Shown: positions 1 to 64,000 of the stretch, in pieces
How positions within the stretch are numbered: the stretch's first letter is position 1
Layout of the letters: the number at the start of each line of letters is the position of its first letter
The notes under the pieces: generated by a model
The model's input: only the letters and a program-made list of their open reading frames with translations
Told to the model about the DNA's origin: nothing
Database searches by the model: none
DNA from: an uncultured archaeon
GTDB lineage: Archaea > Thermoplasmatota > Penumbrarchaeia > JASLWR01
Assembly: GCA_964430885.1 (NCBI GenBank)
Contig: CAYSHM010000010.1
Span: 36,601 to 100,600 of the forward strand
Length of the DNA stretch: 64,000 nt
Direction: 5' to 3'
Made by a program: the position numbers and the translations under genes

Positions 1-3000
1 GCAACGGTAAGTATGAAAACAATCTCTGGTATAGGAAAAGGTACCATCACCAAAGGTCCAAAAATATCCAGTAATAACTCCATCAGGATCAAAAGATTCC
101 TTGCTACTGAATTTCACAGGTTGGCCTTCATAGCATTCTTCAATTGAACATTTATCCAACCATATTTTTGCGCTAGGTGCCAAATTCTCCACCATGAATT
201 CATCTGATTTTATACCTTCATTCCCTCCTGAATCCACTGCAAAAACCCTGAATCTAAAACGTTCGCTCCTTTTTATGTTATTAAAATCATATTGACATTT
301 ATCTCCCGCAGTAACGGTTAGCACTTCCCACCCCTGCATATTCTGGGAGGTATATTGAAGAATATATATGTCCACTACTCCGCCACCGGCATCTTCGGTA
401 GAATTCCATTTTATAAAATACCCCATTAATTCCCGATTATCCTCGGATAATCTTACCTCTGCTACGAGACTGTTTACCTTATAAGGACGGATGCGGTCAA
501 TAAGTACGGGAATTTCAGCTACGGAATAATATCCTTTGATACCTGTATTTCCATATGGAATAATTGTCAAATAAATCTCGGTGTATTTTTCGGTAATACC
601 TTGGAAGGTGAAAGTTGTAATATTTCCTTCAAGAGTATAATTGAGAATATTTTCTTTGTAGGGTGCATTTCCTATCAGGATCCGGGTCCAATTCAAACCG
701 GATGGAGAGTTTCCGATCATATCCCAATCCCACTTGATGGATTGGGGACCTGTCGCTAAAATGGTAACAGATATCAATTTGCGGTCCGGAACGGGAGATG
801 AGCATCTTATTCGATATGAATCATGGTGGAAGGTATGCGTGCCCAATGAACTATTCCTGCCCAGGTTATCTTGTGCACAGATACCGAATATATGAGATCC
901 GTTTTCAACTCTTGGAACCTGTATCTCCAGAAAACCTCTGTCAATGTCTACAGAAGAAACCTTATAGCATTCAGCGGAACCTTCGTCTACGTTCCACCAG
1001 TATCTTCCAATATTGAACAGGGGATCATTGTTATAGATATCTATCAATTCTATCCTGAAAACAGGGCAGGTTTGGTTGCTCCAGCCCTCTAATAGGTCTT
1101 CCGGCAATGGGGTTGGAATTTCAGGTAGACATGGGTAGAACTGGACCGCATCTTCCTGATAAGGATCCAAAGACTGGTTCCCTGGCAGGGTCAGCCGTGC
1201 ATAAAATCCATATTCATCTTCAGATTGGACCACCTTGAGGAGGATGCGGTTAATTCCCTGTTTAAATGTGACTGGAACGACGAACTCATCTGCCCAAGCA
1301 CAATTTGTTTTTCTTTCCTCCAATAGGATAAGTTCACCGTTCAGCCAAACTTCTATCCCGTCATCCGCACCTATCCTAAGTTCATACTCGCCCTTTTCCC
1401 TGGTAAGTATGTTTGAAAATGCGTAGATGCTGTTATATTTCAAGTTCAGATCTTCCTCAGCAAGGTCGATATAATCACAGGGACTAGTATACTGATACCA
1501 TTCCAAACCATTCTCCACATCCCCGGGTGATGGTGACTCATCCCAGAAATCCCCAGACCCCGAATCATACAAATTACCTGTATCCAATTCAATATATTGA
1601 TTCTCCAAAGCATGCGGGTAATCAAGATTTGAAAAAGGACCTAGGAAAAGCCATTCCTTTTGTGTTCTGGGAACTTCAAGAAATTTAAAATAATCAATTG
1701 ATAATACAGTGGATGGGTCCGGAGAATCCTCAAGGATGAGTTTTAAACCAGTTATATTTAAACACTCTTCAGTATTATTGGCAATCCTGATCCATCCAGG
1801 ATGTTCTTCAAGTCTAATACCAATTTTATGAAATTCGTTATCCGGCGGTACTATGAAGCGGACCTTTTCCTGATCATTTCCAGGATATGTGATGCCTGCT
1901 TTGTTAGTCCATTCGAATAATATCGTTACCGGCTGTGCTCCTGAGTTCTTCAGCCTAGCTTCTATTGAAGTATTTACTGAAGGGTCCAATTGAACTAGAG
2001 GAGATCTAAGATAGGTCCCAGCAGTAAGATCATGGATATCCCACCGGCCATCCATAGGATAATCATTTCTACGGGGAAAAATCTCCCACCCATCCTTCAA
2101 TGTAGGTCTGTCGAAATTCCAGCAATTTTTCATAACCGGTACATCCATGACCTTGAGAGGTGAAAGCAATTTCTCCGAGAAAACGCTGTCTCTTATAGCC
2201 CAGCCATAATTGGGATAGTTTTTAAAGTACCAGTATTTGAAAAGGCAAACCCCCTTGGCCCCCTCCTGTCTAGCAATGGTGATCTGGTCCTTCAACAAAT
2301 CGATTCCCTGCTCTTCTGTGTTTACAGACCCATGAGCAGAATTTTCTGGTGTATAAACATAGGTTCCAACGTAAATGTTCTTACCATTGCAGTGATCCAC
2401 ATGATTGTCTGCACAGCTCCTGAAACTCGATCTACTGGTTGTGTAGGTCATCGGCGTAAGATAGTCCACCAGATTCTCCTCGGTCCATCTTCTGGCATCC
2501 TGATACCAGCTAGAATATCCCCATGAATAACCGCTGGCAACATCGGCACCGATCCAAAGATAGGGCTTATAGTCATTTACCCGTTCGCGGAACATCCTTA
2601 CCATTTTTGTCAGTTCATCAGCCTGCCAATCTCTTCTGGAGCTGTAGCCTGACTCAGCGAAAGCCTGATTGGAATATGAATCATATGAATATGAGCCGGA
2701 CCGATACCGTATATGATCAAGTTTCATACCGTCTATTGGATAAGACGCAATTTCCATGAGAATATCCACAACAAACTCTCTTGCTTCGGGTATAGCAGGG
2801 TTGATCCAGTTGACCGGAGCACCGGAACTTGACACCTGCCTCCATTCAGGGTGGTCCCTGCAAGCAAAATAATTGGGCATTACACTTATCCATGGATGTA
2901 TCTCAATTCCCTTCTTATGCGCTTCGATGCATAATGTCATTAACGGATTAAAATCAGGCTTTACATCCACATGCTTCGGATAAAATTCAGAATTGTAATA

Positions 3001-3408
3001 CACACCTGCCCATTCACCATTGATTATAGGGCTTACGGCATTGAAATTATGCGTGACTGCAAAGTCAACCAAATCTATAATATCGGTGTGATTTACAATT
3101 CGGTAGCCAACGGTCCACAGACTTCTGTATTCGGTCTCTGCATCCTCCTTTCCTTCACGGGTTGAATCGATGATATGTTCTTTCCGGGCTGTACATTTGA
3201 GATGAGCATTTCCAATTCCTTCCGTGTTGCTGGCTCCAAATGACCTAATTTCCGATGTATCAACTTCATGATCATTACTGTCGGATGTAAAATCAGAGAA
3301 CTGAAAAGGATTTAGAAATAGGAACAGGACTAACATCAATAACAATCGGCTCCAAAATCGATACTTTGATCGATCATTGCCACCAATATTCGTACTTGGG
3401 CCCTTCAT
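1..3408 (-). CDS. GHL10/DUF187 glycoside hydrolase-like surface protein, paralog 3 in transcription order; 3'-truncated by the window edge and not in the ORF track
   Basis: Hand translation from ATG at 3408 (MKGPSTNIGG...). The segments checked stay in frame and give EYRSLWTVGY, LCIEAHKKGIEIHPW, YPIDGMKLDHIRY, YQDARRWTEENLVDY and a PKD motif (SFDPDG...YFWTFGDGTFSY) at the window edge. Colinear with the two upstream paralogs. Confidence 0.85.
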   Translation of the reverse strand, partial: MKGPSTNIGGNDRSKYRFWSRLLLMLVLFLFLNPFQFSDFTSDSNDHEVDTSEIRSFGASNTEGIGNAHLKCTARKEHIIDSTREGKEDAETEYRSLWTVGYRIVNHTDIIDLVDFAVTHNFNAVSPIINGEWAGVYYNSEFYPKHVDVKPDFNPLMTLCIEAHKKGIEIHPWISVMPNYFACRDHPEWRQVSSSGAPVNWINPAIPEAREFVVDILMEIASYPIDGMKLDHIRYRSGSYSYDSYSNQAFAESGYSSRRDWQADELTKMVRMFRERVNDYKPYLWIGADVASGYSWGYSSWYQDARRWTEENLVDYLTPMTYTTSRSSFRSCADNHVDHCNGKNIYVGTYVYTPENSAHGSVNTEEQGIDLLKDQITIARQEGAKGVCLFKYWYFKNYPNYGWAIRDSVFSEKLLSPLKVMDVPVMKNCWNFDRPTLKDGWEIFPRRNDYPMDGRWDIHDLTAGTYLRSPLVQLDPSVNTSIEARLKNSGAQPVTILFEWTNKAGITYPGNDQEKVRFIVPPDNEFHKIGIRLEEHPGWIRIANNTEECLNITGLKLILEDSPDPSTVLSIDYFKFLEVPRTQKEWLFLGPFSNLDYPHALENQYIELDTGNLYDSGSGDFWDESPSPGDVENGLEWYQYTSPCDYIDLAEEDLNLKYNSIYAFSNILTREKGEYELRIGADDGIEVWLNGELILLEERKTNCAWADEFVVPVTFKQGINRILLKVVQSEDEYGFYARLTLPGNQSLDPYQEDAVQFYPCLPEIPTPLPEDLLEGWSNQTCPVFRIELIDIYNNDPLFNIGRYWWNVDEGSAECYKVSSVDIDRGFLEIQVPRVENGSHIFGICAQDNLGRNSSLGTHTFHHDSYRIRCSSPVPDRKLISVTILATGPQSIKWDWDMIGNSPSGLNWTRILIGNAPYKENILNYTLEGNITTFTFQGITEKYTEIYLTIIPYGNTGIKGYYSVAEIPVLIDRIRPYKVNSLVAEVRLSEDNRELMGYFIKWNSTEDAGGGVVDIYILQYTSQNMQGWEVLTVTAGDKCQYDFNNIKRSERFRFRVFAVDSGGNEGIKSDEFMVENLAPSAKIWLDKCSIEECYEGQPVKFSSKESFDPDGVITGYFWTFGDGTFSYTRDCFHTYRC

Positions 3409-3480
3409 ATTAATCCTTTTATTTGGTATTTTTTCGGTTGATTCATTCTATTTTTATAGCTAACCACTTATTATTTCGGA

Positions 3481-6400
3481 TCATATCTCGAATTCATTTA
3501 TCAGTAATTTCTCAGTACTCCTAACATCCATTTCCGAGAGGTCTATGTTCTGAGACCTTGTTTCCATCTCCTTTTCACTTGAACTCTTCCTCCTCAGATA
3601 CAACGCGAAATTGAGAAGAAGGAAAAACAAGCATACTATACCAAGAAGAAGAAAAGGGAAATATTTTGAGAGAAAACTGGTGATCAAACCACCTGAATCT
3701 GCGGTTTCATTTTCAGAGTTGTCCGGTCCGGAATCTGTTTCTGGCAAATCTCCGACATCGGAATCATCACCGGATTGTGCAGAGTTATTTGCATTGCTAT
3801 TTGTTTCATTTGCCAATTGCTGGGGTGGGCTGGTGATATTTATAAGATAGGTAGTTACATTATAGGCTCCGAACTCATCAAAAACTGAGAGCGAAACCGT
3901 AAAAATACCCGCCTTCCTGAATGTATGAAAGGTCTTCTCGTCGTAAGAAAAAGTGCCATCGCCATAATTCCAATAATAATCGTACACATACCCGTCAGGA
4001 TCGTAAGAATTCCCCGCATAGAATAATACAGGCATACCCACGAATGTTTCATTTATATCTATCATAGGAGAAGATATTACAGAGGTAGGAGCCAGGTTCT
4101 CAACCAGAATATCCTCGGAAGCGGGTCCTTGATTTCCGCTCACGTCAACAGCAAACACCCTGAACCTGTACCTTTCACTTCTAGAGGGATTACCAAAAGA
4201 AAAAGTCGTCTTATCTCCTTCAGTTGTACCCAGCTGCTTCCAATTCATGATGTTCTGGGATCGGTATTCAACAACAAAGCGGTCCAACTGTTCCTTGGTG
4301 CCAGATGAATACAGTTCGTCCCATGAAATGATGTAACTAATTAAACTATGGCCGTCAGGAGCAATATCTGGTAGATATCTCAATCCCGATACCTTATCCG
4401 GTTTAGAGTTATCGATAATCACAGGTACCTGAGAAGATGTCTTCAATCCCTCCAGGCCTGCATTGCTGGTAGGAATGAGAGATAAATAGATACTATTGTA
4501 ATAATCTGTAAGAATATCATAGGTAAAGGAAAGTGATTCTCCGCTTATATTGATCTTATGGATATTGGAATTTCCGGGTGAACTTCCTAACCAAATCTGA
4601 ACATGTGATATCCCAGAACAACAGGGTGTGACAATATCCCAATTCCAGGTGACTTTTTGCTGGGACTGGGATAGTTCAGTTACTCCTATGAGTTCCCTAT
4701 CAGGAACAGGAATGGAAAATTTCGGCAAGGTTCGATCAACTTTATATGTATGATTGCCCCAGCTGGAGTTTCTGCCGATACCATCCTGAGCTCTGACAGA
4801 ATATGTATGGTATCCGTTGGAAATATTGGTCAGTTCATGTTCCATATATCCTTTCAATATATTCGATTCGTGGACTGCCAATAGCTTTGGGTTTTCATTA
4901 TCTATCTTCCACCAATATTTCCCAACACTGAAAAAAGGGTCTGGATCTTCAGAGATGACGAAATGGAACCTCATTGAATTATTGTCACGGGTGATCCATT
5001 CATCTACAAGGTCGTCTGGCTCCGGTTCAGGCAGAGGAGGTAGAACAGTATAGTAACTGAGCAAATCATCAACACTGCCATTGTTCTCATCCGTCAACCG
5101 AAAATAGAAACCGTATTCTCCTGTTTTCTGAACCAGTTTCAGCATTAATGAATTTATCCCTTCTGAAAGGGAAATCGGAATGGTCAGGTTATCAACCTCG
5201 GCCTGCTGTACCACCTTGTCGTCCCGGATTACTTCCTCACCATTGACCCATAAGACCACACCATCATCCGCACCCACTTTCAGATGATATTCCATATCCA
5301 TTTCAGATATGACATTGGTATAGAAATATGTGGATTCCGCTTCATTACCTAAACCCAGATCATAGAGATCTATGTAATCTCTGGTTGTTGTGAATTCTGC
5401 CCATTCCAAACCGGATTCTATCTGTCCGGGCTCAGGAGGGATGCAGGTGAAATAGGTGTTATTATTATCTGGAGGAAGATCAAATTCACTGAATGGCCGG
5501 CCAACTATAGAAGCACGATCCATTTCCATGGCTGAAAAATAATCCGTGTTCTGAAAGGGTCCCAGCTTTAACCAATCCTTTTGGCAATCCGGATCGGATT
5601 GAAACTTGAAGTAATCAAGAGTAAGTGTAGCTGATGGATCGGCATTATCGATTACTGATATGTTGAATCGGGTGATCCTTGCGGTATTTGGATCACCATT
5701 TCCCTTGATACCCCAGCCAGCTACTTCATCCAAACGATGGCCGTAAGTGTGAAATTGTCCATCAGGTGGAAGCTGGAACTCAACCTTATTCTCATTCTGT
5801 TTGGGGTATTCCCAGCCAACATCATTTTTCCAGGTGAAAGATAATATTAAAGGGTTATTGCCGTCATTCTTTGCCCTTAACTCCAGTGTCGGAGCTGAGT
5901 GAGGATCCATATCCAAAAGAGGTGAGACCAATGTGGTGCCTTCATATGCATTGTGAATCTCCCACTGATCGTTCATGGGATGATCGTATCGTCTTGGAAA
6001 AATATTCCAGCATTCCCTGTAGGTTGTCTGGTTGAATTCCCATTCTGTTCTGTACACTGGCACTGTCAATTTCTTAACAGGGGCCCATGTTCTGTTGGGA
6101 AATACAGAATTCAAAGCCCATGCATATTCGGGATTGTCCCTCAGGAACTCATATCGGAAAAGACAGACCCCATCGGCACCTTCGGTTTGGGCAATATCTA
6201 TCAGATCCACTATTAGAGCAATTCCCTCTTCATCGGTCTCTACTTGACCGTGAGCAGTATTGCCCGCTGTATATACATATGGACCAGCTATGATCTGATC
6301 ACAATACTGAGCCCTTACATAACTTCTCACACTATTTCTGAAGCTGTTCCTGTTAGGGGTATAAATCATGGGTGTCAAGTAATCTATTATGCCTTCCCTC

Positions 6401-7242
6401 GCCCACTGGGAACCTCCCCCATCAATTGAGTACCAGAAATCGGGTTTATATTCATGAACCGCTTCACTGAACATTCTGAGCATCTCCGTAAACTGGTCAC
6501 GCTCCCAAACCTGTTTACTAGCATATCCGGATTGAGCCCAGGCCTGCATCGTATAATCGTCATATGAATCAGGAATGTAAAGATGATCCATTCTCAATCC
6601 GTCTATGGGATAAGTACACATCTCCATATACATATCTACAAGATATTCTCTACAATCAGGTCTATTAGTATTGAACCCCCGGCCTGAGGGAACGCCGTTC
6701 TGATCAACCACCCTGAATTCAGGGTGTTCTATAAAGGCCCAGCGATTCGTATGGGGATGTATCCAAACATGAACCTCTATACCCCGCTTGTGCGCCTCTA
6801 TACACAGGTTCATCAGTGGATCAAAACCAGGGGCTATATCGACATGTAGGGGGTAGAATTCCGATTGATAATACACTCCTCTGCCCTCTCCATTTATAAT
6901 TGGACTGACAACATTGAAATTATAATCCTCGCAGAAGTTCAGGAGCTCAAGGATATTACTGATATTGATTATACTGTAGCCAATGGTCCACATTCCCCTG
7001 TACTCTACAAGCTCACCGCTCTCACCAACCTCCAATCTACTTTCGAGTTCAGAATCCGAAGGAACGACCAACAATCGATTCTCCTGTGATATCCCAGTTT
7101 CCTCCGATATTGGGTTATACGTTTTGTCCAACGGGATAGGCGTAAATAGGAATAATATTGCAATGTACATAATGAACAAACGAAGTCCAGTTTTCCTGAT
7201 CTTCTTATCCCTTTTCATTCTATCACTTGGTTTACTTTGCAT
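3481..7242 (-). CDS. GHL10/DUF187 glycoside hydrolase-like protein with PA14-like beta-sandwich, FN3, PKD and C-terminal TM anchor (paralog 2)
   Basis: N-terminal hydrophobic signal; EYRGMW, DPL..LCIEAHKRGIEVHVW, YPIDGLRMD, IDYLTPMIY; WLKLGPF...GADDGVVLWVNG; YRFRVFAVDVSGN (FN3); SYDPDG..YYWNYGDG (PKD); TM FPFLLLGIVCLFFLLLNFALYL followed by RRK. Confidence 0.85.
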   Translation of the reverse strand: MQSKPSDRMKRDKKIRKTGLRLFIMYIAILFLFTPIPLDKTYNPISEETGISQENRLLVVPSDSELESRLEVGESGELVEYRGMWTIGYSIINISNILELLNFCEDYNFNVVSPIINGEGRGVYYQSEFYPLHVDIAPGFDPLMNLCIEAHKRGIEVHVWIHPHTNRWAFIEHPEFRVVDQNGVPSGRGFNTNRPDCREYLVDMYMEMCTYPIDGLRMDHLYIPDSYDDYTMQAWAQSGYASKQVWERDQFTEMLRMFSEAVHEYKPDFWYSIDGGGSQWAREGIIDYLTPMIYTPNRNSFRNSVRSYVRAQYCDQIIAGPYVYTAGNTAHGQVETDEEGIALIVDLIDIAQTEGADGVCLFRYEFLRDNPEYAWALNSVFPNRTWAPVKKLTVPVYRTEWEFNQTTYRECWNIFPRRYDHPMNDQWEIHNAYEGTTLVSPLLDMDPHSAPTLELRAKNDGNNPLILSFTWKNDVGWEYPKQNENKVEFQLPPDGQFHTYGHRLDEVAGWGIKGNGDPNTARITRFNISVIDNADPSATLTLDYFKFQSDPDCQKDWLKLGPFQNTDYFSAMEMDRASIVGRPFSEFDLPPDNNNTYFTCIPPEPGQIESGLEWAEFTTTRDYIDLYDLGLGNEAESTYFYTNVISEMDMEYHLKVGADDGVVLWVNGEEVIRDDKVVQQAEVDNLTIPISLSEGINSLMLKLVQKTGEYGFYFRLTDENNGSVDDLLSYYTVLPPLPEPEPDDLVDEWITRDNNSMRFHFVISEDPDPFFSVGKYWWKIDNENPKLLAVHESNILKGYMEHELTNISNGYHTYSVRAQDGIGRNSSWGNHTYKVDRTLPKFSIPVPDRELIGVTELSQSQQKVTWNWDIVTPCCSGISHVQIWLGSSPGNSNIHKINISGESLSFTYDILTDYYNSIYLSLIPTSNAGLEGLKTSSQVPVIIDNSKPDKVSGLRYLPDIAPDGHSLISYIISWDELYSSGTKEQLDRFVVEYRSQNIMNWKQLGTTEGDKTTFSFGNPSRSERYRFRVFAVDVSGNQGPASEDILVENLAPTSVISSPMIDINETFVGMPVLFYAGNSYDPDGYVYDYYWNYGDGTFSYDEKTFHTFRKAGIFTVSLSVFDEFGAYNVTTYLINITSPPQQLANETNSNANNSAQSGDDSDVGDLPETDSGPDNSENETADSGGLITSFLSKYFPFLLLGIVCLFFLLLNFALYLRRKSSSEKEMETRSQNIDLSEMDVRSTEKLLINEFEI

Positions 7243-7322
7243 AGGGCTGGATTCTTTCCATATCGACTGTTCGAGCAGTTCTAACGATATCTCTTCCAGT
7301 AAATTGATACTAACCGGGTCTG

Positions 7323-10300
7323 CTAATCATCAATTCGATCATATTCAACATCATCATTACCAATTTCCTTAGGGGATTTCCCGAATTGTGAGCGTTTAAA
7401 AAGCAATGAAACTGAGAACAACAGCAGAAACACAGCTATACATGCAATAAGTATGTAAAGTACTGGCGATTCGGTAATCGGTTCTTCTTTTTCCTTCTCA
7501 ACATCTGTATTATTACCGTCTGTAGCATCTGAATTATTCAATTCTGTACCGTCATCATCAACATCTGTTGCGTTCAAAACCTCCCTTTCGGGTGATATTG
7601 TAATATTTATGAAATTTTTTGTGATATTGTAGGCACCGAAATCATCATAGACTGTAAGCATTATCTCGTATAATCCTTCCTCTCGGTAAGTATGAAATAC
7701 CGATCCTTCATAGGAAAAGGTTCCATCTCCGAAGGACCAAAAATGTTCATGAACAATCCCATCAGGATCATAGGAGATATTTGCCGTGAACAGCAGCGGA
7801 TATCCCGAATATGTTCCGTTCTGCTGATTTGCAGAGTATTGGATAATTGCAGTAGGCTCAAGGTTCGGGATGGTATAATCCTCTGAAACCGGGCCGTAAT
7901 TTCCCGCGGTATCAACTGCATAGATACGGAATCGATAGCGTTCGCTGCGCTGTATCTTATCGAATTGATAGCTGGTTTTGGAAACTTCTACCTCGGCCAG
8001 GATTTTCCATTCTACAAGGTTTTGACTTGTATATTCCAGCACATACCGATCTAGATCCCCAAAGGCACCAGGATCCTCAACTGGGTCCCAGGATATTGAA
8101 TATGATTCCATGCTCCTTCCATTTTGAGACACATTTGGAGTGATTTCAAGTGAACCTACTCTCTCGGGTCTCAATCTATCTATCACAACAGGATTGCTGG
8201 TCTGGGGATCTCCTGAAATATTGGTATAGCTCACTGGAACCACAGTGAAATAAATGCTCTTGTGAGAGGTTGAGATTCCATCGAATGTATATTCTTCCAC
8301 AACTCCTTCCAGTGAATCAGTATAGATATTGGATGATCCAGTAGTGTCGCCGATAAAGATCTCAGTACGTGTTATTCTGGAAGGACAGTCTTTTATCAAG
8401 GACCAGAACCAGGTAACAGGCTGTTCGGAATTCTGAAGATCGGATATGCCAATGAGGTCCTTATCAGACACTGGTTTTGAGTAAGCGGGAATGTCATTAT
8501 CCACCTTGAAGATATGTTCTCCCCATGTGCTGTTCCGTCCCAATGCGTCCTGAGCTAGAATGTAGAAAGTATGCTCTCCGCTATCCACCTGGTTCACCTC
8601 AATTGATAAAATTTCATCATTGATGATCTGGTCATTCACATATACTTCAACAGGTGAATCAGAATCTATTTTCCACCAGTAACTTGTCACATCGAAATGC
8701 GGGTCCGGGTCGGAGGTCTCTATATGGTCCATAGTAAATGAAAGTGCTGTAAGGTTAAGCCAACCGTCGGATTGATCATCTGGAACAGGAGCAGGAATGT
8801 CCGGAAGTACAGGATAGAACTTAAGTTCATCACTAACCGAATTGTTCATGTAATCGGTCATTCGAAGATAAAAACCGAAAGCGCTGGTATTCTGACTCAA
8901 CTTAAGCACCAACTGGTTCAACCCTTCTCTAACATTGATGGAAACAATGTAATTATCTACCTGAGCTTTTAGGACCGACCCATTATCATGAGATACCATC
9001 TCCCCATTGAACCACATCATATGGGCATCATCCCCACCTAGCCTTATTTGATAATCACCCTCTTGACCGGAGAGAATATGAGAAAAGACGTACATTGTAT
9101 TGAAATCATCATTCCAACCCTTATCAATAAAACTAACATAATCAGTTGTGGTAGAGTACTTTTTCCATTCTTTTCCGCTTGTGATCTGACCTTCTTCCGG
9201 CATTATATCTATCGGACCGCCAAACGACCAGTTACCCTCAGTCGAACTATCATGAGGAATATGAAGATTTCCGACGGCAACCTGGTAATCAACGTTTTGG
9301 AAAGGACCCAATAGGAGCCACTCTTTTTGGCATCGGGGAACATTTAGAAACCTAAGATAATCAAGGTGAATTTGAGGGTTCGTCTCATTTGCATCAACCA
9401 CCTTTAAAAATGTTCGTGATATCCTGAGATTTCTATCCAGATTCTCATCGAAAATCACCCATGATGAACGGTTATCGAGTCTGGACCCCATGGTGTGGTA
9501 TTCACCATCAGGCGGAATCGTAAAATAGATCGGATCTTCATCATCCTTGGGATAATAGATATTTTTCTCGTTGGACCATGAAAATTCAAGTTTTAAAGGC
9601 CGACTTCCCGAATTTTTCACCCTAAATTCAATCGATGAGTGATTCACAGGGTCCAAGTTCAACAGAGGGGAGACCAGTTCGGTTCCGGATACCGCATTTG
9701 TAACCTTCCATTCTCCATTCAGAGGATAATCATATCTTCTGGGAAACAACTCCCACCCTTCTCTGAGGGAAGGGTCGTTGAATTCCCATCCACTCTTATT
9801 GACTGGAACTGTTTGTTCCTTGAGGGGCGTCCAAACCTTTTGAGAATAGGGGCCATCCTTGAGATGCCATCCATAGCTCGGATGTTCCTCCAGATATTTG
9901 TAGCTAAACATACTGATGCCGTCAGCATTATTATTCCGTGCTATTTCTATCTGATCCAAAAGAAGATTGATCCCTTCTTCCTCGGTCTCTACACTTCCGT
10001 GGGCTGAATTTCCAGGAACATAAACATATGGTCCAGCATTTAGGAGATTTCCATGCTTATTCTGAACGTAATCTCTAAGGGAAGACTCGAATGAACTCCT
10101 ACTGGTGGTATATCCCATTATCTGTAAATAATCCACCCATCCCTCCTCTGTCCAAAACCGGTTATCCTGATAAACACCGTGATACCAGCTGGAATAACTC
10201 TGCCAAACATCCGCACCAAGCCAAAGATAGGGTTTATATTCGTTGAGCGCTGCCCTGACCATTTTAACAAGTTCACTCACTTGATCCCTCTGCCATTGAG

Positions 10301-11024
10301 CTCTATCAGTGTAACCTGAATCTGCAAAGGCCTGATTTGAATAGGGATCGTATGAATAGCTTCCGCTTCCGTACCTTATAGTATCCATCTTAATTCCATC
10401 AACAGGATAGGAGGCGATTTCCATAACCATATTTACCAGATGTTCCCTGACATCCGGTCTTGACGGCGTTATCCAAACTGTACTGGGCGATCCTCCGCTC
10501 GATACCTGGGGCCAATCCTGATGCTGAATTCTGGCTAAAACATTGTAGCACATATGGACCCATGGATGCACCTCGATCCCACGTTTATGAGCTTCTATGC
10601 AGAGATCTTCCAAAGGATTGAAATTCCAGGCTACATCAATATGTTTTGGATATATATATGAATAATAGAAAACACCGTCACTATCTCCATTAATGAGAGG
10701 GCTTAATACGTTTATATTGTGAGAATCCGCAAATTCTACCAAGGCCAAAACCTCACTGTGGTTGACTATCTTGTATCCATCGCACCACATGCCTCGGTAT
10801 TCAATGTCGTTATCATCCCTGGATATGTAAATACTACCTTTATCGGTATGAATGATATTATCTTCTATGACTGTTTCTTTTTCCGATATCGAAATTTCTT
10901 CTTCACAAACCGAATATTCATTGATGATATCGTTATAGAAAATTGAGAGCATCATCCCCAGGATAAGTATGAATAATGCAAAGAAGCAGGCAGTTTTCTG
11001 TTTGATTTTCCCAGGTACCTTCAA
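7323..11024 (-). CDS. GHL10/DUF187 glycoside hydrolase-like protein with PA14-like, FN3, PKD and C-terminal TM anchor (paralog 1)
   Basis: TTG start with AGGTG RBS; EYRGMW, LCIEAHKRGIEVHPW, WITPSRPDVREHL, YPVDGIKMDTIRY, YQDNRFW..GWVDY; same downstream domain order as 3481..7242; TM VLYILIACIAVFLLLFSVSLLF followed by KR. Confidence 0.85.
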   Translation of the reverse strand: MKVPGKIKQKTACFFALFILILGMMLSIFYNDIINEYSVCEEEISISEKETVIEDNIIHTDKGSIYISRDDNDIEYRGMWCDGYKIVNHSEVLALVEFADSHNINVLSPLINGDSDGVFYYSYIYPKHIDVAWNFNPLEDLCIEAHKRGIEVHPWVHMCYNVLARIQHQDWPQVSSGGSPSTVWITPSRPDVREHLVNMVMEIASYPVDGIKMDTIRYGSGSYSYDPYSNQAFADSGYTDRAQWQRDQVSELVKMVRAALNEYKPYLWLGADVWQSYSSWYHGVYQDNRFWTEEGWVDYLQIMGYTTSRSSFESSLRDYVQNKHGNLLNAGPYVYVPGNSAHGSVETEEEGINLLLDQIEIARNNNADGISMFSYKYLEEHPSYGWHLKDGPYSQKVWTPLKEQTVPVNKSGWEFNDPSLREGWELFPRRYDYPLNGEWKVTNAVSGTELVSPLLNLDPVNHSSIEFRVKNSGSRPLKLEFSWSNEKNIYYPKDDEDPIYFTIPPDGEYHTMGSRLDNRSSWVIFDENLDRNLRISRTFLKVVDANETNPQIHLDYLRFLNVPRCQKEWLLLGPFQNVDYQVAVGNLHIPHDSSTEGNWSFGGPIDIMPEEGQITSGKEWKKYSTTTDYVSFIDKGWNDDFNTMYVFSHILSGQEGDYQIRLGGDDAHMMWFNGEMVSHDNGSVLKAQVDNYIVSINVREGLNQLVLKLSQNTSAFGFYLRMTDYMNNSVSDELKFYPVLPDIPAPVPDDQSDGWLNLTALSFTMDHIETSDPDPHFDVTSYWWKIDSDSPVEVYVNDQIINDEILSIEVNQVDSGEHTFYILAQDALGRNSTWGEHIFKVDNDIPAYSKPVSDKDLIGISDLQNSEQPVTWFWSLIKDCPSRITRTEIFIGDTTGSSNIYTDSLEGVVEEYTFDGISTSHKSIYFTVVPVSYTNISGDPQTSNPVVIDRLRPERVGSLEITPNVSQNGRSMESYSISWDPVEDPGAFGDLDRYVLEYTSQNLVEWKILAEVEVSKTSYQFDKIQRSERYRFRIYAVDTAGNYGPVSEDYTIPNLEPTAIIQYSANQQNGTYSGYPLLFTANISYDPDGIVHEHFWSFGDGTFSYEGSVFHTYREEGLYEIMLTVYDDFGAYNITKNFINITISPEREVLNATDVDDDGTELNNSDATDGNNTDVEKEKEEPITESPVLYILIACIAVFLLLFSVSLLFKRSQFGKSPKEIGNDDVEYDRIDD

Positions 11025-11060
11025 TTAAACACCTTTATGATTTTCTTTGTTTCAATTGTA

Positions 11061-14039
11061 TTACAATTCTTGTGAACCGTCCTCATCATCCTTACCTTTG
11101 GCTTTCGATTTATCAGAAGGAGAACCGTTCTTGGATTTTACGGTTTTATTTACAGAAGGACTGCTAGATCCCACATCCATGTCTTCCTCCACACGCATCC
11201 CTTTAACGCTGATCGACAGATCATATATTACTATCCCGATAACGAGCAGAACAAAGACTATCCACAATAATTTTGACTTGTTCTTGCTTAGAATGCTTCT
11301 TGAAGAATAGGTCTTCCGATCGTCAAGACCGTCCAGATCTTCATCCTCAGTTTCATTCACTACTGTCTTGTTTTCAGAGGGTTCAAATATCAATATAGGC
11401 ACCTGAATGGATTCCTCATTTCCAGCAAGATCTCTGATCCTCAGTACTGCAAAATAAATTCCGGGATACTGATAGATATAATAAAATGAACTGTTCTTGA
11501 TAATAACACCGTCTCCCATCTCGCATTCCAGATTTGACAAGCCGTAATTATCGGTACAGTTGGTAAAATTGAAAAAAAGAGAATTGTTCACACGTGAAAT
11601 GAAGTAGGGCAGCAAAGAACGGTTGTCCTCCTCGCTCGGTGTGCGATATGTAAAATTCCTTAGTCGTGTAATGTTGAAATCATCCTCAAAGGAGACCAAC
11701 TCACCCAAAGAATAACAAATCTGGGTACGATTGCCGTCTGAATAGGATATTCTATATTCATGATAATTGGTAAGATTTTTATCGTCCAATATGGAAAGAT
11801 TCATAACGGCAATAGGTAATATTACATCAGTCACCTCCAAATGAAAAGTGGTGGTGTTCCAGTTTTCCATTGCATCCAGTATCTGCAGGGTAATGTAGTA
11901 AGTTCCTGGTTGATCATACCTGTAGTTCAGGATTGAACGGTTGCTACCGAAAATGATACTACCATCTCCCAAGGACCAGTTGTAGAAGGTTATATTTTCA
12001 TTATCATAGGAAGCTGTAGCATTGAGGAAAGCATACCCCCCAAGCTGTACTTTTTCCGGATAATCCACAATAACCACCGGAGGGGTCCCGTCCTTCACGA
12101 AAACAGCACCAGTATCCACATTATAATTTCCCTCTGAATCATATACTGCGAGATCTACAAAGTAGGTCCCCATCTTATTATATATGTGGTTCACCCACGA
12201 GACTGTGGTAATCTCAAATGTCCCATCACCGAAATTCCATTCATATCTTGAAATCAACCCGTTATCTGTAGATCCAGAAGCATCCAGGGTTAAGATATAT
12301 CCCTTACGAATATGATTCTCAGAAGGAATATCTGCTCTAGGGGGAGTCAGATCGTGAACCCAAACCCTCTTTGTGGTATAGGTGGTAAAACCTGTTTTGT
12401 TGATTATTGTCAAGCGGACAGTATAGTTTCCCGGGTCTTCATAGATGTGAGTGACAGCGGATCCAGCGTGATAATCCACATTTCCATCTCCGAAATCCCA
12501 GGTATAGGTTATGATCCCGTCACGGTCATAAGTTTCACTGGCATCGAACTGTATCGGGCTGTCCTCATTTACTTCGTCCATAGAATCTATCACAGGGCAG
12601 GGTACAACCTTTACTTGAGTATGATGCCTATCGATACATCCGTCATTGTCCTCAGCAGTAAGGGTCACCTGATATATTCCCTGTTTCTCATATGCATGTT
12701 CTGCATAAAGCTTGTTGGATTCGTTACCATCACCGAAATCCCAACGAATATTCTTAATAGTACCATCTACATCATAGGCAATTGCATCATTGAACCTGAT
12801 GGGTTTCCCAGGTTCGGCAAAAACACTTTTGCCAATATTGACGGATGGAGGAAGGTTGGTAGCGTTGCTCGCAATATATTTCCTCAGATGGGTATTTATC
12901 TTTCCGTCATGATGTCCCATGTACCAGAAACAGAGACCGTATAAGTTGAACTTCTTCACGAGATATAATTTATAAAGAAAACTCTGATTATCTGAATAAT
13001 GGGTTTCTCTGTATCGGTTGGATCCGTAATCAGCATTATAGGTATAGAAAGGATAACGCCCAGTTGCATTCCATTGTCTTTTAACACCGTAAACTTCCCG
13101 GACGTTCTCTGCCTGTTCATAGTTATAGATCTGGGCACCGGAGAGAGTATTCCCAACCTCATCTACCGGCCAGTCATATCCGAAAGTAGGTATTCCAAGG
13201 ATTACCTTTTCCCGGGGGATCTTGGTAACTGCATATTCCATTATGCTGTGGACCCAATCGTATGAGGCCACAGCTCCTGCAGAATGATGGGTGGACCAAT
13301 GCTCATTGTAGGCCATAATCTTCACTTGATCGGCCACAACCCCAATTGGCTCGTATATATAAGCGTCACATTGAAAACCTGTTCGGTCGTCAGTCCATCT
13401 CGGATACAGAGAAACCGATATTGTCTTGTTGATCTTCTTCATCTCTACACTGAGGTTCTCAATAAATGATACATACCTGTATCTATCAGAGTATCTCACA
13501 GACTCGTAGTTGATCTCTATTCCGTCATAACCGGTGTTGTTTACTATTTTACATATCCGTTCGATATGTTTGGCCCGAAGATCAAGATCATTGAAGAAAA
13601 GGGTATAGGTGGCATTATTACCACAATATATGATAGGGATCACGGTATAGTTCAGTTCCCTGTAAGTGTTCAGCCTGTTCCATATAAAACCCGGTTCATC
13701 AACGGTCTGTACCACCTTGGCAAAGCTGTCAAGGGTGTACCAGTAAGGATAGATATGATTGAAAACATCCCTGTTCTGGGTCATATTAAGGTGGCATTCC
13801 TCATCCCAATAAACTGTCCAGGAGCCATAATGCGCTGAATTATTTACACTTCCGTTCCTAGTAGAAATCTCAAGGAACTCCTTGAAGGAAGAATAATCAA
13901 AGGCATCATTTTCCAGACCTTCATCGACCGAAGGTTCTTCACCCAAATAGTTGGTAATAAGGGAACTCAGGGGTATAAAACCCAAAATCGCAATAATAAT
14001 TAATGAACTGAGAGTGATTATATATTCTTTGAATTTCAT
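11061..14039 (-). CDS. GH18 glycoside hydrolase (YaaH/SleL/chitinase-like) with 4-5 PKD domains and C-terminal TM anchor
   Basis: GYDGIEINYE, IMAYNEHW, IPREKVILGIPTFGYDWP and GLCFW are GH18 barrel motifs; repeated WDFGDG PKD motifs; hydrophobic segments at both ends; GGTGAA RBS. Confidence 0.88.
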   Translation of the reverse strand: MKFKEYIITLSSLIIIAILGFIPLSSLITNYLGEEPSVDEGLENDAFDYSSFKEFLEISTRNGSVNNSAHYGSWTVYWDEECHLNMTQNRDVFNHIYPYWYTLDSFAKVVQTVDEPGFIWNRLNTYRELNYTVIPIIYCGNNATYTLFFNDLDLRAKHIERICKIVNNTGYDGIEINYESVRYSDRYRYVSFIENLSVEMKKINKTISVSLYPRWTDDRTGFQCDAYIYEPIGVVADQVKIMAYNEHWSTHHSAGAVASYDWVHSIMEYAVTKIPREKVILGIPTFGYDWPVDEVGNTLSGAQIYNYEQAENVREVYGVKRQWNATGRYPFYTYNADYGSNRYRETHYSDNQSFLYKLYLVKKFNLYGLCFWYMGHHDGKINTHLRKYIASNATNLPPSVNIGKSVFAEPGKPIRFNDAIAYDVDGTIKNIRWDFGDGNESNKLYAEHAYEKQGIYQVTLTAEDNDGCIDRHHTQVKVVPCPVIDSMDEVNEDSPIQFDASETYDRDGIITYTWDFGDGNVDYHAGSAVTHIYEDPGNYTVRLTIINKTGFTTYTTKRVWVHDLTPPRADIPSENHIRKGYILTLDASGSTDNGLISRYEWNFGDGTFEITTVSWVNHIYNKMGTYFVDLAVYDSEGNYNVDTGAVFVKDGTPPVVIVDYPEKVQLGGYAFLNATASYDNENITFYNWSLGDGSIIFGSNRSILNYRYDQPGTYYITLQILDAMENWNTTTFHLEVTDVILPIAVMNLSILDDKNLTNYHEYRISYSDGNRTQICYSLGELVSFEDDFNITRLRNFTYRTPSEEDNRSLLPYFISRVNNSLFFNFTNCTDNYGLSNLECEMGDGVIIKNSSFYYIYQYPGIYFAVLRIRDLAGNEESIQVPILIFEPSENKTVVNETEDEDLDGLDDRKTYSSRSILSKNKSKLLWIVFVLLVIGIVIYDLSISVKGMRVEEDMDVGSSSPSVNKTVKSKNGSPSDKSKAKGKDDEDGSQEL

Positions 14040-14114
14040 ATGTATTCACCGAAAATTGATGTTGAGCTATTCTGTTTCTTTGCTGTGTGTTATTTTACTT
14101 CTGTATAGGAATTT

Positions 14115-14138
14115 GGAATAATATCTTGAGATTATTCC
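14115..14138. promoter_or_regulatory. Inverted repeat GGAATAAT-N8-ATTATTCC upstream of the glycosidase operon (possible operator or 5'UTR hairpin)
   Basis: Perfect 8-bp arms, lying between a minus-strand TATA-like element (~14192-14200) and the ATG at 14039. Confidence 0.35.
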
Positions 14139-14486
14139 CAACCATCATATTTATCGAGCGACAATATGCTTATACATTCAGTATTCCGTTCATAATAAAA
14201 AGTTTTGTATTCTTTTATTTGGATTGATTATTTGGCAATTCCTATAATCAACATATTTAAGGTTTAATAAAATCGAAAAGAAAAGAAATTTTCCATTGAA
14301 AACTCATGTGAACAAAAATAATAATTTCAGGTAATGAATTGAAAACAACCTCATGATAAGAAATTGAATCGAATTAATATATAGAAAAATTTCCGTAGCT
14401 TACAGCCCTTCTTCGGCAACAGAAAAGAAACCAATAATTCCACATAACATTCAATATCAATTATAGTTCCATATAAATAAATAAGC

Positions 14487-15437
14487 TCAGAGGGTCACCG
14501 TAGTTCCATCTTGTGCAGATCTTATACACGCCTTGACTATCTCAAGGGCTTTCAATGCTTCTTCACCTGTGACAAGGGGTGATTCCGCTTTCTCTATAGC
14601 ATTAAAGAAATCCAATATCTCCTTTTTGAGCGGCTCTTCTCTATGAGGGGTATGGGTTTCCATTTCGTATTCGGCGGTTTCGGGATTGAAAGTGAAAACG
14701 GACAGCTTACCTTTCAGGAGGTCAGCTTCCAGATAACCGGCATCACCTGTTATATACAGGCTCCTTCTTGGGTGTGGACGGTTCCAGCTAACATGAATAT
14801 TTGCGATTGCCTCGTCATGGAATGATAATAATATATGTGCGAGATCCTCATGTGTCGGATGCTTGTTCCTATTGGCCATTGAAGATACTCTTTTTACTTT
14901 TTTATTAATGATATACCTTGCTAGATCCACATCATGTATCGAGGTGTCCATGATCACCCCTACATCCGAGATCCGTTTGGGATAAGGCCCCACCCTTACA
15001 GCCTCATAGGATATTATATTGCCTATCTTGCGCTTATCAACAGCAGACTTCACACTCTCAACCATAGTGTTAAAGCGCTCTATATGGCCAACTGCAAGGA
15101 TCACATCATGTTCCTTGGCGGTGTCCACAAGCTCTTGTCCTTTGGATATTTCATCGCATATGGGTTTCTCAATCAGAATGTGAATTCCCTGCTCCATTGC
15201 CCTTTTGGATATTTCAAAATGGGTCGTGGTAGGAGTAGCTATTGATATAGCCTCAACTCCACTGTTTATAATAAATTCCTCAAAATCCGAATAATAGCTG
15301 CAGCCGTATTTTTCAGCCATGCTTCTAGCAGTCTCTTCATGCAGATCAAAAACCGCTTTCAGACAACCAAGATCCTTGTAGTTACGGGCGTGAAATCCAC
15401 CCATTCTACCAACACCTGCAACACCTGCCTTTATCAT
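14487..15437 (-). CDS. Gfo/Idh/MocA family NAD-dependent oxidoreductase (UDP-sugar 3-dehydrogenase-like)
   Basis: GVAGVGRMG Rossmann motif, ATPTTTH, HILIEKP, VGHIERFN, GVIMDTSIHDVDL. Start trimmed to MIKAG at 15437. Confidence 0.88.
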   Translation of the reverse strand: MIKAGVAGVGRMGGFHARNYKDLGCLKAVFDLHEETARSMAEKYGCSYYSDFEEFIINSGVEAISIATPTTTHFEISKRAMEQGIHILIEKPICDEISKGQELVDTAKEHDVILAVGHIERFNTMVESVKSAVDKRKIGNIISYEAVRVGPYPKRISDVGVIMDTSIHDVDLARYIINKKVKRVSSMANRNKHPTHEDLAHILLSFHDEAIANIHVSWNRPHPRRSLYITGDAGYLEADLLKGKLSVFTFNPETAEYEMETHTPHREEPLKKEILDFFNAIEKAESPLVTGEEALKALEIVKACIRSAQDGTTVTL

Positions 15438-15680
15438 AATATCACAGTTAAATACCTGCACCAATAATTTAAGGTTTTGCCACCATAAACGCCAAAGGAA
15501 ATAATCCTTACAAACTATTGTCATTCTGGTCAAATCAACTGTGCCTAGAGGTGTATACAAATATTTTCCCATGAGCATATTACAAGATGAAGTTTTAATA
15601 ATTAAAAGAGAAATCAGGAAACAGAACCGATTCATGGTCAAAAATTATTTTCTTTCCCAATTTATAATTGCGGTGAAGCA

Positions 15681-17408
15681 ATGAAACGCAGTGCACTTAT
15701 CAGAGAGATCGAGGATGGAGTGGCACTCATGGACCAGGGTCTGTATAAAAAGGCCCTGATGAAATTCGATTCATTGCTTGATATCGACCCGGACCTTCAG
15801 AGGGTTTGGTATTATAGAAGTATGTGCTTTATCGAGCTTTCTAGATATGATGATGCAAGAGAGAGCGCGCTTACTGCAATAGATTATGATATTCATGATA
15901 TCGAATCCTGGAGGGCACTAGGTGAGATACATCTGGAACTGAACGAATTGACCAAATCCTTCAATGCTCTTAAAAGGGTTCTGAAAAGTGACCCGATGGA
16001 CAGGGATGCCTTGTACCTTCTGGGAAATGTTTTTCTTAAGAAGGAAAGATATGACGATGCAATCAGGATATATGATAAAGTACTGAAGATCGATCCCGAC
16101 GATGATCTTGCATATGATAAAAAGAAGTTAGCGGAGTTCAAAAAGAAAAGGGACGCAGATTATACCAGGGACAATAATTTCTATTCAGAACCTAAGAAAA
16201 CTTTCCCCATTAAAGAATCAAAGCTTGATTGGGACTATACTGATGAGGAAAATGAAGACATTTTTGATCTTATCGAGACTGGACTAAACCATCTCCAGAA
16301 CAAAGATTTCCAAAATGCTCTAGATACAGTGGAGAAAGCCCTCAGGATTGACCCCGATGACATCGATTCTTTGCTTCTAAACGGACAGATATTCTTCGAG
16401 ATGGGCCAGTACCAGAAAGCAATGTCCAGTTTCGATCGTGTAACAGATATCGAAAAATCCAATCCCGAAGCCTGGTTCAACAAGGGCGAGATACTAGAGA
16501 TCGTAAATAGATATCAGGATGCATTGGCCTGTTATAAGGAAGCCTTGAAGAACGATCCCGATTTCAGCGAAGCAAAGGAAGCGGTTGTTGAAGTTGAGGC
16601 CAAATTGGGTATGACCACAAACATCGATTTTGCAGACCCTGTGGCAGATAGAATGATCAAGAAAAAGGCCAGGGTCCGTGAGAACGAATATGATGTCGAG
16701 GCCTTTGGAATGATGGAACACCGAGAGGACGGATCTCTGGTTTCAGACAGTGAGTGGGTCGAGCGAGCGGGAAAATTCCTTGTCCAGAACTATCCACAGA
16801 GGGCTATGGTATGTTTCCAGAAGGCTCTAGATGTCAATCTTGATAATGTTGAAGCTCTTTTCGGGTTGGGCAATTCCAATCGAAAAATAGGGGAGAACGA
16901 TATAGCTGTTGAATTCTATAACAAAGCCCTACAGATCAAACCCGATCGGGCTGACATCCATTATAATAAAGGATTGGCGCTCTTAGGAGGACAGAAACCC
17001 AACGCTGCTGTCAGAGCCTTCCAGAATGCTCTAAGGATAGAACCTGATAAAAAAGAAGCAATATCCAATCTTGGAGCCGCCTACAACGAAATCAATGAGA
17101 TGATGAAAGCGATGGATACCTATAACAGATTGCTGAAACTTGACCCTAAAGACGCAAAGGCCTGGTACAATCTTGGCAATGTCTATGTTAAGGTTGGAAA
17201 GGCCAGAAAAGCCATCAAATCCTACGACCGGGCGATTAAATTCGACCCCAGAAATGTACAGTATCACTATAATAAAGGTATCACATATTATGAGATTAAC
17301 AAGTTCAAGAAGGCAAAGAAAGCCTTTCTCATGGCATTGAAAATAAAACCGGGTTATCGGCCTGCAAAGGAAGCCCTTGTTGCCTGCAAGGATGCTCTGA
17401 GAATGTAG
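15681..17408 (+). CDS. Tetratricopeptide repeat protein with three TPR clusters separated by charged linkers
   Basis: Many W/Y..(L/K)G......A...(Y/F)..AL.idP repeats; GGTGA RBS. Confidence 0.9.
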   Translation: MKRSALIREIEDGVALMDQGLYKKALMKFDSLLDIDPDLQRVWYYRSMCFIELSRYDDARESALTAIDYDIHDIESWRALGEIHLELNELTKSFNALKRVLKSDPMDRDALYLLGNVFLKKERYDDAIRIYDKVLKIDPDDDLAYDKKKLAEFKKKRDADYTRDNNFYSEPKKTFPIKESKLDWDYTDEENEDIFDLIETGLNHLQNKDFQNALDTVEKALRIDPDDIDSLLLNGQIFFEMGQYQKAMSSFDRVTDIEKSNPEAWFNKGEILEIVNRYQDALACYKEALKNDPDFSEAKEAVVEVEAKLGMTTNIDFADPVADRMIKKKARVRENEYDVEAFGMMEHREDGSLVSDSEWVERAGKFLVQNYPQRAMVCFQKALDVNLDNVEALFGLGNSNRKIGENDIAVEFYNKALQIKPDRADIHYNKGLALLGGQKPNAAVRAFQNALRIEPDKKEAISNLGAAYNEINEMMKAMDTYNRLLKLDPKDAKAWYNLGNVYVKVGKARKAIKSYDRAIKFDPRNVQYHYNKGITYYEINKFKKAKKAFLMALKIKPGYRPAKEALVACKDALRM

Positions 17409-17575
17409 CCCGTTTACTTGAAAAGATTAAACATACTAGTCATTGTTTCCAGTCGATCGCTAACCGAAGCCATGTGCTTTAAATTGAACCTGATCTGAAA
17501 GGATAGGATTCATAGGGTCAAGTGCATTTTGAAAAATCACATATAACACAATACCTCTTACAGGAAGGGAGATCT

Positions 17576-18259
17576 ATGTACAAGGTTAACGAGATATTCT
17601 TATCCATTCAGGGTGAGGGAATTCTCCAGGGAATTCCCACGGTATTCATTCGTTTTTCAGGATGCAATCTCAATTGTGATTGGTGCGATACGGAATATGC
17701 CAGGGAAGAGGGAGAGGAGAAATCTCTTGGCCTTATAATCTCCGAAATTCAGAAATTCAGTGCAAATAATGTCTGCATAACTGGAGGTGAACCATTACTC
17801 CAGAAGGATCTCGCGGAATTGATCCGCTCACTCCTGGAGAATGGATACAAAGTGTGTATTGAAACCAACGGCAGTCTGCCAATCAAGGGATTATTGGAAA
17901 AAATTTCAGTGAGAGATGGTTCATCAGGGAAAAAAGAAATATTATTTTCCGTTGATGTCAAAACCCCTTCATCGGGTGAAGTAGATTCCTTTGAGTATAA
18001 CAATCTTGAAGTAATGAGTGATGGCGACCAGTTGAAATTCATTGTAAAAGACCTATCAGACCTTATTTACGTTAGGGATTTCCTGATTAACCGAGGAAAA
18101 GTGTTCACGGGTAATATTTTTATCCAACCCGTTGACAATAAAAATCTGGAAGAATTGGCGGAAAAATTCATTCAAACTGAATGGCCCCAGGAGATGGATA
18201 TTCGTTTCGGTTTACAGATCCACAAGATAATCTGGTCACCGGATACCCGCGGCGTGTGA
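17576..18259 (+). CDS. queE: 7-carboxy-7-deazaguanine synthase (radical SAM)
   Basis: VNEIFLSIQGEG, FIRFSGCNLNCDWCDT (CxxxCxxC), ITGGEPLLQ, IETNG, DVKTPSSG, LQIHKIIW..RGV. Confidence 0.9.
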   Translation: MYKVNEIFLSIQGEGILQGIPTVFIRFSGCNLNCDWCDTEYAREEGEEKSLGLIISEIQKFSANNVCITGGEPLLQKDLAELIRSLLENGYKVCIETNGSLPIKGLLEKISVRDGSSGKKEILFSVDVKTPSSGEVDSFEYNNLEVMSDGDQLKFIVKDLSDLIYVRDFLINRGKVFTGNIFIQPVDNKNLEELAEKFIQTEWPQEMDIRFGLQIHKIIWSPDTRGV

Positions 18260-18321
18260 CACATAGACTACTGGGATTATATTTTGAATATCAAATCAAT
18301 GAAAAGCTTAAAATAACACTG

Positions 18322-18349
18322 CTTATAATTAACGAACCGACCAGTCGGT
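18322..18349 (+). promoter_or_regulatory. TATA box (TTATAA) followed by the palindromic TetR-type operator ACCGAC-CA-GTCGGT
   Basis: Palindrome at 18336..18349 just downstream of TTATAA at 18323..18328 and about 20 nt upstream of the TetR start codon. Confidence 0.6.
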
Positions 18350-18369
18350 CTTTGGATTGGGTGACGGTT

Positions 18370-18942
18370 ATGGGTCAATTCGGTGAGACAAAGAAAAAGG
18401 TACTGGAAGCCGCTTTTAATATTTTCAGTGAAAGAGGATATAATCGAACTCCTATCAGTGCAATAGTCAAGGAATCGGGGGTATCTAAAGGGGGAATATT
18501 CCATCATTTTGAAAGCAAATACCATTTAGCAAGGGATTGTCTGTTCTGGTGGGCAGAGAATCATATTTCAACGCGAATATCTAATATCGAACGGGGTAAA
18601 TTGAAGCCAGATGATATTCTCATTCATTTCATAGATTCAATGCTTGAAATGTTTGATGGTTCAAAGGGATTCACTAAATTTTTCTGGGAGGTTTTCGAGG
18701 AAGCGCTGACTAATAAAGAGGATAATTCCATATGGCTTGAATTTCTTGATGGGTATGTAAAGGAAATTGAACAGATTTATGAATCCATGGGTGTTAAGGA
18801 CCCAAAAATGAAATCGGTTTGTTTTCTTTCAAATTTAGACGGTCTTGCGCTATACTATTCCATGCTAAACGAATCACCTTTAAAGATGGACCAGCAGAGA
18901 ATAAGAAATGAACTTATCAGAACCTGGGTCAATATTTCCTAG
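18370..18942 (+). CDS. TetR/AcrR family transcriptional regulator
   Basis: TKKKVLEAAFNIFSERGY...IVKESGVSKGGIFHHFESK HTH; GGGTGA RBS before ATG 18370. Confidence 0.92.
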   Translation: MGQFGETKKKVLEAAFNIFSERGYNRTPISAIVKESGVSKGGIFHHFESKYHLARDCLFWWAENHISTRISNIERGKLKPDDILIHFIDSMLEMFDGSKGFTKFFWEVFEEALTNKEDNSIWLEFLDGYVKEIEQIYESMGVKDPKMKSVCFLSNLDGLALYYSMLNESPLKMDQQRIRNELIRTWVNIS

Positions 18943-18968
18943 GTATACCATATCACAGAGGGACATCT

Positions 18969-21443
18969 ATGAAATTTCTTGAACGACTAGGTGGATTCGT
19001 ATCAAAAAGACCCGCTATGATAATAATCGCAATAATTGTCGTGACCGTCCTTCTCATTTCTGGAATGGGATGGTCATTGGCATCAGAAAGATCGGAGATG
19101 AGAACCAATATCAATGCTCTTTTCCCGAATTATCATGAAGTTGATGTAATGAACGAAATATATAGGGATTTCGGTGATGTAGAACCGTTCATAATTCTTG
19201 TAAAATCGGATGACGTAATAACTCCAGATATATTTAGCAGATGTTCCGAGGTAATGACAAAATTGTACAGAGATAATACTACGAAAGAATCCGTTCTAGG
19301 CTCCAATGAATTGGAGAAATCCCAAAGTTTTATTTCCCTCCCCATTATTCTCGGAGGATACCGGTTCACATACAAAACAGGTGATCCAGAGCCTACCATA
19401 TTGCAATCACTCTCATGGGCAGCCAACTTCACAACAAAAGAGGAACTTATAACCGTTCTCAATAGTTATCTATCAGATCCCAATATCCCGGATTTCATGA
19501 AAGGGTATGTTTACCAGTTCCTCCCGGCAGATGCTGATTACTCAGCACCTGTTACATCCATGCTCATGTTGGTAACATTGGATGGAGCAATAAGCGATGA
19601 GGAATTGGAAGAGTTGGAGCTCCATATGAGAGACGATCTGATCAATGGGCAGAGAGGGGATGGAATAACCATCTATGTTTATGCTTTCGGTCTGCTAAAT
19701 GCTTCCTACATGGAAGCTCAGGCTGCAGCGGAACCCTTGATGATGCTTGCCCTAGTTGGTGTTTTCATCCTGTCATGGATAAATTATAGGAGATTATCTG
19801 ATGTTCTCATCGCATACACCGCGCTGTTACTGGTATTAATTTGGACCTTTGCAATTGTAGGTATTTTAGGTTTTGATTACAATTTCATGAATATTATGGT
19901 ACCCGTTCTCATGATCGGTCTAGCTATCGATTTCAGTTTTCATTCTATTATGGGATATCGTGAGAGATTGGGAACTGAAAAGGAAAAAAAGGACCCTTCT
20001 CATTATGCTGTGATCTCCATGATGAAGGTTGTCGGTGTTGCATTCATTCTAGCTACGATCACAACTGCTTTCGGATTCCTTTCAAATGTAACCTCCAATA
20101 TGCCCTCCATCAGTGAATTCGGGATATTGGCTGCTTTGGGAATAATATTCGCATGCATTCTCAATATGACCTATGTTCCATCCATTCGAATTGTATTAGA
20201 CCGACGAAGGATGAAAAAGACAGGGGAGGTGAAGGGAGTTATAGAACCTGAAAAGGTAAGTTCAAAACCTGGCAGAATCCTCAAACCTCTTTCCATTACG
20301 GTTAGATATCCCTGGCCCTTGATAATCATATTATTTCTGGTGGCAGTACCGGGTTATCTTCTTGCTGCAGATATGAAAGCTACCTACGATCCTACGGGTG
20401 AATTGCTTGAAACAATGGAAATAACAAAGGCATTTCACCAGATAAACAACGAATATTCATTAGGTACCGAATACATAATGGTCAGGATAAACGGGGATTT
20501 AGAGGATCCGGAACTATGGCAAGCAATATTCCTGGCAGTTGAAAATGCAAGCAATGACGAATATGTAAATACCATCGAAGGTAAAGCCAACATTGAATGG
20601 CTTGGTTCATTTTTTCCTTTTTTAGAAGGAAGAGATCCGTCATATTCATATGTCGATAGTGATCTAGATGGTAAAGTCGATAGGGAAGCATCGGGTGAAA
20701 AGCTTATCCTGATGATAGATAATTTGACCTCCTATTACGGTTCAACCATTGAACAGCTTATCCATAAGGGTGAACATGGATATGACGGAATTCTGCTCAG
20801 AGTTGCATCGGAAACCAATATCGGGGAGCATGGTTTGAAAGCGAGGGAAGAACTGGTGCAGGACCTGAAACCTGTTATTGAAGCCGGCGGCAGTTATGAG
20901 ATCACCGGCGAACCCATCATATGGAACAAGGGTCTTGATGATTTCAACGATTCCCTACTGAACTCGACACTGCTGGTCATGGTATTTGCAGCCCTCCTTC
21001 TGACCTTAGTATTCGGTATTATACATAGATCACCCCTTTTAGGTTTGCTCACTGCTGTACTCCCAATCCTCGTTATAGGCTGGACCCTGGGAACAATGGC
21101 CATCATGGGCATACCACTAAACATGATGACTGCTTTCGTTGGTTCGTTCACTGTAGGACTGGGAATAGACTATCCAATACATCTTGTCACACGATGGGCC
21201 GAGGAGAGAAGAAAAGGATTCGGAATAATCGAATGTTATTCCATTTCGGTGAAATCAACTGGAAAAGAACTGATGTTCTCTGCTGCCACAACCCTTTTTG
21301 CCTTCTTGGCTTTCGCACTGATGCCCATGCCCATCATGAGAGAATTCGGCATTGTTATGCTATGCGGGATCATTTTTTCATTCCTAGGAGGTGTGTTCGT
21401 CATGCCGATGCTCATAAGGATTTGGCATCGTAGGAGCGAATAA
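18969..21443 (+). CDS. RND/MMPL (HAE3-type) family transporter
   Basis: Two homologous halves with GLAIDFSFH and GLGIDYPIH motifs, about 12 TM segments and two large extracytoplasmic loops. Confidence 0.9.
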   Translation: MKFLERLGGFVSKRPAMIIIAIIVVTVLLISGMGWSLASERSEMRTNINALFPNYHEVDVMNEIYRDFGDVEPFIILVKSDDVITPDIFSRCSEVMTKLYRDNTTKESVLGSNELEKSQSFISLPIILGGYRFTYKTGDPEPTILQSLSWAANFTTKEELITVLNSYLSDPNIPDFMKGYVYQFLPADADYSAPVTSMLMLVTLDGAISDEELEELELHMRDDLINGQRGDGITIYVYAFGLLNASYMEAQAAAEPLMMLALVGVFILSWINYRRLSDVLIAYTALLLVLIWTFAIVGILGFDYNFMNIMVPVLMIGLAIDFSFHSIMGYRERLGTEKEKKDPSHYAVISMMKVVGVAFILATITTAFGFLSNVTSNMPSISEFGILAALGIIFACILNMTYVPSIRIVLDRRRMKKTGEVKGVIEPEKVSSKPGRILKPLSITVRYPWPLIIILFLVAVPGYLLAADMKATYDPTGELLETMEITKAFHQINNEYSLGTEYIMVRINGDLEDPELWQAIFLAVENASNDEYVNTIEGKANIEWLGSFFPFLEGRDPSYSYVDSDLDGKVDREASGEKLILMIDNLTSYYGSTIEQLIHKGEHGYDGILLRVASETNIGEHGLKAREELVQDLKPVIEAGGSYEITGEPIIWNKGLDDFNDSLLNSTLLVMVFAALLLTLVFGIIHRSPLLGLLTAVLPILVIGWTLGTMAIMGIPLNMMTAFVGSFTVGLGIDYPIHLVTRWAEERRKGFGIIECYSISVKSTGKELMFSAATTLFAFLAFALMPMPIMREFGIVMLCGIIFSFLGGVFVMPMLIRIWHRRSE

Positions 21444-21726
21444 AAACCGGGGTAAAAATAGGGGCAATCCCTCTATAATGAGCCATCTATCATAACTGCT
21501 CATCAGTAATTTTCAGGCGCTAGAATCGGCAATCATTCGAGGCAGTTCAATTTCACTACTAGAATGGGTTTCTGAAAAGAACGCATTACATTTTTATATT
21601 AATTTATCAATGATTGGACCATAACTAGATCGGTCCTTTCAGAGGAATCGACGGTCATGGCAATATTGGCCAAATATATAATACCGAATATCCTGAAATA
21701 AATACAATGAACAAAGGGGTGAACAA

Positions 21727-23172
21727 ATGAAAAAGATCTATGCTCTATTGGTTATCCTCCTCGCTTTGGCAGTGATAACCACAGGTTGCGACGATAAGAA
21801 GAAAAAGGAAGATACAATTAACGGAGAAGATGACGATACTGGAGATGATGATGACAACGGTAACGGAGGAAGTACAACATATACCACTGTTGCGGTAGAT
21901 GATCTGAATTCCACACCGTATTCCTACAGCGGAAAGAACGTCAAGGTAGTGGATGCTGAAGTTACAAGCGTTCCCCAGACATTTTACTGCTATATAACTG
22001 ATGATTCAACCTCTTCCACGGTAAAACTCTACGGATATGATGAGGACCTTGGAATAAAGGTAGGTGACGTTATTACTGTCCAGGGAATATTCGAACAGTT
22101 CGAGAATAAATACTGGGAGATCAAAATCCGCTCAAAAACTGATGATAAAGTTACAATAACTGATTCCGTGACGGTAGCGTACACAAGCATAGGACTTGAA
22201 GCCCTCCTGAGTGACCCCGATTCCTATTATGGCCTTTCAGTCGAATTGAAGGATGTCACTGTGGTGAATAAGGACTCCTATTATCATTTCAAATTGACCA
22301 ATGATAAGACTACTGAAAAGCTGGCAGTTTATAATGATGGTCTTTATCTGAAACAGTTCAAGGAAGGAGACACCATCACAATAAAGGGCCAATTTATTGA
22401 ATATAACGATGCACCTGAACTTAAATTAAGAAACGAAACCGCTTACGACGACGGTGTTGTATCTGTCACAGATGGTGGTGGGGGAACAACCGTAACCTAT
22501 GAAGTGCATACCGTTTCAGAAATACTAGGGGACCCGGAAAGCTTTGAAGGTGATAATGTTCAATTGACGGATGTAAAGGTAGCTTGGATAGATGACGGGA
22601 ATTCCGCGGCTTTCACTCTCTTCGGAGTAACCGATGATACAAGAGCTGAGACCCTAGAGATAGTGGCGTTCAATAAGATCGATGAAAATGATATTGCCAA
22701 AATTGTTCCTGATGCTATTGTTACTGTTAAGGGAAAAATGGGTTATTACGATCAGAATAAAAATGATGTTAAGGACGAGGATGAGGATTGGCAGGTAACA
22801 GTTTCAAGCTATTCTGACAGCGATGAGGTAATAATTGTCGAGGAAGCGGCGGCTATAACTTATTCAGAGGTAACCTTGAATGAATTGCTGGGAGATACTG
22901 ATACCTACAATGAGAGTGACGTTAAGGTCCTGAATGCCGAGATAACAACTCTTGAAGAGAGGTCATCTGGTCTGAAGATCAACATTACGGATGCAAGCTA
23001 TAATGGTACCCTTATCCTATTCATACCCAATGATGCTGATCAACCGACAGGACTGGCTGTTGGAAACACTATTAATATTTGGGGACAGTTCAAATGGTGG
23101 CCACACAGTCACGAAGGATACTGGGAAGTAATTCTGAGAGAAAACGGTCAGGACAAGGTGGAAAAGGTATAG
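21727..23172 (+). CDS. Acidic lipoprotein with four tandem OB-fold-like repeats
   Basis: Lipobox-type signal (MKK...LAVITTG-C); four ~95-110 aa repeats of the pattern Y..v.l.ell.dp.sy....V.l....V...GD.itv.G.f..y...we..lR...D.V. Confidence 0.75.
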   Translation: MKKIYALLVILLALAVITTGCDDKKKKEDTINGEDDDTGDDDDNGNGGSTTYTTVAVDDLNSTPYSYSGKNVKVVDAEVTSVPQTFYCYITDDSTSSTVKLYGYDEDLGIKVGDVITVQGIFEQFENKYWEIKIRSKTDDKVTITDSVTVAYTSIGLEALLSDPDSYYGLSVELKDVTVVNKDSYYHFKLTNDKTTEKLAVYNDGLYLKQFKEGDTITIKGQFIEYNDAPELKLRNETAYDDGVVSVTDGGGGTTVTYEVHTVSEILGDPESFEGDNVQLTDVKVAWIDDGNSAAFTLFGVTDDTRAETLEIVAFNKIDENDIAKIVPDAIVTVKGKMGYYDQNKNDVKDEDEDWQVTVSSYSDSDEVIIVEEAAAITYSEVTLNELLGDTDTYNESDVKVLNAEITTLEERSSGLKINITDASYNGTLILFIPNDADQPTGLAVGNTINIWGQFKWWPHSHEGYWEVILRENGQDKVEKV

Positions 23173-23330
23173 GAATATCTGTTGGAGACGGGTCAATCCT
23201 AGTAATATATCAAAATTGATACGCTTAATCAGTAAATTATTCAGTGCAGGCTTATTGTTTAAACAGCAACACTTACTACAGAAAATATATTTCAATCATT
23301 GTTGTTCCACAATTTACCGGAAGTGATTCT

Positions 23331-24443
23331 ATGAGTGTCAGTTGGATAGATAAACATACAAAGATCAAACATATGGAGATCACAGATGAATTCGTAATGG
23401 TCGATGCAGATATGCCCATGACAAGGGTTGCACGCAAAATGCTTGACCTTGGTGATCACGGTTCTGCCCTGGTAACCAGAGGGGATGACAGGGTAATTGG
23501 GTTCTTATCCAGAAAAGGATTTCTGGAACTGGCTGCAAAGGGATTTGATCCTAGGAGAACCCGGGCTCATGAGCTTATGAATGAGGATTTTATGGAGATA
23601 TCCGGTGAGGAGACTGTCGAAAAGGTCATACCCTTCATCGCCGATAAATATCCTGAAGCTATTGTTGTCATAGATTTTGATGGAAATTGTATGGGATATT
23701 TTTCCAGAAATGATTACCGTGACGCATTGGCGGGATTGGGTTGTTACGATCAGACCCATGAACCGATCACTCCGGAAGAATGGCTTACCAAGGGTATTGC
23801 CATCTCGTCTCTGGGAAAGGTACAGGAAGCTATCGAGTGCTACGAGAACTATGTAAAGATCCAGCCTGACGTCCAGAAAGGGTGGTTCATGCTGGCAAGG
23901 AAGTTTGAGAAAGAGGGACGTTTCAAGGATGCGGTCATATGTTACGATATGTATCTCAAATTGAATCCCAATGATGCCGATGGTTGGTTCAACCGGGGTA
24001 ATGTTCTGAACAGGATGCGTAATTATCTCCAGGCGGCTCAAAGTTATTCTCATGCACTGAAGATACTTCCTGACAATAAATCGATATTGATGAATCTGGG
24101 ACTCACTCTTACCGATGCGGGAAAATCGAAAAAAGCACTGGAAGTATATAGTAAATTGGAGAGCATAATCGGAGAGAGCGCTGACCTAAGCTATAAGAAG
24201 GGCAACATTTACGATAAGGACGGAAAGCACAAGGAATCCATAAAATGCTACAGCAGAGCCACTGAACTTAACCCGAATCACGAAGAGAGCTGGTTCAATA
24301 TGGGAGCCGCCCTTCACAGCCAGGGAAAAGAAAGAAAGGCCATGAAATGTTTTGATGAGGTTCTGAGAATTGATCCTAACAATGTAAGTGCCAGGGAAGC
24401 TAGGACGATCTGTGAAGAGAATAAAAGGTTCTTGTTCTTCTAA
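23331..24443 (+). CDS. CBS-domain pair fused to TPR repeats
   Basis: N-terminal CBS-like pair (VIGFLSRKGF, CMGYFSRNDY) followed by about 6 TPRs. Confidence 0.8.
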   Translation: MSVSWIDKHTKIKHMEITDEFVMVDADMPMTRVARKMLDLGDHGSALVTRGDDRVIGFLSRKGFLELAAKGFDPRRTRAHELMNEDFMEISGEETVEKVIPFIADKYPEAIVVIDFDGNCMGYFSRNDYRDALAGLGCYDQTHEPITPEEWLTKGIAISSLGKVQEAIECYENYVKIQPDVQKGWFMLARKFEKEGRFKDAVICYDMYLKLNPNDADGWFNRGNVLNRMRNYLQAAQSYSHALKILPDNKSILMNLGLTLTDAGKSKKALEVYSKLESIIGESADLSYKKGNIYDKDGKHKESIKCYSRATELNPNHEESWFNMGAALHSQGKERKAMKCFDEVLRIDPNNVSAREARTICEENKRFLFF

Positions 24444-24737
24444 AGATCCAAAGAGATAATGTCCTACTTTCGTAACAGAGTAAATTGCTAAATAACGAAT
24501 AAACACTTCCAAGTCTGGAAAATCATGATCTGAATATTTTACATTTCTATCATCCAGCGGTCTTTTTACAGTTCATTTTAAAGCAAAAAGCAATATATGG
24601 GTTTTCCATTAAAAATCAGGTTCAAAGGTCTTTACTAGGATGGCAATTTTCTAATTATCTGTTGCCATAGATGCACTAGAACATATCCATTTAGGGAGGC
24701 CGTCATAACTAAAAGCAGTAAGATGGAGGTGAATTGA

Positions 24738-26777
24738 ATGGAAAATATATTAGTTTGTACTGCATGGCCTTATGCAAACGGGCCGCTTCACTTGGGTCAT
24801 TTTGCAGGCTGTTTTCTTCCTGCAGATATATTTGTAAGGTACCAGCGTATGGCAGGGAACAACGTTTACATGGTTTCAGGTTCTGACCAGCATGGAACTC
24901 CGATCACCGTAACAGCAGAAAAGGAAAGCACAACTCCCGAAGAAGTTGCTGACCGGTACCACGAGAAGAACTATGATTCCCTTGTCCAAATGGGAATATC
25001 TTACGATCTCTTTGCCAAGACCCACGATCCTCATCATTTTAAGGTGGTACATGAGATTTTCACAACCCTTTACGAGAAGAACTACATATTCAAAAAAAAG
25101 CTAATGGCACCCTTTTGTCCAAAATGTGAAAGGTTCCTTCCCGACAGATATATTGAGGGGACATGCCCTGAATGCGGATTTGAAAAGGCAAGGGGCGATC
25201 AGTGCGATCACTGCGGAAAAACACTGGATGCTGATGAACTGGTAGATTCCAAATGCAGTCTCTGCACCACACATCCCGAGAACAGGGAGACCGAACAGTT
25301 TTACCTGCGTCTTTCCCATCTTGAGGGACCATTATGGAACATGCTTGAGGGAAAAGATTACTGGAGACCTTCAGTTCTGGGTCTGACCAAGGGATGGCTG
25401 AATGAAGGACTTCAGGATAGAGCTATCACAAGGGATCTGAGTTGGGGTGTTCCAATCCCCCTGGATGGATATGATAAGAAATGTATATACGTCTGGTTCG
25501 AAGCGGTGATCGGATATCTATCATGCACCAAGAAATTAAGCAAGAAATTGGGTAAACCCGATATGTGGAAGGATTTCTGGCTGAATGATGATGCACGGAT
25601 CTATTACTTCTTGGCCAAAGATAATATTCCTTTCCATACCCTGATCTTCCCGGCAATGCTGGCTGGATTCGATCCTCAGTATAATCTCCCCTATGATGTT
25701 CCATCAAATCAATATCTTACCCTTAATAGCGAACAGTTCTCCAAATCTAGAAAACATGCGGTCTGGGTTCCAAGCTACCTTGAGAGATTTCCCCCAGACC
25801 TCATACGGTACTATCTCACCATTAATATGCCCGAGCACAAGGATACTGATTTTACCTGGAAGAACTTCGTCCGTGTAAACAATGAAGATCTTATTGCAAC
25901 CCTTGGTAATATGATACACAGGGTACTGGTTCTTTCACAGAAGTATTTCGGTGAGATCCCAAACCACAGCGAGAATTATACTGTTGATGGCTTGGACAAA
26001 GAACTGCTTGAAGCAATACCCAGGACCAGGGATGAAATGGGTGATTTTATCAACCGATGTAAATTCCAGAATTCAATAAAATCCTTCATGAAACTCGCCC
26101 AGAAGGGAAACGAATACCTTGGACAGAAGGAACCATGGCGTCTATACAAGGATGAACCTGACAAATGCAGAGATATCCTTCACAATCTCATGTGTGTGGT
26201 GAACGGGTTGACCAGATTGATGGTTCCCTATATGCCCGGCACAGCTCAGAAGCTCCATGAGATGCTGGGAAATGAGGGGAAAGTGGAAGAAAGCCCATGG
26301 GATTTCGATCCATTAAAAATCAATATCGGATATAAATTGAGAAAACCAAGTCCTCTTTTCAGGAAATTGGAACTCAAGAAGATCATTGAAACAGAGAGCA
26401 AATTCGGTGGTGCTGAGGAAGAAAAGAAGGAAGCCAGGCCCATCAAGAAGAGGATCCCATTCAAAGATTTCCAGGCCCTTGATATCAGGGTGGCAGAGAT
26501 ACGTAGTGTAGAGCCTCATCCCAATGCTGAAAACCTTTATCTATTGAAAGTAGACGCGGGGCTAGGAAAGGAAATTCAGATGGTCGCAGGCTTGAAGAAA
26601 TATTACAAACCTGAAGAATTGAAAGGTGAAAAGATTGTGGTCATAGTCAATCTGGAACCTGCGGAAATACGGGGGATCAAGTCCGAAGCAATGCTTCTGG
26701 CTGCAGACGATCCGGGAGTGAACGTAACCCTGGTGGGTCCAAAGAGAGATATTAGAACGGGTTCATATGTATACTGA
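24738..26777 (+). CDS. metG: Methionine--tRNA ligase with C-terminal Trbp111-like domain
   Basis: TAWPYANGPLHLGH, SGSDQHGTPI, Zn-knuckle cysteines, YVWFEA, FSKS, C-terminal LDIRVAEI...SEAMLLAA; GGAGGTGA RBS. Confidence 0.97.
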   Translation: MENILVCTAWPYANGPLHLGHFAGCFLPADIFVRYQRMAGNNVYMVSGSDQHGTPITVTAEKESTTPEEVADRYHEKNYDSLVQMGISYDLFAKTHDPHHFKVVHEIFTTLYEKNYIFKKKLMAPFCPKCERFLPDRYIEGTCPECGFEKARGDQCDHCGKTLDADELVDSKCSLCTTHPENRETEQFYLRLSHLEGPLWNMLEGKDYWRPSVLGLTKGWLNEGLQDRAITRDLSWGVPIPLDGYDKKCIYVWFEAVIGYLSCTKKLSKKLGKPDMWKDFWLNDDARIYYFLAKDNIPFHTLIFPAMLAGFDPQYNLPYDVPSNQYLTLNSEQFSKSRKHAVWVPSYLERFPPDLIRYYLTINMPEHKDTDFTWKNFVRVNNEDLIATLGNMIHRVLVLSQKYFGEIPNHSENYTVDGLDKELLEAIPRTRDEMGDFINRCKFQNSIKSFMKLAQKGNEYLGQKEPWRLYKDEPDKCRDILHNLMCVVNGLTRLMVPYMPGTAQKLHEMLGNEGKVEESPWDFDPLKINIGYKLRKPSPLFRKLELKKIIETESKFGGAEEEKKEARPIKKRIPFKDFQALDIRVAEIRSVEPHPNAENLYLLKVDAGLGKEIQMVAGLKKYYKPEELKGEKIVVIVNLEPAEIRGIKSEAMLLAADDPGVNVTLVGPKRDIRTGSYVY

Positions 26778-26894
26778 TGAACTAAATGGAAATTCCATTG
26801 ATACTATTGAATGTTGGCTTTAGGAAAGAATAAGTAATGCAAAAAACCAGAATGATCTGATCTAGGTGATTCGATACCTTGGAAGTGTGGTTAA

Positions 26895-27563
26895 ATGAAG
26901 ATCGATATGCATGTTCATACCAAATATTCCATAGACGGAAAGGGTGAACTGTCCGAGTTCATCAAGATGGCCAGGAAAAAGGATCTTTCAGGTCTGGCCA
27001 TTACCGATCACAACACTATAAAAGGAGCACTCAAGGCAAAGAAAATGACAAAGAAATTTGAGGACTTCGTATTGATTGTAGGTGAGGAGGTATCCACCAC
27101 AGAAGGGCATGTTCTAGCTTACAATATTCAAGAACAGATTATCCCGGGTCTTACCCCTGCTGAAACCATTGAACTGATCGAAGATGCAGGGGGCTTTGCG
27201 GCAGCTGCACATCCAGGCAGGACCCCTTCCGGAATAAAAAGGAAAAAGATCAGAAAGCTACCGTTCAAAGTTGTGGAGTCACTCAATGCCTCAAGCTTGG
27301 AATATGTGAACAAAAGAGCTTTGAAAATGGCTGTCAAAATGGGTACAAGCTGTATTGGGGGTTCCGACGGTCATAAACCCCGGAAAATCGGAAGGGCATA
27401 CACAGAGTTTGAAGGTGATACATTCGATGTGGAAGAAATCGAGAAAAGAATCCTCGGACGAGAATCAATACCAAGGGGTAAATCGATAAGATATCTCAGC
27501 TGGATCAAGCTTGATTCTAAAATACTGTACAAATGGCTTTCTAGAGGCGGAAAGGACATCTGA
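26895..27563 (+). CDS. PHP domain metal-dependent phosphoesterase
   Basis: DMHVHTKYS.DG, AITDHN, GEEVST..GH, AHP, GGSDGH. Confidence 0.9.
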   Translation: MKIDMHVHTKYSIDGKGELSEFIKMARKKDLSGLAITDHNTIKGALKAKKMTKKFEDFVLIVGEEVSTTEGHVLAYNIQEQIIPGLTPAETIELIEDAGGFAAAAHPGRTPSGIKRKKIRKLPFKVVESLNASSLEYVNKRALKMAVKMGTSCIGGSDGHKPRKIGRAYTEFEGDTFDVEEIEKRILGRESIPRGKSIRYLSWIKLDSKILYKWLSRGGKDI

Positions 27564-27697
27564 TTATTTGCAATATTTACACAACTGGCAATTCGGAAAG
27601 GAGTTTGGAGTAAATCTCCTCTCGATCATCTGTGATAGCATAATGAATAAGGAGCAAAAATTACTTTAAAAAAAATTGATAGGTCAATTATAATTGA

Positions 27698-28684
27698 ATG
27701 AAGGGATCAAAAATGCATTTCAATTACAACCCCGAATGGTATGCTCCAAGGACCATTGAGGAAACCATTGGTATCATTAAAAAGCTGAAGAGAGAAGGAG
27801 CGGATTTTCAATATTTGGCAGGAGGTACCGACCTGAATGTGAAGATACGGGATGGTGCATTACTGCCGGAAAATATCATCTCTATATCCGGAATCGCCCG
27901 GTTGGCAGGGATAGATCATATTCCCGCAGGATCCGGCCAAGATGATATTATTTTGAGGGAGGGAGGAACTTTGGATCTTATCAAGACTTCCTATCTCTCA
28001 ATCGGGAGCGGAACCTGCTTCTCAGATATAAAAAGAAACCTGCTCGTATTGGATCAATGCAGGGGTTTGGCCCACGCTGCGGGCCAGGTCGGCTCACCAC
28101 AGATAAGGAACATTGCAACCATAGGGGGAAATGTGTCAAACGCATCCCCAGCAGGCGATGTTGCAACAATGCTGACAGCTCTTAGCACAATAGTAATCAC
28201 AGAATCACCCAGTGGTAAGCTCGGTACTCATATAGGGAGCTTCTTCAAGGGTGTCGGGAGGACAGTTATGAGTGCTGATGAACTCATTACCAAGTTCTTA
28301 ATTCCAATATCAGAAGGATCGCAGGGCTCCGGATTCTACAAGCTGAAGAAAAGAAAGGCCGTAGTTCTATCCGTGGTCAATTCAGGTGCAATTCTGGTCT
28401 GTGAACAGGGTGTTTTCACCAAAGCAGGAGTATCTCTGGGTGCCGTAGCCGTAACGCCTCTGTTATTGGACGATGCTGAAGACATATTAATTGGAAAATC
28501 CATTGATGCTTTTCCCGAATTGCTCCCCCGTATAGGTGAGGCGGCCAGGGATATGTCCAGGCCGATTACAGATGTTAGGGCAACTAAAGAATACCGTAAG
28601 GAAATGACAAAGATAACGGCTGAAAGGGCGCTTCAAAGGGCCTTTGACAATATGATGGAAAATATCGATAGAGGGAGAAATTGA
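27698..28684 (+). CDS. Xanthine dehydrogenase family, FAD-binding subunit
   Basis: LAGGTDL, VGSPQIRNIATIGGNVSNASPAGD, PITDVRATKEYR. Confidence 0.92.
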   Translation: MKGSKMHFNYNPEWYAPRTIEETIGIIKKLKREGADFQYLAGGTDLNVKIRDGALLPENIISISGIARLAGIDHIPAGSGQDDIILREGGTLDLIKTSYLSIGSGTCFSDIKRNLLVLDQCRGLAHAAGQVGSPQIRNIATIGGNVSNASPAGDVATMLTALSTIVITESPSGKLGTHIGSFFKGVGRTVMSADELITKFLIPISEGSQGSGFYKLKKRKAVVLSVVNSGAILVCEQGVFTKAGVSLGAVAVTPLLLDDAEDILIGKSIDAFPELLPRIGEAARDMSRPITDVRATKEYRKEMTKITAERALQRAFDNMMENIDRGRN

Positions 28685-29187
28685 ACATGGATGAATGTAT
28701 GGAAGAAAAAAAAATCAGGATATTCTATCGGTTGAACGGAAAGGACATTGAAACCTTTGTTCCCCCTAAGAAGAGACTTATTGACCACCTTCGGGAGGAT
28801 ATGAAGCAATTATCTGCAAAGGAGGGGTGCGGTCAGGGAGAATGCGGAGCATGTACTATCATAATGGACGGTAGGACATTATGCTCCTGTCTAATGACAG
28901 TCGGTCAGGCTATAGGTAAGAACATTACAACGCTGGAAGGGCTCGGTACCAAGGATAAACCTCATCCCATTCAGGAAGCCTTTCTCAAAGCAGGGGCAGT
29001 CCAGTGCGGGTTCTGCACACCGGGAATGATACTCTCAGTAAAGGTGCTTTTAGATAATAATCAGAACCCCACTGAGGAGGAGATAAAGGAAGCAATATCA
29101 GGCAATCTCTGTCGTTGTACTGGCTATGGGAAGATAATGAAAGCCGTCAAACTGGCAGGCAGGGAATTGTACGGTGGAGGGGAGTGA
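28681..29187 (+). CDS. Xanthine dehydrogenase family, 2Fe-2S subunit
   Basis: KEGCGQGECGACT, QCGFCTPG, GNLCRCTGY. Confidence 0.93.
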   Translation: MNMDECMEEKKIRIFYRLNGKDIETFVPPKKRLIDHLREDMKQLSAKEGCGQGECGACTIIMDGRTLCSCLMTVGQAIGKNITTLEGLGTKDKPHPIQEAFLKAGAVQCGFCTPGMILSVKVLLDNNQNPTEEEIKEAISGNLCRCTGYGKIMKAVKLAGRELYGGGE

Positions 29188-29188
29188 T

Positions 29189-31594
29189 ATGGATTCTGAA
29201 GATATGAGGGAGAACCAGGTCATAGGTAAATCCCATTTAAGAGTAGACGGCTGGGAAAAGGTTCTAGGGAGAGGCATCTATACCAAAGACCTTGGCATAT
29301 ATGATCCCCTTTACTGCTCCCTGAAACAGAGCGAACATGCTCATGCTGAAATCATTGAGATAGATACTACAGAGGCCAGAGCAATAAAGGGAGTCGTTGG
29401 TATCTTTACAGCAGATGACATAACCGGGATCAATAACGTGGGGGTTATCAACCTCGACCAACCAGTTATGGCAGATGACAGGGTGAGACATTACGGAGAT
29501 GTAGTGGCGATAGCAGTAGCCGAGACAAAAGAACTGGCGGATCAAGCTGCGAATATGATAAAGGTTAACTACAAACCCCTCCCGGGTGTATTCGATCCGG
29601 TCGAAGCATTGAAGAAGGACTCTCCTTTAGTACATCCCGACGGTAAGTACGGCAACAAGGGAAACCTAATGTCGCTAATGGAATATCAGAGAGGAGATTT
29701 TCAGAAAGCCTTCGAGGAAGCCGATGTCATTATAGAGAATGTTTACAGACCTGGTTATCAGGAGCATGCATTTATAGAAACTGAAGGCTGTATTGCTTTG
29801 AGCCACGGAGAAAAAATCACAATTTACGGTTCTCTTCAGTGTCCATTTTACGTCAGGGATGCTGTGGCCAATGCTTTGGGATTGAAAAGGTCCAATGTGA
29901 GGGTGATTCAAGTTGGGGTCGGAGGTGCATTCGGCGGAAAGGAAGACGTCCCTTCGGAAGTTGCTACCAGGGCAGCTTTGGCATCCTACCTGACAGGAAG
30001 ACCCGTTATCAATATCAGAACAAGAGAAGAATCCATCAGCATCCATACAAAACGGCACCCAATGGTAATAAGACACAAAATTGGTGCCAAGAAGGACGGA
30101 ACCCTAGTCGCAGCAGATGTGGATATCATATCCGATCAGGGCGCCTACTGTTCCGTGGGTAAATATGTTCAGAAAAGAGCAGTCGTACATGCCTGTGGCC
30201 CCTATGTCATACCCAATTCCCGAGTAATATCCCGTTTTGTCTATACCAACAACATCCTTACAGGAGCTTTCAGGGGTTTCGGAACACCCCAGGTCGCCAT
30301 GGCTGTGGAAGAACAGATGGATGAGCTGGCGAATGCACTTGATATGGACCCCTTGACCTTAAGGACCAAGAACATGCTCAGAAAAAATGATCTTACCCCG
30401 AAAGGACAGCTGCTGGACAACTGTGGAGACGGCCTTGAGAACTGTATCCTTTCAGCTTCAAAAAAGAGCGAATGGAAACTCAAACGCCATGATTTTAACC
30501 GTTTCAATGAAAAAATGAATAAAAAGGACCAATCGGAAATAAAACCTGGTGAGAACATAAGAAAAGGTATCGGAATGTCCACTATAATGTACGGTGTGGC
30601 ACTGGGAGATTCCGCTCCTGACATGGCCACTGCTACATGCCAGATAGCTGAGGACGGAAGTGTAATTATTACCACAGGGGGCGTGGAGATGGGTCAAGGA
30701 GCGAAAACAGTCCTTTCGCAGATCGCCGCACAGGAAGTCGGAGTTCCCCTTCATTATGTCAACATATTGGATGCTGACACTTCCATTGTTCAGAACAGCG
30801 GGCCCTCGGTGGCATCCAGGGTAACGCCTGTGATCGGGGAGGCTACCAGGAGAGCGGCGTACAAGGCAGTGAGACAGGTGAGAAAGCTCGCAATGGAAAA
30901 ATTCGGATATGACTATGATTACGGGGAAGAGGAATTTGAAGACGGTGAGAATGAAGAGATGGATGTAAAGAAACATATTTACCCCGCTGTGATCGACGGA
31001 GAACCCCATATCGTAGATAGAGCCAGTGGTAAAAAATTGAGATTCAAGGATCTGGTCCAGGAATGCTATTTCAATACTCTTAAATTGATTGGTCTAGGTT
31101 ACTCCCGGCCCCCGACTCTTCTGGAAGATGGGAGCTATAGGGATTACTACACCTATTCATTTGCATGTCATATAGCTGAAGTGGAGGTTGACATGGATAC
31201 TGGAGTGGTGGATGTAAAGAAAATTACAGCTGCCAATGATGTAGGACGGGCCCTCAATCCCATGTCAGTAGAAGGACAGATAGAAGGCGGAGCGGTCCAG
31301 GGAATGGGGTATGCCATCATGGAAGGCCTGGTTCAGGATAATGGTAAAATCCTGAATCCATCCTTTACGGATTATCTTATTCCAACTGCCCTTGATGCTC
31401 CGGAACTGATACCGCTGATAATAGAGGAAAGGGATGATTTCGGTCCCTATGGTGCCAAGGGTATAGGTGAACCCTCTCTGATCCCCACACCGGGAGCAGT
31501 CCTCAACGCCGTGGGCCATGCAATAGGTAAGCCAATCAGGATGACACCCGCCTCCCCGGAAAATGTATGGAAAGTGATAAACGATAGAATCTAG
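29189..31594 (+). CDS. Xanthine dehydrogenase/aldehyde oxidoreductase family, molybdopterin-binding subunit
   Basis: QEHAFIE, GGAFGGKED, GAFRGFGTPQ, EMGQG, SVASR, EGQIEGG..QG.G, GAKGIGEP. Confidence 0.92.
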   Translation: MDSEDMRENQVIGKSHLRVDGWEKVLGRGIYTKDLGIYDPLYCSLKQSEHAHAEIIEIDTTEARAIKGVVGIFTADDITGINNVGVINLDQPVMADDRVRHYGDVVAIAVAETKELADQAANMIKVNYKPLPGVFDPVEALKKDSPLVHPDGKYGNKGNLMSLMEYQRGDFQKAFEEADVIIENVYRPGYQEHAFIETEGCIALSHGEKITIYGSLQCPFYVRDAVANALGLKRSNVRVIQVGVGGAFGGKEDVPSEVATRAALASYLTGRPVINIRTREESISIHTKRHPMVIRHKIGAKKDGTLVAADVDIISDQGAYCSVGKYVQKRAVVHACGPYVIPNSRVISRFVYTNNILTGAFRGFGTPQVAMAVEEQMDELANALDMDPLTLRTKNMLRKNDLTPKGQLLDNCGDGLENCILSASKKSEWKLKRHDFNRFNEKMNKKDQSEIKPGENIRKGIGMSTIMYGVALGDSAPDMATATCQIAEDGSVIITTGGVEMGQGAKTVLSQIAAQEVGVPLHYVNILDADTSIVQNSGPSVASRVTPVIGEATRRAAYKAVRQVRKLAMEKFGYDYDYGEEEFEDGENEEMDVKKHIYPAVIDGEPHIVDRASGKKLRFKDLVQECYFNTLKLIGLGYSRPPTLLEDGSYRDYYTYSFACHIAEVEVDMDTGVVDVKKITAANDVGRALNPMSVEGQIEGGAVQGMGYAIMEGLVQDNGKILNPSFTDYLIPTALDAPELIPLIIEERDDFGPYGAKGIGEPSLIPTPGAVLNAVGHAIGKPIRMTPASPENVWKVINDRI

Positions 31595-31732
31595 AATACC
31601 TAATAGTAGAAAATAGTAATATCAAATATCATGGTATTATTGGCCGGCCAATATTAAAATTTAAAAATCGCGTTCATTATTATTGATATTTAATAATTGA
31701 TTAAAAAAACTCTGAAAACAAAAGGTGAAAAA

Positions 31733-32851
31733 ATGCTAGATCCAAGAATATCCAAACTGGCAGATATGCTGATAAACTATTCCTGCGACCTTAAGGAAGG
31801 AGAGAAAATCCTAATCGAAGCCTTCGATATCCCAACGGAGATGGTGACCGAACTGATCAAACATTCCTCTGAAGCCGGTGGCATCCCACTTGTAAGCTTG
31901 AAGAACCAGAAAGTCATCAGAAGTCTCTATCACAATGCCACCAAAGAAGGCATGGAGCTCATAGGAGATTATGAAAGGCACCGAATGAAAATGGTTGATG
32001 CGTATATTGGGTTGAGAGGAAATCACAATATTGCAGAACTCAGTGATGTCCCAACAGAGAAAATGAAATTATATCAAAAACACTGGTGGACCCCTGTTCA
32101 TATAGATGAAAGAGTTAAGAATACCAAATGGGTGGTTCTAAGATGGCCCACAAGTTCCATGGCCCAGCAGGCAGATATGAGTACTGATGCTTTCGAAAAA
32201 TTCTATTTCGATGTATGTACTCTTGACTATTCCAAGATGTCCAAGGCAATGGACCCGCTGAAAGAGCTTATGGAAAGGACAGACAAGGTAAAGATAGTGG
32301 GACCGGGAACAGATCTTCGATTCTCCATTAAGGATATTCCGGTCATAAAATGCGACGGTAAACTGAATATACCAGACGGTGAGGTTTTCACTGCCCCGGT
32401 GATGGATTCGGTTGAAGGTGTGATTCAGTACAATACGCCAACATTATACCATGGGACTGTTTTCAGAGATATTAAGCTGGTTTTTGAAAAGGGTAAGATA
32501 ATTGAAGCCACGGGAAGCAACTCTGAAAAGGTAAATGAGATACTTGACAGCGATCCGGGAGCTAGATATGTCGGCGAGTTCGCCTTGGGTGTCAATCCCT
32601 ATATAACAAAGGCTATGAAAGACATCCTATTCGATGAGAAGATCATGGGATCCTTCCATTTCACTCCGGGAAATTCATATGATGATGCTTTCAACGGCAA
32701 TAAATCCGAGGTGCACTGGGACATGGTTTGTATTCAGACACCGGAAAAGGGAGGAGGGGAGATCTATTTTGACGGTGTACTAATCAGAAAGGACGGACGA
32801 TTCGTGCTGCCTGAACTGGATGCCTTGAATCCCGAAAACCTCAAGAAATGA
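31733..32851 (+). CDS. M29 family aminopeptidase (AmpS/PepS/AmpT-like)
   Basis: MLDPRISKLA, NIPDGEVFTAP, GEFALG, LFDEKI.GSFH...G..Y, N.SEVHWDMV; AGGTGA RBS. Confidence 0.92.
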   Translation: MLDPRISKLADMLINYSCDLKEGEKILIEAFDIPTEMVTELIKHSSEAGGIPLVSLKNQKVIRSLYHNATKEGMELIGDYERHRMKMVDAYIGLRGNHNIAELSDVPTEKMKLYQKHWWTPVHIDERVKNTKWVVLRWPTSSMAQQADMSTDAFEKFYFDVCTLDYSKMSKAMDPLKELMERTDKVKIVGPGTDLRFSIKDIPVIKCDGKLNIPDGEVFTAPVMDSVEGVIQYNTPTLYHGTVFRDIKLVFEKGKIIEATGSNSEKVNEILDSDPGARYVGEFALGVNPYITKAMKDILFDEKIMGSFHFTPGNSYDDAFNGNKSEVHWDMVCIQTPEKGGGEIYFDGVLIRKDGRFVLPELDALNPENLKK

Positions 32852-32949
32852 AAATTTGCCCTCGAGACTTCATTGAATTTGGATGAATGGGTTGGAAAAT
32901 CAGAAAAAAAAGAATAATTTGAACCGGAATTAACATATTATCCGGTTCA

Positions 32950-33693
32950 TTATTTCTTCCTGTTTGCCTTCTTTGAATTGGTTCTATTCTTCTTCTTCTT
33001 CTCGGCTCTCTCTTCTTCTCCCAGCACCTTGTAGGTTTTGACCGCTCTATAAAGAGCAGTATAGTGGCCGGCGACAGCAAAATAGACCATTGCTATGGTA
33101 AATGGATACATCCCTAGTAATTGACCGTCCTTTACAAGGAATATCTCTTTGCTGGCAATTGTGAAGGAATGGGAAAGGGTCCAATCCGGGTTTGTAACTA
33201 GGATCACAAACTGGATTATGCTGAAGATCCCCAACACAACCAGTCGGTCAGCCCTCCCCAGCAGCCCACCGTAAATCCTTTTCACATTGAGTGCCTGAGC
33301 TTGTGTTCCCATATAGGATACCATGAGCATCCCCGAAACCGCTAACACTCCCCAATGGATGGAACATAGCGGACTGAATATTATACCAAAAACCATGAGA
33401 AGATCAGAATATCGGTCAATGGAATGATCTAGAAAATCCCCAACGCGAGAAGACTTCCCCGTGAGCCGGGCTATATCACCATCCAAAAGATCGCATAGAG
33501 AACTGAGGACACCCGCAGTCAGGGCGAAGAAAAAGAAATAGGGCCAGGCATAAAGAAAATATATGGTCACTCCGCTTATTATTGCAAAGATCAACGAAAG
33601 CCAGGTAAATGTATTGGGATGAATGTGAGAAAACCTTCTGGTAATGGGCAGCAGCATATTTCCAGCATTCTTTCTGAATTTGCTCAATACCAT
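32950..33693 (-). CDS. CDP-alcohol phosphatidyltransferase (archaetidyl-inositol-phosphate/glycerophosphate synthase-like)
   Basis: HPNTFT; DLLDGDIAR......GDFLDHSIDRYSD signature; GLLGRADR. Confidence 0.9.
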   Translation of the reverse strand: MVLSKFRKNAGNMLLPITRRFSHIHPNTFTWLSLIFAIISGVTIYFLYAWPYFFFFALTAGVLSSLCDLLDGDIARLTGKSSRVGDFLDHSIDRYSDLLMVFGIIFSPLCSIHWGVLAVSGMLMVSYMGTQAQALNVKRIYGGLLGRADRLVVLGIFSIIQFVILVTNPDWTLSHSFTIASKEIFLVKDGQLLGMYPFTIAMVYFAVAGHYTALYRAVKTYKVLGEEERAEKKKKNRTNSKKANRKK

Positions 33694-33795
33694 CTTTCAC
33701 ACCTTTTGCCATAAAATTTGTTTAGACAAATTTTCGACAGTTTTTGACAATATTCTTAACAATTTTTAACTCTTTTATTCCCATGGATCATACAT

Positions 33796-34938
33796 TCAAT
33801 GTCTTCTCAGGGACATCTTCTTTCCTTTGTAGGTTTCAACCTGTTTTTCCAGGGATTCCATGCCTTCCATTATGGCAGATATCAGGTCCCAATCATTCTT
33901 TTTGGTAATGAACGTCTTTCTGTGGGTCCCCAACCTTAGATTCACGGTAAACTTTGTAAGTGATTCACTATGATGATGATGTTTGATATGGATATTCAAC
34001 AGCCGGGGATCTACGTGATAGCTGATCTTGGGCAGCACTTTGCCGATAATGGTATATATGGTATCATATTCATACATATCCTCATCGTCCAGACCTGATA
34101 TCTGAACCAGAAGTTCGTCCCTTTCTTTTTCGGAACTAACCATCTCAATTATATCCAAACTGGTCACGATACCAATGGGTCTGCCTTCCTCCACGACTAG
34201 GACTGTGGAAATCTTATTATCCACTATGGATTTCATTACCTCTTCCAGTTTTGATTCCTTTTCAACATAATGCGGAGGTGTTATCATAAGACTTCTTACA
34301 TCTATACTGGGATGGGTCTTCTCTCCGCTTCTCTCTCCCTGTGAGGCCCTTGTCCTGATTCCCCTAAGGGAAACATCTATCTTTTCCAAAGCGAATATTC
34401 CTCTTAACAATCCGTCATCATCAACCACTGGAAGGGATCGTTCCTTCAGATTGTCCATCTCCCTCAAGGCCTTTTGAACCGTGTCAGTGTCTTTTACGGA
34501 TATAACCGGCTGATTCATAATGTCTTCTACAGGAATCTTGGTATATAACCCGAGCTCAAGGAGCTTGCGGATTATGTCCCTTCTGGTAACTGTACCTATA
34601 AGTTTATTGCGTTCGGTTACCGGAACTGATATGTAATCATTGGTAAGTAGAACTTCAGATACAGTTGTCAAATTGTCCTCACCGCCTATTCTGGGCGGTG
34701 GGTACATGACGCTGTCAACAGTCACAGATAGGGGTATATGTCTCCGTTTAGCCAATATTCCATATCCAATTATTCCAACTGTTTCCCCATCTTCAATTAC
34801 AGGAATTTCATGTTTCACTTTGCCCTTCATCTTGGAAAGAGCTTTGGCCAATGTTTCGTTTGAGTCCACCATCAACCCTGGGTTTCTCATAATGTCCTTG
34901 ACTAGAATATTATTAAGTTCCGTTACGTCAGCATCCAT
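33796..34938 (-). CDS. Four CBS domains plus C-terminal HPF/RaiA-like domain; putative archaeal ribosome hibernation factor (Hib-like)
   Basis: CBS motifs (VKDIM, LIGTVTRRDI, VEDIM, IGIVTSLDI). The C-terminal ~105 aa VQISGL...LNIHIK..KFTVNLRL...WDLISAIMEGMESLEKQV matches the HPF beta-alpha-beta-beta-beta-alpha pattern. Confidence 0.75.
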   Translation of the reverse strand: MDADVTELNNILVKDIMRNPGLMVDSNETLAKALSKMKGKVKHEIPVIEDGETVGIIGYGILAKRRHIPLSVTVDSVMYPPPRIGGEDNLTTVSEVLLTNDYISVPVTERNKLIGTVTRRDIIRKLLELGLYTKIPVEDIMNQPVISVKDTDTVQKALREMDNLKERSLPVVDDDGLLRGIFALEKIDVSLRGIRTRASQGERSGEKTHPSIDVRSLMITPPHYVEKESKLEEVMKSIVDNKISTVLVVEEGRPIGIVTSLDIIEMVSSEKERDELLVQISGLDDEDMYEYDTIYTIIGKVLPKISYHVDPRLLNIHIKHHHHSESLTKFTVNLRLGTHRKTFITKKNDWDLISAIMEGMESLEKQVETYKGKKMSLRRH

Positions 34939-35287
34939 CTTCCATCACCGATTCTAAATATCTCCGATAATCACTCAATCTACGGTAAGGCAGCCATGAA
35001 AATTCACCTTTTCCAGATGAAATATCCTATACCTTCTTCAGCATTTTTACCTTCAGCACCATTATAAATTGAATGAAAACTGCATTTCCTTTTTACAAAG
35101 TCGGGATATATATCTCAATACATTTAATAATTTGTAATCATTTTAAGTTAAGAAACAAATGTCAATGTGGTTCTTTGGAAGCACAAAAAATAATGTAAAA
35201 TAAACTGCTCCTTTGACAGAAGAATGAACGGTTTTATATATAATAATCGGACACTATTTGGACAAGTATGTATTGTATGTATTGCAT

Positions 35288-35342
35288 ATATTATATTATA
35301 TTATATTATATTATATTATATTATATTATATTATATTATATT
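35288..35342. repeat. Pentanucleotide microsatellite (ATATT)x11
   Basis: Eleven perfect copies counted directly; preceded by degenerate GTATGTATT GTATGTATT GCATATATT. Confidence 0.95.
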
Positions 35343-35362
35343 AGAAAATAGATGATCAGTAA

Positions 35363-37267
35363 ATGATCGCAATCAAATATAAATGGCTGATTCACATGAA
35401 AAATCAAGAAATTGACATCACAAACCCCCGGTCCCAAAATGATATGGGCTTTTTAAAAATCCTCTTATGCATCCTGGTAATATTAATTCTTTTCAATACA
35501 TTCAACCTTAGAGGAAACGGAGTAATAAAAAGTCATTCCTCAGTATTATTTAGAAATCCTAACTTCAATATAGAGACATTCACTGGAGAACATAGTGGAA
35601 ACTGCAGGAATATCACATCCAACGATACCATAGCACCTATAGCTGATGCGGGAAGTTATCCGCCCTTATACCAGGGAAGGACCATGGAACTGGATGCCGG
35701 TGGTTCTAGCGATAATATTCCCGATCTTTTCATCAACGGAACCTTCAACTGGACAATCGAATCTCTTAACGGAACCACCCTGGAAGGGATTTCCGTTGAG
35801 ATAAGTTTTCCGAATCCCGGAAGGTTCGAAGTGGTTCTAGAGGTAACGGATGCTTCTGGGAATTCAGGTACAGATTCTGTGAACATAACTGTTCTGGAAG
35901 ATACGATTCCACCAAAGATCATATATTCTACACCCTCAACAAAGGAGAACATTGCCGAAAATTCCACCTTTCGGTTCATTTTTTCAGAAACAATAGACAA
36001 AGTGTCGGTACCTGGTGAAATATCATTTTTCAAGACTATGGATGAGACCCCTATCCCATGTAACTGGTCATTGGAAGATAATGATACTGTTATAGCCCTG
36101 AAACCACCAGGTTCACTCAAAGAAAACACCATGTATACAATTTTAATCGGTTCAGACATAACCGACCTAGGTGGAAATGGATTGGACTATTCACAGGCAT
36201 ATGAATACATATTTACAACAACCGGATACTCACCGGAAATAAAAGAACCTGAAGGAAATTTCAGACTTCTAGAAACCACTTTCATACCTCACAATCCCTA
36301 TATAGGGGACCTTGTGGTCATCGAACTCCAATTCAACAGGAATGTAAACGATTCAAGTATACATCCAGGTTCAATTTATCTCCAGGGGAATAATGGTGAA
36401 AACGTACCAATTTTCGCTGAAAAAGGTACTGATGAAAGTATTATCCGAATTGACATACTCATTCCGGTTGAGAAAGATGTTAATTATAAATTGAACATAT
36501 CCAAATATCTTGCTGACGAGGAAGGCAGGAGTTTGAACATGACCAGTCCAAACATTCGATCATTTGTTCCTAGGAAAACTGTTGAAGAGAAGAAAGATGA
36601 GGGAGCCCCAGTTTTTTTCATAGTTATCCTGGTTATCGGTTTAATACTAATCCTGGTCTTGGTACTGGTCATCGTTGATAGGGTGAATATGGCCAAGGAT
36701 CCGGGTTACGAGGAGGCAAGAGAGAGATGGTCGTTGAACAATAAAAGGGCGAAAAAAATGGCATCCACCCGCTCAAACTCTCCCTTTTCCAAGGATAATA
36801 AAAAAAGGTCCAAAATGAGCAGAAAGGATGAAAGAAGCGAAGATCGGTTCTCATTTGATGACCGAGAGCATTCTAGAACCCCTATCAGAAGAGACAGCAA
36901 AAGGGATGGTTCAAGAAAGCCTAAACCCATCAGCTATTACAACCCGGATGAGGATCATGAACGCGAGGGCAGAACATATGAGATGAAGGATAATCATAAT
37001 GTACGCCGTAGAAGAGCAAGTTTTGATGATGATGATTCTTATGGAGGAAGGAAAAAACGCAGAGGGAGGAGATACAGGGGAAATACGAGAGAATTTGATG
37101 AAGAATATAGGGATGACCATTACAAGAAGAGTACAAGAAGAGGTGCCCCCGAAAGACAACCAAGACATGAAAGGGAATTCGATGAATATGAACGAGGCAG
37201 ACATCGAAAGAAACCCCAAAGAAGGAGCGGTCAGCACGACAGAAGAAGAAGAGAGGATGATTGGTAA
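35363..37267 (+). CDS. Surface protein: PKD + two Ig-like (Big_5-type) domains + TM + long Arg/Asp/Glu-rich cytoplasmic tail
   Basis: PIADAG...LDAGGSSDN...LEVTDASGN (PKD); DTIPPKI...FSE.ID...LKENTMYTILI...ITDLGGN (Big_5); TM VFFIVILVIGLILILVLVLVIV; mixed-charge tail. Start may be 35396. Confidence 0.8.
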   Translation: MIAIKYKWLIHMKNQEIDITNPRSQNDMGFLKILLCILVILILFNTFNLRGNGVIKSHSSVLFRNPNFNIETFTGEHSGNCRNITSNDTIAPIADAGSYPPLYQGRTMELDAGGSSDNIPDLFINGTFNWTIESLNGTTLEGISVEISFPNPGRFEVVLEVTDASGNSGTDSVNITVLEDTIPPKIIYSTPSTKENIAENSTFRFIFSETIDKVSVPGEISFFKTMDETPIPCNWSLEDNDTVIALKPPGSLKENTMYTILIGSDITDLGGNGLDYSQAYEYIFTTTGYSPEIKEPEGNFRLLETTFIPHNPYIGDLVVIELQFNRNVNDSSIHPGSIYLQGNNGENVPIFAEKGTDESIIRIDILIPVEKDVNYKLNISKYLADEEGRSLNMTSPNIRSFVPRKTVEEKKDEGAPVFFIVILVIGLILILVLVLVIVDRVNMAKDPGYEEARERWSLNNKRAKKMASTRSNSPFSKDNKKRSKMSRKDERSEDRFSFDDREHSRTPIRRDSKRDGSRKPKPISYYNPDEDHEREGRTYEMKDNHNVRRRRASFDDDDSYGGRKKRRGRRYRGNTREFDEEYRDDHYKKSTRRGAPERQPRHEREFDEYERGRHRKKPQRRSGQHDRRRREDDW

Positions 37268-37300
37268 AGGGATTTCCTGAGAAATGGATGGTGTGAATTT

Positions 37301-38359
37301 TTGATTACACGAGAAATCTCCCTTTCAGCAAGCATTGGAACCCATTCGGTTCTTGGATTGAAAAAGATAGAATCTCACAGTGAACCTACCACAGGATATC
37401 TTATGCTGGGTAAGAACTGTATGAACAATTGCGCTTTCTGCACCAAATCCGCTCATTCCCAAAATGATAAACTATCCCGAATAACATGGCCCGAAATCAG
37501 TCTTGGAGAACTGTTGAGAGCAAAGGAATCCGTTTTAGATTTCCAAAGGATATGCATACAATGTACTCAGTATCACCATCTCTTGTCAGACCTCAATGAA
37601 TTATTGGATTTCATAAGAGAGGAAATTAAATTTTACGGACCAATATCTGCATCAATCAATCCTTTGACCAAAGATGAAATGACGGAACTAAGAAAAAAAG
37701 GATTATCGGACATATGCTTTTCCCTTGATGCCGCGACTGCAAACCTTTTTAAAACCGTTAAGGGTATGAATGTTAGGGTAATGAAGGACAGGAAAAATAA
37801 CGGTTTCTCATTTGTTTTTGAATCCCTCAAAGATGCATTGGAAATATTCGGAACCGGACATGTTGCGACCCATCTTATTGTAGGCCTGGGTGAGTCTGAT
37901 TCCGATATTGCATGGTTCTTGAAAAAAATGCTTGAAACCGGCATCAGAATAGCCCTCTTCTCATTCACGCCAATGCGGGGAACAGATATGGCGGATCATT
38001 TCCAGCCATCCCTTAAAAGATACAGAACCATTCAGTCCTTACTATACCTTATGAAAAATAGATATATTTCCTGCCAGGAATTATTATTTAACCACAGAGG
38101 ATCGATCTATGCCATAAATTCCCACTATGGAAAACAGGAGACTCAGTATAAATCTAGCAATAATATTGAAGAAACGTTGAATCTATTAACAGCTGAGGTG
38201 TTCAGGACATCAGGTTGTTCCGGATGCAATCGTCCATTCTACAATGAAATGCCGGGGGGACCCATGTATAACTTTCCCCGGGAACCAAAGCAAAATGAAT
38301 TCGAGGAAGCATTACAGCAGGTAAAGGATTACCTTCAGGAACAGAGTTGCTCTGAATAA
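37301..38359 (+). CDS. Radical SAM protein, LipS2-type lipoyl synthase subunit-like
   Basis: CMNNCAFC; LSRITWP; HLIVGLGE; ALFSFTP; TSGCSGCNRP, close to the LipS2 TxGCPxC(N/D)RP motif. Confidence 0.72.
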   Translation: MITREISLSASIGTHSVLGLKKIESHSEPTTGYLMLGKNCMNNCAFCTKSAHSQNDKLSRITWPEISLGELLRAKESVLDFQRICIQCTQYHHLLSDLNELLDFIREEIKFYGPISASINPLTKDEMTELRKKGLSDICFSLDAATANLFKTVKGMNVRVMKDRKNNGFSFVFESLKDALEIFGTGHVATHLIVGLGESDSDIAWFLKKMLETGIRIALFSFTPMRGTDMADHFQPSLKRYRTIQSLLYLMKNRYISCQELLFNHRGSIYAINSHYGKQETQYKSSNNIEETLNLLTAEVFRTSGCSGCNRPFYNEMPGGPMYNFPREPKQNEFEEALQQVKDYLQEQSCSE

Positions 38360-38552
38360 TGTATATCTAACGGTAATTGGAATACTCAATTGAATTTATC
38401 AATTATCGAAACCGTTTCTGGATGGAATTAAACTTAAACAATACCCAAAATATTTATGTAACTTGATTCAGATTAAGTTGAGCACTTTGAACCATGAAAA
38501 AAACTGAATTTTATACCATTTATTAAGCTAGGATTTTGTAAAGGCGATAATA

Positions 38553-41500
38553 ATGTTAAAGCGCGATAATTATAGAAGACCCTCGACCTTTCTAAGCATA
38601 TTAATAGTATGTTTGATGGTTTTGAGCGGGTTGGGTTTAGTCCAACTGATATCATTGAGTGACGCGAATGTTGGGCATGTAGAAGCAGATAACGCTAGGG
38701 ATCATTCAGGCACAAGGGATGAACCGGACCTTGTCAGTTACTGGAATTTCGATGAGAATTCTGGAACAAACGCCGCTGACTCCGTTGGCAGCAGTGACGG
38801 AACACTAGATCTGGGTGTTGAGGGAAACACAGATCCGAACCTTGCCTGGGAGCAGGGCATCATTGGGAACGGATTGGCAATGGATGGGCAGGATGATATT
38901 CTCAACTGCGGGAATCATCCTTCCCTTGACATAACGCAGGAGATCACAATAATTGCGTGGGTAAACTGCAGATTGGAATACCTAAGGCCGACATTGATAG
39001 CTAAACATACCGATGCAGATCCGGGATATCTTCTTAGGTGGGACAGGGACAAAGGATTCCTCTTCGCAGTCGAATCCAGTCCCATTGCCAGCAGAATGAC
39101 CAACCTAAATACTGTCAAAGATAAATGGTATCAGGTAGCAGCAACCTTCGGAGATGATCTTCATATATATATTAATGGCATTCTGGCAGATGGTACTGCT
39201 ACTGGTCAGATACCTGCCCAGATAGGAACATCCGCTGCGGACCTGATAATGGGTGGAAGGACTGATGATGATTGGAATTTCAACGGGACACTGGACGAGG
39301 TGAAAATATACAGCCGCTGTCTTACCTCCACCGAGATCAAGGATAAATTCGCAGAAGTAGCATTGAGAGGCGGATGGACCTTTGATGATGGATCTGGTGA
39401 GACCCTGAGCGATTATTCACCGAACAGCAATGACGGATCCATCTCCGACGATGATGCGGATAACGGGGACGGAGATACTCCTCCACTATGGGCGGATTCA
39501 ATCATTGACGGTGGACTTATATTTGATGGGGTGGATGATTATGTTGAGGTTTCCCAGGATCCTTCCTTTGATTTTGAATCCAATGAGGAATTCACCATTT
39601 CCGCCTGGGTTAAGAGCGATAATGAGGATGGGGTCATCATCAGCAACAGGGATGCAACCAGCTATTTCTCTTTAATATTTGAATATGGTTATCTGGCAGC
39701 AAGGTACAAAAGCCTTTCAGGTTCAACATTGACCGCAATTACAAACAAGAAGTACAATAATGACATGTGGCATTATATGGCAGCCGTACTGGAAAGAGGG
39801 AACGGAGGACAGATCAGGTTATATGTTGACGGCGATCTGAAGGCAAGCGACAGCAAGGGTGGATTTGACGGAATCGAGAGCCCCAAGAACATCAATATTG
39901 GAAGGGACGCACACAGTCTGGACAATCATTTCAGAGGAACCTTGGATGAGATACACGTATGGAACTCGGCATATACCGAAGGACAGATCGCAAATGTATA
40001 CAATGAGGTTCTAGATCAGGCACAGGTGCCTCCCTCTCTATCAACACCTATCGACGATATAATCACATTCAAGGAGGACAAAGTTGGAAAAGATCTGATT
40101 AATGTAACTCATCATTTCGATGATCTTCTAGATGATTCCATGGACCTTAACTATTCCATTGAGAGGGTCTCCGGCGATCATATAATTGCCACTTTTACCA
40201 ACTTCACCTTATCATTCCAGAGCGATGAGATAAACTATACTGGTGAGGCGGTTTTCAAGATCGTTGCTGAGAACTCAAAACAGCTTACCACTTATTCCAA
40301 CGAATTTACAGTGCAGATCGAACCTGTGAATGATCTGCCCATCTGGACCTCTGCACCGCCTTCAATTTCATTTAAGGAGGACCACAATCATACTACGTCC
40401 TATAAATTGATTGATTATGTTACTGACGCTGAGGATGACGAGCTGATCTTCGACCTTGATTTCAATGATGACATGTTCAATATCAGTCTAAATGAGGACA
40501 CCAATATTTACCTAGAAGCCATCGATTCGGATGTATTCGGTGAATTCAAGTTAAATGTTACTGTGATAGAGAATGCCTCCCAGGATGCAGGCGGCAGAAA
40601 GGAGATTTCCTTCGCTATCGACCCAGAAAATGATGTCCCAAGGGCGACACTAACATCACCTAGTGCCGGGCAGCTGTCCATGATAAGGAATGTGACCCTT
40701 GAATGGGACGTTTCAGATGTGGATGATGATGAAGGGAACATCACATTTGATCTTTATTTGGGAAAAAACCCGGACCCGCCCATATTCAAGACCGGACTTG
40801 ATACAAAAACCTTTACGGCTACTGGGCTTGATGACCTTTCCACCTATTACTGGAAGGTGATCCCAAATGATGACGAGGACGAGGGAATATGCGAAACAGG
40901 AATAAGGAATTTTACAGTTGACTCACTTGCAGACCTACCAAAAGTACGATTGCTTACACCGGTAAATGCCTCCAACATAATGGAAGAAGAAATCCTACTG
41001 ACATGGGAAACCGTTCTTGATCCAAGAGCAGGGACTTTGAACTTCAGGGTTCTAGTTGGTAATGGTTACGGAAATCTGACCGGTAAGGCGAATACTGTTG
41101 ATAACGAATATCTATTAACCGATCTGATGCCTGAAACAAGGTATTATTGGACTGTTATCCCCTATTATCCTGCTACTGGAGGTAACATTGAGGGTATATG
41201 TATAAGCGGCAGTTGGTATTTCGAGGTCGGAGACATCCCCAAATACATACTGAACACTGAACAGGAAGAAGTAAAGCTCAGTATCATCCAGGGTGAAGAG
41301 AGAAGTTTCAACCTCACTCTGATTAACGATGGAAACAGGGACATGGACATAAGTTTAGTCCAATTAGGTGATTTGCCCGCAACAGTTTCCTTTGCCGACT
41401 ATGTACAGATCTCATCCGGTGACCAGGCAAATATAGTTATAACGGTCAATATCAATGATAATGCAACACTTGCATCATATGACTTTAGGATATTGCTGAA

Positions 41501-42047
41501 TAACGGTGTAAAGAACAAGACGGTATCATTTACTATTGTAGTGAAGAACAAGAACACCGGAAACAACAACAACGGTCAGGATACAAAGGATGAGGAAGGT
41601 GGATTGCCTGGTTGGATCCTTTATGTCATAATCGGAATCATCGCTGTGGGTCTTATTATAATCATTATAATCGTTTTAGTAGTTAAGAGGAATAAGAAGA
41701 AACAGGAGGAGTTGGAGGCACAGAAAGCAAAGGAGGAAGAGGAGAGGCGGAAGAAAGAGGAGGAGGAACAAGCGAAATTCCTCGCAGAGCAGGACGCACT
41801 TTCCAAGGATCTTGACCGGTGGAAGCGAAAGGATGTGGATTACGAGAAATTCAAAGATGTTGACACCGAGGGATGGGAAAAGGAATATCTGGAACAGATC
41901 CGGAAGGAGATGAAAGAACAGGGGGAGGTTCCCTCGGATCAAATGGTTGGGGCTGGGGAGTTTAAACTTGGAGGGGAAGCACTTCCACAATTTGGATCTT
42001 CATTGAAGATCGAATCCTTTGACGGCGAAGAAAAGAAGGAAAAATAA
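38553..42047 (+). CDS. Large surface protein: 2x LamG-like jellyroll, cadherin/Ig-like and FN3 domains, TM, charged cytoplasmic tail
   Basis: LVSYWNFDE..G, FNGTLDEVKIY and FRGTLDEIHVW (LamG); PVNDLP/PENDVP (cadherin-like); TYYWKVIP and RYYWTVIP (FN3); TM followed by an E/K-rich coiled segment. Confidence 0.85.
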   Translation: MLKRDNYRRPSTFLSILIVCLMVLSGLGLVQLISLSDANVGHVEADNARDHSGTRDEPDLVSYWNFDENSGTNAADSVGSSDGTLDLGVEGNTDPNLAWEQGIIGNGLAMDGQDDILNCGNHPSLDITQEITIIAWVNCRLEYLRPTLIAKHTDADPGYLLRWDRDKGFLFAVESSPIASRMTNLNTVKDKWYQVAATFGDDLHIYINGILADGTATGQIPAQIGTSAADLIMGGRTDDDWNFNGTLDEVKIYSRCLTSTEIKDKFAEVALRGGWTFDDGSGETLSDYSPNSNDGSISDDDADNGDGDTPPLWADSIIDGGLIFDGVDDYVEVSQDPSFDFESNEEFTISAWVKSDNEDGVIISNRDATSYFSLIFEYGYLAARYKSLSGSTLTAITNKKYNNDMWHYMAAVLERGNGGQIRLYVDGDLKASDSKGGFDGIESPKNINIGRDAHSLDNHFRGTLDEIHVWNSAYTEGQIANVYNEVLDQAQVPPSLSTPIDDIITFKEDKVGKDLINVTHHFDDLLDDSMDLNYSIERVSGDHIIATFTNFTLSFQSDEINYTGEAVFKIVAENSKQLTTYSNEFTVQIEPVNDLPIWTSAPPSISFKEDHNHTTSYKLIDYVTDAEDDELIFDLDFNDDMFNISLNEDTNIYLEAIDSDVFGEFKLNVTVIENASQDAGGRKEISFAIDPENDVPRATLTSPSAGQLSMIRNVTLEWDVSDVDDDEGNITFDLYLGKNPDPPIFKTGLDTKTFTATGLDDLSTYYWKVIPNDDEDEGICETGIRNFTVDSLADLPKVRLLTPVNASNIMEEEILLTWETVLDPRAGTLNFRVLVGNGYGNLTGKANTVDNEYLLTDLMPETRYYWTVIPYYPATGGNIEGICISGSWYFEVGDIPKYILNTEQEEVKLSIIQGEERSFNLTLINDGNRDMDISLVQLGDLPATVSFADYVQISSGDQANIVITVNINDNATLASYDFRILLNNGVKNKTVSFTIVVKNKNTGNNNNGQDTKDEEGGLPGWILYVIIGIIAVGLIIIIIIVLVVKRNKKKQEELEAQKAKEEEERRKKEEEEQAKFLAEQDALSKDLDRWKRKDVDYEKFKDVDTEGWEKEYLEQIRKEMKEQGEVPSDQMVGAGEFKLGGEALPQFGSSLKIESFDGEEKKEK

Positions 42048-42066
42048 CTACAGTTAGTAGAATTGA

Positions 42067-42117
42067 TGACAATGGAGCAGAAAGAAGAAGTAAGAAGTAG
42101 GATTTGCTCCATTGTCA
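42067..42117. terminator. Hairpin with 13-bp perfect stem between convergent genes
   Basis: TGACAATGGAGCA (42067-42079) / TGCTCCATTGTCA (42105-42117), followed by a T run on the + strand. Confidence 0.6.
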
Positions 42118-42143
42118 GATTTTTTAATCATTAATATTATTTC

Positions 42144-42440
42144 TTACAAAGCTCTGGTCCTGAGGTAAATTTTCAGGGCTTCTCGGATATAGTCTCCAAC
42201 ACTTCTTGAGGATTTAGATACTAGTTTGTTCAATCGGATAACGGTCTGTTCGGGCAGTACAACATGTACTTCTTCAGCTCCTTCCATCTCCTTATCCAGA
42301 ACTTCTAAAGCTTTTCCAAATTTTGCAATTCTGAAATCTTTCATATCGAGCATTTCATTGATCTTATCACTTAGTGCGATCTGACTATACCATCTGTCAT
42401 CAACCTTAATGGTTCTCTCATCATAATTTACCTTTGACAT
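42144..42440 (-). CDS. Small protein with C-terminal ribbon-helix-helix (CopG-like) domain
   Basis: VHVVLPEQTVIRLNKLV....RSVGDYIREALKIYL pattern; GGAGGAGTGA RBS. Confidence 0.65.
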   Translation of the reverse strand: MSKVNYDERTIKVDDRWYSQIALSDKINEMLDMKDFRIAKFGKALEVLDKEMEGAEEVHVVLPEQTVIRLNKLVSKSSRSVGDYIREALKIYLRTRAL

Positions 42441-42629
42441 ACTTCACTCCTCCGTGGTTGTAATCCCAAAATTGAAAATATCTTTGAGAAAAATCAATAG
42501 TAGCTTCGTTCACTACTTCATTTATACTATATATTTCTTTTTAAATTAATTTTCTGTGTACTACCATAAAATTAAAAGATACCTGAATTATTAAAAAGGA
42601 CTTATTACCGTGAAGGTTTAAATCAGTTT

Positions 42630-44477
42630 GTGACAAATATGCTTGATATTATGGTCGATAAAATGACTCCAGAACCAATGATAAACCTAAAAACCGGAGA
42701 TAAAATTCTGATTCATCTTCTAGAGCATCAACCAGGTCACATCGATCAGTTCAATGCTCCCATGTCTATTGCACAGGAGGGTATCGCAAAGGCCATTGGA
42801 ATTAATAGAACACACATTCCCAGATCCCTTAAGAAACTAGTCAAAAAAGGGATGATTACAGAAAAAAGGAGACATGTTCCGGGAGCTCGAAGAAAACGTA
42901 AGGTCTACTATTTGACCACTCAAGGTTTGGAGAGGGGTGAAATAACCAGAGAAAAACTGCTGAAACGTACTATTCTGGTGAAGACCGAAAATAAATATAT
43001 TGAACGAAATCTCCAGGATATATCCCGGGAGCTGCCTGATGATTATACCACACTGGACCTATGGAACAGTCTTACCTTGGTAGGCATTGTCGATACCAGC
43101 AGTCTAACCAAAGCGAGAGACCTTTCGAGGAAATATCTCATTTACCCAGATAATATACCATGGAACAAGCATTTCTACGGACGCAAGAAGGAACTTATTA
43201 CAATTAAACAGCAGTGGAAGGATGGAAGAATCCGGTTATTTGTGATAACCGGGATTGCTGGTATAGGGAAAACATCTCTGGTCATTGAAGCCATGAAAAA
43301 ACTCAAAGATTCCACCTATATATTCTACCACAGATTCAAAGAATTCGATACACTAAGGAAAATGGGTAAGAAATTTTCCAGTTTTCTTTCAGCAATAGGA
43401 TACCCAGGTCTAGATGATTATCTTGATTCCACCGTTGCCCTTGATATCAGTACTGCCTTGGAAATCGTACTGAACGATTTCAGAAATCTGGAAACCCTTG
43501 TAGTATTGGACGATTTTCATAAATGCTCAACAAGGATCAGCTCCTTTGTGAAGGAAGCGTTCAGAAAAAAGGATTACCTGGGTAATGTCAGGTTCATGAT
43601 TATTTCGAGGGAGAAACCCCTGTTATACGATCAGAAATCCGTGGTTGTTGATAAATCGGTATTCGAAATGCGCTTGGAAGGTCTTTCACCGTCCAGTTCG
43701 GAGAAGATGCTGAAAGAAAACCTGGAGGCTGAGCTGCCGGACCTGAAAACCATTCATGCCATGACCGAAGGGCACCCTCTGCTTTTGGAACTATTATCTC
43801 TGGGAGATGAAAAGGACCCCTTGAAAGGCGGAAAGATGAATATTACTAGGTATCTGGAGGACGAAGTACTCTCAGGATTAAAGGATGAAAGCAACCAGCT
43901 TCTTAGAAGAGTATCAGTGTTCAGAAGGCCCTTCAAATCAACGGCTATTAGAACTGACGACGGACCAATCGAGGGTACACTCCAATCCCTGACATATAAG
44001 AATATACTCTTGGAGGACGAAGGTTGTTTTGAAATGCATGATCTGATAAGGGACCATATCTTGGAAAGAACCCCTGAAGAGGAAAAATCATTCAATCATT
44101 TAATTGCTGCCAACTATTACAAGGATCTAAACGACTCGGAAGCATGGCTGGAGGCGACCTATCATTTCATCCAGGCTGAAGAATATGAAAGGGCCTTTGA
44201 AATGGTGAAAGAGAAAGGCGGATCCATTATGGAGAAAGAGCATTTTGAGGAGTTTCGCGAGGTTCTGGAGATTATTGATGAAAAGATTGAATCAAGAGAA
44301 GTTAAGGCACAGGTACTTCATTTCAAAGGCACAATCTATATCTACTGGCTGCTTTTCTCCCAAGCCGTGGAATGCCTGGAGGAAGCAATAGGATTGTGGG
44401 ATAATCTAGGCGAAAAGGAAAAAATGGCAGAGGCGAAGAAACTGCTTAAAAGAGCCCAGAACCATTATCTCTATTGA
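42630..44477 (+). CDS. wHTH - STAND/NB-ARC-like NTPase - TPR protein (MalT-like regulator architecture)
   Basis: QEGIAKAIGINRTHIPRSLKKL..VYYLT..G (wHTH); FYGRKKEL, ITGIAGIGKT (Walker A), VVLDDFH (Walker B), EGHPLLLEL (GxP), MHDLIR (MHD); C-terminal TPR helices. Start could be a later ATG. Confidence 0.82.
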   Translation: MTNMLDIMVDKMTPEPMINLKTGDKILIHLLEHQPGHIDQFNAPMSIAQEGIAKAIGINRTHIPRSLKKLVKKGMITEKRRHVPGARRKRKVYYLTTQGLERGEITREKLLKRTILVKTENKYIERNLQDISRELPDDYTTLDLWNSLTLVGIVDTSSLTKARDLSRKYLIYPDNIPWNKHFYGRKKELITIKQQWKDGRIRLFVITGIAGIGKTSLVIEAMKKLKDSTYIFYHRFKEFDTLRKMGKKFSSFLSAIGYPGLDDYLDSTVALDISTALEIVLNDFRNLETLVVLDDFHKCSTRISSFVKEAFRKKDYLGNVRFMIISREKPLLYDQKSVVVDKSVFEMRLEGLSPSSSEKMLKENLEAELPDLKTIHAMTEGHPLLLELLSLGDEKDPLKGGKMNITRYLEDEVLSGLKDESNQLLRRVSVFRRPFKSTAIRTDDGPIEGTLQSLTYKNILLEDEGCFEMHDLIRDHILERTPEEEKSFNHLIAANYYKDLNDSEAWLEATYHFIQAEEYERAFEMVKEKGGSIMEKEHFEEFREVLEIIDEKIESREVKAQVLHFKGTIYIYWLLFSQAVECLEEAIGLWDNLGEKEKMAEAKKLLKRAQNHYLY

Positions 44478-44644
44478 AAGGCAATAGTTCAACCCGCCAA
44501 TGACCAAATAATCCATTATCCTTGGATCATATAATAATAATAATTGCGATACAAAGATAGTAAGTATTATAACCATTAATGTTATTAAATAGAAAAATCT
44601 GGTTTAAATTTCCGAAATAACCAATAATAAAGGTGTTTGATAAT

Positions 44645-45364
44645 ATGGATCCTATTCGAAAAGCAACGGCCTTTGCTGATGATGTAGAGGAAGCACTGGG
44701 AAAGAACCATATCTGCACAGCGGTTTATGGTCCTCCAGTTGTGGGTAATTATAAGGAAGGAAAATCTAAGATACCTGTGTTCATAGCAGTGAACAATTTC
44801 GATTCGGACACGGTTCAATCCCTGACCAACGTATTCCAGAGATGGAAATCTGAGGGGATCGATATTCCTATGGTAGTTGAACTTACGGACCTGGAAGGAA
44901 TGTCCGATAGTGTACCCGATGAACTCGTTGAGGTAACAATGAACTACAAGATAGTGAGAGGAAATGACATTCTCCGCGTTCTTCCTGAAATGGATTATGA
45001 ACATGCTAGGGCCCAGGCTGAACTAGCAGTTAGAAGATATCTGCTCCTTCTTAGAAGCCAACTTTTAGAATCTTTGGGGCATCCTGAGAAACTGGAAGCC
45101 TATCTCAAATCAATGGCCTTTTACTGCCAAATTAGCATGCAGCTTTATTACAGGGTCCTTGATCAGAAGTTCAATTCTCCTGCAGAGCTCGAAGAGGAGT
45201 TCTATAAGGACTTCCCCGAGGCCAAGGAGGACTTTGAGATACTCTCAAACTACTGTTATGGAGATGGAACAAATCTCTCAAAGGAACCCCTGGAATTAAT
45301 CGCATCTACACTTAATACGTTCATGCAACCCATTTTGAAGAAGATAGACGAACTGGGTGACTGA
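44645..45364 (+). CDS. Nucleotidyltransferase-fold protein with degenerate active site
   Basis: LGKNHICTAVYGPPVVGNY..GKSKIPVFIAV aligns by eye with the hYGS....Dh.p..SDhDhhhV pattern; later IVRGNDIL; AGGTG RBS. Confidence 0.55.
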   Translation: MDPIRKATAFADDVEEALGKNHICTAVYGPPVVGNYKEGKSKIPVFIAVNNFDSDTVQSLTNVFQRWKSEGIDIPMVVELTDLEGMSDSVPDELVEVTMNYKIVRGNDILRVLPEMDYEHARAQAELAVRRYLLLLRSQLLESLGHPEKLEAYLKSMAFYCQISMQLYYRVLDQKFNSPAELEEEFYKDFPEAKEDFEILSNYCYGDGTNLSKEPLELIASTLNTFMQPILKKIDELGD

Positions 45365-45384
45365 ACGAGAGGTATTGATCTGAT

Positions 45385-45413
45385 AAAGGCCTGAAAATCT
45401 TTCGGGCCTTTTA
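45385..45413. terminator. Hairpin plus T-tract between convergent genes
   Basis: AAAGGCCTGAAA-ATC-TTTCGGGCCTTT(T) with one G-U pair. Confidence 0.6.
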
Positions 45414-45660
45414 ATTTTAATTAATTGAAATATATTATTGAATTATACCATCTTTTTATTGCGCTGTAAACACTTCCTTTTTTTTAGAAATAATTTATAG
45501 GAGATTGAGCTACATTTCGATCTCCGGTTGATCTTTTGAATAAGAAAAATCTATTTGAAATACATCAATATTAGGATGAAGTATAGACAAATTCCATATT
45601 GTTAATTTTGAAATGGATCATAATTATTATTAGATAAATTCTATGAAAGCGTATTCATAA

Positions 45661-48435
45661 TTATCCATATAAGTTCTGATAGTCCCTCTGCTGCTGTGTC
45701 TGAGCCTGCTGCTGACCATAGGGCTGCGGGTTTTGAGCTGGCTGCTGATAACCTGGCTGCTGATATGCTGGCTGCTGTTGCTGACCCCCCCCTGCCGGAG
45801 AGCCTGCTGGAATCCAGCCCTCTTGGCCGTAGGCCGGAGCCTGTTGTGGTTGTTGGGGCTGCTGCGGTTGACCACCGGGTTGTGAATCGCCACCTGCCCC
45901 TCCGCTTCCACCGCCCACTGTAAATCCTGATGGTGAACCACCGGGTTTAGCTATAGTGTATTCCTTATAGCCCTCTCCCTTGTTCTTTCTGCGTTTCAGG
46001 GCAAAGATAATAACAATTATGATGATAAATAAAATTGCGATTCCGAAAACAATAAGGATCAAAGTCACAGTGCTCATTCCTTTATCCTCTTTTTCACCCC
46101 CTCCGTTATCGTCATCATCATCATCGTCAACAATATTATACCAATCTTTGGGATACTTTGAAGGTTTATCTCCGGCAGCATCCCTTGAAAGATAAGTTAC
46201 CAGCTGGGCATCTTCTGTGGCAGTGACCTTTCTTCTGGATACCACGAAGAAATCAGCGAACTCATCATCCTCCACATCGATCATTTCCTCAAGGGGCTTC
46301 AACTCGTATGCCGGGAAATGTATCTCAAGACCGTCTCCGTCCTCAACGGTGGTATAGTTCAATGATAAGCTGAACTCGACATCCTCATCAAAAGTACATT
46401 TATACGTCAACTTACCTTGATTATAGGTGATATTCAGGAAATAATCACTGAATACCGCCTTATCAAAATTACTTTCAGTTATTTTCGGTTCGCTGAAAGG
46501 CTGCTCCAGGAGATAAAAAGAGAAATATGTATCGTCAAGATCAACGGGGTCTATAGTGACAAGCCCCATCCTGAACATGTTGTCCTTATCTACGGTGCAG
46601 TAGATGCGCTGGATGTTCATATCGGGTACTGGCTGAACCGAATAGATTGGTTGCTTGATTCCCACGGTCCTCATCTGCCCTACATCCACTCCATCCTGAT
46701 TATTGTATCCATCCTTGCTATCATCTTCAAGTATTCCATCCTCCTCATCCTCCAATCCGATGATGTAAGGTGTGGGGTCAAATCCTTCGAGTATCGGAAC
46801 CTTCAGCTGAGTATAGTTATAGGAGCCGTAACCGCTCTCGGGATTATCCCTTACTGTAAGGGTTATAGTGTATTCTCCCGCCTCATCATAATTGATCTTC
46901 CAGTTCTTGTTGTTGATATCGGTATCATTGGTAGCATTTCCATCCATGTTCCTATCCTGATCATCATAGAAATCCCAACCGTAAGTCAAATGGTCGGTCT
47001 CCCCCGCATCTATCTTTCCGTTGCCGTTTGTGTCATCATCAGGATCATAGGTGCCCTCTGCGCTGAAGGTTATATCCTCATCCGTAAAGCCGATCTCCTT
47101 ATCATCATCATAGGCGAAACTTGCCTTCACAACGGGGATGTAATTGATATATATCGGGAACGGTTCTGTTGATACAGCCCCAAACTGATCCTCGACTGTC
47201 AAGGTACCTGTATATTCTCCGCCATGCTTGAATGTATATTTACCTCCGTTTCCGGAAATGTCCTTGTCATTGGTGAAATCCCCGTCCTTATTCTTGTCAA
47301 CGGTGGAATCGATATCCCAGTAATACATCAGGTTATCCTCTTCGCTCCCGGTTATTACCTCATCGCCATTCTCGTCATCATCGGGATCGTAGGATTCCAT
47401 GGACCTGAATGGCACCTTAACACTGCCACCCAGTTCTAAATTTGCAGCCACTACGTCAGGGGCCACTGCAACAGGCTCCTCGTTCTCGACAAACCTTATA
47501 GAATAGGGGCCGCTACCGATTCGGGGTCTTACAACAATATAATACCTTCCGGTATACTGAGGCTCGAAAGTAGCCGTCTCAAGACCCTTTTCACCCTGGG
47601 AAGTGGTGATCCTGGTATCGGAATTGATAAGTCCGGGATTGTTGAGTTGATCTCGGTACTGGTAAATAGACAACTCGAAATCTACGCTTTCACTGAACTC
47701 CAGGAAAAAAACGTATGTTCGATCCATTGTAAGGTCAGCATAGAATGCATCAATTGCATCCGGAGGTACAAAACTGCTCTGAGATGAGATATCCTGCGAC
47801 AAGGGGACAACCGGTTCCACCTGTGCGCTCATGGCCCAATCGGTACCCAGGATGGAATCACCAGGCAGTTCACCGACATCGTCGCCTTCAGGTACTTCCT
47901 GAGCCCAGTCCTGTGAATCGCCATCCCAGAAATAGGAATTTGATTCGTCCTCCTTCCCTTCCACTGCTCTCAGCTGCAGGGGGAAACGGGTCATGGGTTT
48001 GAATTGGATGTTGTAATCAGTATCAACAATAAGATAATCATCCTCGCCAAAGAGAAACTGCTGGGTCTTGTCAGTACCACCATTGAAATTCGCTATTTGG
48101 TGTTCGGTCATTGCAGCTTGATCCTCTCCCAACAGACCTCTTTGAGCAACAATCTTGGCCCTGTACTGTTCATCGGAAACATTGAATGTCAGTTTTACAC
48201 CGGTTACTATCTTAGGACTCTGATAGGGATTCTCAATGTTTATACCTGCTCTTCTGAAATGCTCCTGATCCACGTAAGCAAGATCCACATGGCCCACGTA
48301 ATCAGCGTGAGGATCCATATCCGGATCGTCATCAGGGATAGTTGCCAATGAAGGCGTTATCATTACAAACAATGTGAAAAAAGATAGGATACCTATTATC
48401 AATCGGTATCTTGACATACTTCTGTTTCCTTTCAT
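45661..48435 (-). CDS. Acidic surface protein with PKD-like domains carrying Dx[DN]xDG inserts, TM anchor and Gln/Pro/Gly-rich cytoplasmic tail
   Basis: Signal peptide; PPC-like YTGRYYIVV; two SYDPDDD.NG...YxWD...TLTV repeats; TM LILIVFGIAILFIIIIVIIFAL followed by KRRK; QQPQQP tail. Confidence 0.8.
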   Translation of the reverse strand: MKGNRSMSRYRLIIGILSFFTLFVMITPSLATIPDDDPDMDPHADYVGHVDLAYVDQEHFRRAGINIENPYQSPKIVTGVKLTFNVSDEQYRAKIVAQRGLLGEDQAAMTEHQIANFNGGTDKTQQFLFGEDDYLIVDTDYNIQFKPMTRFPLQLRAVEGKEDESNSYFWDGDSQDWAQEVPEGDDVGELPGDSILGTDWAMSAQVEPVVPLSQDISSQSSFVPPDAIDAFYADLTMDRTYVFFLEFSESVDFELSIYQYRDQLNNPGLINSDTRITTSQGEKGLETATFEPQYTGRYYIVVRPRIGSGPYSIRFVENEEPVAVAPDVVAANLELGGSVKVPFRSMESYDPDDDENGDEVITGSEEDNLMYYWDIDSTVDKNKDGDFTNDKDISGNGGKYTFKHGGEYTGTLTVEDQFGAVSTEPFPIYINYIPVVKASFAYDDDKEIGFTDEDITFSAEGTYDPDDDTNGNGKIDAGETDHLTYGWDFYDDQDRNMDGNATNDTDINNKNWKINYDEAGEYTITLTVRDNPESGYGSYNYTQLKVPILEGFDPTPYIIGLEDEEDGILEDDSKDGYNNQDGVDVGQMRTVGIKQPIYSVQPVPDMNIQRIYCTVDKDNMFRMGLVTIDPVDLDDTYFSFYLLEQPFSEPKITESNFDKAVFSDYFLNITYNQGKLTYKCTFDEDVEFSLSLNYTTVEDGDGLEIHFPAYELKPLEEMIDVEDDEFADFFVVSRRKVTATEDAQLVTYLSRDAAGDKPSKYPKDWYNIVDDDDDDDNGGGEKEDKGMSTVTLILIVFGIAILFIIIIVIIFALKRRKNKGEGYKEYTIAKPGGSPSGFTVGGGSGGAGGDSQPGGQPQQPQQPQQAPAYGQEGWIPAGSPAGGGQQQQPAYQQPGYQQPAQNPQPYGQQQAQTQQQRDYQNLYG

Positions 48436-48816
48436 GATTTCCCTCTGTTTTTACTTGATCTTTCCTTAATAATATGACTGTTATCAATTAAATAAATAGT
48501 GCTTTGAGTAATTCGAAGATTCGGTCAAATAACATTCTATGGACCATCAATTCATATACATATTGTCAACGTGATCTTCATGAGATTAAGTTCAATCATC
48601 ACATCTTTGAAAGTTTTTTAATATAATAATATACTGCAGTAATGGATATTGTACATGACTATTCCGCTGATAATAAGCTTCTTTAATATAAATATTTTTA
48701 ACATCCTTATATTTTTACAAATTGTCCAGAATACCATTTTCTCAATTGGTTTCTCCTAACTGAATAACTCTTCATTAAAGTAAATGGGTCTTGGCCAATA
48801 GAATACCCTGTCAATT

Positions 48817-49659
48817 TCAAACATATGAAAAAAGAAGAAAAGCGGTATGACCAAGCATTTGGGTGGCAGGCCTTATCCGATCTCGGCCAGTATTGATATC
48901 CCTTAGGAGCAGTTCTCTACACCTTATATTACAGAAATCATTGTTCTTAAGCTCGGCTATTGTCCTTTCAAGTTGATTGTATGTTGGAATATAGAAAGCT
49001 ATACCCGAATCTGTTTTCAGGGCGTTCTTGAGAAGAGTGACTATGTTCCATGGATCGGGCATATCAACAATACAATGATGGTGTTCATCAATTCTCCTAT
49101 CTTTCAGCCATTTTTTATCAGCAAGCAATTCCTTAGCGTCTCCGATCACCATATCCCATGAGTTATCCAATTCGACGCTTGCAATATTCTTTGAAGCAAT
49201 ATCTCCGAAATCCCTGCGTTTCTCAATAGAGGTGACCTTTCCATCACCGGTGAACCAAAGCAGTACTGAAGTCATAAATCCCGATCCCACACCTACCTCC
49301 AGCACCTTGCTCCCCTCTCCAATACCCAGTTCACCTACCATGTGGACCGAATCCTTCAATGATATAACCTGGGCGCATCGCTTGTAGCTCGCAAGTATCA
49401 GAGGCAGGGTTTTCTTCCGGATCACATATTTGTGGGGGCCAACTCTTATGAGATCCCCGAATTGTTTGCCGATTATTCTTTTAGGTGAGAATACTCCCAG
49501 GCCCTTAACTGCTCTCCTCTCACCGCTGAGAGTTACAGAAATTGGTTTGGTATCATCGGAACCTGAAGGGGCTAGTATTACATTTTCGCCTGAACCGATA
49601 ATCCCCTTTGAACCATCGCGGGATCCAATAACTTCCAAATCCTGCTCTACCTTATCCAA
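48817..49659 (-). CDS. trmI: tRNA (adenine-N1)-methyltransferase, TrmI/Gcd14 family
   Basis: KRCAQVISLKD, VLEVGVGSG.MT, EKRRDF, VDMPDPW, YIPTYNQ, IRP..MLGHTAFL. Confidence 0.88.
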   Translation of the reverse strand: MDKVEQDLEVIGSRDGSKGIIGSGENVILAPSGSDDTKPISVTLSGERRAVKGLGVFSPKRIIGKQFGDLIRVGPHKYVIRKKTLPLILASYKRCAQVISLKDSVHMVGELGIGEGSKVLEVGVGSGFMTSVLLWFTGDGKVTSIEKRRDFGDIASKNIASVELDNSWDMVIGDAKELLADKKWLKDRRIDEHHHCIVDMPDPWNIVTLLKNALKTDSGIAFYIPTYNQLERTIAELKNNDFCNIRCRELLLRDINTGRDRIRPATQMLGHTAFLLFSYV

Positions 49660-49689
49660 ATTATCACCAATGGCATATAATTATCAGCC

Positions 49690-51189
49690 TTATTCAGACT
49701 TCTCCATTTCGTCGAATTTCTTGTTCAATCTCCGGTTGAGCAATATGGATATTATCAAGAAAAGGCTCCATTCCAGAATAATCAAGAGCACAGCAATGGA
49801 TCCTTTATGCCACCATTCATGACTGCTCTCTGACCAAGTTTGATATATATAGAAACCAAATAAGGACAAAAGCTGAATGGGGAACACATACTTAACCACT
49901 ATCTCCCACCATTTCCCGATCTTAATATCGTTCCATTTGCTGCTGATGAAGTCCTTCCTGAACCGGGATATTCCATATTTCCATACGGAGAATGCCACAA
50001 AAGCCCCGCTAACCACGAGACCGATGCCCCAAACAAGGTCCTGATTGTCCAAAAAAGCGGTAACCGAGGCCCCGTTGATCCTCAGGATGATAACAGCTGA
50101 CGGTATACCTAGAATAAATGTTACAAGGGAGACGACTCCTATGGATTTCTTTCGACTCCATCCGAAATCCATAAGATTACGTGTGGATATTTCCAACCCT
50201 GAAATCAGCGAGGTCAAGGCTGCAAAGGACATGGCCAGAAAGAACAAGGGAGCAATAAGCCATCCGAGTGGCATGCTGGTAAAGAGTTTGGTCAGATATA
50301 TAAATGTGAGAGCAGTGCCCCCAGCATCTATGTACTGTGTAGCCTGTTCGTAAGTACCAGCTGAAGCAAACACCGTACATATTACAGCTATTCCTGCCAC
50401 AAGAGCTACCGATGTATCCCCAAAACCTGTTAGGAAGCTGTTCAGGGCAATATCCTCTTTTTTCTTCATATAGACCGCATATGTTATTCCCATACCCATG
50501 CCTGCTGAACATGACCAGGCACTTTGGGCCAAAGCTCTGATCCAGGTTTCACCTCTAGTCAGTGCACTCCAATCTGCCCAGAACATATATCTTAAACCCC
50601 TGATAGAGCCCTTGAATGTCAAGGACCATATCATTGCCCCAACTAGAAGTACTATCAATGTGGGTATCATTATCTTGCTGGCCTTTTCTATACCCTTGGC
50701 AACGCCGAATCTTACAATAATGAAACCCATCAAAAGGGAAATAACCTGAAAGAACACCACCAGATACCATGTTGAGATAAAATTATCCCATAATGCAAAG
50801 GTATCCACTTCACTGGTGATACCGCCTACTGCCGATATGGAAAAATATCTTATAGTCCAGCCCATCACCACTCCGTAATAGAAATTTATGGCTGCGGACA
50901 CCAGCATCATCCATATCCCCATCCATAGATATTTGGGGCCTAGTATCTTCCTGAAAGCACCGATGGTACCCTTTCTCGTTTTCTTACCTATGGCAAATTC
51001 TGCCAGAAGCAGAGGTATGGACCAGGTGAAAAGGAACAAAATATAAACAATAATGAAAGCTGACCCGCCGTTGGAGGCAACCTCTTTGGGAAAACGCCAT
51101 ATATTGCCTGTGCCGACCGCAGCACCCAGGGCTGCAAGCACCAGACCCCACCTTGAAGTGAATTCTTCCTTACCCTTTGCTGCGGTCAT
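49690..51189 (-). CDS. Sodium-dependent transporter, NSS/SNF family (amino acid:Na+ symporter)
   Basis: FTSRWGLVLAALGAAVGTGNIWRFP...NGGSAF; PLLLAEFAIG; FAALTSLISGLE; about 12 TMs. Confidence 0.93.
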   Translation of the reverse strand: MTAAKGKEEFTSRWGLVLAALGAAVGTGNIWRFPKEVASNGGSAFIIVYILFLFTWSIPLLLAEFAIGKKTRKGTIGAFRKILGPKYLWMGIWMMLVSAAINFYYGVVMGWTIRYFSISAVGGITSEVDTFALWDNFISTWYLVVFFQVISLLMGFIIVRFGVAKGIEKASKIMIPTLIVLLVGAMIWSLTFKGSIRGLRYMFWADWSALTRGETWIRALAQSAWSCSAGMGMGITYAVYMKKKEDIALNSFLTGFGDTSVALVAGIAVICTVFASAGTYEQATQYIDAGGTALTFIYLTKLFTSMPLGWLIAPLFFLAMSFAALTSLISGLEISTRNLMDFGWSRKKSIGVVSLVTFILGIPSAVIILRINGASVTAFLDNQDLVWGIGLVVSGAFVAFSVWKYGISRFRKDFISSKWNDIKIGKWWEIVVKYVFPIQLLSLFGFYIYQTWSESSHEWWHKGSIAVLLIILEWSLFLIISILLNRRLNKKFDEMEKSE

Positions 51190-51252
51190 ATATTTTACTC
51201 CTGGATCAATGATTTTAATGTGATTTGAAATGAATTTTCATATCTATAGGTC

Positions 51253-53133
51253 CTATTCGGATGATGACTTGAGTTTCTCGGCTTTCATGGCTTTATTGAG
51301 AAGCCCTACGAATCCACCCCATACAAGGATCAGGATCAAGCCCATCATGATAAACATCATTACATTTTCCATGGAAGTAAGACCAATTTCGGGACTTACA
51401 TGGGTGATATAGGGATCATAACTGCCGTAATCCGGAGCTGATAGGGTGATACCGCTGATATCCTTGGCTGTAATATAGTAATATATATCAGTTTGGGGTT
51501 CAAGAAATTCAATGCTGTAATAATAGTTGCCTGATGAATTGTCCAAGAGCATTGGGGCTGTACGGTAGGCCTCACCGTCACTGCTGTAATGGAAAGTCAA
51601 GGTCTCTGGAATCATTTTTTCGATATCCTCTACTTCAGCCGTTATTCTGAATCCCTCATTGGCCCTTATTACCGCTGGTCTTTCCACCACATTAATATCT
51701 GCGATGGAATTCTCAATAGGCTGGTAGTAATTTCTGGCCACCTCGATCTTTTCGGCCTGGTCACTAAGATAAAGGTTAGCCTTCAAGGCCTTTTTGCAGA
51801 TAGGTGCAATATGCTTTGTAGCAGGATGAAATCCACCGTCTTGGCCCTCGAGTTCTATGGTAAAGGCGATCACATTCCCGCAGGCATACAGCCAATCTTC
51901 ACTGTCTCCGGAAGTGGGGTATAGATAAGAAGCCTGTTCCGCTTCGTAGTCCATGATATCTCCCATCTTTCCCCCAACCTCTTGGAATAACAATGAGTGG
52001 GGGGCTTCATTCCTGGTCCATCCCCAGGGCCATAATATCAGACTTGCCACACTGTGATAGGAAATGGAGGCTGCAAATGGTATGTTGCCCGTATCCCCTT
52101 GATCATCATAGGTTTTTACCAACCGTCCCAATGCCTGTGTTTCCGGTTCGGTGAAACCTCCGTCCCGGTCCTCGTCCACCTTTCCATCCCCGTCGTTGTC
52201 CTCGGAGTCTACTGGATCCTCATTGATCCTTGGTATGATCCCTCCAGGTCCGAAATCACCGTCCTGATTATGGGTATCGCTGGGACCTCTGTACATATCC
52301 GACCTGGGATTTGCTGAATCCTGGGTCATTACTACTCCGTCCATTCTGACAAGGGTTTCCCTGTTGTACCACCACAGATACGGATAATTACGGTTGAGAT
52401 CCACTCCGTCCCAGCTGGGGTCGAACTGATTATTCTGATTATTATCCCGAACATTCTTTCTCCAGCCACCTCCGCTGCCGGGTTCGGATATTGTATGATC
52501 GTACATGACCCCGTCTGGATTCAGCATTGGGATTATCCAGATCTCCCTATTATCCAAAAGATAGCTGATACGTCCCTCCGATGGATCCTCATCCGTCAGA
52601 CCGTCTCCGTCCTCATCAAGACCATTCATTAGATCTTCGTTGATCAGCCCGTCCCCATCGTTGTCCATATTCTCAAGGCCATAGTTCATAGCTAAATAAT
52701 AAATCGTATAGATGCAGACCTCGTAGCTCATCCATTCCCTGGCATGGTGCGCACCGAATAGCAGCACATTTTCTTTATCGGGATCATCAAAATAATCCTG
52801 TTCGTTCCTTACCCCTGAACTAACCTTCACTCCTAGAACAGATCGTCCCTCATAAGTATGCCGCAGGTCGCTTTTCTCCGTAAGATCATATATCTTAACC
52901 AGGTCAGGATACATATTCTGCAGTTTATTCAGCTCCATGACCATGGTATCATAGGTATGATATTCCTGAAAGTAGCCGTCGATCCCGCTGAAGAGAACAT
53001 TATCTTCGGATGGATCAACCTCTTGGGCTGCAATATCCGAATAAGATCCCGGTACCTTCAAGGTCATCATTGGTAATAATGGATTACAAAGGAGTGTAAT
53101 AACAGCAACATATATCATTCTGCTAAAGCCCAT
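51253..53133 (-). CDS. Secreted M14 zinc carboxypeptidase (CPT-like) with C-terminal MetS-like membrane segment
   Basis: YHTYD.M; GAHHAREW (HxxE); PMLNPDG; WRKN; GVDLNRNY; FTEPETQA; ISYHS; LYPTSG..DW; FTIELE; Ig-like domain; C-terminal TM ...LILILVWGGFVGLLNKAMKAE. Start trimmed to ATG 53133. Confidence 0.88.
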   Translation of the reverse strand: MGFSRMIYVAVITLLCNPLLPMMTLKVPGSYSDIAAQEVDPSEDNVLFSGIDGYFQEYHTYDTMVMELNKLQNMYPDLVKIYDLTEKSDLRHTYEGRSVLGVKVSSGVRNEQDYFDDPDKENVLLFGAHHAREWMSYEVCIYTIYYLAMNYGLENMDNDGDGLINEDLMNGLDEDGDGLTDEDPSEGRISYLLDNREIWIIPMLNPDGVMYDHTISEPGSGGGWRKNVRDNNQNNQFDPSWDGVDLNRNYPYLWWYNRETLVRMDGVVMTQDSANPRSDMYRGPSDTHNQDGDFGPGGIIPRINEDPVDSEDNDGDGKVDEDRDGGFTEPETQALGRLVKTYDDQGDTGNIPFAASISYHSVASLILWPWGWTRNEAPHSLLFQEVGGKMGDIMDYEAEQASYLYPTSGDSEDWLYACGNVIAFTIELEGQDGGFHPATKHIAPICKKALKANLYLSDQAEKIEVARNYYQPIENSIADINVVERPAVIRANEGFRITAEVEDIEKMIPETLTFHYSSDGEAYRTAPMLLDNSSGNYYYSIEFLEPQTDIYYYITAKDISGITLSAPDYGSYDPYITHVSPEIGLTSMENVMMFIMMGLILILVWGGFVGLLNKAMKAEKLKSSSE

Positions 53134-53313
53134 ACGAATTTCAACAATGGTATAGCCAATAATAAATATTTTGGCCAAATATCCATTTTGGACATCAATT
53201 ACAAAGCATCCAAATGCCTGAAAACAATAAAAACAAAACATCTAGAAACCTTTATATAATTCTGGAGGCATAAAATCAACTAGCACGTTTTTGCGTGCAG
53301 GAGGACTGAAGAT

Positions 53314-53916
53314 ATGAGAAAAAGATTTAACAAAAACGACGAAGCGGTATCGCCCGTTATAGCTATCATTCTCATGGTAGCCATTACAGTGGTACTCGCT
53401 GGTGTTTTGTACCTGTGGGTCACAGACTTGGCAGGTAATCAGGACGATGCCGTCAAACCCATGGCCTTTAAGGTCTACGACGGCGCGGACTACGGAAATG
53501 GAGTAGGTTGCTTCTTCTATCTCGTAGCCGAGACAGGTGTGGACATCGATCCCGCAAAATATGAGTATAAGGTAGCTCACGGAACAGATTCTCCCAGACT
53601 CCTTGACTTCAAGGACTGGAGATACTACACAGATGAGCATGTACCCGGCGGTGGAGACAGGAACATGTCCTACAGGTACGATGATGAAGTACCTCTCACC
53701 GATACTCACACAGGAAGCGACCCCGGAAATTATGAGGAGTCCAACATGAGAATGACCGATACCGAGAGAATCGGATTTGATATTCCGACACAGGCATTCG
53801 GTGTTCCCATCGTTGATGGTGATGACTACTGGGTATACATCCTTCTGGATGGCCAACAGCAGTGGAAGGGTAAGTTCAACTACAAGGCCCAGAGCACACC
53901 AACCTGGAACCTATAA
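53314..53916 (+). CDS. Archaeal type IV pilin-like protein (class III signal peptide)
   Basis: KNDEA/VSPVIAIILMVAITVVLAGVLYLWV; GGAGG RBS. Confidence 0.88.
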   Translation: MRKRFNKNDEAVSPVIAIILMVAITVVLAGVLYLWVTDLAGNQDDAVKPMAFKVYDGADYGNGVGCFFYLVAETGVDIDPAKYEYKVAHGTDSPRLLDFKDWRYYTDEHVPGGGDRNMSYRYDDEVPLTDTHTGSDPGNYEESNMRMTDTERIGFDIPTQAFGVPIVDGDDYWVYILLDGQQQWKGKFNYKAQSTPTWNL

Positions 53917-53950
53917 TTTAGTGGTTTAGGGTATTGAATATAATATCTTT

Positions 53951-53979
53951 GGAAGGCAGAAATGCCTTCCTTTTTTTTT
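53951..53979 (+). terminator. Hairpin plus poly-T terminator after the pilin gene
   Basis: GGAAGGCA-GAAA-TGCCTTCC followed by T9. Confidence 0.8.
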
Positions 53980-54121
53980 GTACTTTTTTCTCATCACGGC
54001 ACTGATCTCTATCAACTTTAGATCCATTTTCTTGTATTATTTATCCGGTTTCAAGCCAACTAATTTTTAAATACAAACAGACCACAATTTTTATTTATAC
54101 TGGCCACATTGACCAGCCTCA

Positions 54122-54310
54122 ATGTCTGAAGAAAAAGTGAAACTAGAGAGAGCATTGACCTGCACCTCCTGCGGTATAAGGCTGGAAGGAACAATATTCG
54201 CATCCTTCCCCTGCCCCAACTGCGGTGAGGTCTCAATGGGTAGATGCAAAGTATGCAAGAACCAGACCATTCCGTATGTCTGTCAAGAATGCGGTTTTCA
54301 GGGGCCATAA
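54122..54310 (+). CDS. Zinc finger protein, HVO_2753/DUF1610 family
   Basis: CTSCG...FPCPNCG...RC..CK....YVC.ECGFQGP; conserved position upstream of EF-1beta. Confidence 0.9.
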   Translation: MSEEKVKLERALTCTSCGIRLEGTIFASFPCPNCGEVSMGRCKVCKNQTIPYVCQECGFQGP

Positions 54311-54380
54311 GTACAGCCTTGATGAATTTGGATTACCTGGTTTTTACGGCTTTTAAGATACTGAAGATAGAGGTGAAATT

Positions 54381-54650
54381 ATGGGTGAAGTTGGTATAAT
54401 ATACAAATTAATGCCGGAAGATATAGATACAGACCTGGATAAGGTTGTAGAGACAATAAAGAACGGCCTTCCTGATATGGCCATAATAAATAACATCGAC
54501 ATCAAACCCGTTGCATTCGGATTGAAATGTATAATGCTGGGTCTGATTCTTGATGATAAAAAAGGCGGCGGAGAAGACGTAGAGAATTTCCTGAACAATT
54601 TGGAAGATATGGGCTCAGTGAATGTTGTTTCACAGACCTTGATAAGCTGA
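54381..54650 (+). CDS. ef1b: Translation elongation factor aEF-1 beta
   Basis: MGEV...YKLMPED...PVAFGLK; GAGGTGA RBS. Confidence 0.93.
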   Translation: MGEVGIIYKLMPEDIDTDLDKVVETIKNGLPDMAIINNIDIKPVAFGLKCIMLGLILDDKKGGGEDVENFLNNLEDMGSVNVVSQTLIS

Positions 54651-54778
54651 TCAAATCCGTTGAATATACCTGATCTTATCCAAATTCTTTTTTATATATG
54701 TTTTCAATCCCAAACATTTCCATGCTCTAAAGAAATTTCATTCATTGATATGTATAATTTTATAAGAATAATCGAACT

Positions 54779-55273
54779 TTAAAGTGAAATTATCAGGTAT
54801 AGGAAAATCCCGATAATTATCAGAGTAATGACCACTGTCAATAATACCATCCAGAATCCCATTCTACTATCAGATCCGAAAATTATTGGAATCGGGCCTA
54901 TGAAAATGACACCCCCTCCCGAAAAAATTGCTCGATCTTTTCTGTCTCTGTAAACCCCTTCTTCACTATTCCTAATTAGAGTAAAATCGCTATTTTTATT
55001 GATTGCTCGATCTTTTTTTTCGGTCTTAGTATGATAGGTATGATCCAATAGACCATTTCCGCTGAAATGTAACCGAACCAAAAATATGGAAATGAAACCA
55101 ATTATCAATAAAATGGTACCAATCACACCGATAAAACCCTTGACTGAAATCACGGGGATTATCAAAATGAAAAATAATTCGGTCTCACCGAAAATCCCTG
55201 AATAGACCAGCAGTAATAAACCCGTTATCAGCAGAAGAACAGGTATCCATTTAATTATCCTGCTGGAAATCAT
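54779..55273 (-). CDS. DUF131/TIGR00304 family membrane protein
   Basis: GGGVIFIGPIPIIFGSD motif flanked by TM helices. Confidence 0.8.
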   Translation of the reverse strand: MISSRIIKWIPVLLLITGLLLLVYSGIFGETELFFILIIPVISVKGFIGVIGTILLIIGFISIFLVRLHFSGNGLLDHTYHTKTEKKDRAINKNSDFTLIRNSEEGVYRDRKDRAIFSGGGVIFIGPIPIIFGSDSRMGFWMVLLTVVITLIIIGIFLYLIISL

Positions 55274-55383
55274 AGATATAATAAGTATTTCCAAGATATT
55301 AAACCATTCTAGAGATTGAACTGCAAATCATTAAAAAAAGAAAATCAAATCATTCGAAAGGTAAGAATGGAAAAAAATTGGAA

Positions 55384-55833
55384 TCAGGGATACAGCCATT
55401 TATTCCGGTTGGAATCCCATTCCACCAGCTCGGATTCAGAGAAAAATATACTGATCTCCTTCACTGCATTTTCTGGGCTGTCGCTTCCATGGATTATGTT
55501 TCGGCCGATATCTATACCAAAATCCCCTCTGATACTGCCAGGGGCACTATCCTGAGGATCTGTTTTACCCATGAGTTTTCTCCCGTACTCCACCGCATTC
55601 TTGCCTTCCCAAACCATGGGAACCACTGGTCCTGAGGTAATGAAATTCACAAGTTCCTCATAGAAAGGTTTTCCTTTATGGATACCGTAATGTTTCTCTG
55701 CCAATTCCATATCCATCTTGATGAACTTCATCGCCACAAGTTTCAATCCGGTTGATTCTATTCTATCAATAGCACGGCCAATAATATTTCTCTGAACCGC
55801 ATCTGGTTTCAGCATAAGGAATGTTCTTTCCAT
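55384..55833 (-). CDS. ndk: Nucleoside diphosphate kinase
   Basis: ERTFLMLKPDAVQR, PGSIRGDFG, RNIIHGSDS. Confidence 0.97.
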   Translation of the reverse strand: MERTFLMLKPDAVQRNIIGRAIDRIESTGLKLVAMKFIKMDMELAEKHYGIHKGKPFYEELVNFITSGPVVPMVWEGKNAVEYGRKLMGKTDPQDSAPGSIRGDFGIDIGRNIIHGSDSPENAVKEISIFFSESELVEWDSNRNKWLYP

Positions 55834-55861
55834 GAACCATCAACCCTTTAGCAATAATATA

Positions 55862-56056
55862 TCACTGTTTATTATGAAGTTTGCGGTACTGTTTTGTCCA
55901 GCGGGTCTCCCGGGGCAACCTTTTCAGATCTATCATGTTCTTCTTGCATTTGTTCTTGCAGAAATATTTGATAGAACCTGTCACCTTCACATACATCTTA
56001 CCGGTTCCTGGTTCAATTTTATTACCACAAAACGAACAACGTCTGCTCTTAACCAT
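55862..56056 (-). CDS. rpl24e: 50S ribosomal protein L24e
   Basis: [17 protein letters not shown]...FCKNKC...PR...WT. Confidence 0.95.
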
Positions 56057-56076
56057 TTTCAACACCCACCTATATT

Positions 56077-56283
56077 TTACCTGCTGTTCAATTTCTTGGC
56101 TTCACGGGAGGTGTCTCTCAGAATCAAAAGATCACCCTTCATAATGGGTCCCTTAGTATTCCGAGTGATGATCCTGCCCTTATCCTGCCCTTCCAGAACA
56201 CGCACCTTCACCTGCGTGGCCTCCCCTCTCATGCCTGTTCGTGCAATTACTTCTACAACTTCTGCCGGATAACCTTCTACCAT
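56077..56283 (-). CDS. rps28e: 30S ribosomal protein S28e
   Basis: [24 protein letters not shown]...GRIITRN..GP...GD.L.LR.T.REA. Confidence 0.96.
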
Positions 56284-56316
56284 TCATATCACCTTAGTAA
56301 TCAATTAATCCTTCAT

Positions 56317-56685
56317 TTATTTCTTAATCAGGTGATTCAGATTATCGTTCAGTTTTTCCAGTGCTACGCGGGCCTTTCCAGCATCCAGGATCGCTGCTGA
56401 AGAGGTCGGGACATGTAGACCTACCACAGCTCCGAGTTCTTTCTTGTGGGGAACATAACCGAAAGGTATGTTCTTCTCCTTGCACAGGTAGGGAATATGC
56501 ATCAAAATCTCCGGTGGTGACACATCCTCTGCCAAAAGAACCAGCTTCGCGTGACCGCGCTCCACGGCCTTGGTCACTTCATTGGTGCCTTTACATATCT
56601 TTCCAGTCTTCTGGGCCATTCCCATAGCCTCGTATGCGCTCATCTTCAGCCCCTCGGGCATTTCAAATAAAACAAATTTCGCCAT
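56317..56685 (-). CDS. rpl7ae: 50S ribosomal protein L7Ae
   Basis: KGTNEVTKAVERG.AKLV.LAEDV.PPEI..HIP.LC.EK.IP; GGAGGT RBS. Confidence 0.96.
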   Translation of the reverse strand: MAKFVLFEMPEGLKMSAYEAMGMAQKTGKICKGTNEVTKAVERGHAKLVLLAEDVSPPEILMHIPYLCKEKNIPFGYVPHKKELGAVVGLHVPTSSAAILDAGKARVALEKLNDNLNHLIKK

Positions 56686-56708
56686 TTTAATTACCTCCTT
56701 TAGGATCT

Positions 56709-56731
56709 AATCCATCATTATTCATCGGTTT
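56709..56731 (-). promoter_or_regulatory. Putative K-turn/K-loop in the rpl7ae 5'UTR
   Basis: Minus strand reads AACCGAUGAAUAAUGAUGGAUU: tandem GA/GA pairs with a CCG/UGG stem, just upstream of the RBS. Confidence 0.45.
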
Positions 56732-56935
56732 AAATAGTGCGATTCAAATCAACACTCATAATATATCCCATGATCGATAATGTCTCAGGACATACTTTCT
56801 CACCCACAACATCAATACTTTATTAATAACTTCTCCTAAAATATTCTCCTTGTTGAAGTACTTATAAAAACAGTAGTGAAAAGGAAAGCGGTATTAGTCT
56901 TATAAAAGCCAATAGATTTTATGTTGATCGGATAA

Positions 56936-57535
56936 TTAAATCCCTTCATTTTTCTTCTGGGCTTGGACCTTTTTTCTATCTAAACTCTCTCTTTGAGAAT
57001 ACTGGCACCCGCAATAATCCTGCCGGTACATACCGCATTCCCTGGATATCTTCACACTCTTCCTGAAACCATTCTTTTTCTTAAAATTGTATTCCTGAAA
57101 AACCACCCTCTTTTCTACGCCCAACGATTCGGCCAATTGGAATATCATCCGGCTATTCTTGTGGGGAGAGATGGTGAGGGTGCTTGTGACATGAGAAAGG
57201 TTCATTTTCAAGGCCAGGTCCATGGTATTTGATATTCTGTATCCTATACATCTTCGGCACCTTTCACTGCCCTCCCCGAGATGTGCATATTCCTTCACAT
57301 GAAGTTCCCAGTCAATAGAGTCATAATCACCTATGATCAGATCCATATCAACACGGCGGCAGTATTCCTTTATCTCCTGAACCCGTTTCTCATATTCCTC
57401 TTGAGGATAAATGTTGGGATTATAGAAATATCCGGTAACCTCCCATCCATCCTCCCTCATCCTCTCGATAGAATAGGTGCCGCAGGGTGCACAGCAGATA
57501 TGCAGCAGTATTTTTTTCTGTGGATTTTCTTTCAT
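56936..57535 (-). CDS. queH: Epoxyqueuosine reductase QueH (DUF208)
   Basis: LLHICCAPC, YFYNPNIYP.EEY.KR, GEGSERC..C...R, STLTISPHK, MYRQDYCGC.YS. Confidence 0.88.
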   Translation of the reverse strand: MKENPQKKILLHICCAPCGTYSIERMREDGWEVTGYFYNPNIYPQEEYEKRVQEIKEYCRRVDMDLIIGDYDSIDWELHVKEYAHLGEGSERCRRCIGYRISNTMDLALKMNLSHVTSTLTISPHKNSRMIFQLAESLGVEKRVVFQEYNFKKKNGFRKSVKISRECGMYRQDYCGCQYSQRESLDRKKVQAQKKNEGI

Positions 57536-57605
57536 ATTAATGACCTAGATCAATAAGAATGGTAATAAAAATATTTTTAAGCATTGTCTAAAACAGCACT
57601 AGTCT

Positions 57606-57923
57606 TCAGCCGTACATCATGTCGCTGGTGGTGCTATCATTGGATTTTTTCCTGTGTCCCCTTCCCTTCTCCTTGATAGCCTGCCTCTGTGAAGGATTGA
57701 CCCCTATAAACTTGATATCGGTCCTTAGAAGCCGAACATATGTCTTATCAGGTAAAACCTCCAGGGTTATTATCCCTCTGGTTCTCAACCTCCTCAAAAT
57801 AAGGCTGATCTTCTTCATAGGGATACCTAGCATATCATGGAGTTCCTCTTCCGTTACCGGATATTTCTCCAGCAGATAATGAAGAACCCTGCCTTCCAAG
57901 GAAGAGCTCTGAACTGTTATCAT
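57606..57923 (-). CDS. Winged-HTH protein
   Basis: SLEGRVLHYLLEKYPVTEEELHDMLGIP...LRRLRTRGII.LE.LPDKTYVRL. Start taken at ATG 57923. Confidence 0.7.
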   Translation of the reverse strand: MITVQSSSLEGRVLHYLLEKYPVTEEELHDMLGIPMKKISLILRRLRTRGIITLEVLPDKTYVRLLRTDIKFIGVNPSQRQAIKEKGRGHRKKSNDSTTSDMMYG

Positions 57924-57943
57924 CTGAACAACACTTCGCAGTT

Positions 57944-58234
57944 CTATTTTTCGCCCTTGCATTTACTGCATATCTTGGCCATAGACCAAAAACATGATGA
58001 GCATACATATTCACCGCACAATTGGCATTCATTGGTAGCGTTCTCCCCGAAACATACTATGCAGCGGTATCCGCCTTCCTTCGCCGCTTCTACATTTACA
58101 AGGAAGGATTTCCGGTTATTCTCTTTAATGCTTAGAATGCTCTCTGCATCCAATCCATAACTTTCAGCTATATGCTCGGGTATCTTCAAGTACAGGACTC
58201 CTTCATATTCAACTATCTCTGTTTTGTAAGCCAT
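57944..58234 (-). CDS. Small AbrB/SpoVT-like domain plus 8-Cys zinc finger protein
   Basis: LYLKIPEHIAESYGL (AbrB-like); CIVC, CQLC, CSSC, CSKC; AGGTGA RBS. Confidence 0.6.
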   Translation of the reverse strand: MAYKTEIVEYEGVLYLKIPEHIAESYGLDAESILSIKENNRKSFLVNVEAAKEGGYRCIVCFGENATNECQLCGEYVCSSCFWSMAKICSKCKGEK

Positions 58235-58442
58235 TCGAATCACCTGTTAAGAATTGATATTTGATCTCTAAATGATAATCACTCATTCCTTTGGGGGATG
58301 TTATTTCACGTATATTATAAATAATTATTTATCACCAGTGAATTTATGACAATGTATTATCACCTGCAACTATCATAATAGAGAATCATTGGTTCAATAT
58401 TGAAATAAAGTTCCTTTATCAGAGATAGAACAATTGTTTTCA

Positions 58443-59057
58443 TTAAAGACCGGTGAGTATCCTGAAACCGATCACCCTGATCTCCTTGCGGTCCTTTTCA
58501 TGGAAAAAGAACCGATGAGGCAGATGAAATGAATATTCCTTTTCCCATTCTACATGAGCGCCTCTTTTTCCCACAAAGCGATGAATGAATTCTCGGGTTA
58601 CAGCCATATGAAAGGTATAGATAATCCTCGAAATTGACAGTGCCTTTTCCAGGAACGGACGGTCAGCTCTTCGGTTCTGTGAACCGAAAGGGGGATTCAT
58701 GAAACATGTATCATAGATAATATCCATCGATAGGCCCTTCACATCTGAATTTATCAGGGAGAATTCATAATCAGGAAGAAGATCCTGTATGTTTGAACGG
58801 AAGATTTCCAATGATGCGTTATCTATGTCAACCGACGTGACTGATCCCGCTCCAAGCAGCGCAGCCCCTAGAGAGAGAATTCCGGTTCCAGCTCCTAGAT
58901 CAATAATTGAACAGTCCAGTACATCACCCTTTAAAAAGGCATTGAACAGAACATCTGATGCGGCTGTTGCCGGTGTCTCATACTGCTCCAGTTTTGGTGA
59001 TGGAGCGTCCCATTTTCTGATTCCCTGAAGTATCATTTCCAGTTGTTTTCTTTTCAT
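58443..59057 (-). CDS. METTL5 family N6-adenine RNA methyltransferase
   Basis: LEQYETP..AA, IDLGAGTGILSLGAALLGA, MNPPFG, ADRPFL, LPHRFFFH. Confidence 0.9.
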   Translation of the reverse strand: MKRKQLEMILQGIRKWDAPSPKLEQYETPATAASDVLFNAFLKGDVLDCSIIDLGAGTGILSLGAALLGAGSVTSVDIDNASLEIFRSNIQDLLPDYEFSLINSDVKGLSMDIIYDTCFMNPPFGSQNRRADRPFLEKALSISRIIYTFHMAVTREFIHRFVGKRGAHVEWEKEYSFHLPHRFFFHEKDRKEIRVIGFRILTGL

Positions 59058-59278
59058 TGACGTACCCGGGACAGACTAATGATAATTGGACTTAAAACCT
59101 TTGTTATCAATAAAAAACTAAATTATAAATAATAATAGAAATATTGATATGAAAAGATTAATTGAGAGTCCATAGCTTTTCCGGTGGGATATATATACAT
59201 CAATAAATGGTTGACCGGTCAATGATACATCTCAAAGGACTTGCCTGATTAGTTAACATATCCAGGGAGGAGAGAAAG

Positions 59279-59761
59279 ATGAAATTTTTGCACAAGAAAA
59301 AGGCTAAAACATTGCTTGAAGACGGTTTGATGCTCCAGGAGAACGGCAGTATGTTCGAAGCTGAGAAAAGATATCTCGCAGCTACAAAGATATGCCCGAG
59401 TTTTGGCGAAGCTCATCTTAGATACGGAGATCTTCTGGCCCAGACCGAAAGACCCAATGCGGCAAAGAAAGAATTCGAACTGGCAATAGATGCACAAGAG
59501 GGTTTTGCCGAGGCAATGTGTGCTCTCGGTGATCTTTACCGCAAACACAACGAGAATCTGAAAGCCATAGATATCTACAAGCAGGCAATAGACTGCCCTA
59601 AGGACTATCTTTACGCATATATCAATCTTGGAACAATATACATGGATACCGGAAGATTTGAAACTGCTAGAAGTACATTCAAAGCCGCAATGGATAAAGC
59701 TCAGGAACTAAAGGCTACTGATATGATCGAAGAGATCAAGAAGTATTATTCCGGCGGCTAG
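59279..59761 (+). CDS. Small TPR protein
   Basis: About 4 TPR repeats (AH..YG, AM.ALG, AY.NLG); GGAGG RBS. Confidence 0.8.
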   Translation: MKFLHKKKAKTLLEDGLMLQENGSMFEAEKRYLAATKICPSFGEAHLRYGDLLAQTERPNAAKKEFELAIDAQEGFAEAMCALGDLYRKHNENLKAIDIYKQAIDCPKDYLYAYINLGTIYMDTGRFETARSTFKAAMDKAQELKATDMIEEIKKYYSGG

Positions 59762-59789
59762 AAGCTCAGATAACCTTGATATTTTTCAA

Positions 59790-60533
59790 ATGAAGGGTTT
59801 TATTTTGATAAATCAAACACCCTTTCCAGAACTATGGAACTTATCCCCGAACACAGATAAGGCATCATTATTGAACCTGCTAAACTTCAATACCTATTCA
59901 GCTATAGCGGCCCATTTTCATGAAACTAGACATTATCCTTGGCCTCCTGTTGCAGAGTTCTCGAAGACAATCAGCTCTCAGGAAAAAGTTATTGATCTGG
60001 GATGCGGTAATGGGCGCAACATAATTCAGCTGGCTAAGAAGGGGTGCAGTGTAACGGGAATGGACACATGCACCCAGCTCCTTGAACATGCCCGAAAGAA
60101 GGCAGCGGGAGCAGGTATCCTAGATCGATGCGACTTTATGATGGGCAATCTTCTAAACCTGCCTATCAGGAACAATTATTTTGATGCAGTCCTATTCATA
60201 GCATCATTCCATCACCTGCCGACATACGAGCAGCGGCAGCGTTCGCTTCGGGAACTGTACAGGATATTGAACATAGGCGGCAGGGCTCTGATATCTGTTT
60301 GGAGGAGGCAGCAGGAGGATAAAATACCTCTTCTGGAACTATGGGAAAACAATTCCTTATTCGAATCAGGGGATGTTATAATACCATGGACCAGCGGTAA
60401 TAAAAAATATCCCCGATATTACCACTTATTCACGGCGGATGAATTTTCTGAACTGCTGATTGACAGCCCACTTGAAGTAATAAGACTGTTCACATCGGGG
60501 AACAATCATTATGCTCATGTTATTAAGAAATGA
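59790..60533 (+). CDS. Class I SAM methyltransferase, Trm9/ALKBH8-MT-like
   Basis: Y.AIA.HF.ETR..PWP.V.EF, DLGCGNGR, IASFHHL...R..SL.EL.RIL..GG.ALISVW, D..IPW, RYYHLF...E. Start codon uncertain. Confidence 0.78.
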   Translation: MKGFILINQTPFPELWNLSPNTDKASLLNLLNFNTYSAIAAHFHETRHYPWPPVAEFSKTISSQEKVIDLGCGNGRNIIQLAKKGCSVTGMDTCTQLLEHARKKAAGAGILDRCDFMMGNLLNLPIRNNYFDAVLFIASFHHLPTYEQRQRSLRELYRILNIGGRALISVWRRQQEDKIPLLELWENNSLFESGDVIIPWTSGNKKYPRYYHLFTADEFSELLIDSPLEVIRLFTSGNNHYAHVIKK

Positions 60534-60740
60534 CCATCATCATCAATATCTTCATTTGGCTTATCGAATTTCCTTTATTGAGAGTTAGGTACATTGGGAA
60601 ATATGAAAAAACAAGATTAAAACGGCATTACTTTTATAATTAATGCCTCTTAACCTAATCAGTTGCTTAGCATGCGGTATCTCACGGCTATTGAAATAGT
60701 ATTGATACTGCAGCACACTGATATGATATAGGTGATATGA

Positions 60741-61121
60741 ATGGGTTTTTTTGGTAAAATAAAAAAAGGATTTAAGGCTGCTGCCGCAGCCCACAAGAAA
60801 GATGATTTCCTTGTTCAGGAGATGGCAAGAATTCTCAGAGAGCAGGGGTATCCAGTAACAGAACCTGAGAAAAAGAGAAGAAAAATTAAGGAAGATGAAG
60901 TGGGACCGGAGAAGTATTCCTTCCACGTGACCACTGCCGATGGACAGATCAAGATCAAGACCGAATCCCAGCACGGTATTCTTAAAGCTAGCAGCAAACT
61001 GAACAAAATGAAGAAGGGAAAGGTCAAGTTCACAGTGAAGGAATATGTTCATAATGACGGTGGAAAACTGTCAATTAGGAAACCTGATGCACTTCTTCAG
61101 AAGAGCATGAGCCTGATGTAA
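60741..61121 (+). CDS. Hypothetical basic protein
   Basis: 126-aa ORF with AGGTGA RBS and coding-like composition; no family recognised. Confidence 0.65.
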   Translation: MGFFGKIKKGFKAAAAAHKKDDFLVQEMARILREQGYPVTEPEKKRRKIKEDEVGPEKYSFHVTTADGQIKIKTESQHGILKASSKLNKMKKGKVKFTVKEYVHNDGGKLSIRKPDALLQKSMSLM

Positions 61122-61347
61122 ATCCAAACAAACGGGTTTTGTTTTCAATGAACGTGTGTTAATAAAAATCATCCCCTGTACCGTATATTTCGATATGTCC
61201 AGGGGATTTATTCTATTTTGTATATTCTTTTTTACCTTTTTGATTTCTGAATTTTGATTTCATTTTCTATACTAGTAATTCCTAATACATTCCTTATGTA
61301 AACCCCTGAAAATCGGTCTTTTCGCCCGGGAAGGGCTCCTTATTTTC

Positions 61348-61569
61348 GTGGCAATAATGATGCTTATTCTAACTGCACCCCTTCTTCGGTGGGGTCTCAG
61401 AGTGAAACTGTATCCACTGGCTATGTCGGCCATGCTCCTACTGATATTCGATGCATGGTTCTTCGGTATTGGTGTTGCCGAGGAAGGAGGGGCTATTATT
61501 GCTCTATCGCTGACATCGTTGATACTTGTAGGAGCGGGGATCAGTATTGCCAGAAAGGTTAAGAAATAA
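61348..61569 (+). CDS. Possible small membrane protein
   Basis: 2-3 hydrophobic segments ending in RKVKK; no clear RBS or start codon. Confidence 0.35.
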   Translation: MAIMMLILTAPLLRWGLRVKLYPLAMSAMLLLIFDAWFFGIGVAEEGGAIIALSLTSLILVGAGISIARKVKK

Positions 61570-61611
61570 CCCAAAGAAAAGGAAGCGAATGACATCAAGA
61601 ACGGAGCATGA

Positions 61612-63852
61612 TCACTTCTTCTTCATTACATTTCCGCATTTGGGACAGAATTTTGTTCCTGCCATTATCTTGTTGCCGCATTTCGGGCAGAATAATTGTT
61701 TTTTAGCAGGCGGTTTCTTTACTACGCCTTTTCCACCTTTAGGCCCTCTTTGAGGTATCTTGTATCCACAGGAAATGCAGAACTTGGCCCCTCTTTTCAA
61801 TACCTTACCGCACTTGGGGCAGTTTATTGTAGGTTTCTGACCGGTTTTCTTCTTGGGAAGTTGGGAAATTTTACTTCCGCAAGCGGTGCAGAATTTAGTA
61901 CCTGAAGGATATGTTTTAGCGCATTTGGGACATTTAACCTTTTCTTGGGGAGTAGGCATATGCGGATCGATATCTGCATCTGTTTTTTCTTTGACTGGGG
62001 GTTCTTGGGAATCCACCTCCCTTTTCTCCTCTTTGACCCTTGGTTTCTTGGAAAACTTCACCATTTTCTTTGTTTTTTTCTCAAAATATTGCTTGACCTT
62101 CGGGACCATGGCTCCCTCAAGGTACTCCTCTTCTAAGGTCTTGTGCTTGGTCACGAGCCATCTCACTTTCATCTCCTGGGCCTTATCATATACGTCAGGG
62201 CATATGAGGATGAACTCTCCGGCTTTCAGAACCGGAAGCCTATCGAGAATATCCTCTGCTTCTTCAGTCGATATGGCCTTGAGCATGCCTTTCACCTTGC
62301 TCAGGTCCTGGGGAGTCATCATCCTTCCCAATCCCCAGGTATTAGCCTGGGCCATGGCCTTGTAATCAACATCGGCCGGATTCTGGGTGCACATCATGCA
62401 TGAAACACCGTATTTTCTTCCCTGTTTGAAAAGGAGTTTCAGGATATCCTTGGCAGGAGGTTTGAAGGGATGAGGAGGGAGATAGGGCCCAACCTCGTCA
62501 ATGTAGAACATGACCTGGACATCGTCAGAGGGATTGGATATCATCCAATTGTACAATTCATTCCCAATAACAGCCACGTAGAACTGTTTATGCTCTTCCG
62601 AGGCAAGTGTATTCAGATATATTACATTGACAGGGACCTTCCCGGGCTCTACCGGTTCCAGCAGGATGTCCATTGTAAGCCTCACACCGAAATTGAAGAA
62701 CAGCTTCTCCATTCCAAGTGATAAATGCCTAATTTTCTGGGCCAGTTTCAATCGGTTGTTCTTCTTGATAATTGTTCCTGAATCCTCGATCCCGATATTC
62801 CTCGGATTGTTGACCACTTCTGCCAAAACCGGAAAGCTCTCGAGGGGTTCATCCTTCATCCATGATGTTTCCAGTAAGTGATATAAAAATGATGCCACAG
62901 CCTTACCGTCATCGGAATCCGACTTGTAACCAAGTAGAGAAACAAGAGAACCGGCAATAGTGTCTAGGACACGTATCGCCTCTTCGGGAGAAATCCCATC
63001 CGGTAATTTCTTGAGAGGATTCAGACTGAGAGGTATCCCCTTTGATGAAGCGGGAGTGAAAATTCTCACTTCAGCTTTTTCTCTAAAATCCGTGAGCACT
63101 TCAACAGGAATATTATGACTAACACAGATCTCCTCATCTGCTATAAGGCCCAAGGAAGCCAGATCCCCCTGGGGGTCCACTATGATAGTGGGAACGCCCT
63201 GACGAGTGGTCTCTTCTATTATACATTTCCCAAAAACAGTTTTCCCTGATCCGGAAGCACCAAGGGCAATGAGATGTCTTTTGAGCACTTCAACGGGCAG
63301 GACTATATTGGTACTGGTAGTTTTCCCTAAATAAAGCCCTTCCATTATCTCATCCATATCATACTCAACAGTTTCGTCTTCCTCCTGATCTTCATCAGGG
63401 TCATCATAATCAATAAAGTCCTCTTCATCCTGTTCAGTACCATCATCGTCATCATATTCAATCCCTTGATCTTCTTCTTCCTCGCCGCTGCTTTCCCGCT
63501 CACTGTCATCCAGCCATTGATCCCCAAATCCATCATTATCATCATCATCGGGATTATTATCAGGATCATCATATTCGATATCATCCTCATTGCTATCGAC
63601 CGAAGCCCCGCGTTCCTCCCAGCCTTCTCCATCATCATCATCATCATCATACTCAACTACTCCGGAGTCCACTTCAGGAACAGGAGGCAAGGGAGGTAAT
63701 AGACCGTCCTCACTCAGAGGCTCTAGATCCATTTCAGGTAAAGGTGGTTCCATCTGGGGTGGTACTGGCGGTTCATCCATTAGATCATGGCCGCAGTTGG
63801 CGCAGATCAGATCAGTCGGGCTAATATCTATTCCGCATTTCGGGCATTTCAT
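61612..63852 (-). CDS. HerA/FtsK-superfamily (DUF87/DUF853-like) ATPase with N-terminal zinc ribbon, long acidic linker and three C-terminal zinc ribbons
   Basis: RHLIALGASGSGKT (Walker A), IVDPQGDL, IFTPAS, FYIDE (Walker B), LFKQGRKYGV...TQNP.DVDYK; one N-terminal and three C-terminal CPKC...C..CG ribbons; AGGTGA RBS. Confidence 0.88.
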   Translation of the reverse strand: MKCPKCGIDISPTDLICANCGHDLMDEPPVPPQMEPPLPEMDLEPLSEDGLLPPLPPVPEVDSGVVEYDDDDDDGEGWEERGASVDSNEDDIEYDDPDNNPDDDDNDGFGDQWLDDSERESSGEEEEDQGIEYDDDDGTEQDEEDFIDYDDPDEDQEEDETVEYDMDEIMEGLYLGKTTSTNIVLPVEVLKRHLIALGASGSGKTVFGKCIIEETTRQGVPTIIVDPQGDLASLGLIADEEICVSHNIPVEVLTDFREKAEVRIFTPASSKGIPLSLNPLKKLPDGISPEEAIRVLDTIAGSLVSLLGYKSDSDDGKAVASFLYHLLETSWMKDEPLESFPVLAEVVNNPRNIGIEDSGTIIKKNNRLKLAQKIRHLSLGMEKLFFNFGVRLTMDILLEPVEPGKVPVNVIYLNTLASEEHKQFYVAVIGNELYNWMISNPSDDVQVMFYIDEVGPYLPPHPFKPPAKDILKLLFKQGRKYGVSCMMCTQNPADVDYKAMAQANTWGLGRMMTPQDLSKVKGMLKAISTEEAEDILDRLPVLKAGEFILICPDVYDKAQEMKVRWLVTKHKTLEEEYLEGAMVPKVKQYFEKKTKKMVKFSKKPRVKEEKREVDSQEPPVKEKTDADIDPHMPTPQEKVKCPKCAKTYPSGTKFCTACGSKISQLPKKKTGQKPTINCPKCGKVLKRGAKFCISCGYKIPQRGPKGGKGVVKKPPAKKQLFCPKCGNKIMAGTKFCPKCGNVMKKK

Positions 63853-64000
63853 TCAAATCACCTGGGATTAATACACAATCAATTAAATTATTTAACTATC
63901 GTAAAATAAATATATCAATATGGCATAAAAAATAATTATCATATAAAAGAGCCCGCCCGAGAATTAACCTCCAGTAACCAAAATATTCATTATAACAATA

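Follow-up and report, generated by a model that had tools for sequence, protein, structure and literature searches.

A conserved operon joining a GT2-type polysaccharide synthase to membrane-tethered GH18 and GHL10 glycosidases suggests an own-polymer system in marine Thermoplasmatota

The four giant glycosidases encoded at one end of the 64,000-nucleotide stretch of archaeal DNA analyzed here (hereafter the window) belong to a tight operon that also encodes a polymer synthase of family GT2, an arrangement found in every relative. We consider it fairly probable (about 0.6) that this operon specifies a synthase-dependent system for a GlcNAc-type surface polysaccharide, complete with tethered processing enzymes, in one class of Thermoplasmatota. 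Because they share an operon with a synthase throughout, the glycosidases most likely trim or remodel the archaeon's own polymer rather than bacterial walls. The sequence-only reading of this DNA had taken them for enzymes that digest bacterial walls, necromass or chitin, perhaps in the service of predation; this interpretation was revised because the gene array continues past the left edge of the window.

All four glycosidase genes lie on the minus strand (Table 1) and are separated by 36, 80 and 72 nt, which confirms both the common direction and the short gaps (36–80 nt) noted earlier. GHL10 paralog C is cut by the edge of the window; its complete gene (G000:C10:36130-40008, 1292 aa) ends at 36130, beyond the window, and its TAA stop codon shares a nucleotide with the ATG start codon of the GT2 synthase gene (TAATG). 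Altogether, the same-strand string runs for about 13 kb beyond the left edge. Extension of the contig leftwards, as proposed earlier, revealed amino-sugar and polymer synthase genes but, among the flanking ORFs scanned, no sugar transporter. The locus carries the only GH18 gene, the only CE4 gene and three of the four GHL10 genes of the genome. Upstream of the GH18 gene, an AT-rich spacer, likely the start of the transcription unit, precedes a gene for a Gfo/Idh/MocA oxidoreductase whose best NCBIfam match is the archaeal UDP-GlcNAc 3-dehydrogenase (270 bits, under the equivalog cut-off of 450), which makes it a candidate for opening a branch toward 2,3-diacetamido sugars. This gene occurs at the module locus in family f1 only (see below), with an ortholog at the same position in genome G142. 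Note that scans with bacterial models, which do not cover archaeal promoters and are uninformative here, gave 42 promoter-like sites (44.6 expected) and 5 terminator-like sites (12.1 expected) in this archaeal DNA, and that no tRNA or Rfam match was obtained in the window.

Table 1. Features of the module locus; nucleotide positions refer to the window, residue numbers to the encoded protein
Feature	Position (nt)	Strand	Size or residues	Remark
Gfo/Idh/MocA oxidoreductase gene	14487..15641	(-)		upstream of the GH18 gene
AT-rich spacer	14040..14486	(-)	447 nt	between the GH18 and Gfo/Idh/MocA genes
GH18 gene	11061-14039	(-)	992 aa ORF	
GH18 barrel	12876-13841	(-)	~67-388	
GH18 motif DGIEINYE	13503-13526			
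GH18 TM segment			927-945	
GHL10 paralog A gene	7323-11024	(-)	1233 aa ORF	
GHL10-A TIM barrel			~70-395	
GHL10-A motif DGIKMDTIRY	10371-10400	(-)		family motif
GHL10-A beta-sandwich			~420-560	followed by PA14-like region
GHL10-A fn3			970-1048	stalk
GHL10-A PKD			1062-1137	stalk
GHL10-A TM segment			1191-1209	
GHL10 paralog B gene	3481-7242	(-)	1253 aa ORF	
GHL10-B TM segment			1198-1216	
GHL10 paralog C gene	1-3408	(-)	first 1136 of 1292 aa in window	
GT2 synthase gene		same strand	514 aa	beyond GHL10-C
8-TM partner gene		same strand	652 aa	after GT2
CE4 gene		same strand	1172 aa	after partner
Hexapeptide acetyltransferase gene		same strand		after CE4
DegT aminotransferase gene		same strand		after CE4

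Hydropathy gives each of the four glycosidases one N-terminal hydrophobic segment (signal peptide or anchor) and one C-terminal TM segment, the latter also in GHL10-C once the protein is completed beyond the window, so that the surface display proposed from the sequence was correct. Stalks 600–800 residues long carry the catalytic domains at their far end, a layout that also suits attack on external particles.

The GHL10 paralogs A, B and C match the Pfam GHL10 profile with 81.5, 40.4 and 92.0 bits, respectively (cut-off 27.9), and the C9 paralog reaches 110 bits. In A–C, the GHL10 domain is followed by a weak PA14 match, then by fn3 and PKD, B having the same architecture as A. Their full-length paralogy, already recognized in the sequence-only reading, is borne out by pairwise identities of 43% (A/C, over 1130 aa), 41% (A/B, over 1187 aa) and 40% (B/C, over 1157 aa). 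Foraging enzymes typically show this kind of tandem expansion, and chitinases commonly contain PKD and PA14-like modules. A Foldseek search with an AF2 model, the barrel of which has a pLDDT around 90, returned Clostridioides difficile Cwp19 (5oq2) as the top match (E 2.5e-19, TMt 0.75, 22% identity), with the C-terminal domain of PgaB (PgaB-C, TMt 0.70) and a GH156 sialidase (E 4e-15) also found. Scores above the Pfam cut-off and superposition of the barrel on Cwp19 thus uphold the assignment to GHL10/DUF187, the family of DigH and Cwp19. An 8-sequence alignment with YddW-type proteins contains 13 invariant columns, including D155 and the strand-4 motif DGxxxD..RY, all of which are kept. The second Asp of Cwp19 (D196), a proposed catalytic residue, is replaced by Thr or His in the archaeal proteins; we rejected this as a sign of inactivity because other aligned GHL10 proteins vary at the same position. 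GHL10-B and its ortholog in G142 both lack about 19 residues in the segment that links barrel strands 5 and 6.

Compared to E. coli DigH (YddW) and Cwp19, with which they share the PF02638 match, the Cwp19 fold and the family-invariant residues, the archaeal proteins are three times longer, adding a beta-sandwich, a PA14-like region, a stalk of fn3 and PKD domains and a C-terminal TM anchor; murein synthesis, moreover, is not known from these archaea. Both bacterial enzymes are reported to work on an envelope polymer of the producer itself, DigH acting at the septum (PMC12288456) and Cwp19 during autolysis (PMC6016235). The Cwp19 gene is moreover described as sitting within the PSII polymer-synthesis locus and the Cwp19 fold as nearest to PgaB-C (PMC5765458). 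GHL10 proteins may differ in substrate, another member, DogH, being reported as active on starch (PMC9967864).

The GH18 protein comprises an N-terminal hydrophobic segment, the barrel, four PKD stretches, a further beta-rich stalk and the TM segment. Its family assignment, also made earlier, is borne out by the Pfam Glyco_hydro_18 score (64.2 bits, cut-off 29.6) and by homology to solved GH18 barrels: the nearest are the spore-associated YaaH, cortical-lytic enzyme and YdhD (PDB 4s3k, 4s3j, 3cz8) and 4wiw, with E-values of 1e-23 to 6e-19 over the barrel, the best sequence matches being 4wiw (1e-23) and YaaH 4s3k (5e-22). The likeness lies in the barrel sequence; unlike the Bacillus spore enzymes, the archaeal protein has neither LysM nor a spore context, and it has four PKD stretches, a membrane anchor and N-x-E in place of D-x-E. 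Indeed, its catalytic motif retains the Glu but has Asn for the preceding Asp, departing from the DxxDxDxE motif. The Asp that assists the acetamido group of the substrate, at the second position ahead of the acid Glu, is Asn in 11/11 archaeal orthologs, all of which read x-G-x-(D/E)-I-N-Y-E and, furthermore, carry MAYN against the (M)xYD of chitinases. The absence of this Asp makes the hydrolytic competence of the GH18 protein uncertain; since the catalytic Glu and Tyr are kept, slow hydrolysis is equally possible.

The GT2 protein bears the signature of membrane-embedded processive-type enzymes (D, DxD, ED, QxxRW): the motifs DDGS, DGD, ED and QRxRW are invariant in 8/8 orthologs, and hydropathy predicts at least four TM segments. 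Its best NCBIfam matches are PgaC_IcaA (144 bits) and NodC (105 bits), both far under the equivalog cut-offs; PgaC_IcaA would require 422 bits, so that the protein is no PgaC equivalog, and the linkage it makes may be beta-1,6 or beta-1,4 alike. Its profile matches hyaluronan synthase 1 with 72 bits over the catalytic and TM part and BcsA with 27 bits, the Chitin_synth_2 match is weak (29 bits), and Foldseek, run with an AF2 model (pLDDT 66), places hyaluronan synthases at ranks 1–12, followed by chitin synthases. We infer from the gene context and these families that the product would be of the GlcNAc type. The presence of PgaC- and cellulose-synthase-like genes in archaea is mentioned in a review (PMC10086821).

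The gene directly after GT2 encodes a Zn-ribbon/8-TM/TPR protein, in which the Cys4 ribbon and the TM block are common to all 8 orthologs aligned. Given the even number of TM segments and the basic tail, its TPR part is probably cytoplasmic, unlike that of bacterial periplasmic TPR scaffolds. A word-based search with this protein found only 3 near-identical matches, a profile search 23 matches at E<=1e-10, of which two are no more than Zn-ribbon repeat proteins; atlas matches were confined to TPR clusters with scores <0.9 and serve as a lead only. An N-terminal extension of the GT2 protein in G146 was considered as a fused partner and rejected, as it showed no similarity (probability 3%). Neither a PilZ nor a GGDEF-type domain was found by Pfam in GT2 or its partner. 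The CE4 protein carries the motifs TFDD and HTLTH; the CE4 and amino-sugar genes are not part of the core, since they occur at 2/12 loci only, those of the present genome and of G142.

The order GH18–GHL10–GT2–partner is conserved among 11 related Thermoplasmatota genomes from three families (f1, f2 and f3), the present locus not counted. GHL10 is followed by GT2 in 11/11 of them and directly preceded by GH18 in 10/11; the eleventh (G053) lies on a contig that breaks off within an open frame, some 1.4 kb upstream of GHL10. Each module has one to three GHL10 genes. In all nine f2/f3 loci, every junction overlaps by 4–37 nt, as expected of translationally coupled genes and arguing for one pathway, and in G008 GH18 and GHL10 form a single 2112-aa frame. 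Within the phylum, 16/401 genomes have a long-form GHL10 and 15/401 a GT2 ortholog (E<1e-200), the two sets being identical except for the fragmentary G154. A glycosidase gene is part of the predicted synthase operon in these archaea, and activity on self glycans is what the genomic context predicts.

A link between this type of GH18 and GT2 synthases extends to more distant organisms. Among 80 loci of distant GT2 relatives, seven, all from Firmicutes (Clostridium sp., Brevibacillus), carry a GH18 gene about 2.5 kb downstream of a GT2 that is 27–33% identical to the archaeal one, and the two that were scanned with Pfam (L059 and L061) have a PilZ domain on GT2 and a CE4 gene upstream. These operons (CE4, PilZ-GT2, an unknown gene, GH18), on which our literature search found no paper, differ from the archaeal module by the PilZ domain (c-di-GMP), the absence of GHL10 and a different middle gene; their GH18 proteins are small, and all seven retain D-x-E where the archaeal ones have N-x-E. 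Furthermore, a metagenomic protein of 1154 aa (P0142) fuses GH18, CE4 and GT2.

These data suggest the following scheme. A processive GT2 of the PgaC/NodC/hyaluronan/chitin-synthase type would polymerize UDP-GlcNAc at the cytoplasmic face and thread the chain out through its own channel, with the Zn-ribbon/8-TM/TPR protein, presumably in contact with it, serving as partner or regulator; in family f1, GT2 may also use a 2,3-diacetamido sugar supplied by the flanking dehydrogenase, aminotransferase and acetyltransferase. Outside the cell, GH18 and one to three GHL10 enzymes, each on a long PKD/fn3 stalk held by its C-terminal TM helix, would cut, trim, release or re-join the polymer, which in family f1 a tethered CE4 may partially de-N-acetylate. 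Equivalent polymer processing is carried out by BcsZ, PgaB-C, PelA and fungal chitinases.

Synthase-dependent exopolysaccharide systems of bacteria (Pga, Bcs, Pel, Alg) combine a GT2, a hydrolase or lyase encoded in the operon, a TPR scaffold, a porin and a c-di-GMP receptor. With PgaABCD/IcaADBC, the archaeal module shares a QxxRW membrane GT2 with PgaC_IcaA as best family match, a TPR-containing accessory protein and, in family f1, a CE4 de-N-acetylase. It has neither an outer-membrane porin, none being expected since archaea have a single membrane, nor a c-di-GMP module; its hydrolases are separate giant TM-anchored proteins with GH18 added, and the TPR part, probably cytoplasmic, belongs to a protein that also has a Zn ribbon, 8 TM segments and a basic tail. 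The TIM-barrel hydrolases fall into the fold class reported for the PgaB C-terminal domain (PMC5765458). The module also recalls fungal chitin/chitosan metabolism, as the three CAZy families joined in P0142 are those of the fungal wall (GT2 chitin synthase, GH18 chitinase, CE4 chitin deacetylase) and the GT2 model matches chitin synthases after hyaluronan synthases, the Chitin_synth_2 profile only weakly. Unlike their fungal counterparts, the archaeal genes form one operon, with a YaaH-type GH18 bearing Asn and with GHL10 enzymes added, and no chitin-binding module was recognized in the archaeal proteins. We tentatively raise the possibility that the product is a chitin/chitosan- or PNAG-like layer, perhaps even a true wall, with GH18 and GHL10 acting as autolysins or transglycosylases during growth and division; this could then be an archaeal parallel to the chitin wall of fungi and to what DigH does to septal glycans in bacteria.

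To our knowledge, no archaeal synthase-dependent polysaccharide system has been characterized together with its processing enzymes, nor did our literature search find a characterized system for this module. Little is known of the cell surroundings in uncultured marine Thermoplasmatota; if the own-polymer reading is true, the four genes of the module make up a compact list of parts for an amino-sugar polymer in archaea, the barely studied GHL10 family gains a second biological setting beside peptidoglycan processing, and the archaeal GH18s offer a natural clade with Asn at the assisting position. Such a case would also caution against inferring chitin or necromass degradation from metagenomic GH18 or GHL10 genes before their neighbors have been checked.

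The altered GH18 active site invites another explanation, in which GH18, and perhaps some GHL10s, are transglycosylases or cross-linkers, or lectin-like holders that tie the nascent polymer to the envelope, in the manner of fungal Crh/Gas enzymes or of engineered Asp-to-Asn chitinases. In family-18 chitinases, the Asp-to-Asn change at this site lowers hydrolysis and favors transglycosylation, and GH85 enzymes use Asn at this position; the uniform N-Y-E and MAYN of the 11 archaeal proteins, against D-x-E in the seven Firmicutes homologs, fits such a role. The retained Glu and Tyr are equally compatible with slow hydrolysis, and the GHL10s keep all family-invariant residues, so that we hold this explanation to be improbable. 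That the glycosidases process some other self glycan (protein N- or O-glycans, S-layer), the operon reflecting envelope co-regulation, seems very unlikely to us: GH18 does include endo-beta-N-acetylglucosaminidases and hydropathy locates all these proteins in the envelope, but among solved GH18s the closest are YaaH/YdhD-like and not EndoH-like, a tie between this GH18 type and GT2 synthases is seen in P0142 and in the Firmicutes operons, and the overlapping junctions point to a single pathway.

Finally, the enzymes might serve foraging or antagonism directed at exogenous chitin, peptidoglycan or necromass, as the sequence-only reading held, the synthase being unrelated or self-protective. The long stalks, the three tandem paralogs and the PKD and PA14-like modules are in keeping with this, as is the marine source of the organism, in whose habitat chitin is plentiful; the nearest characterized relatives are, moreover, reported to cleave GlcNAc/MurNAc glycans (PMC12288456, PMC5765458). 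In addition, the genome encodes, elsewhere, one Amidase_3+BNR surface protein beside an RHS-repeat protein, so some peptidoglycan attack may exist in family f1. The context nonetheless makes this reading unlikely. The synthase operon is conserved in all 11 relatives, with overlapping junctions in the nine f2/f3 loci, and synthase and long-form GHL10 co-occur in 15 genomes. The hallmark of foraging loci, glycosidases accompanied by a transporter and catabolic enzymes, is missing from the flanking ORFs scanned: neither sugar transporters nor genes of amino-sugar catabolism turned up there at the present locus or at those of G190 (0/11 flanking ORFs, plus an M48 peptidase and a urocanase), G008, G094 and G059. 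The assisting Asp is missing from the GH18 clade. Amidase_3, the sole family of muramoyl-L-alanine amidases found and the one that would generate the peptide-free glycans cleaved by DigH-type enzymes, does not co-vary with the module: it occurs in 0/26 f2/f3 genomes sampled, and so is absent from those bearing the module, yet is present in G077, which lacks the module. The present genome (91.6% complete) has no GH20 or Amidase_2; it does have one PIG-L gene and one gene of the Glucosamine_iso family, possibly encoding a 6-phosphogluconolactonase.

The left end of the window carries a minus-strand array of one GH18 and three paralogous GHL10 genes (A, B and C), as the sequence-only reading had it; ORFs, Pfam matches, hydropathy and pairwise identity all bear this out. 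The four large ORFs are separated by gaps of 36, 80 and 72 nt, and in a hydropathy scan each protein shows a single hydrophobic segment at each terminus. This also holds for GHL10-C: completed from the genome sequence, it measures 1292 aa, with a TM anchor at its C-terminal end. GHL10 A, B and C share the Pfam order GHL10, weak PA14, fn3 and PKD, and are 40–43% identical to one another over 1130–1187 residues. The string continues leftward past the window edge on the same strand (locus L006), starting with a GT2 synthase gene; its ATG start and the TAA stop of GHL10-C overlap (TAATG). At the other end, a 447-nt AT-rich spacer separates the GH18 gene from the upstream gene of a Gfo/Idh/MocA oxidoreductase, whose top NCBIfam match is an archaeal UDP-GlcNAc 3-dehydrogenase (270 bits versus a cut-off of 450). 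Together with the aminotransferase and the acetyltransferase of the string, this dehydrogenase would presumably form a WbpB/E/D-type pathway yielding a UDP-2,3-diacetamido sugar. The polysaccharide cluster lies between two MMPL/HAE3-type RND transporters, of which the one in the window follows a TetR regulator.

Features of the glycosidase array, its surroundings and related loci (window = G000:C10:36601-100600; G, genomes; C, contigs; L, loci)
Feature	Position	Strand	Remarks
GH18 ORF	window 11061-14039	-	992 aa; Pfam Glyco_hydro_18 64.2 bits (cut-off 29.6), four PKD stretches
GHL10 A ORF	window 7323-11024	-	1233 aa; Pfam GHL10 81.5 bits (cut-off 27.9)
GHL10 B ORF	window 3481-7242	-	1253 aa; Pfam GHL10 40.4 bits (cut-off 27.9)
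GHL10 C ORF	window 1-3408, open at window edge	-	Pfam GHL10 92.0 bits (cut-off 27.9)
GT2	L006, directly downstream of GHL10-C	-	514 aa
Partner protein	L006, leftward	-	652 aa; no Pfam family; 8 predicted TM segments
CE4 polysaccharide-deacetylase protein	L006, leftward	-	1172 aa, TM-anchored; TFDD and HTLTH motifs
Hexapeptide acetyltransferase	L006, leftward	-	
DegT-type aminotransferase	L006, leftward	-	
MMPL transporter	L006:5532-8714	-	MMPL/HAE3-type RND
MMPL transporter	window 18181-21443	+	MMPL/HAE3-type RND
Fourth GHL10 paralog	G000:C9:85167-88520 (L007:7168-10521)	+	1117 aa; ~25% identical to A/B/C, same architecture
Amidase_3 + BNR protein	G000:C5:34075-37932 (L136:7076-10933)	-	1285 aa; N-terminal Amidase_3 86.9 bits, N-acetylmuramoyl-L-alanine amidase family
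GH18–GHL10 single frame (G008)	L035:10466-16804		2112 aa
GT2 relative (G146)	L131:9801-12275		E 2.5e-155
Firmicutes loci with GT2 and GH18	L059:6938-14138; L061:6435-14149; also L056, L060, L062, L067, L070		
Molybdenum hydroxylase operon	window 27698-31594	+	three genes
Large surface-type proteins	window 35363-48435		634, 1164 and 924 aa, the last on the minus strand

The most economical reading of these data, to which we give a probability of roughly 0.6, is that of a synthase-dependent surface-polysaccharide module: the GT2 and its partner would synthesise and export a GlcNAc-type polymer, which the tethered GH18 and GHL10 enzymes would process, with the deacetylase, the diacetamido-sugar branch and the extra GHL10 copies as probable additions of family f1. 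The GT2 is predicted to be a processive, membrane-embedded synthase. Its DDGS, DGD, ED and QRxRW motifs are invariant in an alignment of eight orthologs, and NCBIfam ranks PgaC_IcaA (144 bits) and NodC (105 bits) highest, though each scores far under its equivalog cut-off. The ortholog profile matches hyaluronan synthase 1 over both catalytic and TM regions with 72 bits, versus 27 bits for the cellulose synthase BcsA. A moderate AF2 model (pLDDT 66, pTM 0.69) retrieved hyaluronan synthases at Foldseek ranks 1–12, then chitin synthases, then BcsA, with low TM-scores (0.39–0.48) that therefore support the synthase class and not any specific product.

The module is narrowly distributed and well conserved. 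Among 5.8 billion clusters, only 20 proteins of full-length type matched the long-form GHL10 at E≤1e-130, and the four that are named are all labelled Thermoplasmatota or Thermoplasmata; among 401 sampled genomes of the phylum, 16 encode it, all within three families of one class. With E<1e-200 as threshold, 15 of the 401 have a GT2 ortholog. These are the same genomes minus G154, a 630-contig assembly where the GHL10 match is fragmentary and lies on a contig of 2.4 kb. In the 11 of these 16 genomes whose loci were compared by tblastn and ORF calling, one or two GHL10 copies are always followed by the GT2, itself directly followed by a protein of roughly 480–900 aa, and a GH18 ortholog lies directly upstream of GHL10 in ten; at the eleventh locus (G053), the contig stops ~1.4 kb upstream of GHL10, inside an open frame. 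With gene starts taken as longest-ORF starts, all junctions overlap, by 4–37 nt, in the nine loci of families f2 and f3. In G008, GH18 and GHL10 form a single frame, with a TM/basic loop/TM hairpin kept at the joint; this may be a genuine fusion, or the MAG may have lost a stop codon. The partner orthologs, aligned for eight of the 11 loci (the other three have a similar-sized ORF at that position), share an invariant Cys4 ribbon, a TM block and then a helical region with TPR matches. Very few proteins have the Zn-ribbon/TM module: a search of 1.84 billion representatives gave 23 matches with E≤1e-10, of which two are merely Zn-ribbon repeats. Two more distant GT2 relatives, in G146 and G249, have long N-terminal extensions; that of G146 (470 residues) matches no Pfam family and has no similarity to the partner, and no GH18 or GHL10 was found in the vicinity of the G146 gene, the one of the two loci checked.

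The CE4, acetyltransferase, aminotransferase and Gfo genes were found, among the loci compared, only in our genome and in G142, also of f1. In a tree of the barrel region, our three GHL10 copies and their f1 orthologs form one clade (support 0.99), hence the ancestral module had a single GHL10; the duplication separating A from B/C is older than the split between our genus and that of G142. The 91.6% complete genome encodes one GH18, one CE4 and four GHL10, all within the C10 string except the GHL10 copy on contig C9. The neighbours of the latter encode a CARDB protein of 2145 aa on one side and, on the other, a NosD/beta-helix/LamG protein longer than 1800 aa; its vicinity contains no synthase gene.

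A similar gene association was found outside the archaea. Of the 80 loci kept from a GT2 profile scan using one genome per species, seven, all from Firmicutes, encode a relative of the archaeal GH18 ~2.5 kb downstream of the GT2. The Pfam order at L059 and L061 is CE4, (UDP-sugar dehydrogenase), a chitin-synthase-like PilZ-GT2, an unknown protein of ~600 aa and a small GH18; no published description of this operon was found by full-text search. In addition, the GH18 barrel search retrieved a metagenomic protein of 1154 aa (P0142) comprising GH18 (101–404), CE4 (487–589) and GT2 (773–1018), the last being 30% identical to the archaeal GT2 over 386 residues. Thus, the GH18/CE4/GT2 triad recurs in unrelated organisms, as an operon and as a fusion.

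If the enzymes instead served foraging or antagonism, as first proposed from the sequence, genes for uptake and catabolism might accompany them. However, neither a sugar transporter nor an amino-sugar catabolic gene was present among the flanking ORFs scanned at our locus, nor by the module of G190, where the flanks (11 ORFs) consist of housekeeping genes and the adjacent genes are those of an M48 peptidase and a urocanase. The genome, at 91.6% completeness, has no GH20 and no Amidase_2; its one Glucosamine_iso-family gene and one PIG-L gene are both ambiguous. In favour of foraging, a single Amidase_3 domain is present; the gene for the protein that bears it neighbours one for an RHS-repeat protein of 1965 aa and another for an M6 (immune inhibitor A) peptidase. 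Yet Amidase_3, found in 14 of the 401 genomes, is present in all four f1 genomes, including the module-less G077, and in none of the 26 genomes of the module-carrying families f2 and f3; therefore, the module is independent of the amidase, and the dependence expected of a DigH-like route through peptidoglycan is not seen. Altogether, we regard the foraging or antagonism explanation as unlikely.

The AF2 model of GHL10 A residues 60–700 (pLDDT 80 overall, ~90 in the barrel) combines a (beta/alpha)8 barrel with a beta-sandwich C-terminal to it, and Foldseek ranks Cwp19 first (E 2.5e-19, TMt 0.75), then GH156 sialidase, with the PgaB C-terminal domain matched at TMt 0.70. Archaeal GHL10 and YddW-type proteins have 13 invariant alignment columns in common, among them the Asp of DGxxxD..RY. 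The position of Cwp19 Asp196 is Thr or His in the archaeal proteins; we rejected inactivation on this ground, since other aligned GHL10 members vary there too. Of the characterised GHL10 proteins, Cwp19 is reportedly a lytic transglycosylase (PMC6016235), with PgaB as nearest structural neighbour and its gene within the PSII surface-polymer locus (PMC5765458); DigH breaks down denuded glycans at the septum of E. coli (PMC12288456) and DogH reportedly releases maltose from starch (PMC9967864). For DigH and Cwp19, two of the three family members characterised, the substrate is an envelope polymer of the producing cell itself, and for the third, DogH, it is reportedly starch. That the archaeal enzymes act on a self glycan other than the GT2 product seems very improbable.

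The best solved relatives of the GH18 are 4wiw, YaaH (4s3k), YdhD (3cz8) and the cortical-lytic enzyme 4s3j, not classical chitinases. Its catalytic motif is DGIEINYE; the 11 archaeal orthologs all read (D/E)-I-N-Y-E there and MAYN in the second motif. The acid Glu is retained, whereas Asn takes the place of the Asp whose usual role is to assist the acetamido group; the Firmicutes homologs retain D-x-E. Chitinases mutated from Asp to Asn here are poor hydrolases and better transglycosylases, and Asn occupies the position in GH85 enzymes, so that by analogy the archaeal clade may consist of slow hydrolases or transglycosylases. A non-hydrolytic GH18, acting as a transglycosylase or a holder, is a variant of the surface-polysaccharide reading rather than a true alternative, and a distinctly unlikely one.

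The module would work like Pga/Ica and like fungal chitin-wall metabolism but is a member of neither, because it has no porin and no c-di-GMP module, its GT2 scores under the equivalog cut-offs, its partner is different and its GH18 motif is altered. Elsewhere in the window, a molybdenum hydroxylase operon of CO-dehydrogenase/xanthine-dehydrogenase type encodes FAD-binding, 2Fe-2S and MoCo subunits. Further along lie genes for large surface-type proteins (Big_5/PKD, Laminin_G_3 and PKD), with a radical-SAM gene between the first two.

Follow-up and report, generated by a model that had tools for sequence, protein, structure and literature searches.

A MetS-like tail on an archaeal M14 carboxypeptidase encoded next to an NSS transporter: a probable cleave-and-import module

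Introduction

The small subunits of the MetS family, known from MetPS of Corynebacterium glutamicum, accompany transporters of the NSS family. In its canonical form, MetS is a separate peptide, 30-60 residues long, that has a single transmembrane (TM) helix with a VWGG(L/F) core and is charged at its C-terminal end. It is encoded next to the NSS gene, often overlapping with it, and in the three bacterial examples compared here (Priestia, Acinetobacter and Bacillus sp., 3/3) the NSS gene comes first and the MetS gene second. The evidence for what MetS does for its transporter reportedly comes from a single genetic study in Corynebacterium, and MetP is reported to need MetS. The archaeal locus described here has the same type of helix, core and charged end, also next to an NSS gene, but the module forms the C-terminus of a 626-residue, predicted extracellular peptidase and precedes the NSS gene.

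Peptidases paired with a transporter of the SLC6/NSS type are found in the mammalian brush border, where ACE2 and aminopeptidase N are partners of B0AT1 (SLC6A19). According to excerpts of PMC7164635, ACE2 is a type-I membrane metallo-carboxypeptidase, and its C-terminal TM helix and membrane-proximal domain bind B0AT1. The association with a peptidase raises the apparent affinity of B0AT1, possibly via the local substrate concentration (abstract of PMC3408045). The likeness of these pairs to the archaeal locus is functional. ACE2, whose peptidase domain is of the M2 family and is joined to a collectrin-like domain, has no sequence kinship to M14 or MetS, and the genes of ACE2 and B0AT1 are unlinked, whereas the M14 and NSS genes studied here are adjacent.

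Among solved proteins, the catalytic domain with all its catalytic motifs is shared with carboxypeptidase T of Thermoactinomyces vulgaris, an M14 enzyme of 323-326 residues which is soluble and secreted and has neither the Asp-rich inserts nor the beta-sandwich nor the membrane helix of the archaeal protein. The NSS protein of the window (the whole stretch of 64,000 nucleotides that was analysed) has the fold and the TM1 and TM6 motifs in common with MhsT of Bacillus halodurans and with LeuT. It has one C-terminal TM segment beyond the MhsT alignment, and the solved entries that it matched list the transporter chain alone.

Marine microbial ecologists have long asked how planktonic heterotrophs keep the products of extracellular hydrolysis from diffusing off. 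In the surface ocean, Marine Group II archaea rank with the most abundant archaea, and they are thought to use proteins and peptides. M14A-type carboxypeptidases are described as being among their commonest extracellular peptidases (excerpts of PMC6864105) and among their highly transcribed peptidases (excerpts of PMC9723583).

Results

Gene layout

The features of the locus are listed in Table 1. An earlier note on this DNA had placed the peptidase gene 63 nt upstream of a co-directional NSS gene, and this was borne out, with the M14 stop codon at 51253..51255 and the NSS start codon ATG at 51187..51189. The GGAG in the spacer is 8 nt ahead of this ATG. The gap of 30 nt on the far side of the NSS gene, also described in the note, was confirmed and is followed by a gene for a GCD14-like tRNA methyltransferase, and the WGG motif of the tail is encoded as quoted there. 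The likely start of the M14 gene coincides with a signal-peptide-like N-terminus. A free-standing MetS-like ORF was found neither in the window nor in 80 related loci (the best 80 of 516).

Table 1. Positions of the genes, domains and motifs at the locus (numbering of the window)
Feature	Positions	Strand	Remarks
M14 zinc carboxypeptidase gene	51253..53133	minus	626 aa from the likely start; open frame reaches 53241
Signal-peptide-like hydrophobic segment	53044..53133	minus	about residues 1-30; AF2 helix 2-23, hydropathy scan
Catalytic domain with two Asp-rich inserts	51724..52989	minus	residues 49-470; AF2 pLDDT mostly >90
C-terminal beta-sandwich domain	51394..51699	minus	residues 479-580; strands in AF2 model
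MetS-like module	51256..51375	minus	residues 587-626, one long helix: TM segment and basic, predicted cytoplasmic end KAMKAEKLK
VWGGF motif	51310..51324	minus	residues 604-608; read from the sequence
Spacer between M14 and NSS genes	51190..51252	minus	63 nt; GGAG at 51198..51201; no long T run
NSS (SLC6/LeuT-fold) sodium-dependent transporter gene	49690..51189	minus	499 aa, about 12 TM; PF00209 E 2.5e-64
GCD14-like tRNA methyltransferase gene	48817..49659		beyond the NSS gene, 30-nt gap between

The carboxypeptidase and the transporter

The minus-strand ORF 51253..53241 was matched by Peptidase_M14 (PF00246) with an E value of 1.1e-48 and 166.8 bits against a cut-off of 21.6. No other domain was found in the M14 protein by the Pfam scan, and the collectrin-like domain and the M2 peptidase domain of the ACE2/collectrin-type SLC6 partners were absent by the same scan. 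Carboxypeptidase T was the best solved relative both by sequence (E 8e-31) and by fold (TM-score 0.84-0.86 of the target, Foldseek E 5.7e-28), and was aligned in three blocks split by the Asp-rich inserts. The residues H130, E133, R225, N247, R248, H360, Y416 and E427 were invariant across 51 M14 homologues. Their zinc and catalytic roles were assigned from the known M14 motifs: the HxxE...H zinc site, the Arg and Asn-Arg for the substrate carboxylate, and the catalytic Glu are all present. In the AF2 model, the N-terminal hydrophobic helix (2-23) is followed by a disordered linker (22-47), and only about 6 residues separate the beta-sandwich from the terminal helix. Judged by its sequence, the enzyme is a secreted zinc exopeptidase of the carboxypeptidase T type with intact catalytic residues, its export and activity being predicted.

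The product of the second gene belongs to the SNF family (PF00209, 218.3 bits against a cut-off of 27) and has the TM1 and TM6 motifs of these transporters. The TM1 motif is GTGNIWRFP, in which a Gly occupies the site where amine transporters carry Asp. MhsT (4us3) was the best solved relative (E 2.4e-59), and the alignment to LeuT covered the protein through TM11, with the extra C-terminal TM segment at 461-486. In a small, quickly made tree with long branches, the M14-linked NSS proteins formed a clade of their own, apart from three MetS-linked bacterial NSS proteins.

The C-terminal tail resembles the MetS family

The tail of the peptidase is a single TM helix (587 to about 625) with the (V/I)WGG(L/F) core inside it. 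In each library searched, MetS was the sole family matched by the window tail, with scores below the cut-offs: E 0.032 and 14.0 bits for NF033493 (MetS_like_NSS, curated cut-off 25) and E 0.15 and 12.2 bits for PF16951 (MaAIMP_sms, cut-off 26.2). When 66 orthologous tails were analysed, NF033493 was matched by 61 at E<=1 (best 2.6e-6), PF16951 by 38 and NF033494 by 34, and no family other than MetS was matched by more than 2 of the 66. The curated cut-off of 25 bits was reached by 2 of 34 individually scanned tails (L018 with 25.2 and L040 with 25.1). The tails of L001, which has YTG, and of L023 and L046, which have WGS, did not match the MetS models; all three loci retain the NSS gene. The alignment columns of the core (n=66) held V in 61, W in 65, G in 65, G in 62 and L in 64 of the tails. 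Since W, both G and the following L/F are conserved to at least 94%, though the tails are only 10-33% identical to the window tail, the pattern seen in the alignment exceeds chance.

The search was also made in the opposite direction. When 1.84 billion representative proteins were searched with a profile built from the tails, 121 matches came up at E<=0.001, and 49 of these were stand-alone proteins of 29-56 residues. NF033493 matched 47 of the 49 at E<=0.01, with 34 reaching the curated cut-off. By hhalign, the tails aligned with the 49 stand-alone proteins with a probability of 98.5% (E 2.9e-15) and with a Priestia protein annotated as small subunit with 91.9% (E 7e-7). The suspected MetS profile match is therefore present and reciprocal (61/66 tails in one direction, 47/49 stand-alone proteins in the other). 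The tail had also been said to differ from the other surface anchors of the window, and indeed the MetS models matched none of the C-terminal TM anchors of 6 other window surface proteins; they also matched none of 15 plain-anchored M14 homologues of full length (0/15). We conclude at the level of sequence families that the tail is probably a MetS member and not a generic anchor. Since its C-terminal end is charged and the extracellular enzyme is on its N-terminal side, the tail is presumably oriented N-out/C-in by the positive-inside rule.

Other searches for relatives were less productive. A word-indexed search with the tail alignment (26-97 residues) returned only 39 short M14 tail fragments from Marine Group II and was uninformative on stand-alone relatives. 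A tblastn match of MetS in Haloarcula (E 5) was rejected as a chance match: it is inside a hypothetical protein of 180 residues, and there is no NSS gene close to it. Among the ESM Atlas look-alikes of the 55-residue tail (best score 0.81), the second-ranked cluster carried MaAIMP_sms on 15% of its members, which we treat as a lead only. At L076, the ORF 9596..10375, which comes after a second NSS gene, encodes a YGG helix with no MetS match.

The tailed peptidase is linked to the NSS gene

Linkage was analysed in the best 80 of 516 confirmed loci, taken from one genome per species (GTDB), and 71 of the 80 had a complete M14 3' end. Wherever an intact M14 gene with a WG(G/S) tail was found in this sample, an NSS gene followed directly downstream on the same strand (65/65). 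Hence the arrangement recurs in other genomes, and no WGG-tailed orthologue without a linked NSS gene came up (0/65 among the best 80 of 516). The NSS gene was also present at L001 with its variant tail and at L069, where M14 is frameshifted and the tail is in another frame. The M14 and NSS genes overlapped in 28 of 67 pairs (by 4 nt in 20, 1 nt in 7 and 8 nt in 1) and were 0-31 nt apart in 38, which puts 66 of the 67 spacers between -8 and +31 nt; the 63-nt spacer of the window is longer than 66 of the 67. Of the window genes between 42 and 60 kb, M14 and NSS alone recur in the related loci. The tail thus strictly co-occurs with NSS and is tightly gene-coupled to it among the best 80 of 516 loci, and the pair of M14-MetS fusion and NSS is widespread in Marine Group II/III archaea.

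A predicted complex of tail and transporter

The earlier note had suggested that the tail docks on the permease. A model of the tail with the NSS protein, built on our own alignments, gave a confident interface, with an ipSAE of 0.88 in 3/3 runs and of 0.00 in the best of 3 controls. Of 157 solved complexes, 116 come up to this mark, as do 2 of 215 mismatched pairs. At least 85% of the contacts were common to the runs, with a partner pLDDT of at least 74. The tail was positioned at TM7 and TM2 of the transporter, and the VWGGF residues made the lowest-error contacts, with the NSS residues 256, 259, 260 and 263. No MetS relative was found by sequence in the PDB. The model suggests that the tail may physically dock on the NSS protein in the cell.

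Discussion

Taken together, we consider it probable that the two genes form a cleave-and-import module, in which an M14 peptidase with a MetS tail is docked on an NSS transporter and its products are taken up. The M14 gene would give a secreted exopeptidase with the last 40 residues or so acting as a fused MetS, N-out/C-in like the free one, and the second, co-directional gene would give an NSS amino-acid:Na+ symporter. The MetS helix would pack on TM7 and TM2 of the transporter, on the side that faces the lipid, and the short linker of about 6 residues would keep the beta-sandwich and the catalytic domain just above its outer face. C-terminal amino acids cut from peptides would then be released beside the permease and be taken up instead of diffusing away. 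The products of the enzyme would have to be substrates of the transporter, and proximity may raise the capture of amino acids. Points that weigh against this reading are the sub-threshold score of the window tail, the tail variants that miss the MetS models, the gene order opposite to that of canonical MetS, the separate clade of the M14-linked NSS proteins, the long spacer of the window and the small number (two) of informative negative loci.

The tail might also be a true subunit that supports the stability or activity of the NSS protein, with the peptidase working on its own, either on bulk peptides or on a substrate that has no relation to the NSS cargo. The fusion would then mainly set stoichiometry and location. 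This would agree with the fact that canonical MetS functions without an ectodomain, and the present results give no tie between the product range of the enzyme and the substrate range of the transporter. However, all tail-profile matches of more than 300 residues with one matched stretch were M14 proteins, as found by the Pfam scan or by an M14-type C-terminal sequence, and the fused M14 enzymes span clades with only about 30% identity in the catalytic domain. The shortness of the linker to the ectodomain also argues against independent action, as does the mammalian precedent that coupling of a peptidase to B0AT1 can raise the apparent affinity (abstract of PMC3408045). We regard such a subunit without channelling as unlikely.

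Alternatively, the helix could be a mere anchor, with WGG serving self-association or membrane depth, and the adjacency of the NSS gene could reflect co-regulation without a complex. Profile matches of a single TM segment are short, and that of the window tail is sub-threshold. The residues of the NSS protein at the predicted interface are no more conserved than the protein average (0.77 against a mean of 0.78, reached by 6074 of 10000 permutations). The divergence of tail and NSS protein is correlated (Pearson 0.87; Mantel test, 0 of 999 permutations reach this), which indicates co-inheritance and not contact, and co-inheritance alone would explain it. Over 66 pairs, the mutual information of tail columns with NSS columns was dominated by shared ancestry and was uninformative. 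On the other side, the tail profile picked curated members of the MetS family from among 1.84 billion proteins, whereas the MetS models matched 0/21 plain anchors, and the plain-anchored M14 paralogues at L005 and L063, the only two informative negative loci, had no NSS gene in the 3.7 and 1.5 kb downstream. The conserved face of the helix is the predicted interface, with its residues more conserved than the rest of the tail (0.64 versus 0.45, reached by 334 of 10000 permutations), and the ipSAE of the complex stands against 0.00 in the controls. An operon without a complex is quite unlikely in our view.

It is hardly probable at all that the tail is an archaeosortase- or rhombosortase-type signal for sorting or processing, which would be removed or modified once the protein is exported: the hydrophobic C-terminal segment, the Gly-Gly and the charged end resemble one superficially and one tail had a weak PTPA-CTERM match (E 0.062), but each CTERM model was matched by at most 1 of 66 tails, and such signals mark many proteins per genome, whereas the tail was on 0/6 other anchored window surface proteins and on no fusion partner except M14.

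The docked cleave-and-import module, the reading that we favour, resembles ACE2-B0AT1 probably by convergence and not by descent. It is quite possible, though we put it forward tentatively, that Marine Group II/III and related Thermoplasmatota have an obligate peptidase-transporter holoenzyme as an independent counterpart of ACE2-B0AT1, with MetS as an evolvable docking handle for ectoenzymes. Within the reach of our literature search, with subscription journals and supplements outside it, we found no published description of a peptidase-MetS fusion, in agreement with the earlier note, no work on the PF16951/MaAIMP/MetS-family small subunits of NSS transporters, and none linking a carboxypeptidase of Marine Group II or Thermoplasmatota with a symporter.

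If true, the hard-wired link of M14 to uptake would be a concrete and testable mechanism for "selfish" amino-acid capture, with each cleaved amino acid caught before it diffuses into sea water. For annotation, a MetS-tailed M14 gene followed by an NSS gene would be read as one unit. Complexes of a peptidase with an SLC6 transporter, ACE2-B0AT1 among them, would gain a simple model in a prokaryote, and the MetS small subunits, whose role is obscure, would have docking as a second function.

The gene pair and the M14 enzyme

The coordinates of the M14 carboxypeptidase and NSS transporter genes, and the tail sequence quoted for the former in the earlier note, all agreed with the sequence. No long T run was found in the spacer between the two genes. 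The DNA comes from a Thermoplasmatota archaeon: the closest relatives of the peptidase were Thermoplasmatota according to their source annotations, and the related loci came from MAGs of Marine Group II/III and other Thermoplasmata.

Coordinates of the gene pair and of the M14 protein segments
Feature	Position	Strand	Remarks
M14 peptidase ORF	51253..53241	minus	Peptidase_M14 PF00246, E 1.1e-48
M14 likely start	Met at 53133	minus	opens signal-peptide-like segment; 626 aa
M14 stop codon	51253..51255	minus	
M14-NSS spacer	51190..51252	minus	63 nt; GGAG 8 nt ahead of NSS ATG
SNF/NSS transporter gene	49690..51189	minus	499 aa; PF00209, E 2.5e-64
GCD14-like tRNA methyltransferase gene	begins 30 nt downstream of NSS gene		
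N-terminal hydrophobic helix	M14 residues 2-23		AF2 model
Disordered stretch	M14 residues 22-47		AF2 model
Catalytic domain	M14 residues 49-470		AF2 model
Asp-rich inserts	52580..52670 and 52160..52370 (approx.)		M14 residues 156-186 and 255-325
Beta-sandwich	M14 residues 479-580		AF2 model
Linker, beta-sandwich to terminal helix	about 6 residues		AF2 model
One long terminal helix	M14 residues 587-625		AF2 model

Carboxypeptidase T was the best solved relative of the M14 protein both by sequence (E 8e-31) and by fold (Foldseek E 5.7e-28, TM 0.84-0.86 of target). The residues expected to bind zinc or take part in catalysis (H130, E133, R225, N247, R248, H360, Y416 and E427) were invariant in 51 homologues at 31-59% identity, so the window M14 is expected to work as an exopeptidase. 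Mean pLDDT of the AF2 model was 85.9, and pTM was 0.82. The carboxypeptidase T-like fold is broken by two family-conserved Asp-rich inserts with DxDxDG-like repeats, which matched an acidic double-disulfide repeat model weakly (E 0.047) and may be calcium sites. Two homologues, P0225 (499 aa) and P0237 (513 aa), are too short for both inserts and keep the MetS-like tail.

Also encoded in the window are a type IV pilin of the archaeal kind and numerous surface hydrolases with PKD domains. Six large surface proteins (3481..14039 and 35363..48435) have plain C-terminal TM anchors; three combine glycoside-hydrolase-like domains (GHL10 twice, GH18 once) with PKD, and three carry PKD/Big_5 or laminin-G domains. 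The encoded cell surface is dense in tethered hydrolases, with a transporter-type tail only on the M14 enzyme. An M29 aminopeptidase gene lies at 31697..32851, and a molybdopterin dehydrogenase cluster of the CO or xanthine dehydrogenase type at 27698..31594, its three genes encoding FAD-binding, 2Fe-2S and MoCo subunits.

Relation of the tail to the MetS family

The window tail (55-59 aa) gave a single match in each library, to NF033493 MetS_like_NSS (E 0.032-0.17, 11.6-14 bits) and to PF16951 MaAIMP_sms (E 0.15-0.17), both far under the curated cut-offs. Taken alone, these matches are weak; five further results make the MetS likeness solid. First, a (W/Y/F)GG motif was found within the last 60 residues in 76 of the best 120 M14 homologues, and in 66 tails at 10-33% identity to the window tail the residues V, W, G, G and L/F were 92-98% conserved, a conservation that goes far past the needs of an anchor. 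Second, when the tails were scanned singly, 61 of the 66 matched NF033493 at E<=1 (best 2.6e-6), 34 matched NF033494 and 38 PF16951, and no other family was matched by more than 2 of the 66. The 25-bit cut-off of NF033493 was reached by 2 of 34 individually inspected tails. Third, none of the 6 plain anchors of other window surface proteins matched the MetS models at E<=1, and 15 plain-anchored M14 homologues of full length gave no such match either.

Fourth, a profile search with the 66 tails, which used no word index and covered 1.84 billion representative proteins, returned 121 matches at a library-wide E<=0.001. Sorted by eye, these were M14 proteins or fragments, one false positive (P0239, a repeat protein with 13 matched stretches) and 49 small proteins of 29-56 aa that stand alone. 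NF033493 was matched by 47 of the 49 at E<=0.01, with 34 reaching the cut-off (best 48.6 bits); of the other two, one matched NF033494 only and one had no match. Fifth, hhalign aligned the tails to an annotated NSS small subunit of Priestia megaterium over 30 of 38 residues (91.9%, E 7e-7). The alignment to the 49 stand-alone proteins (98.5%, E 2.9e-15) is partly circular, as the set was picked by the tail profile. The conservation, the family matches, the clean controls, the reverse search and hhalign lead us to place the tail in the MetS family, as a member or a derivative; the window copy is a divergent member. The profile match proposed in the earlier note is borne out, by the tails scanned against NF033493 and by the MetS proteins that the reverse search returned.

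Variant tails at three loci (L001, L023 and L046) matched no MetS model, and all three loci keep the NSS gene. A whole subclade has Y(S/T)G in place of WGG (L001 at 6408-6551, P0031, P0033-P0038, P0040, P0041, P0043, P0049-P0052 and P0058); its MetS match is lost in a scan that covered L001, the sole locus seen for this subclade, where the NSS gene lies 24 nt downstream. Beyond the WGG helix, the tail is acidic and D/E-rich over 20-30 aa in Marine Group II (tails of L011-L080), and basic and AEKRK-like in the window clade (51256..51300) and Marine Group III. Among stand-alone MetS proteins, the ends are acidic in Acinetobacter and basic in Priestia. P0186 is a predicted protein of 129 aa in which an ABC-ATPase-like N-terminal part is followed by an M14 tail of the Marine Group III type; its gene call is probably chimeric or frameshifted.

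Linkage of the tail to the NSS gene

Related loci were collected with the alignment of 51 homologues as query, taking one genome per species, and the best 80 of 516 confirmed loci were analysed. In 65 of these 80 a WG(G/S) tail was followed directly, on the same strand, by an NSS gene, and in 9 the M14 gene ran off the locus end. WGG-tailed M14 genes without a linked NSS gene would count against the tail as a transporter subunit; among the best 80 of 516 loci there were none (0 of 65). Two loci had an NSS gene and no WG(G/S) tail by pattern: L001 has the variant YTG for WGG, and in L069 the M14 gene is frameshifted, with the WGG tail in another frame immediately 5' of the NSS gene. Neither tail nor NSS gene was found in four. 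Two of them (L010 and L059) are broken or less than 300 nt from a contig end and uninformative on linkage, which leaves L005 and L063 as the only two informative negatives among the best 80 of 516; these have plain anchors, and no NSS gene was present in the whole locus, including the 3.7 and 1.5 kb, respectively, that follow the M14 gene.

For the spacing, the NSS start was set at whichever start codon lay closest to the aligned N-terminus. Of 67 pairs, 28 overlapped, by 4 nt (20 pairs), 1 nt (7) or 8 nt (1), and in 38 the NSS start lay 0-31 nt past the M14 stop, an arrangement typical of subunits translated together. Of the ORFs between 42 and 60 kb of the window, only M14 (80) and NSS (67) recurred in the best 80 loci; the pair therefore moves as a unit across clades with differing flanks. 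No separate MetS-like ORF was found in the window or in any of the best 80 loci. The order of M14 tail, then NSS is the reverse of that in the bacterial examples, where NSS preceded MetS in 3 of 3.

Predicted docking of the tail on the transporter

The complex of the NSS protein with the 55-aa tail was modelled from alignments of 66 sequences for each partner, with 64 rows used for the tail. The interface anticipated in the earlier note was predicted with a score of 0.88 in 3 of 3 runs, whereas the best of three controls scored 0.00. Among solved complexes 116 of 157 score this high, as do 2 of 215 mismatched pairs; with custom alignments these calibration counts are only rough. The runs shared at least 85% of contacts, and the partner pLDDT was at least 74. 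It is unlikely that the result reflects memory of a solved MetS complex, because no MetS relative was found by sequence in the PDB (best E 0.04 and 0.13). SLC6 complexes with other single-TM partners do exist.

In the model, the tail helix runs antiparallel to TM7 of the NSS, the TM labels being approximate as they come from alignment to LeuT. The main docking face comprises L249, N250, F252, L253, F256, G257, T259, S260 and L263 of TM7, and further contacts were predicted with residues 43-50 in outer TM2, residues 12-17 at the N-terminal end of TM1 and the loop 199-205. The lowest-error pairs joined tail V33, W34, G36 and F37 (M14 604-608) to NSS 256, 259, 260 and 263. Within tail residues 20-48, conservation was 0.64 at the interface and 0.45 elsewhere, a difference reached by 334 of 10000 permutations. 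On the NSS side it was 0.77 at the interface and 0.78 over the whole protein, a comparison that has no lipid-facing baseline and gives the docking no support.

Features of the NSS transporter

The best solved relative of the window NSS was MhsT (E 2.4e-59). The protein aligned with LeuT through TM11 and had one more hydrophobic segment at 461-486, which predicts about 12 TM segments. The TM1 motif has Gly where amine transporters have Asp, a position which we take to mark the substrate class; this Gly points to an amino acid as substrate. Residues 258 and 262 (about 50404..50418) are D and A, where the family consensus is N and S. They align with the LeuT ion-site residues N286 and E290, and the two differences could affect ion coupling.

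A quick tree was built from 33 NSS sequences, after four truncated or over-long rows had been omitted and Marine Group II rows thinned to one in three; the 27 M14-linked sequences formed one clade (SH-aLRT 99). In this small tree the clade did not fall among the three MetS-linked bacterial NSS. A second NSS gene on the L076 contig (8193..9659) grouped with the latter on long branches; its 3' end is overlapped by a 259-aa ORF (9596..10375) with YGG in the first helix, which matched no MetS model. In L044 (6992-9580) the NSS frame is open for 862 aa, about 290 aa beyond its relatives; an assembly error, a read-through or a true fusion could explain the excess. On Haloferax volcanii pHV4 (L082:2942-3265) a hypothetical gene begins one base after the NSS gene; its 107-aa product matched no MetS model and may be another kind of accessory protein.

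Relation to known systems and proposed working

[quoted passage not shown] By function, the M14-NSS pair is closest to ACE2-B0AT1, in which a single-pass carboxypeptidase binds an SLC6 transporter through its neck domain and TM helix (PMC7164635); association with the peptidase raises the apparent affinity of the transporter (PMC3408045). The likeness would be convergent, since the ACE2-B0AT1 proteins are unrelated to the proteins described here. Among the extracellular peptidases of Marine Group II, M14A or 'carboxypeptidase A' has been reported as common and highly transcribed, and the passages on it in these reports make no mention of a transporter link or a special tail (PMC6864105, PMC9723583). 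In the main texts of openly accessible articles, no published peptidase-MetS fusion was found. What is new here is the fusion of a transporter small subunit to an ectoenzyme.

Taken together, our results show that the exopeptidase is intact and ends in a MetS-family helix, and that its gene is strictly linked to that of an NSS transporter, on which the helix is confidently modelled. The fusion noticed beside the NSS gene in the earlier note is real, and its reading as a docking module is supported. Against this reading stand the sub-threshold score of the window tail, the three variant tails, the reversed gene order, the place of the M14-linked NSS clade apart from the MetS-linked bacterial NSS and the small number of informative negative loci. 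On export, the N-terminal domains of the M14 protein would come to lie outside the cell, and the helix would span the membrane N-out/C-in, the orientation expected of free MetS given the charged C-terminal end. The short linker would hold the enzyme above the transporter, and freed C-terminal amino acids would be imported with sodium ahead of diffusion loss. We consider it likely that M14 and NSS form a functional unit through the tail helix; a true hand-over of substrate from one to the other is possible and is put forward tentatively. The M14-MetS fusion is widespread in abundant marine archaea and is directly testable.
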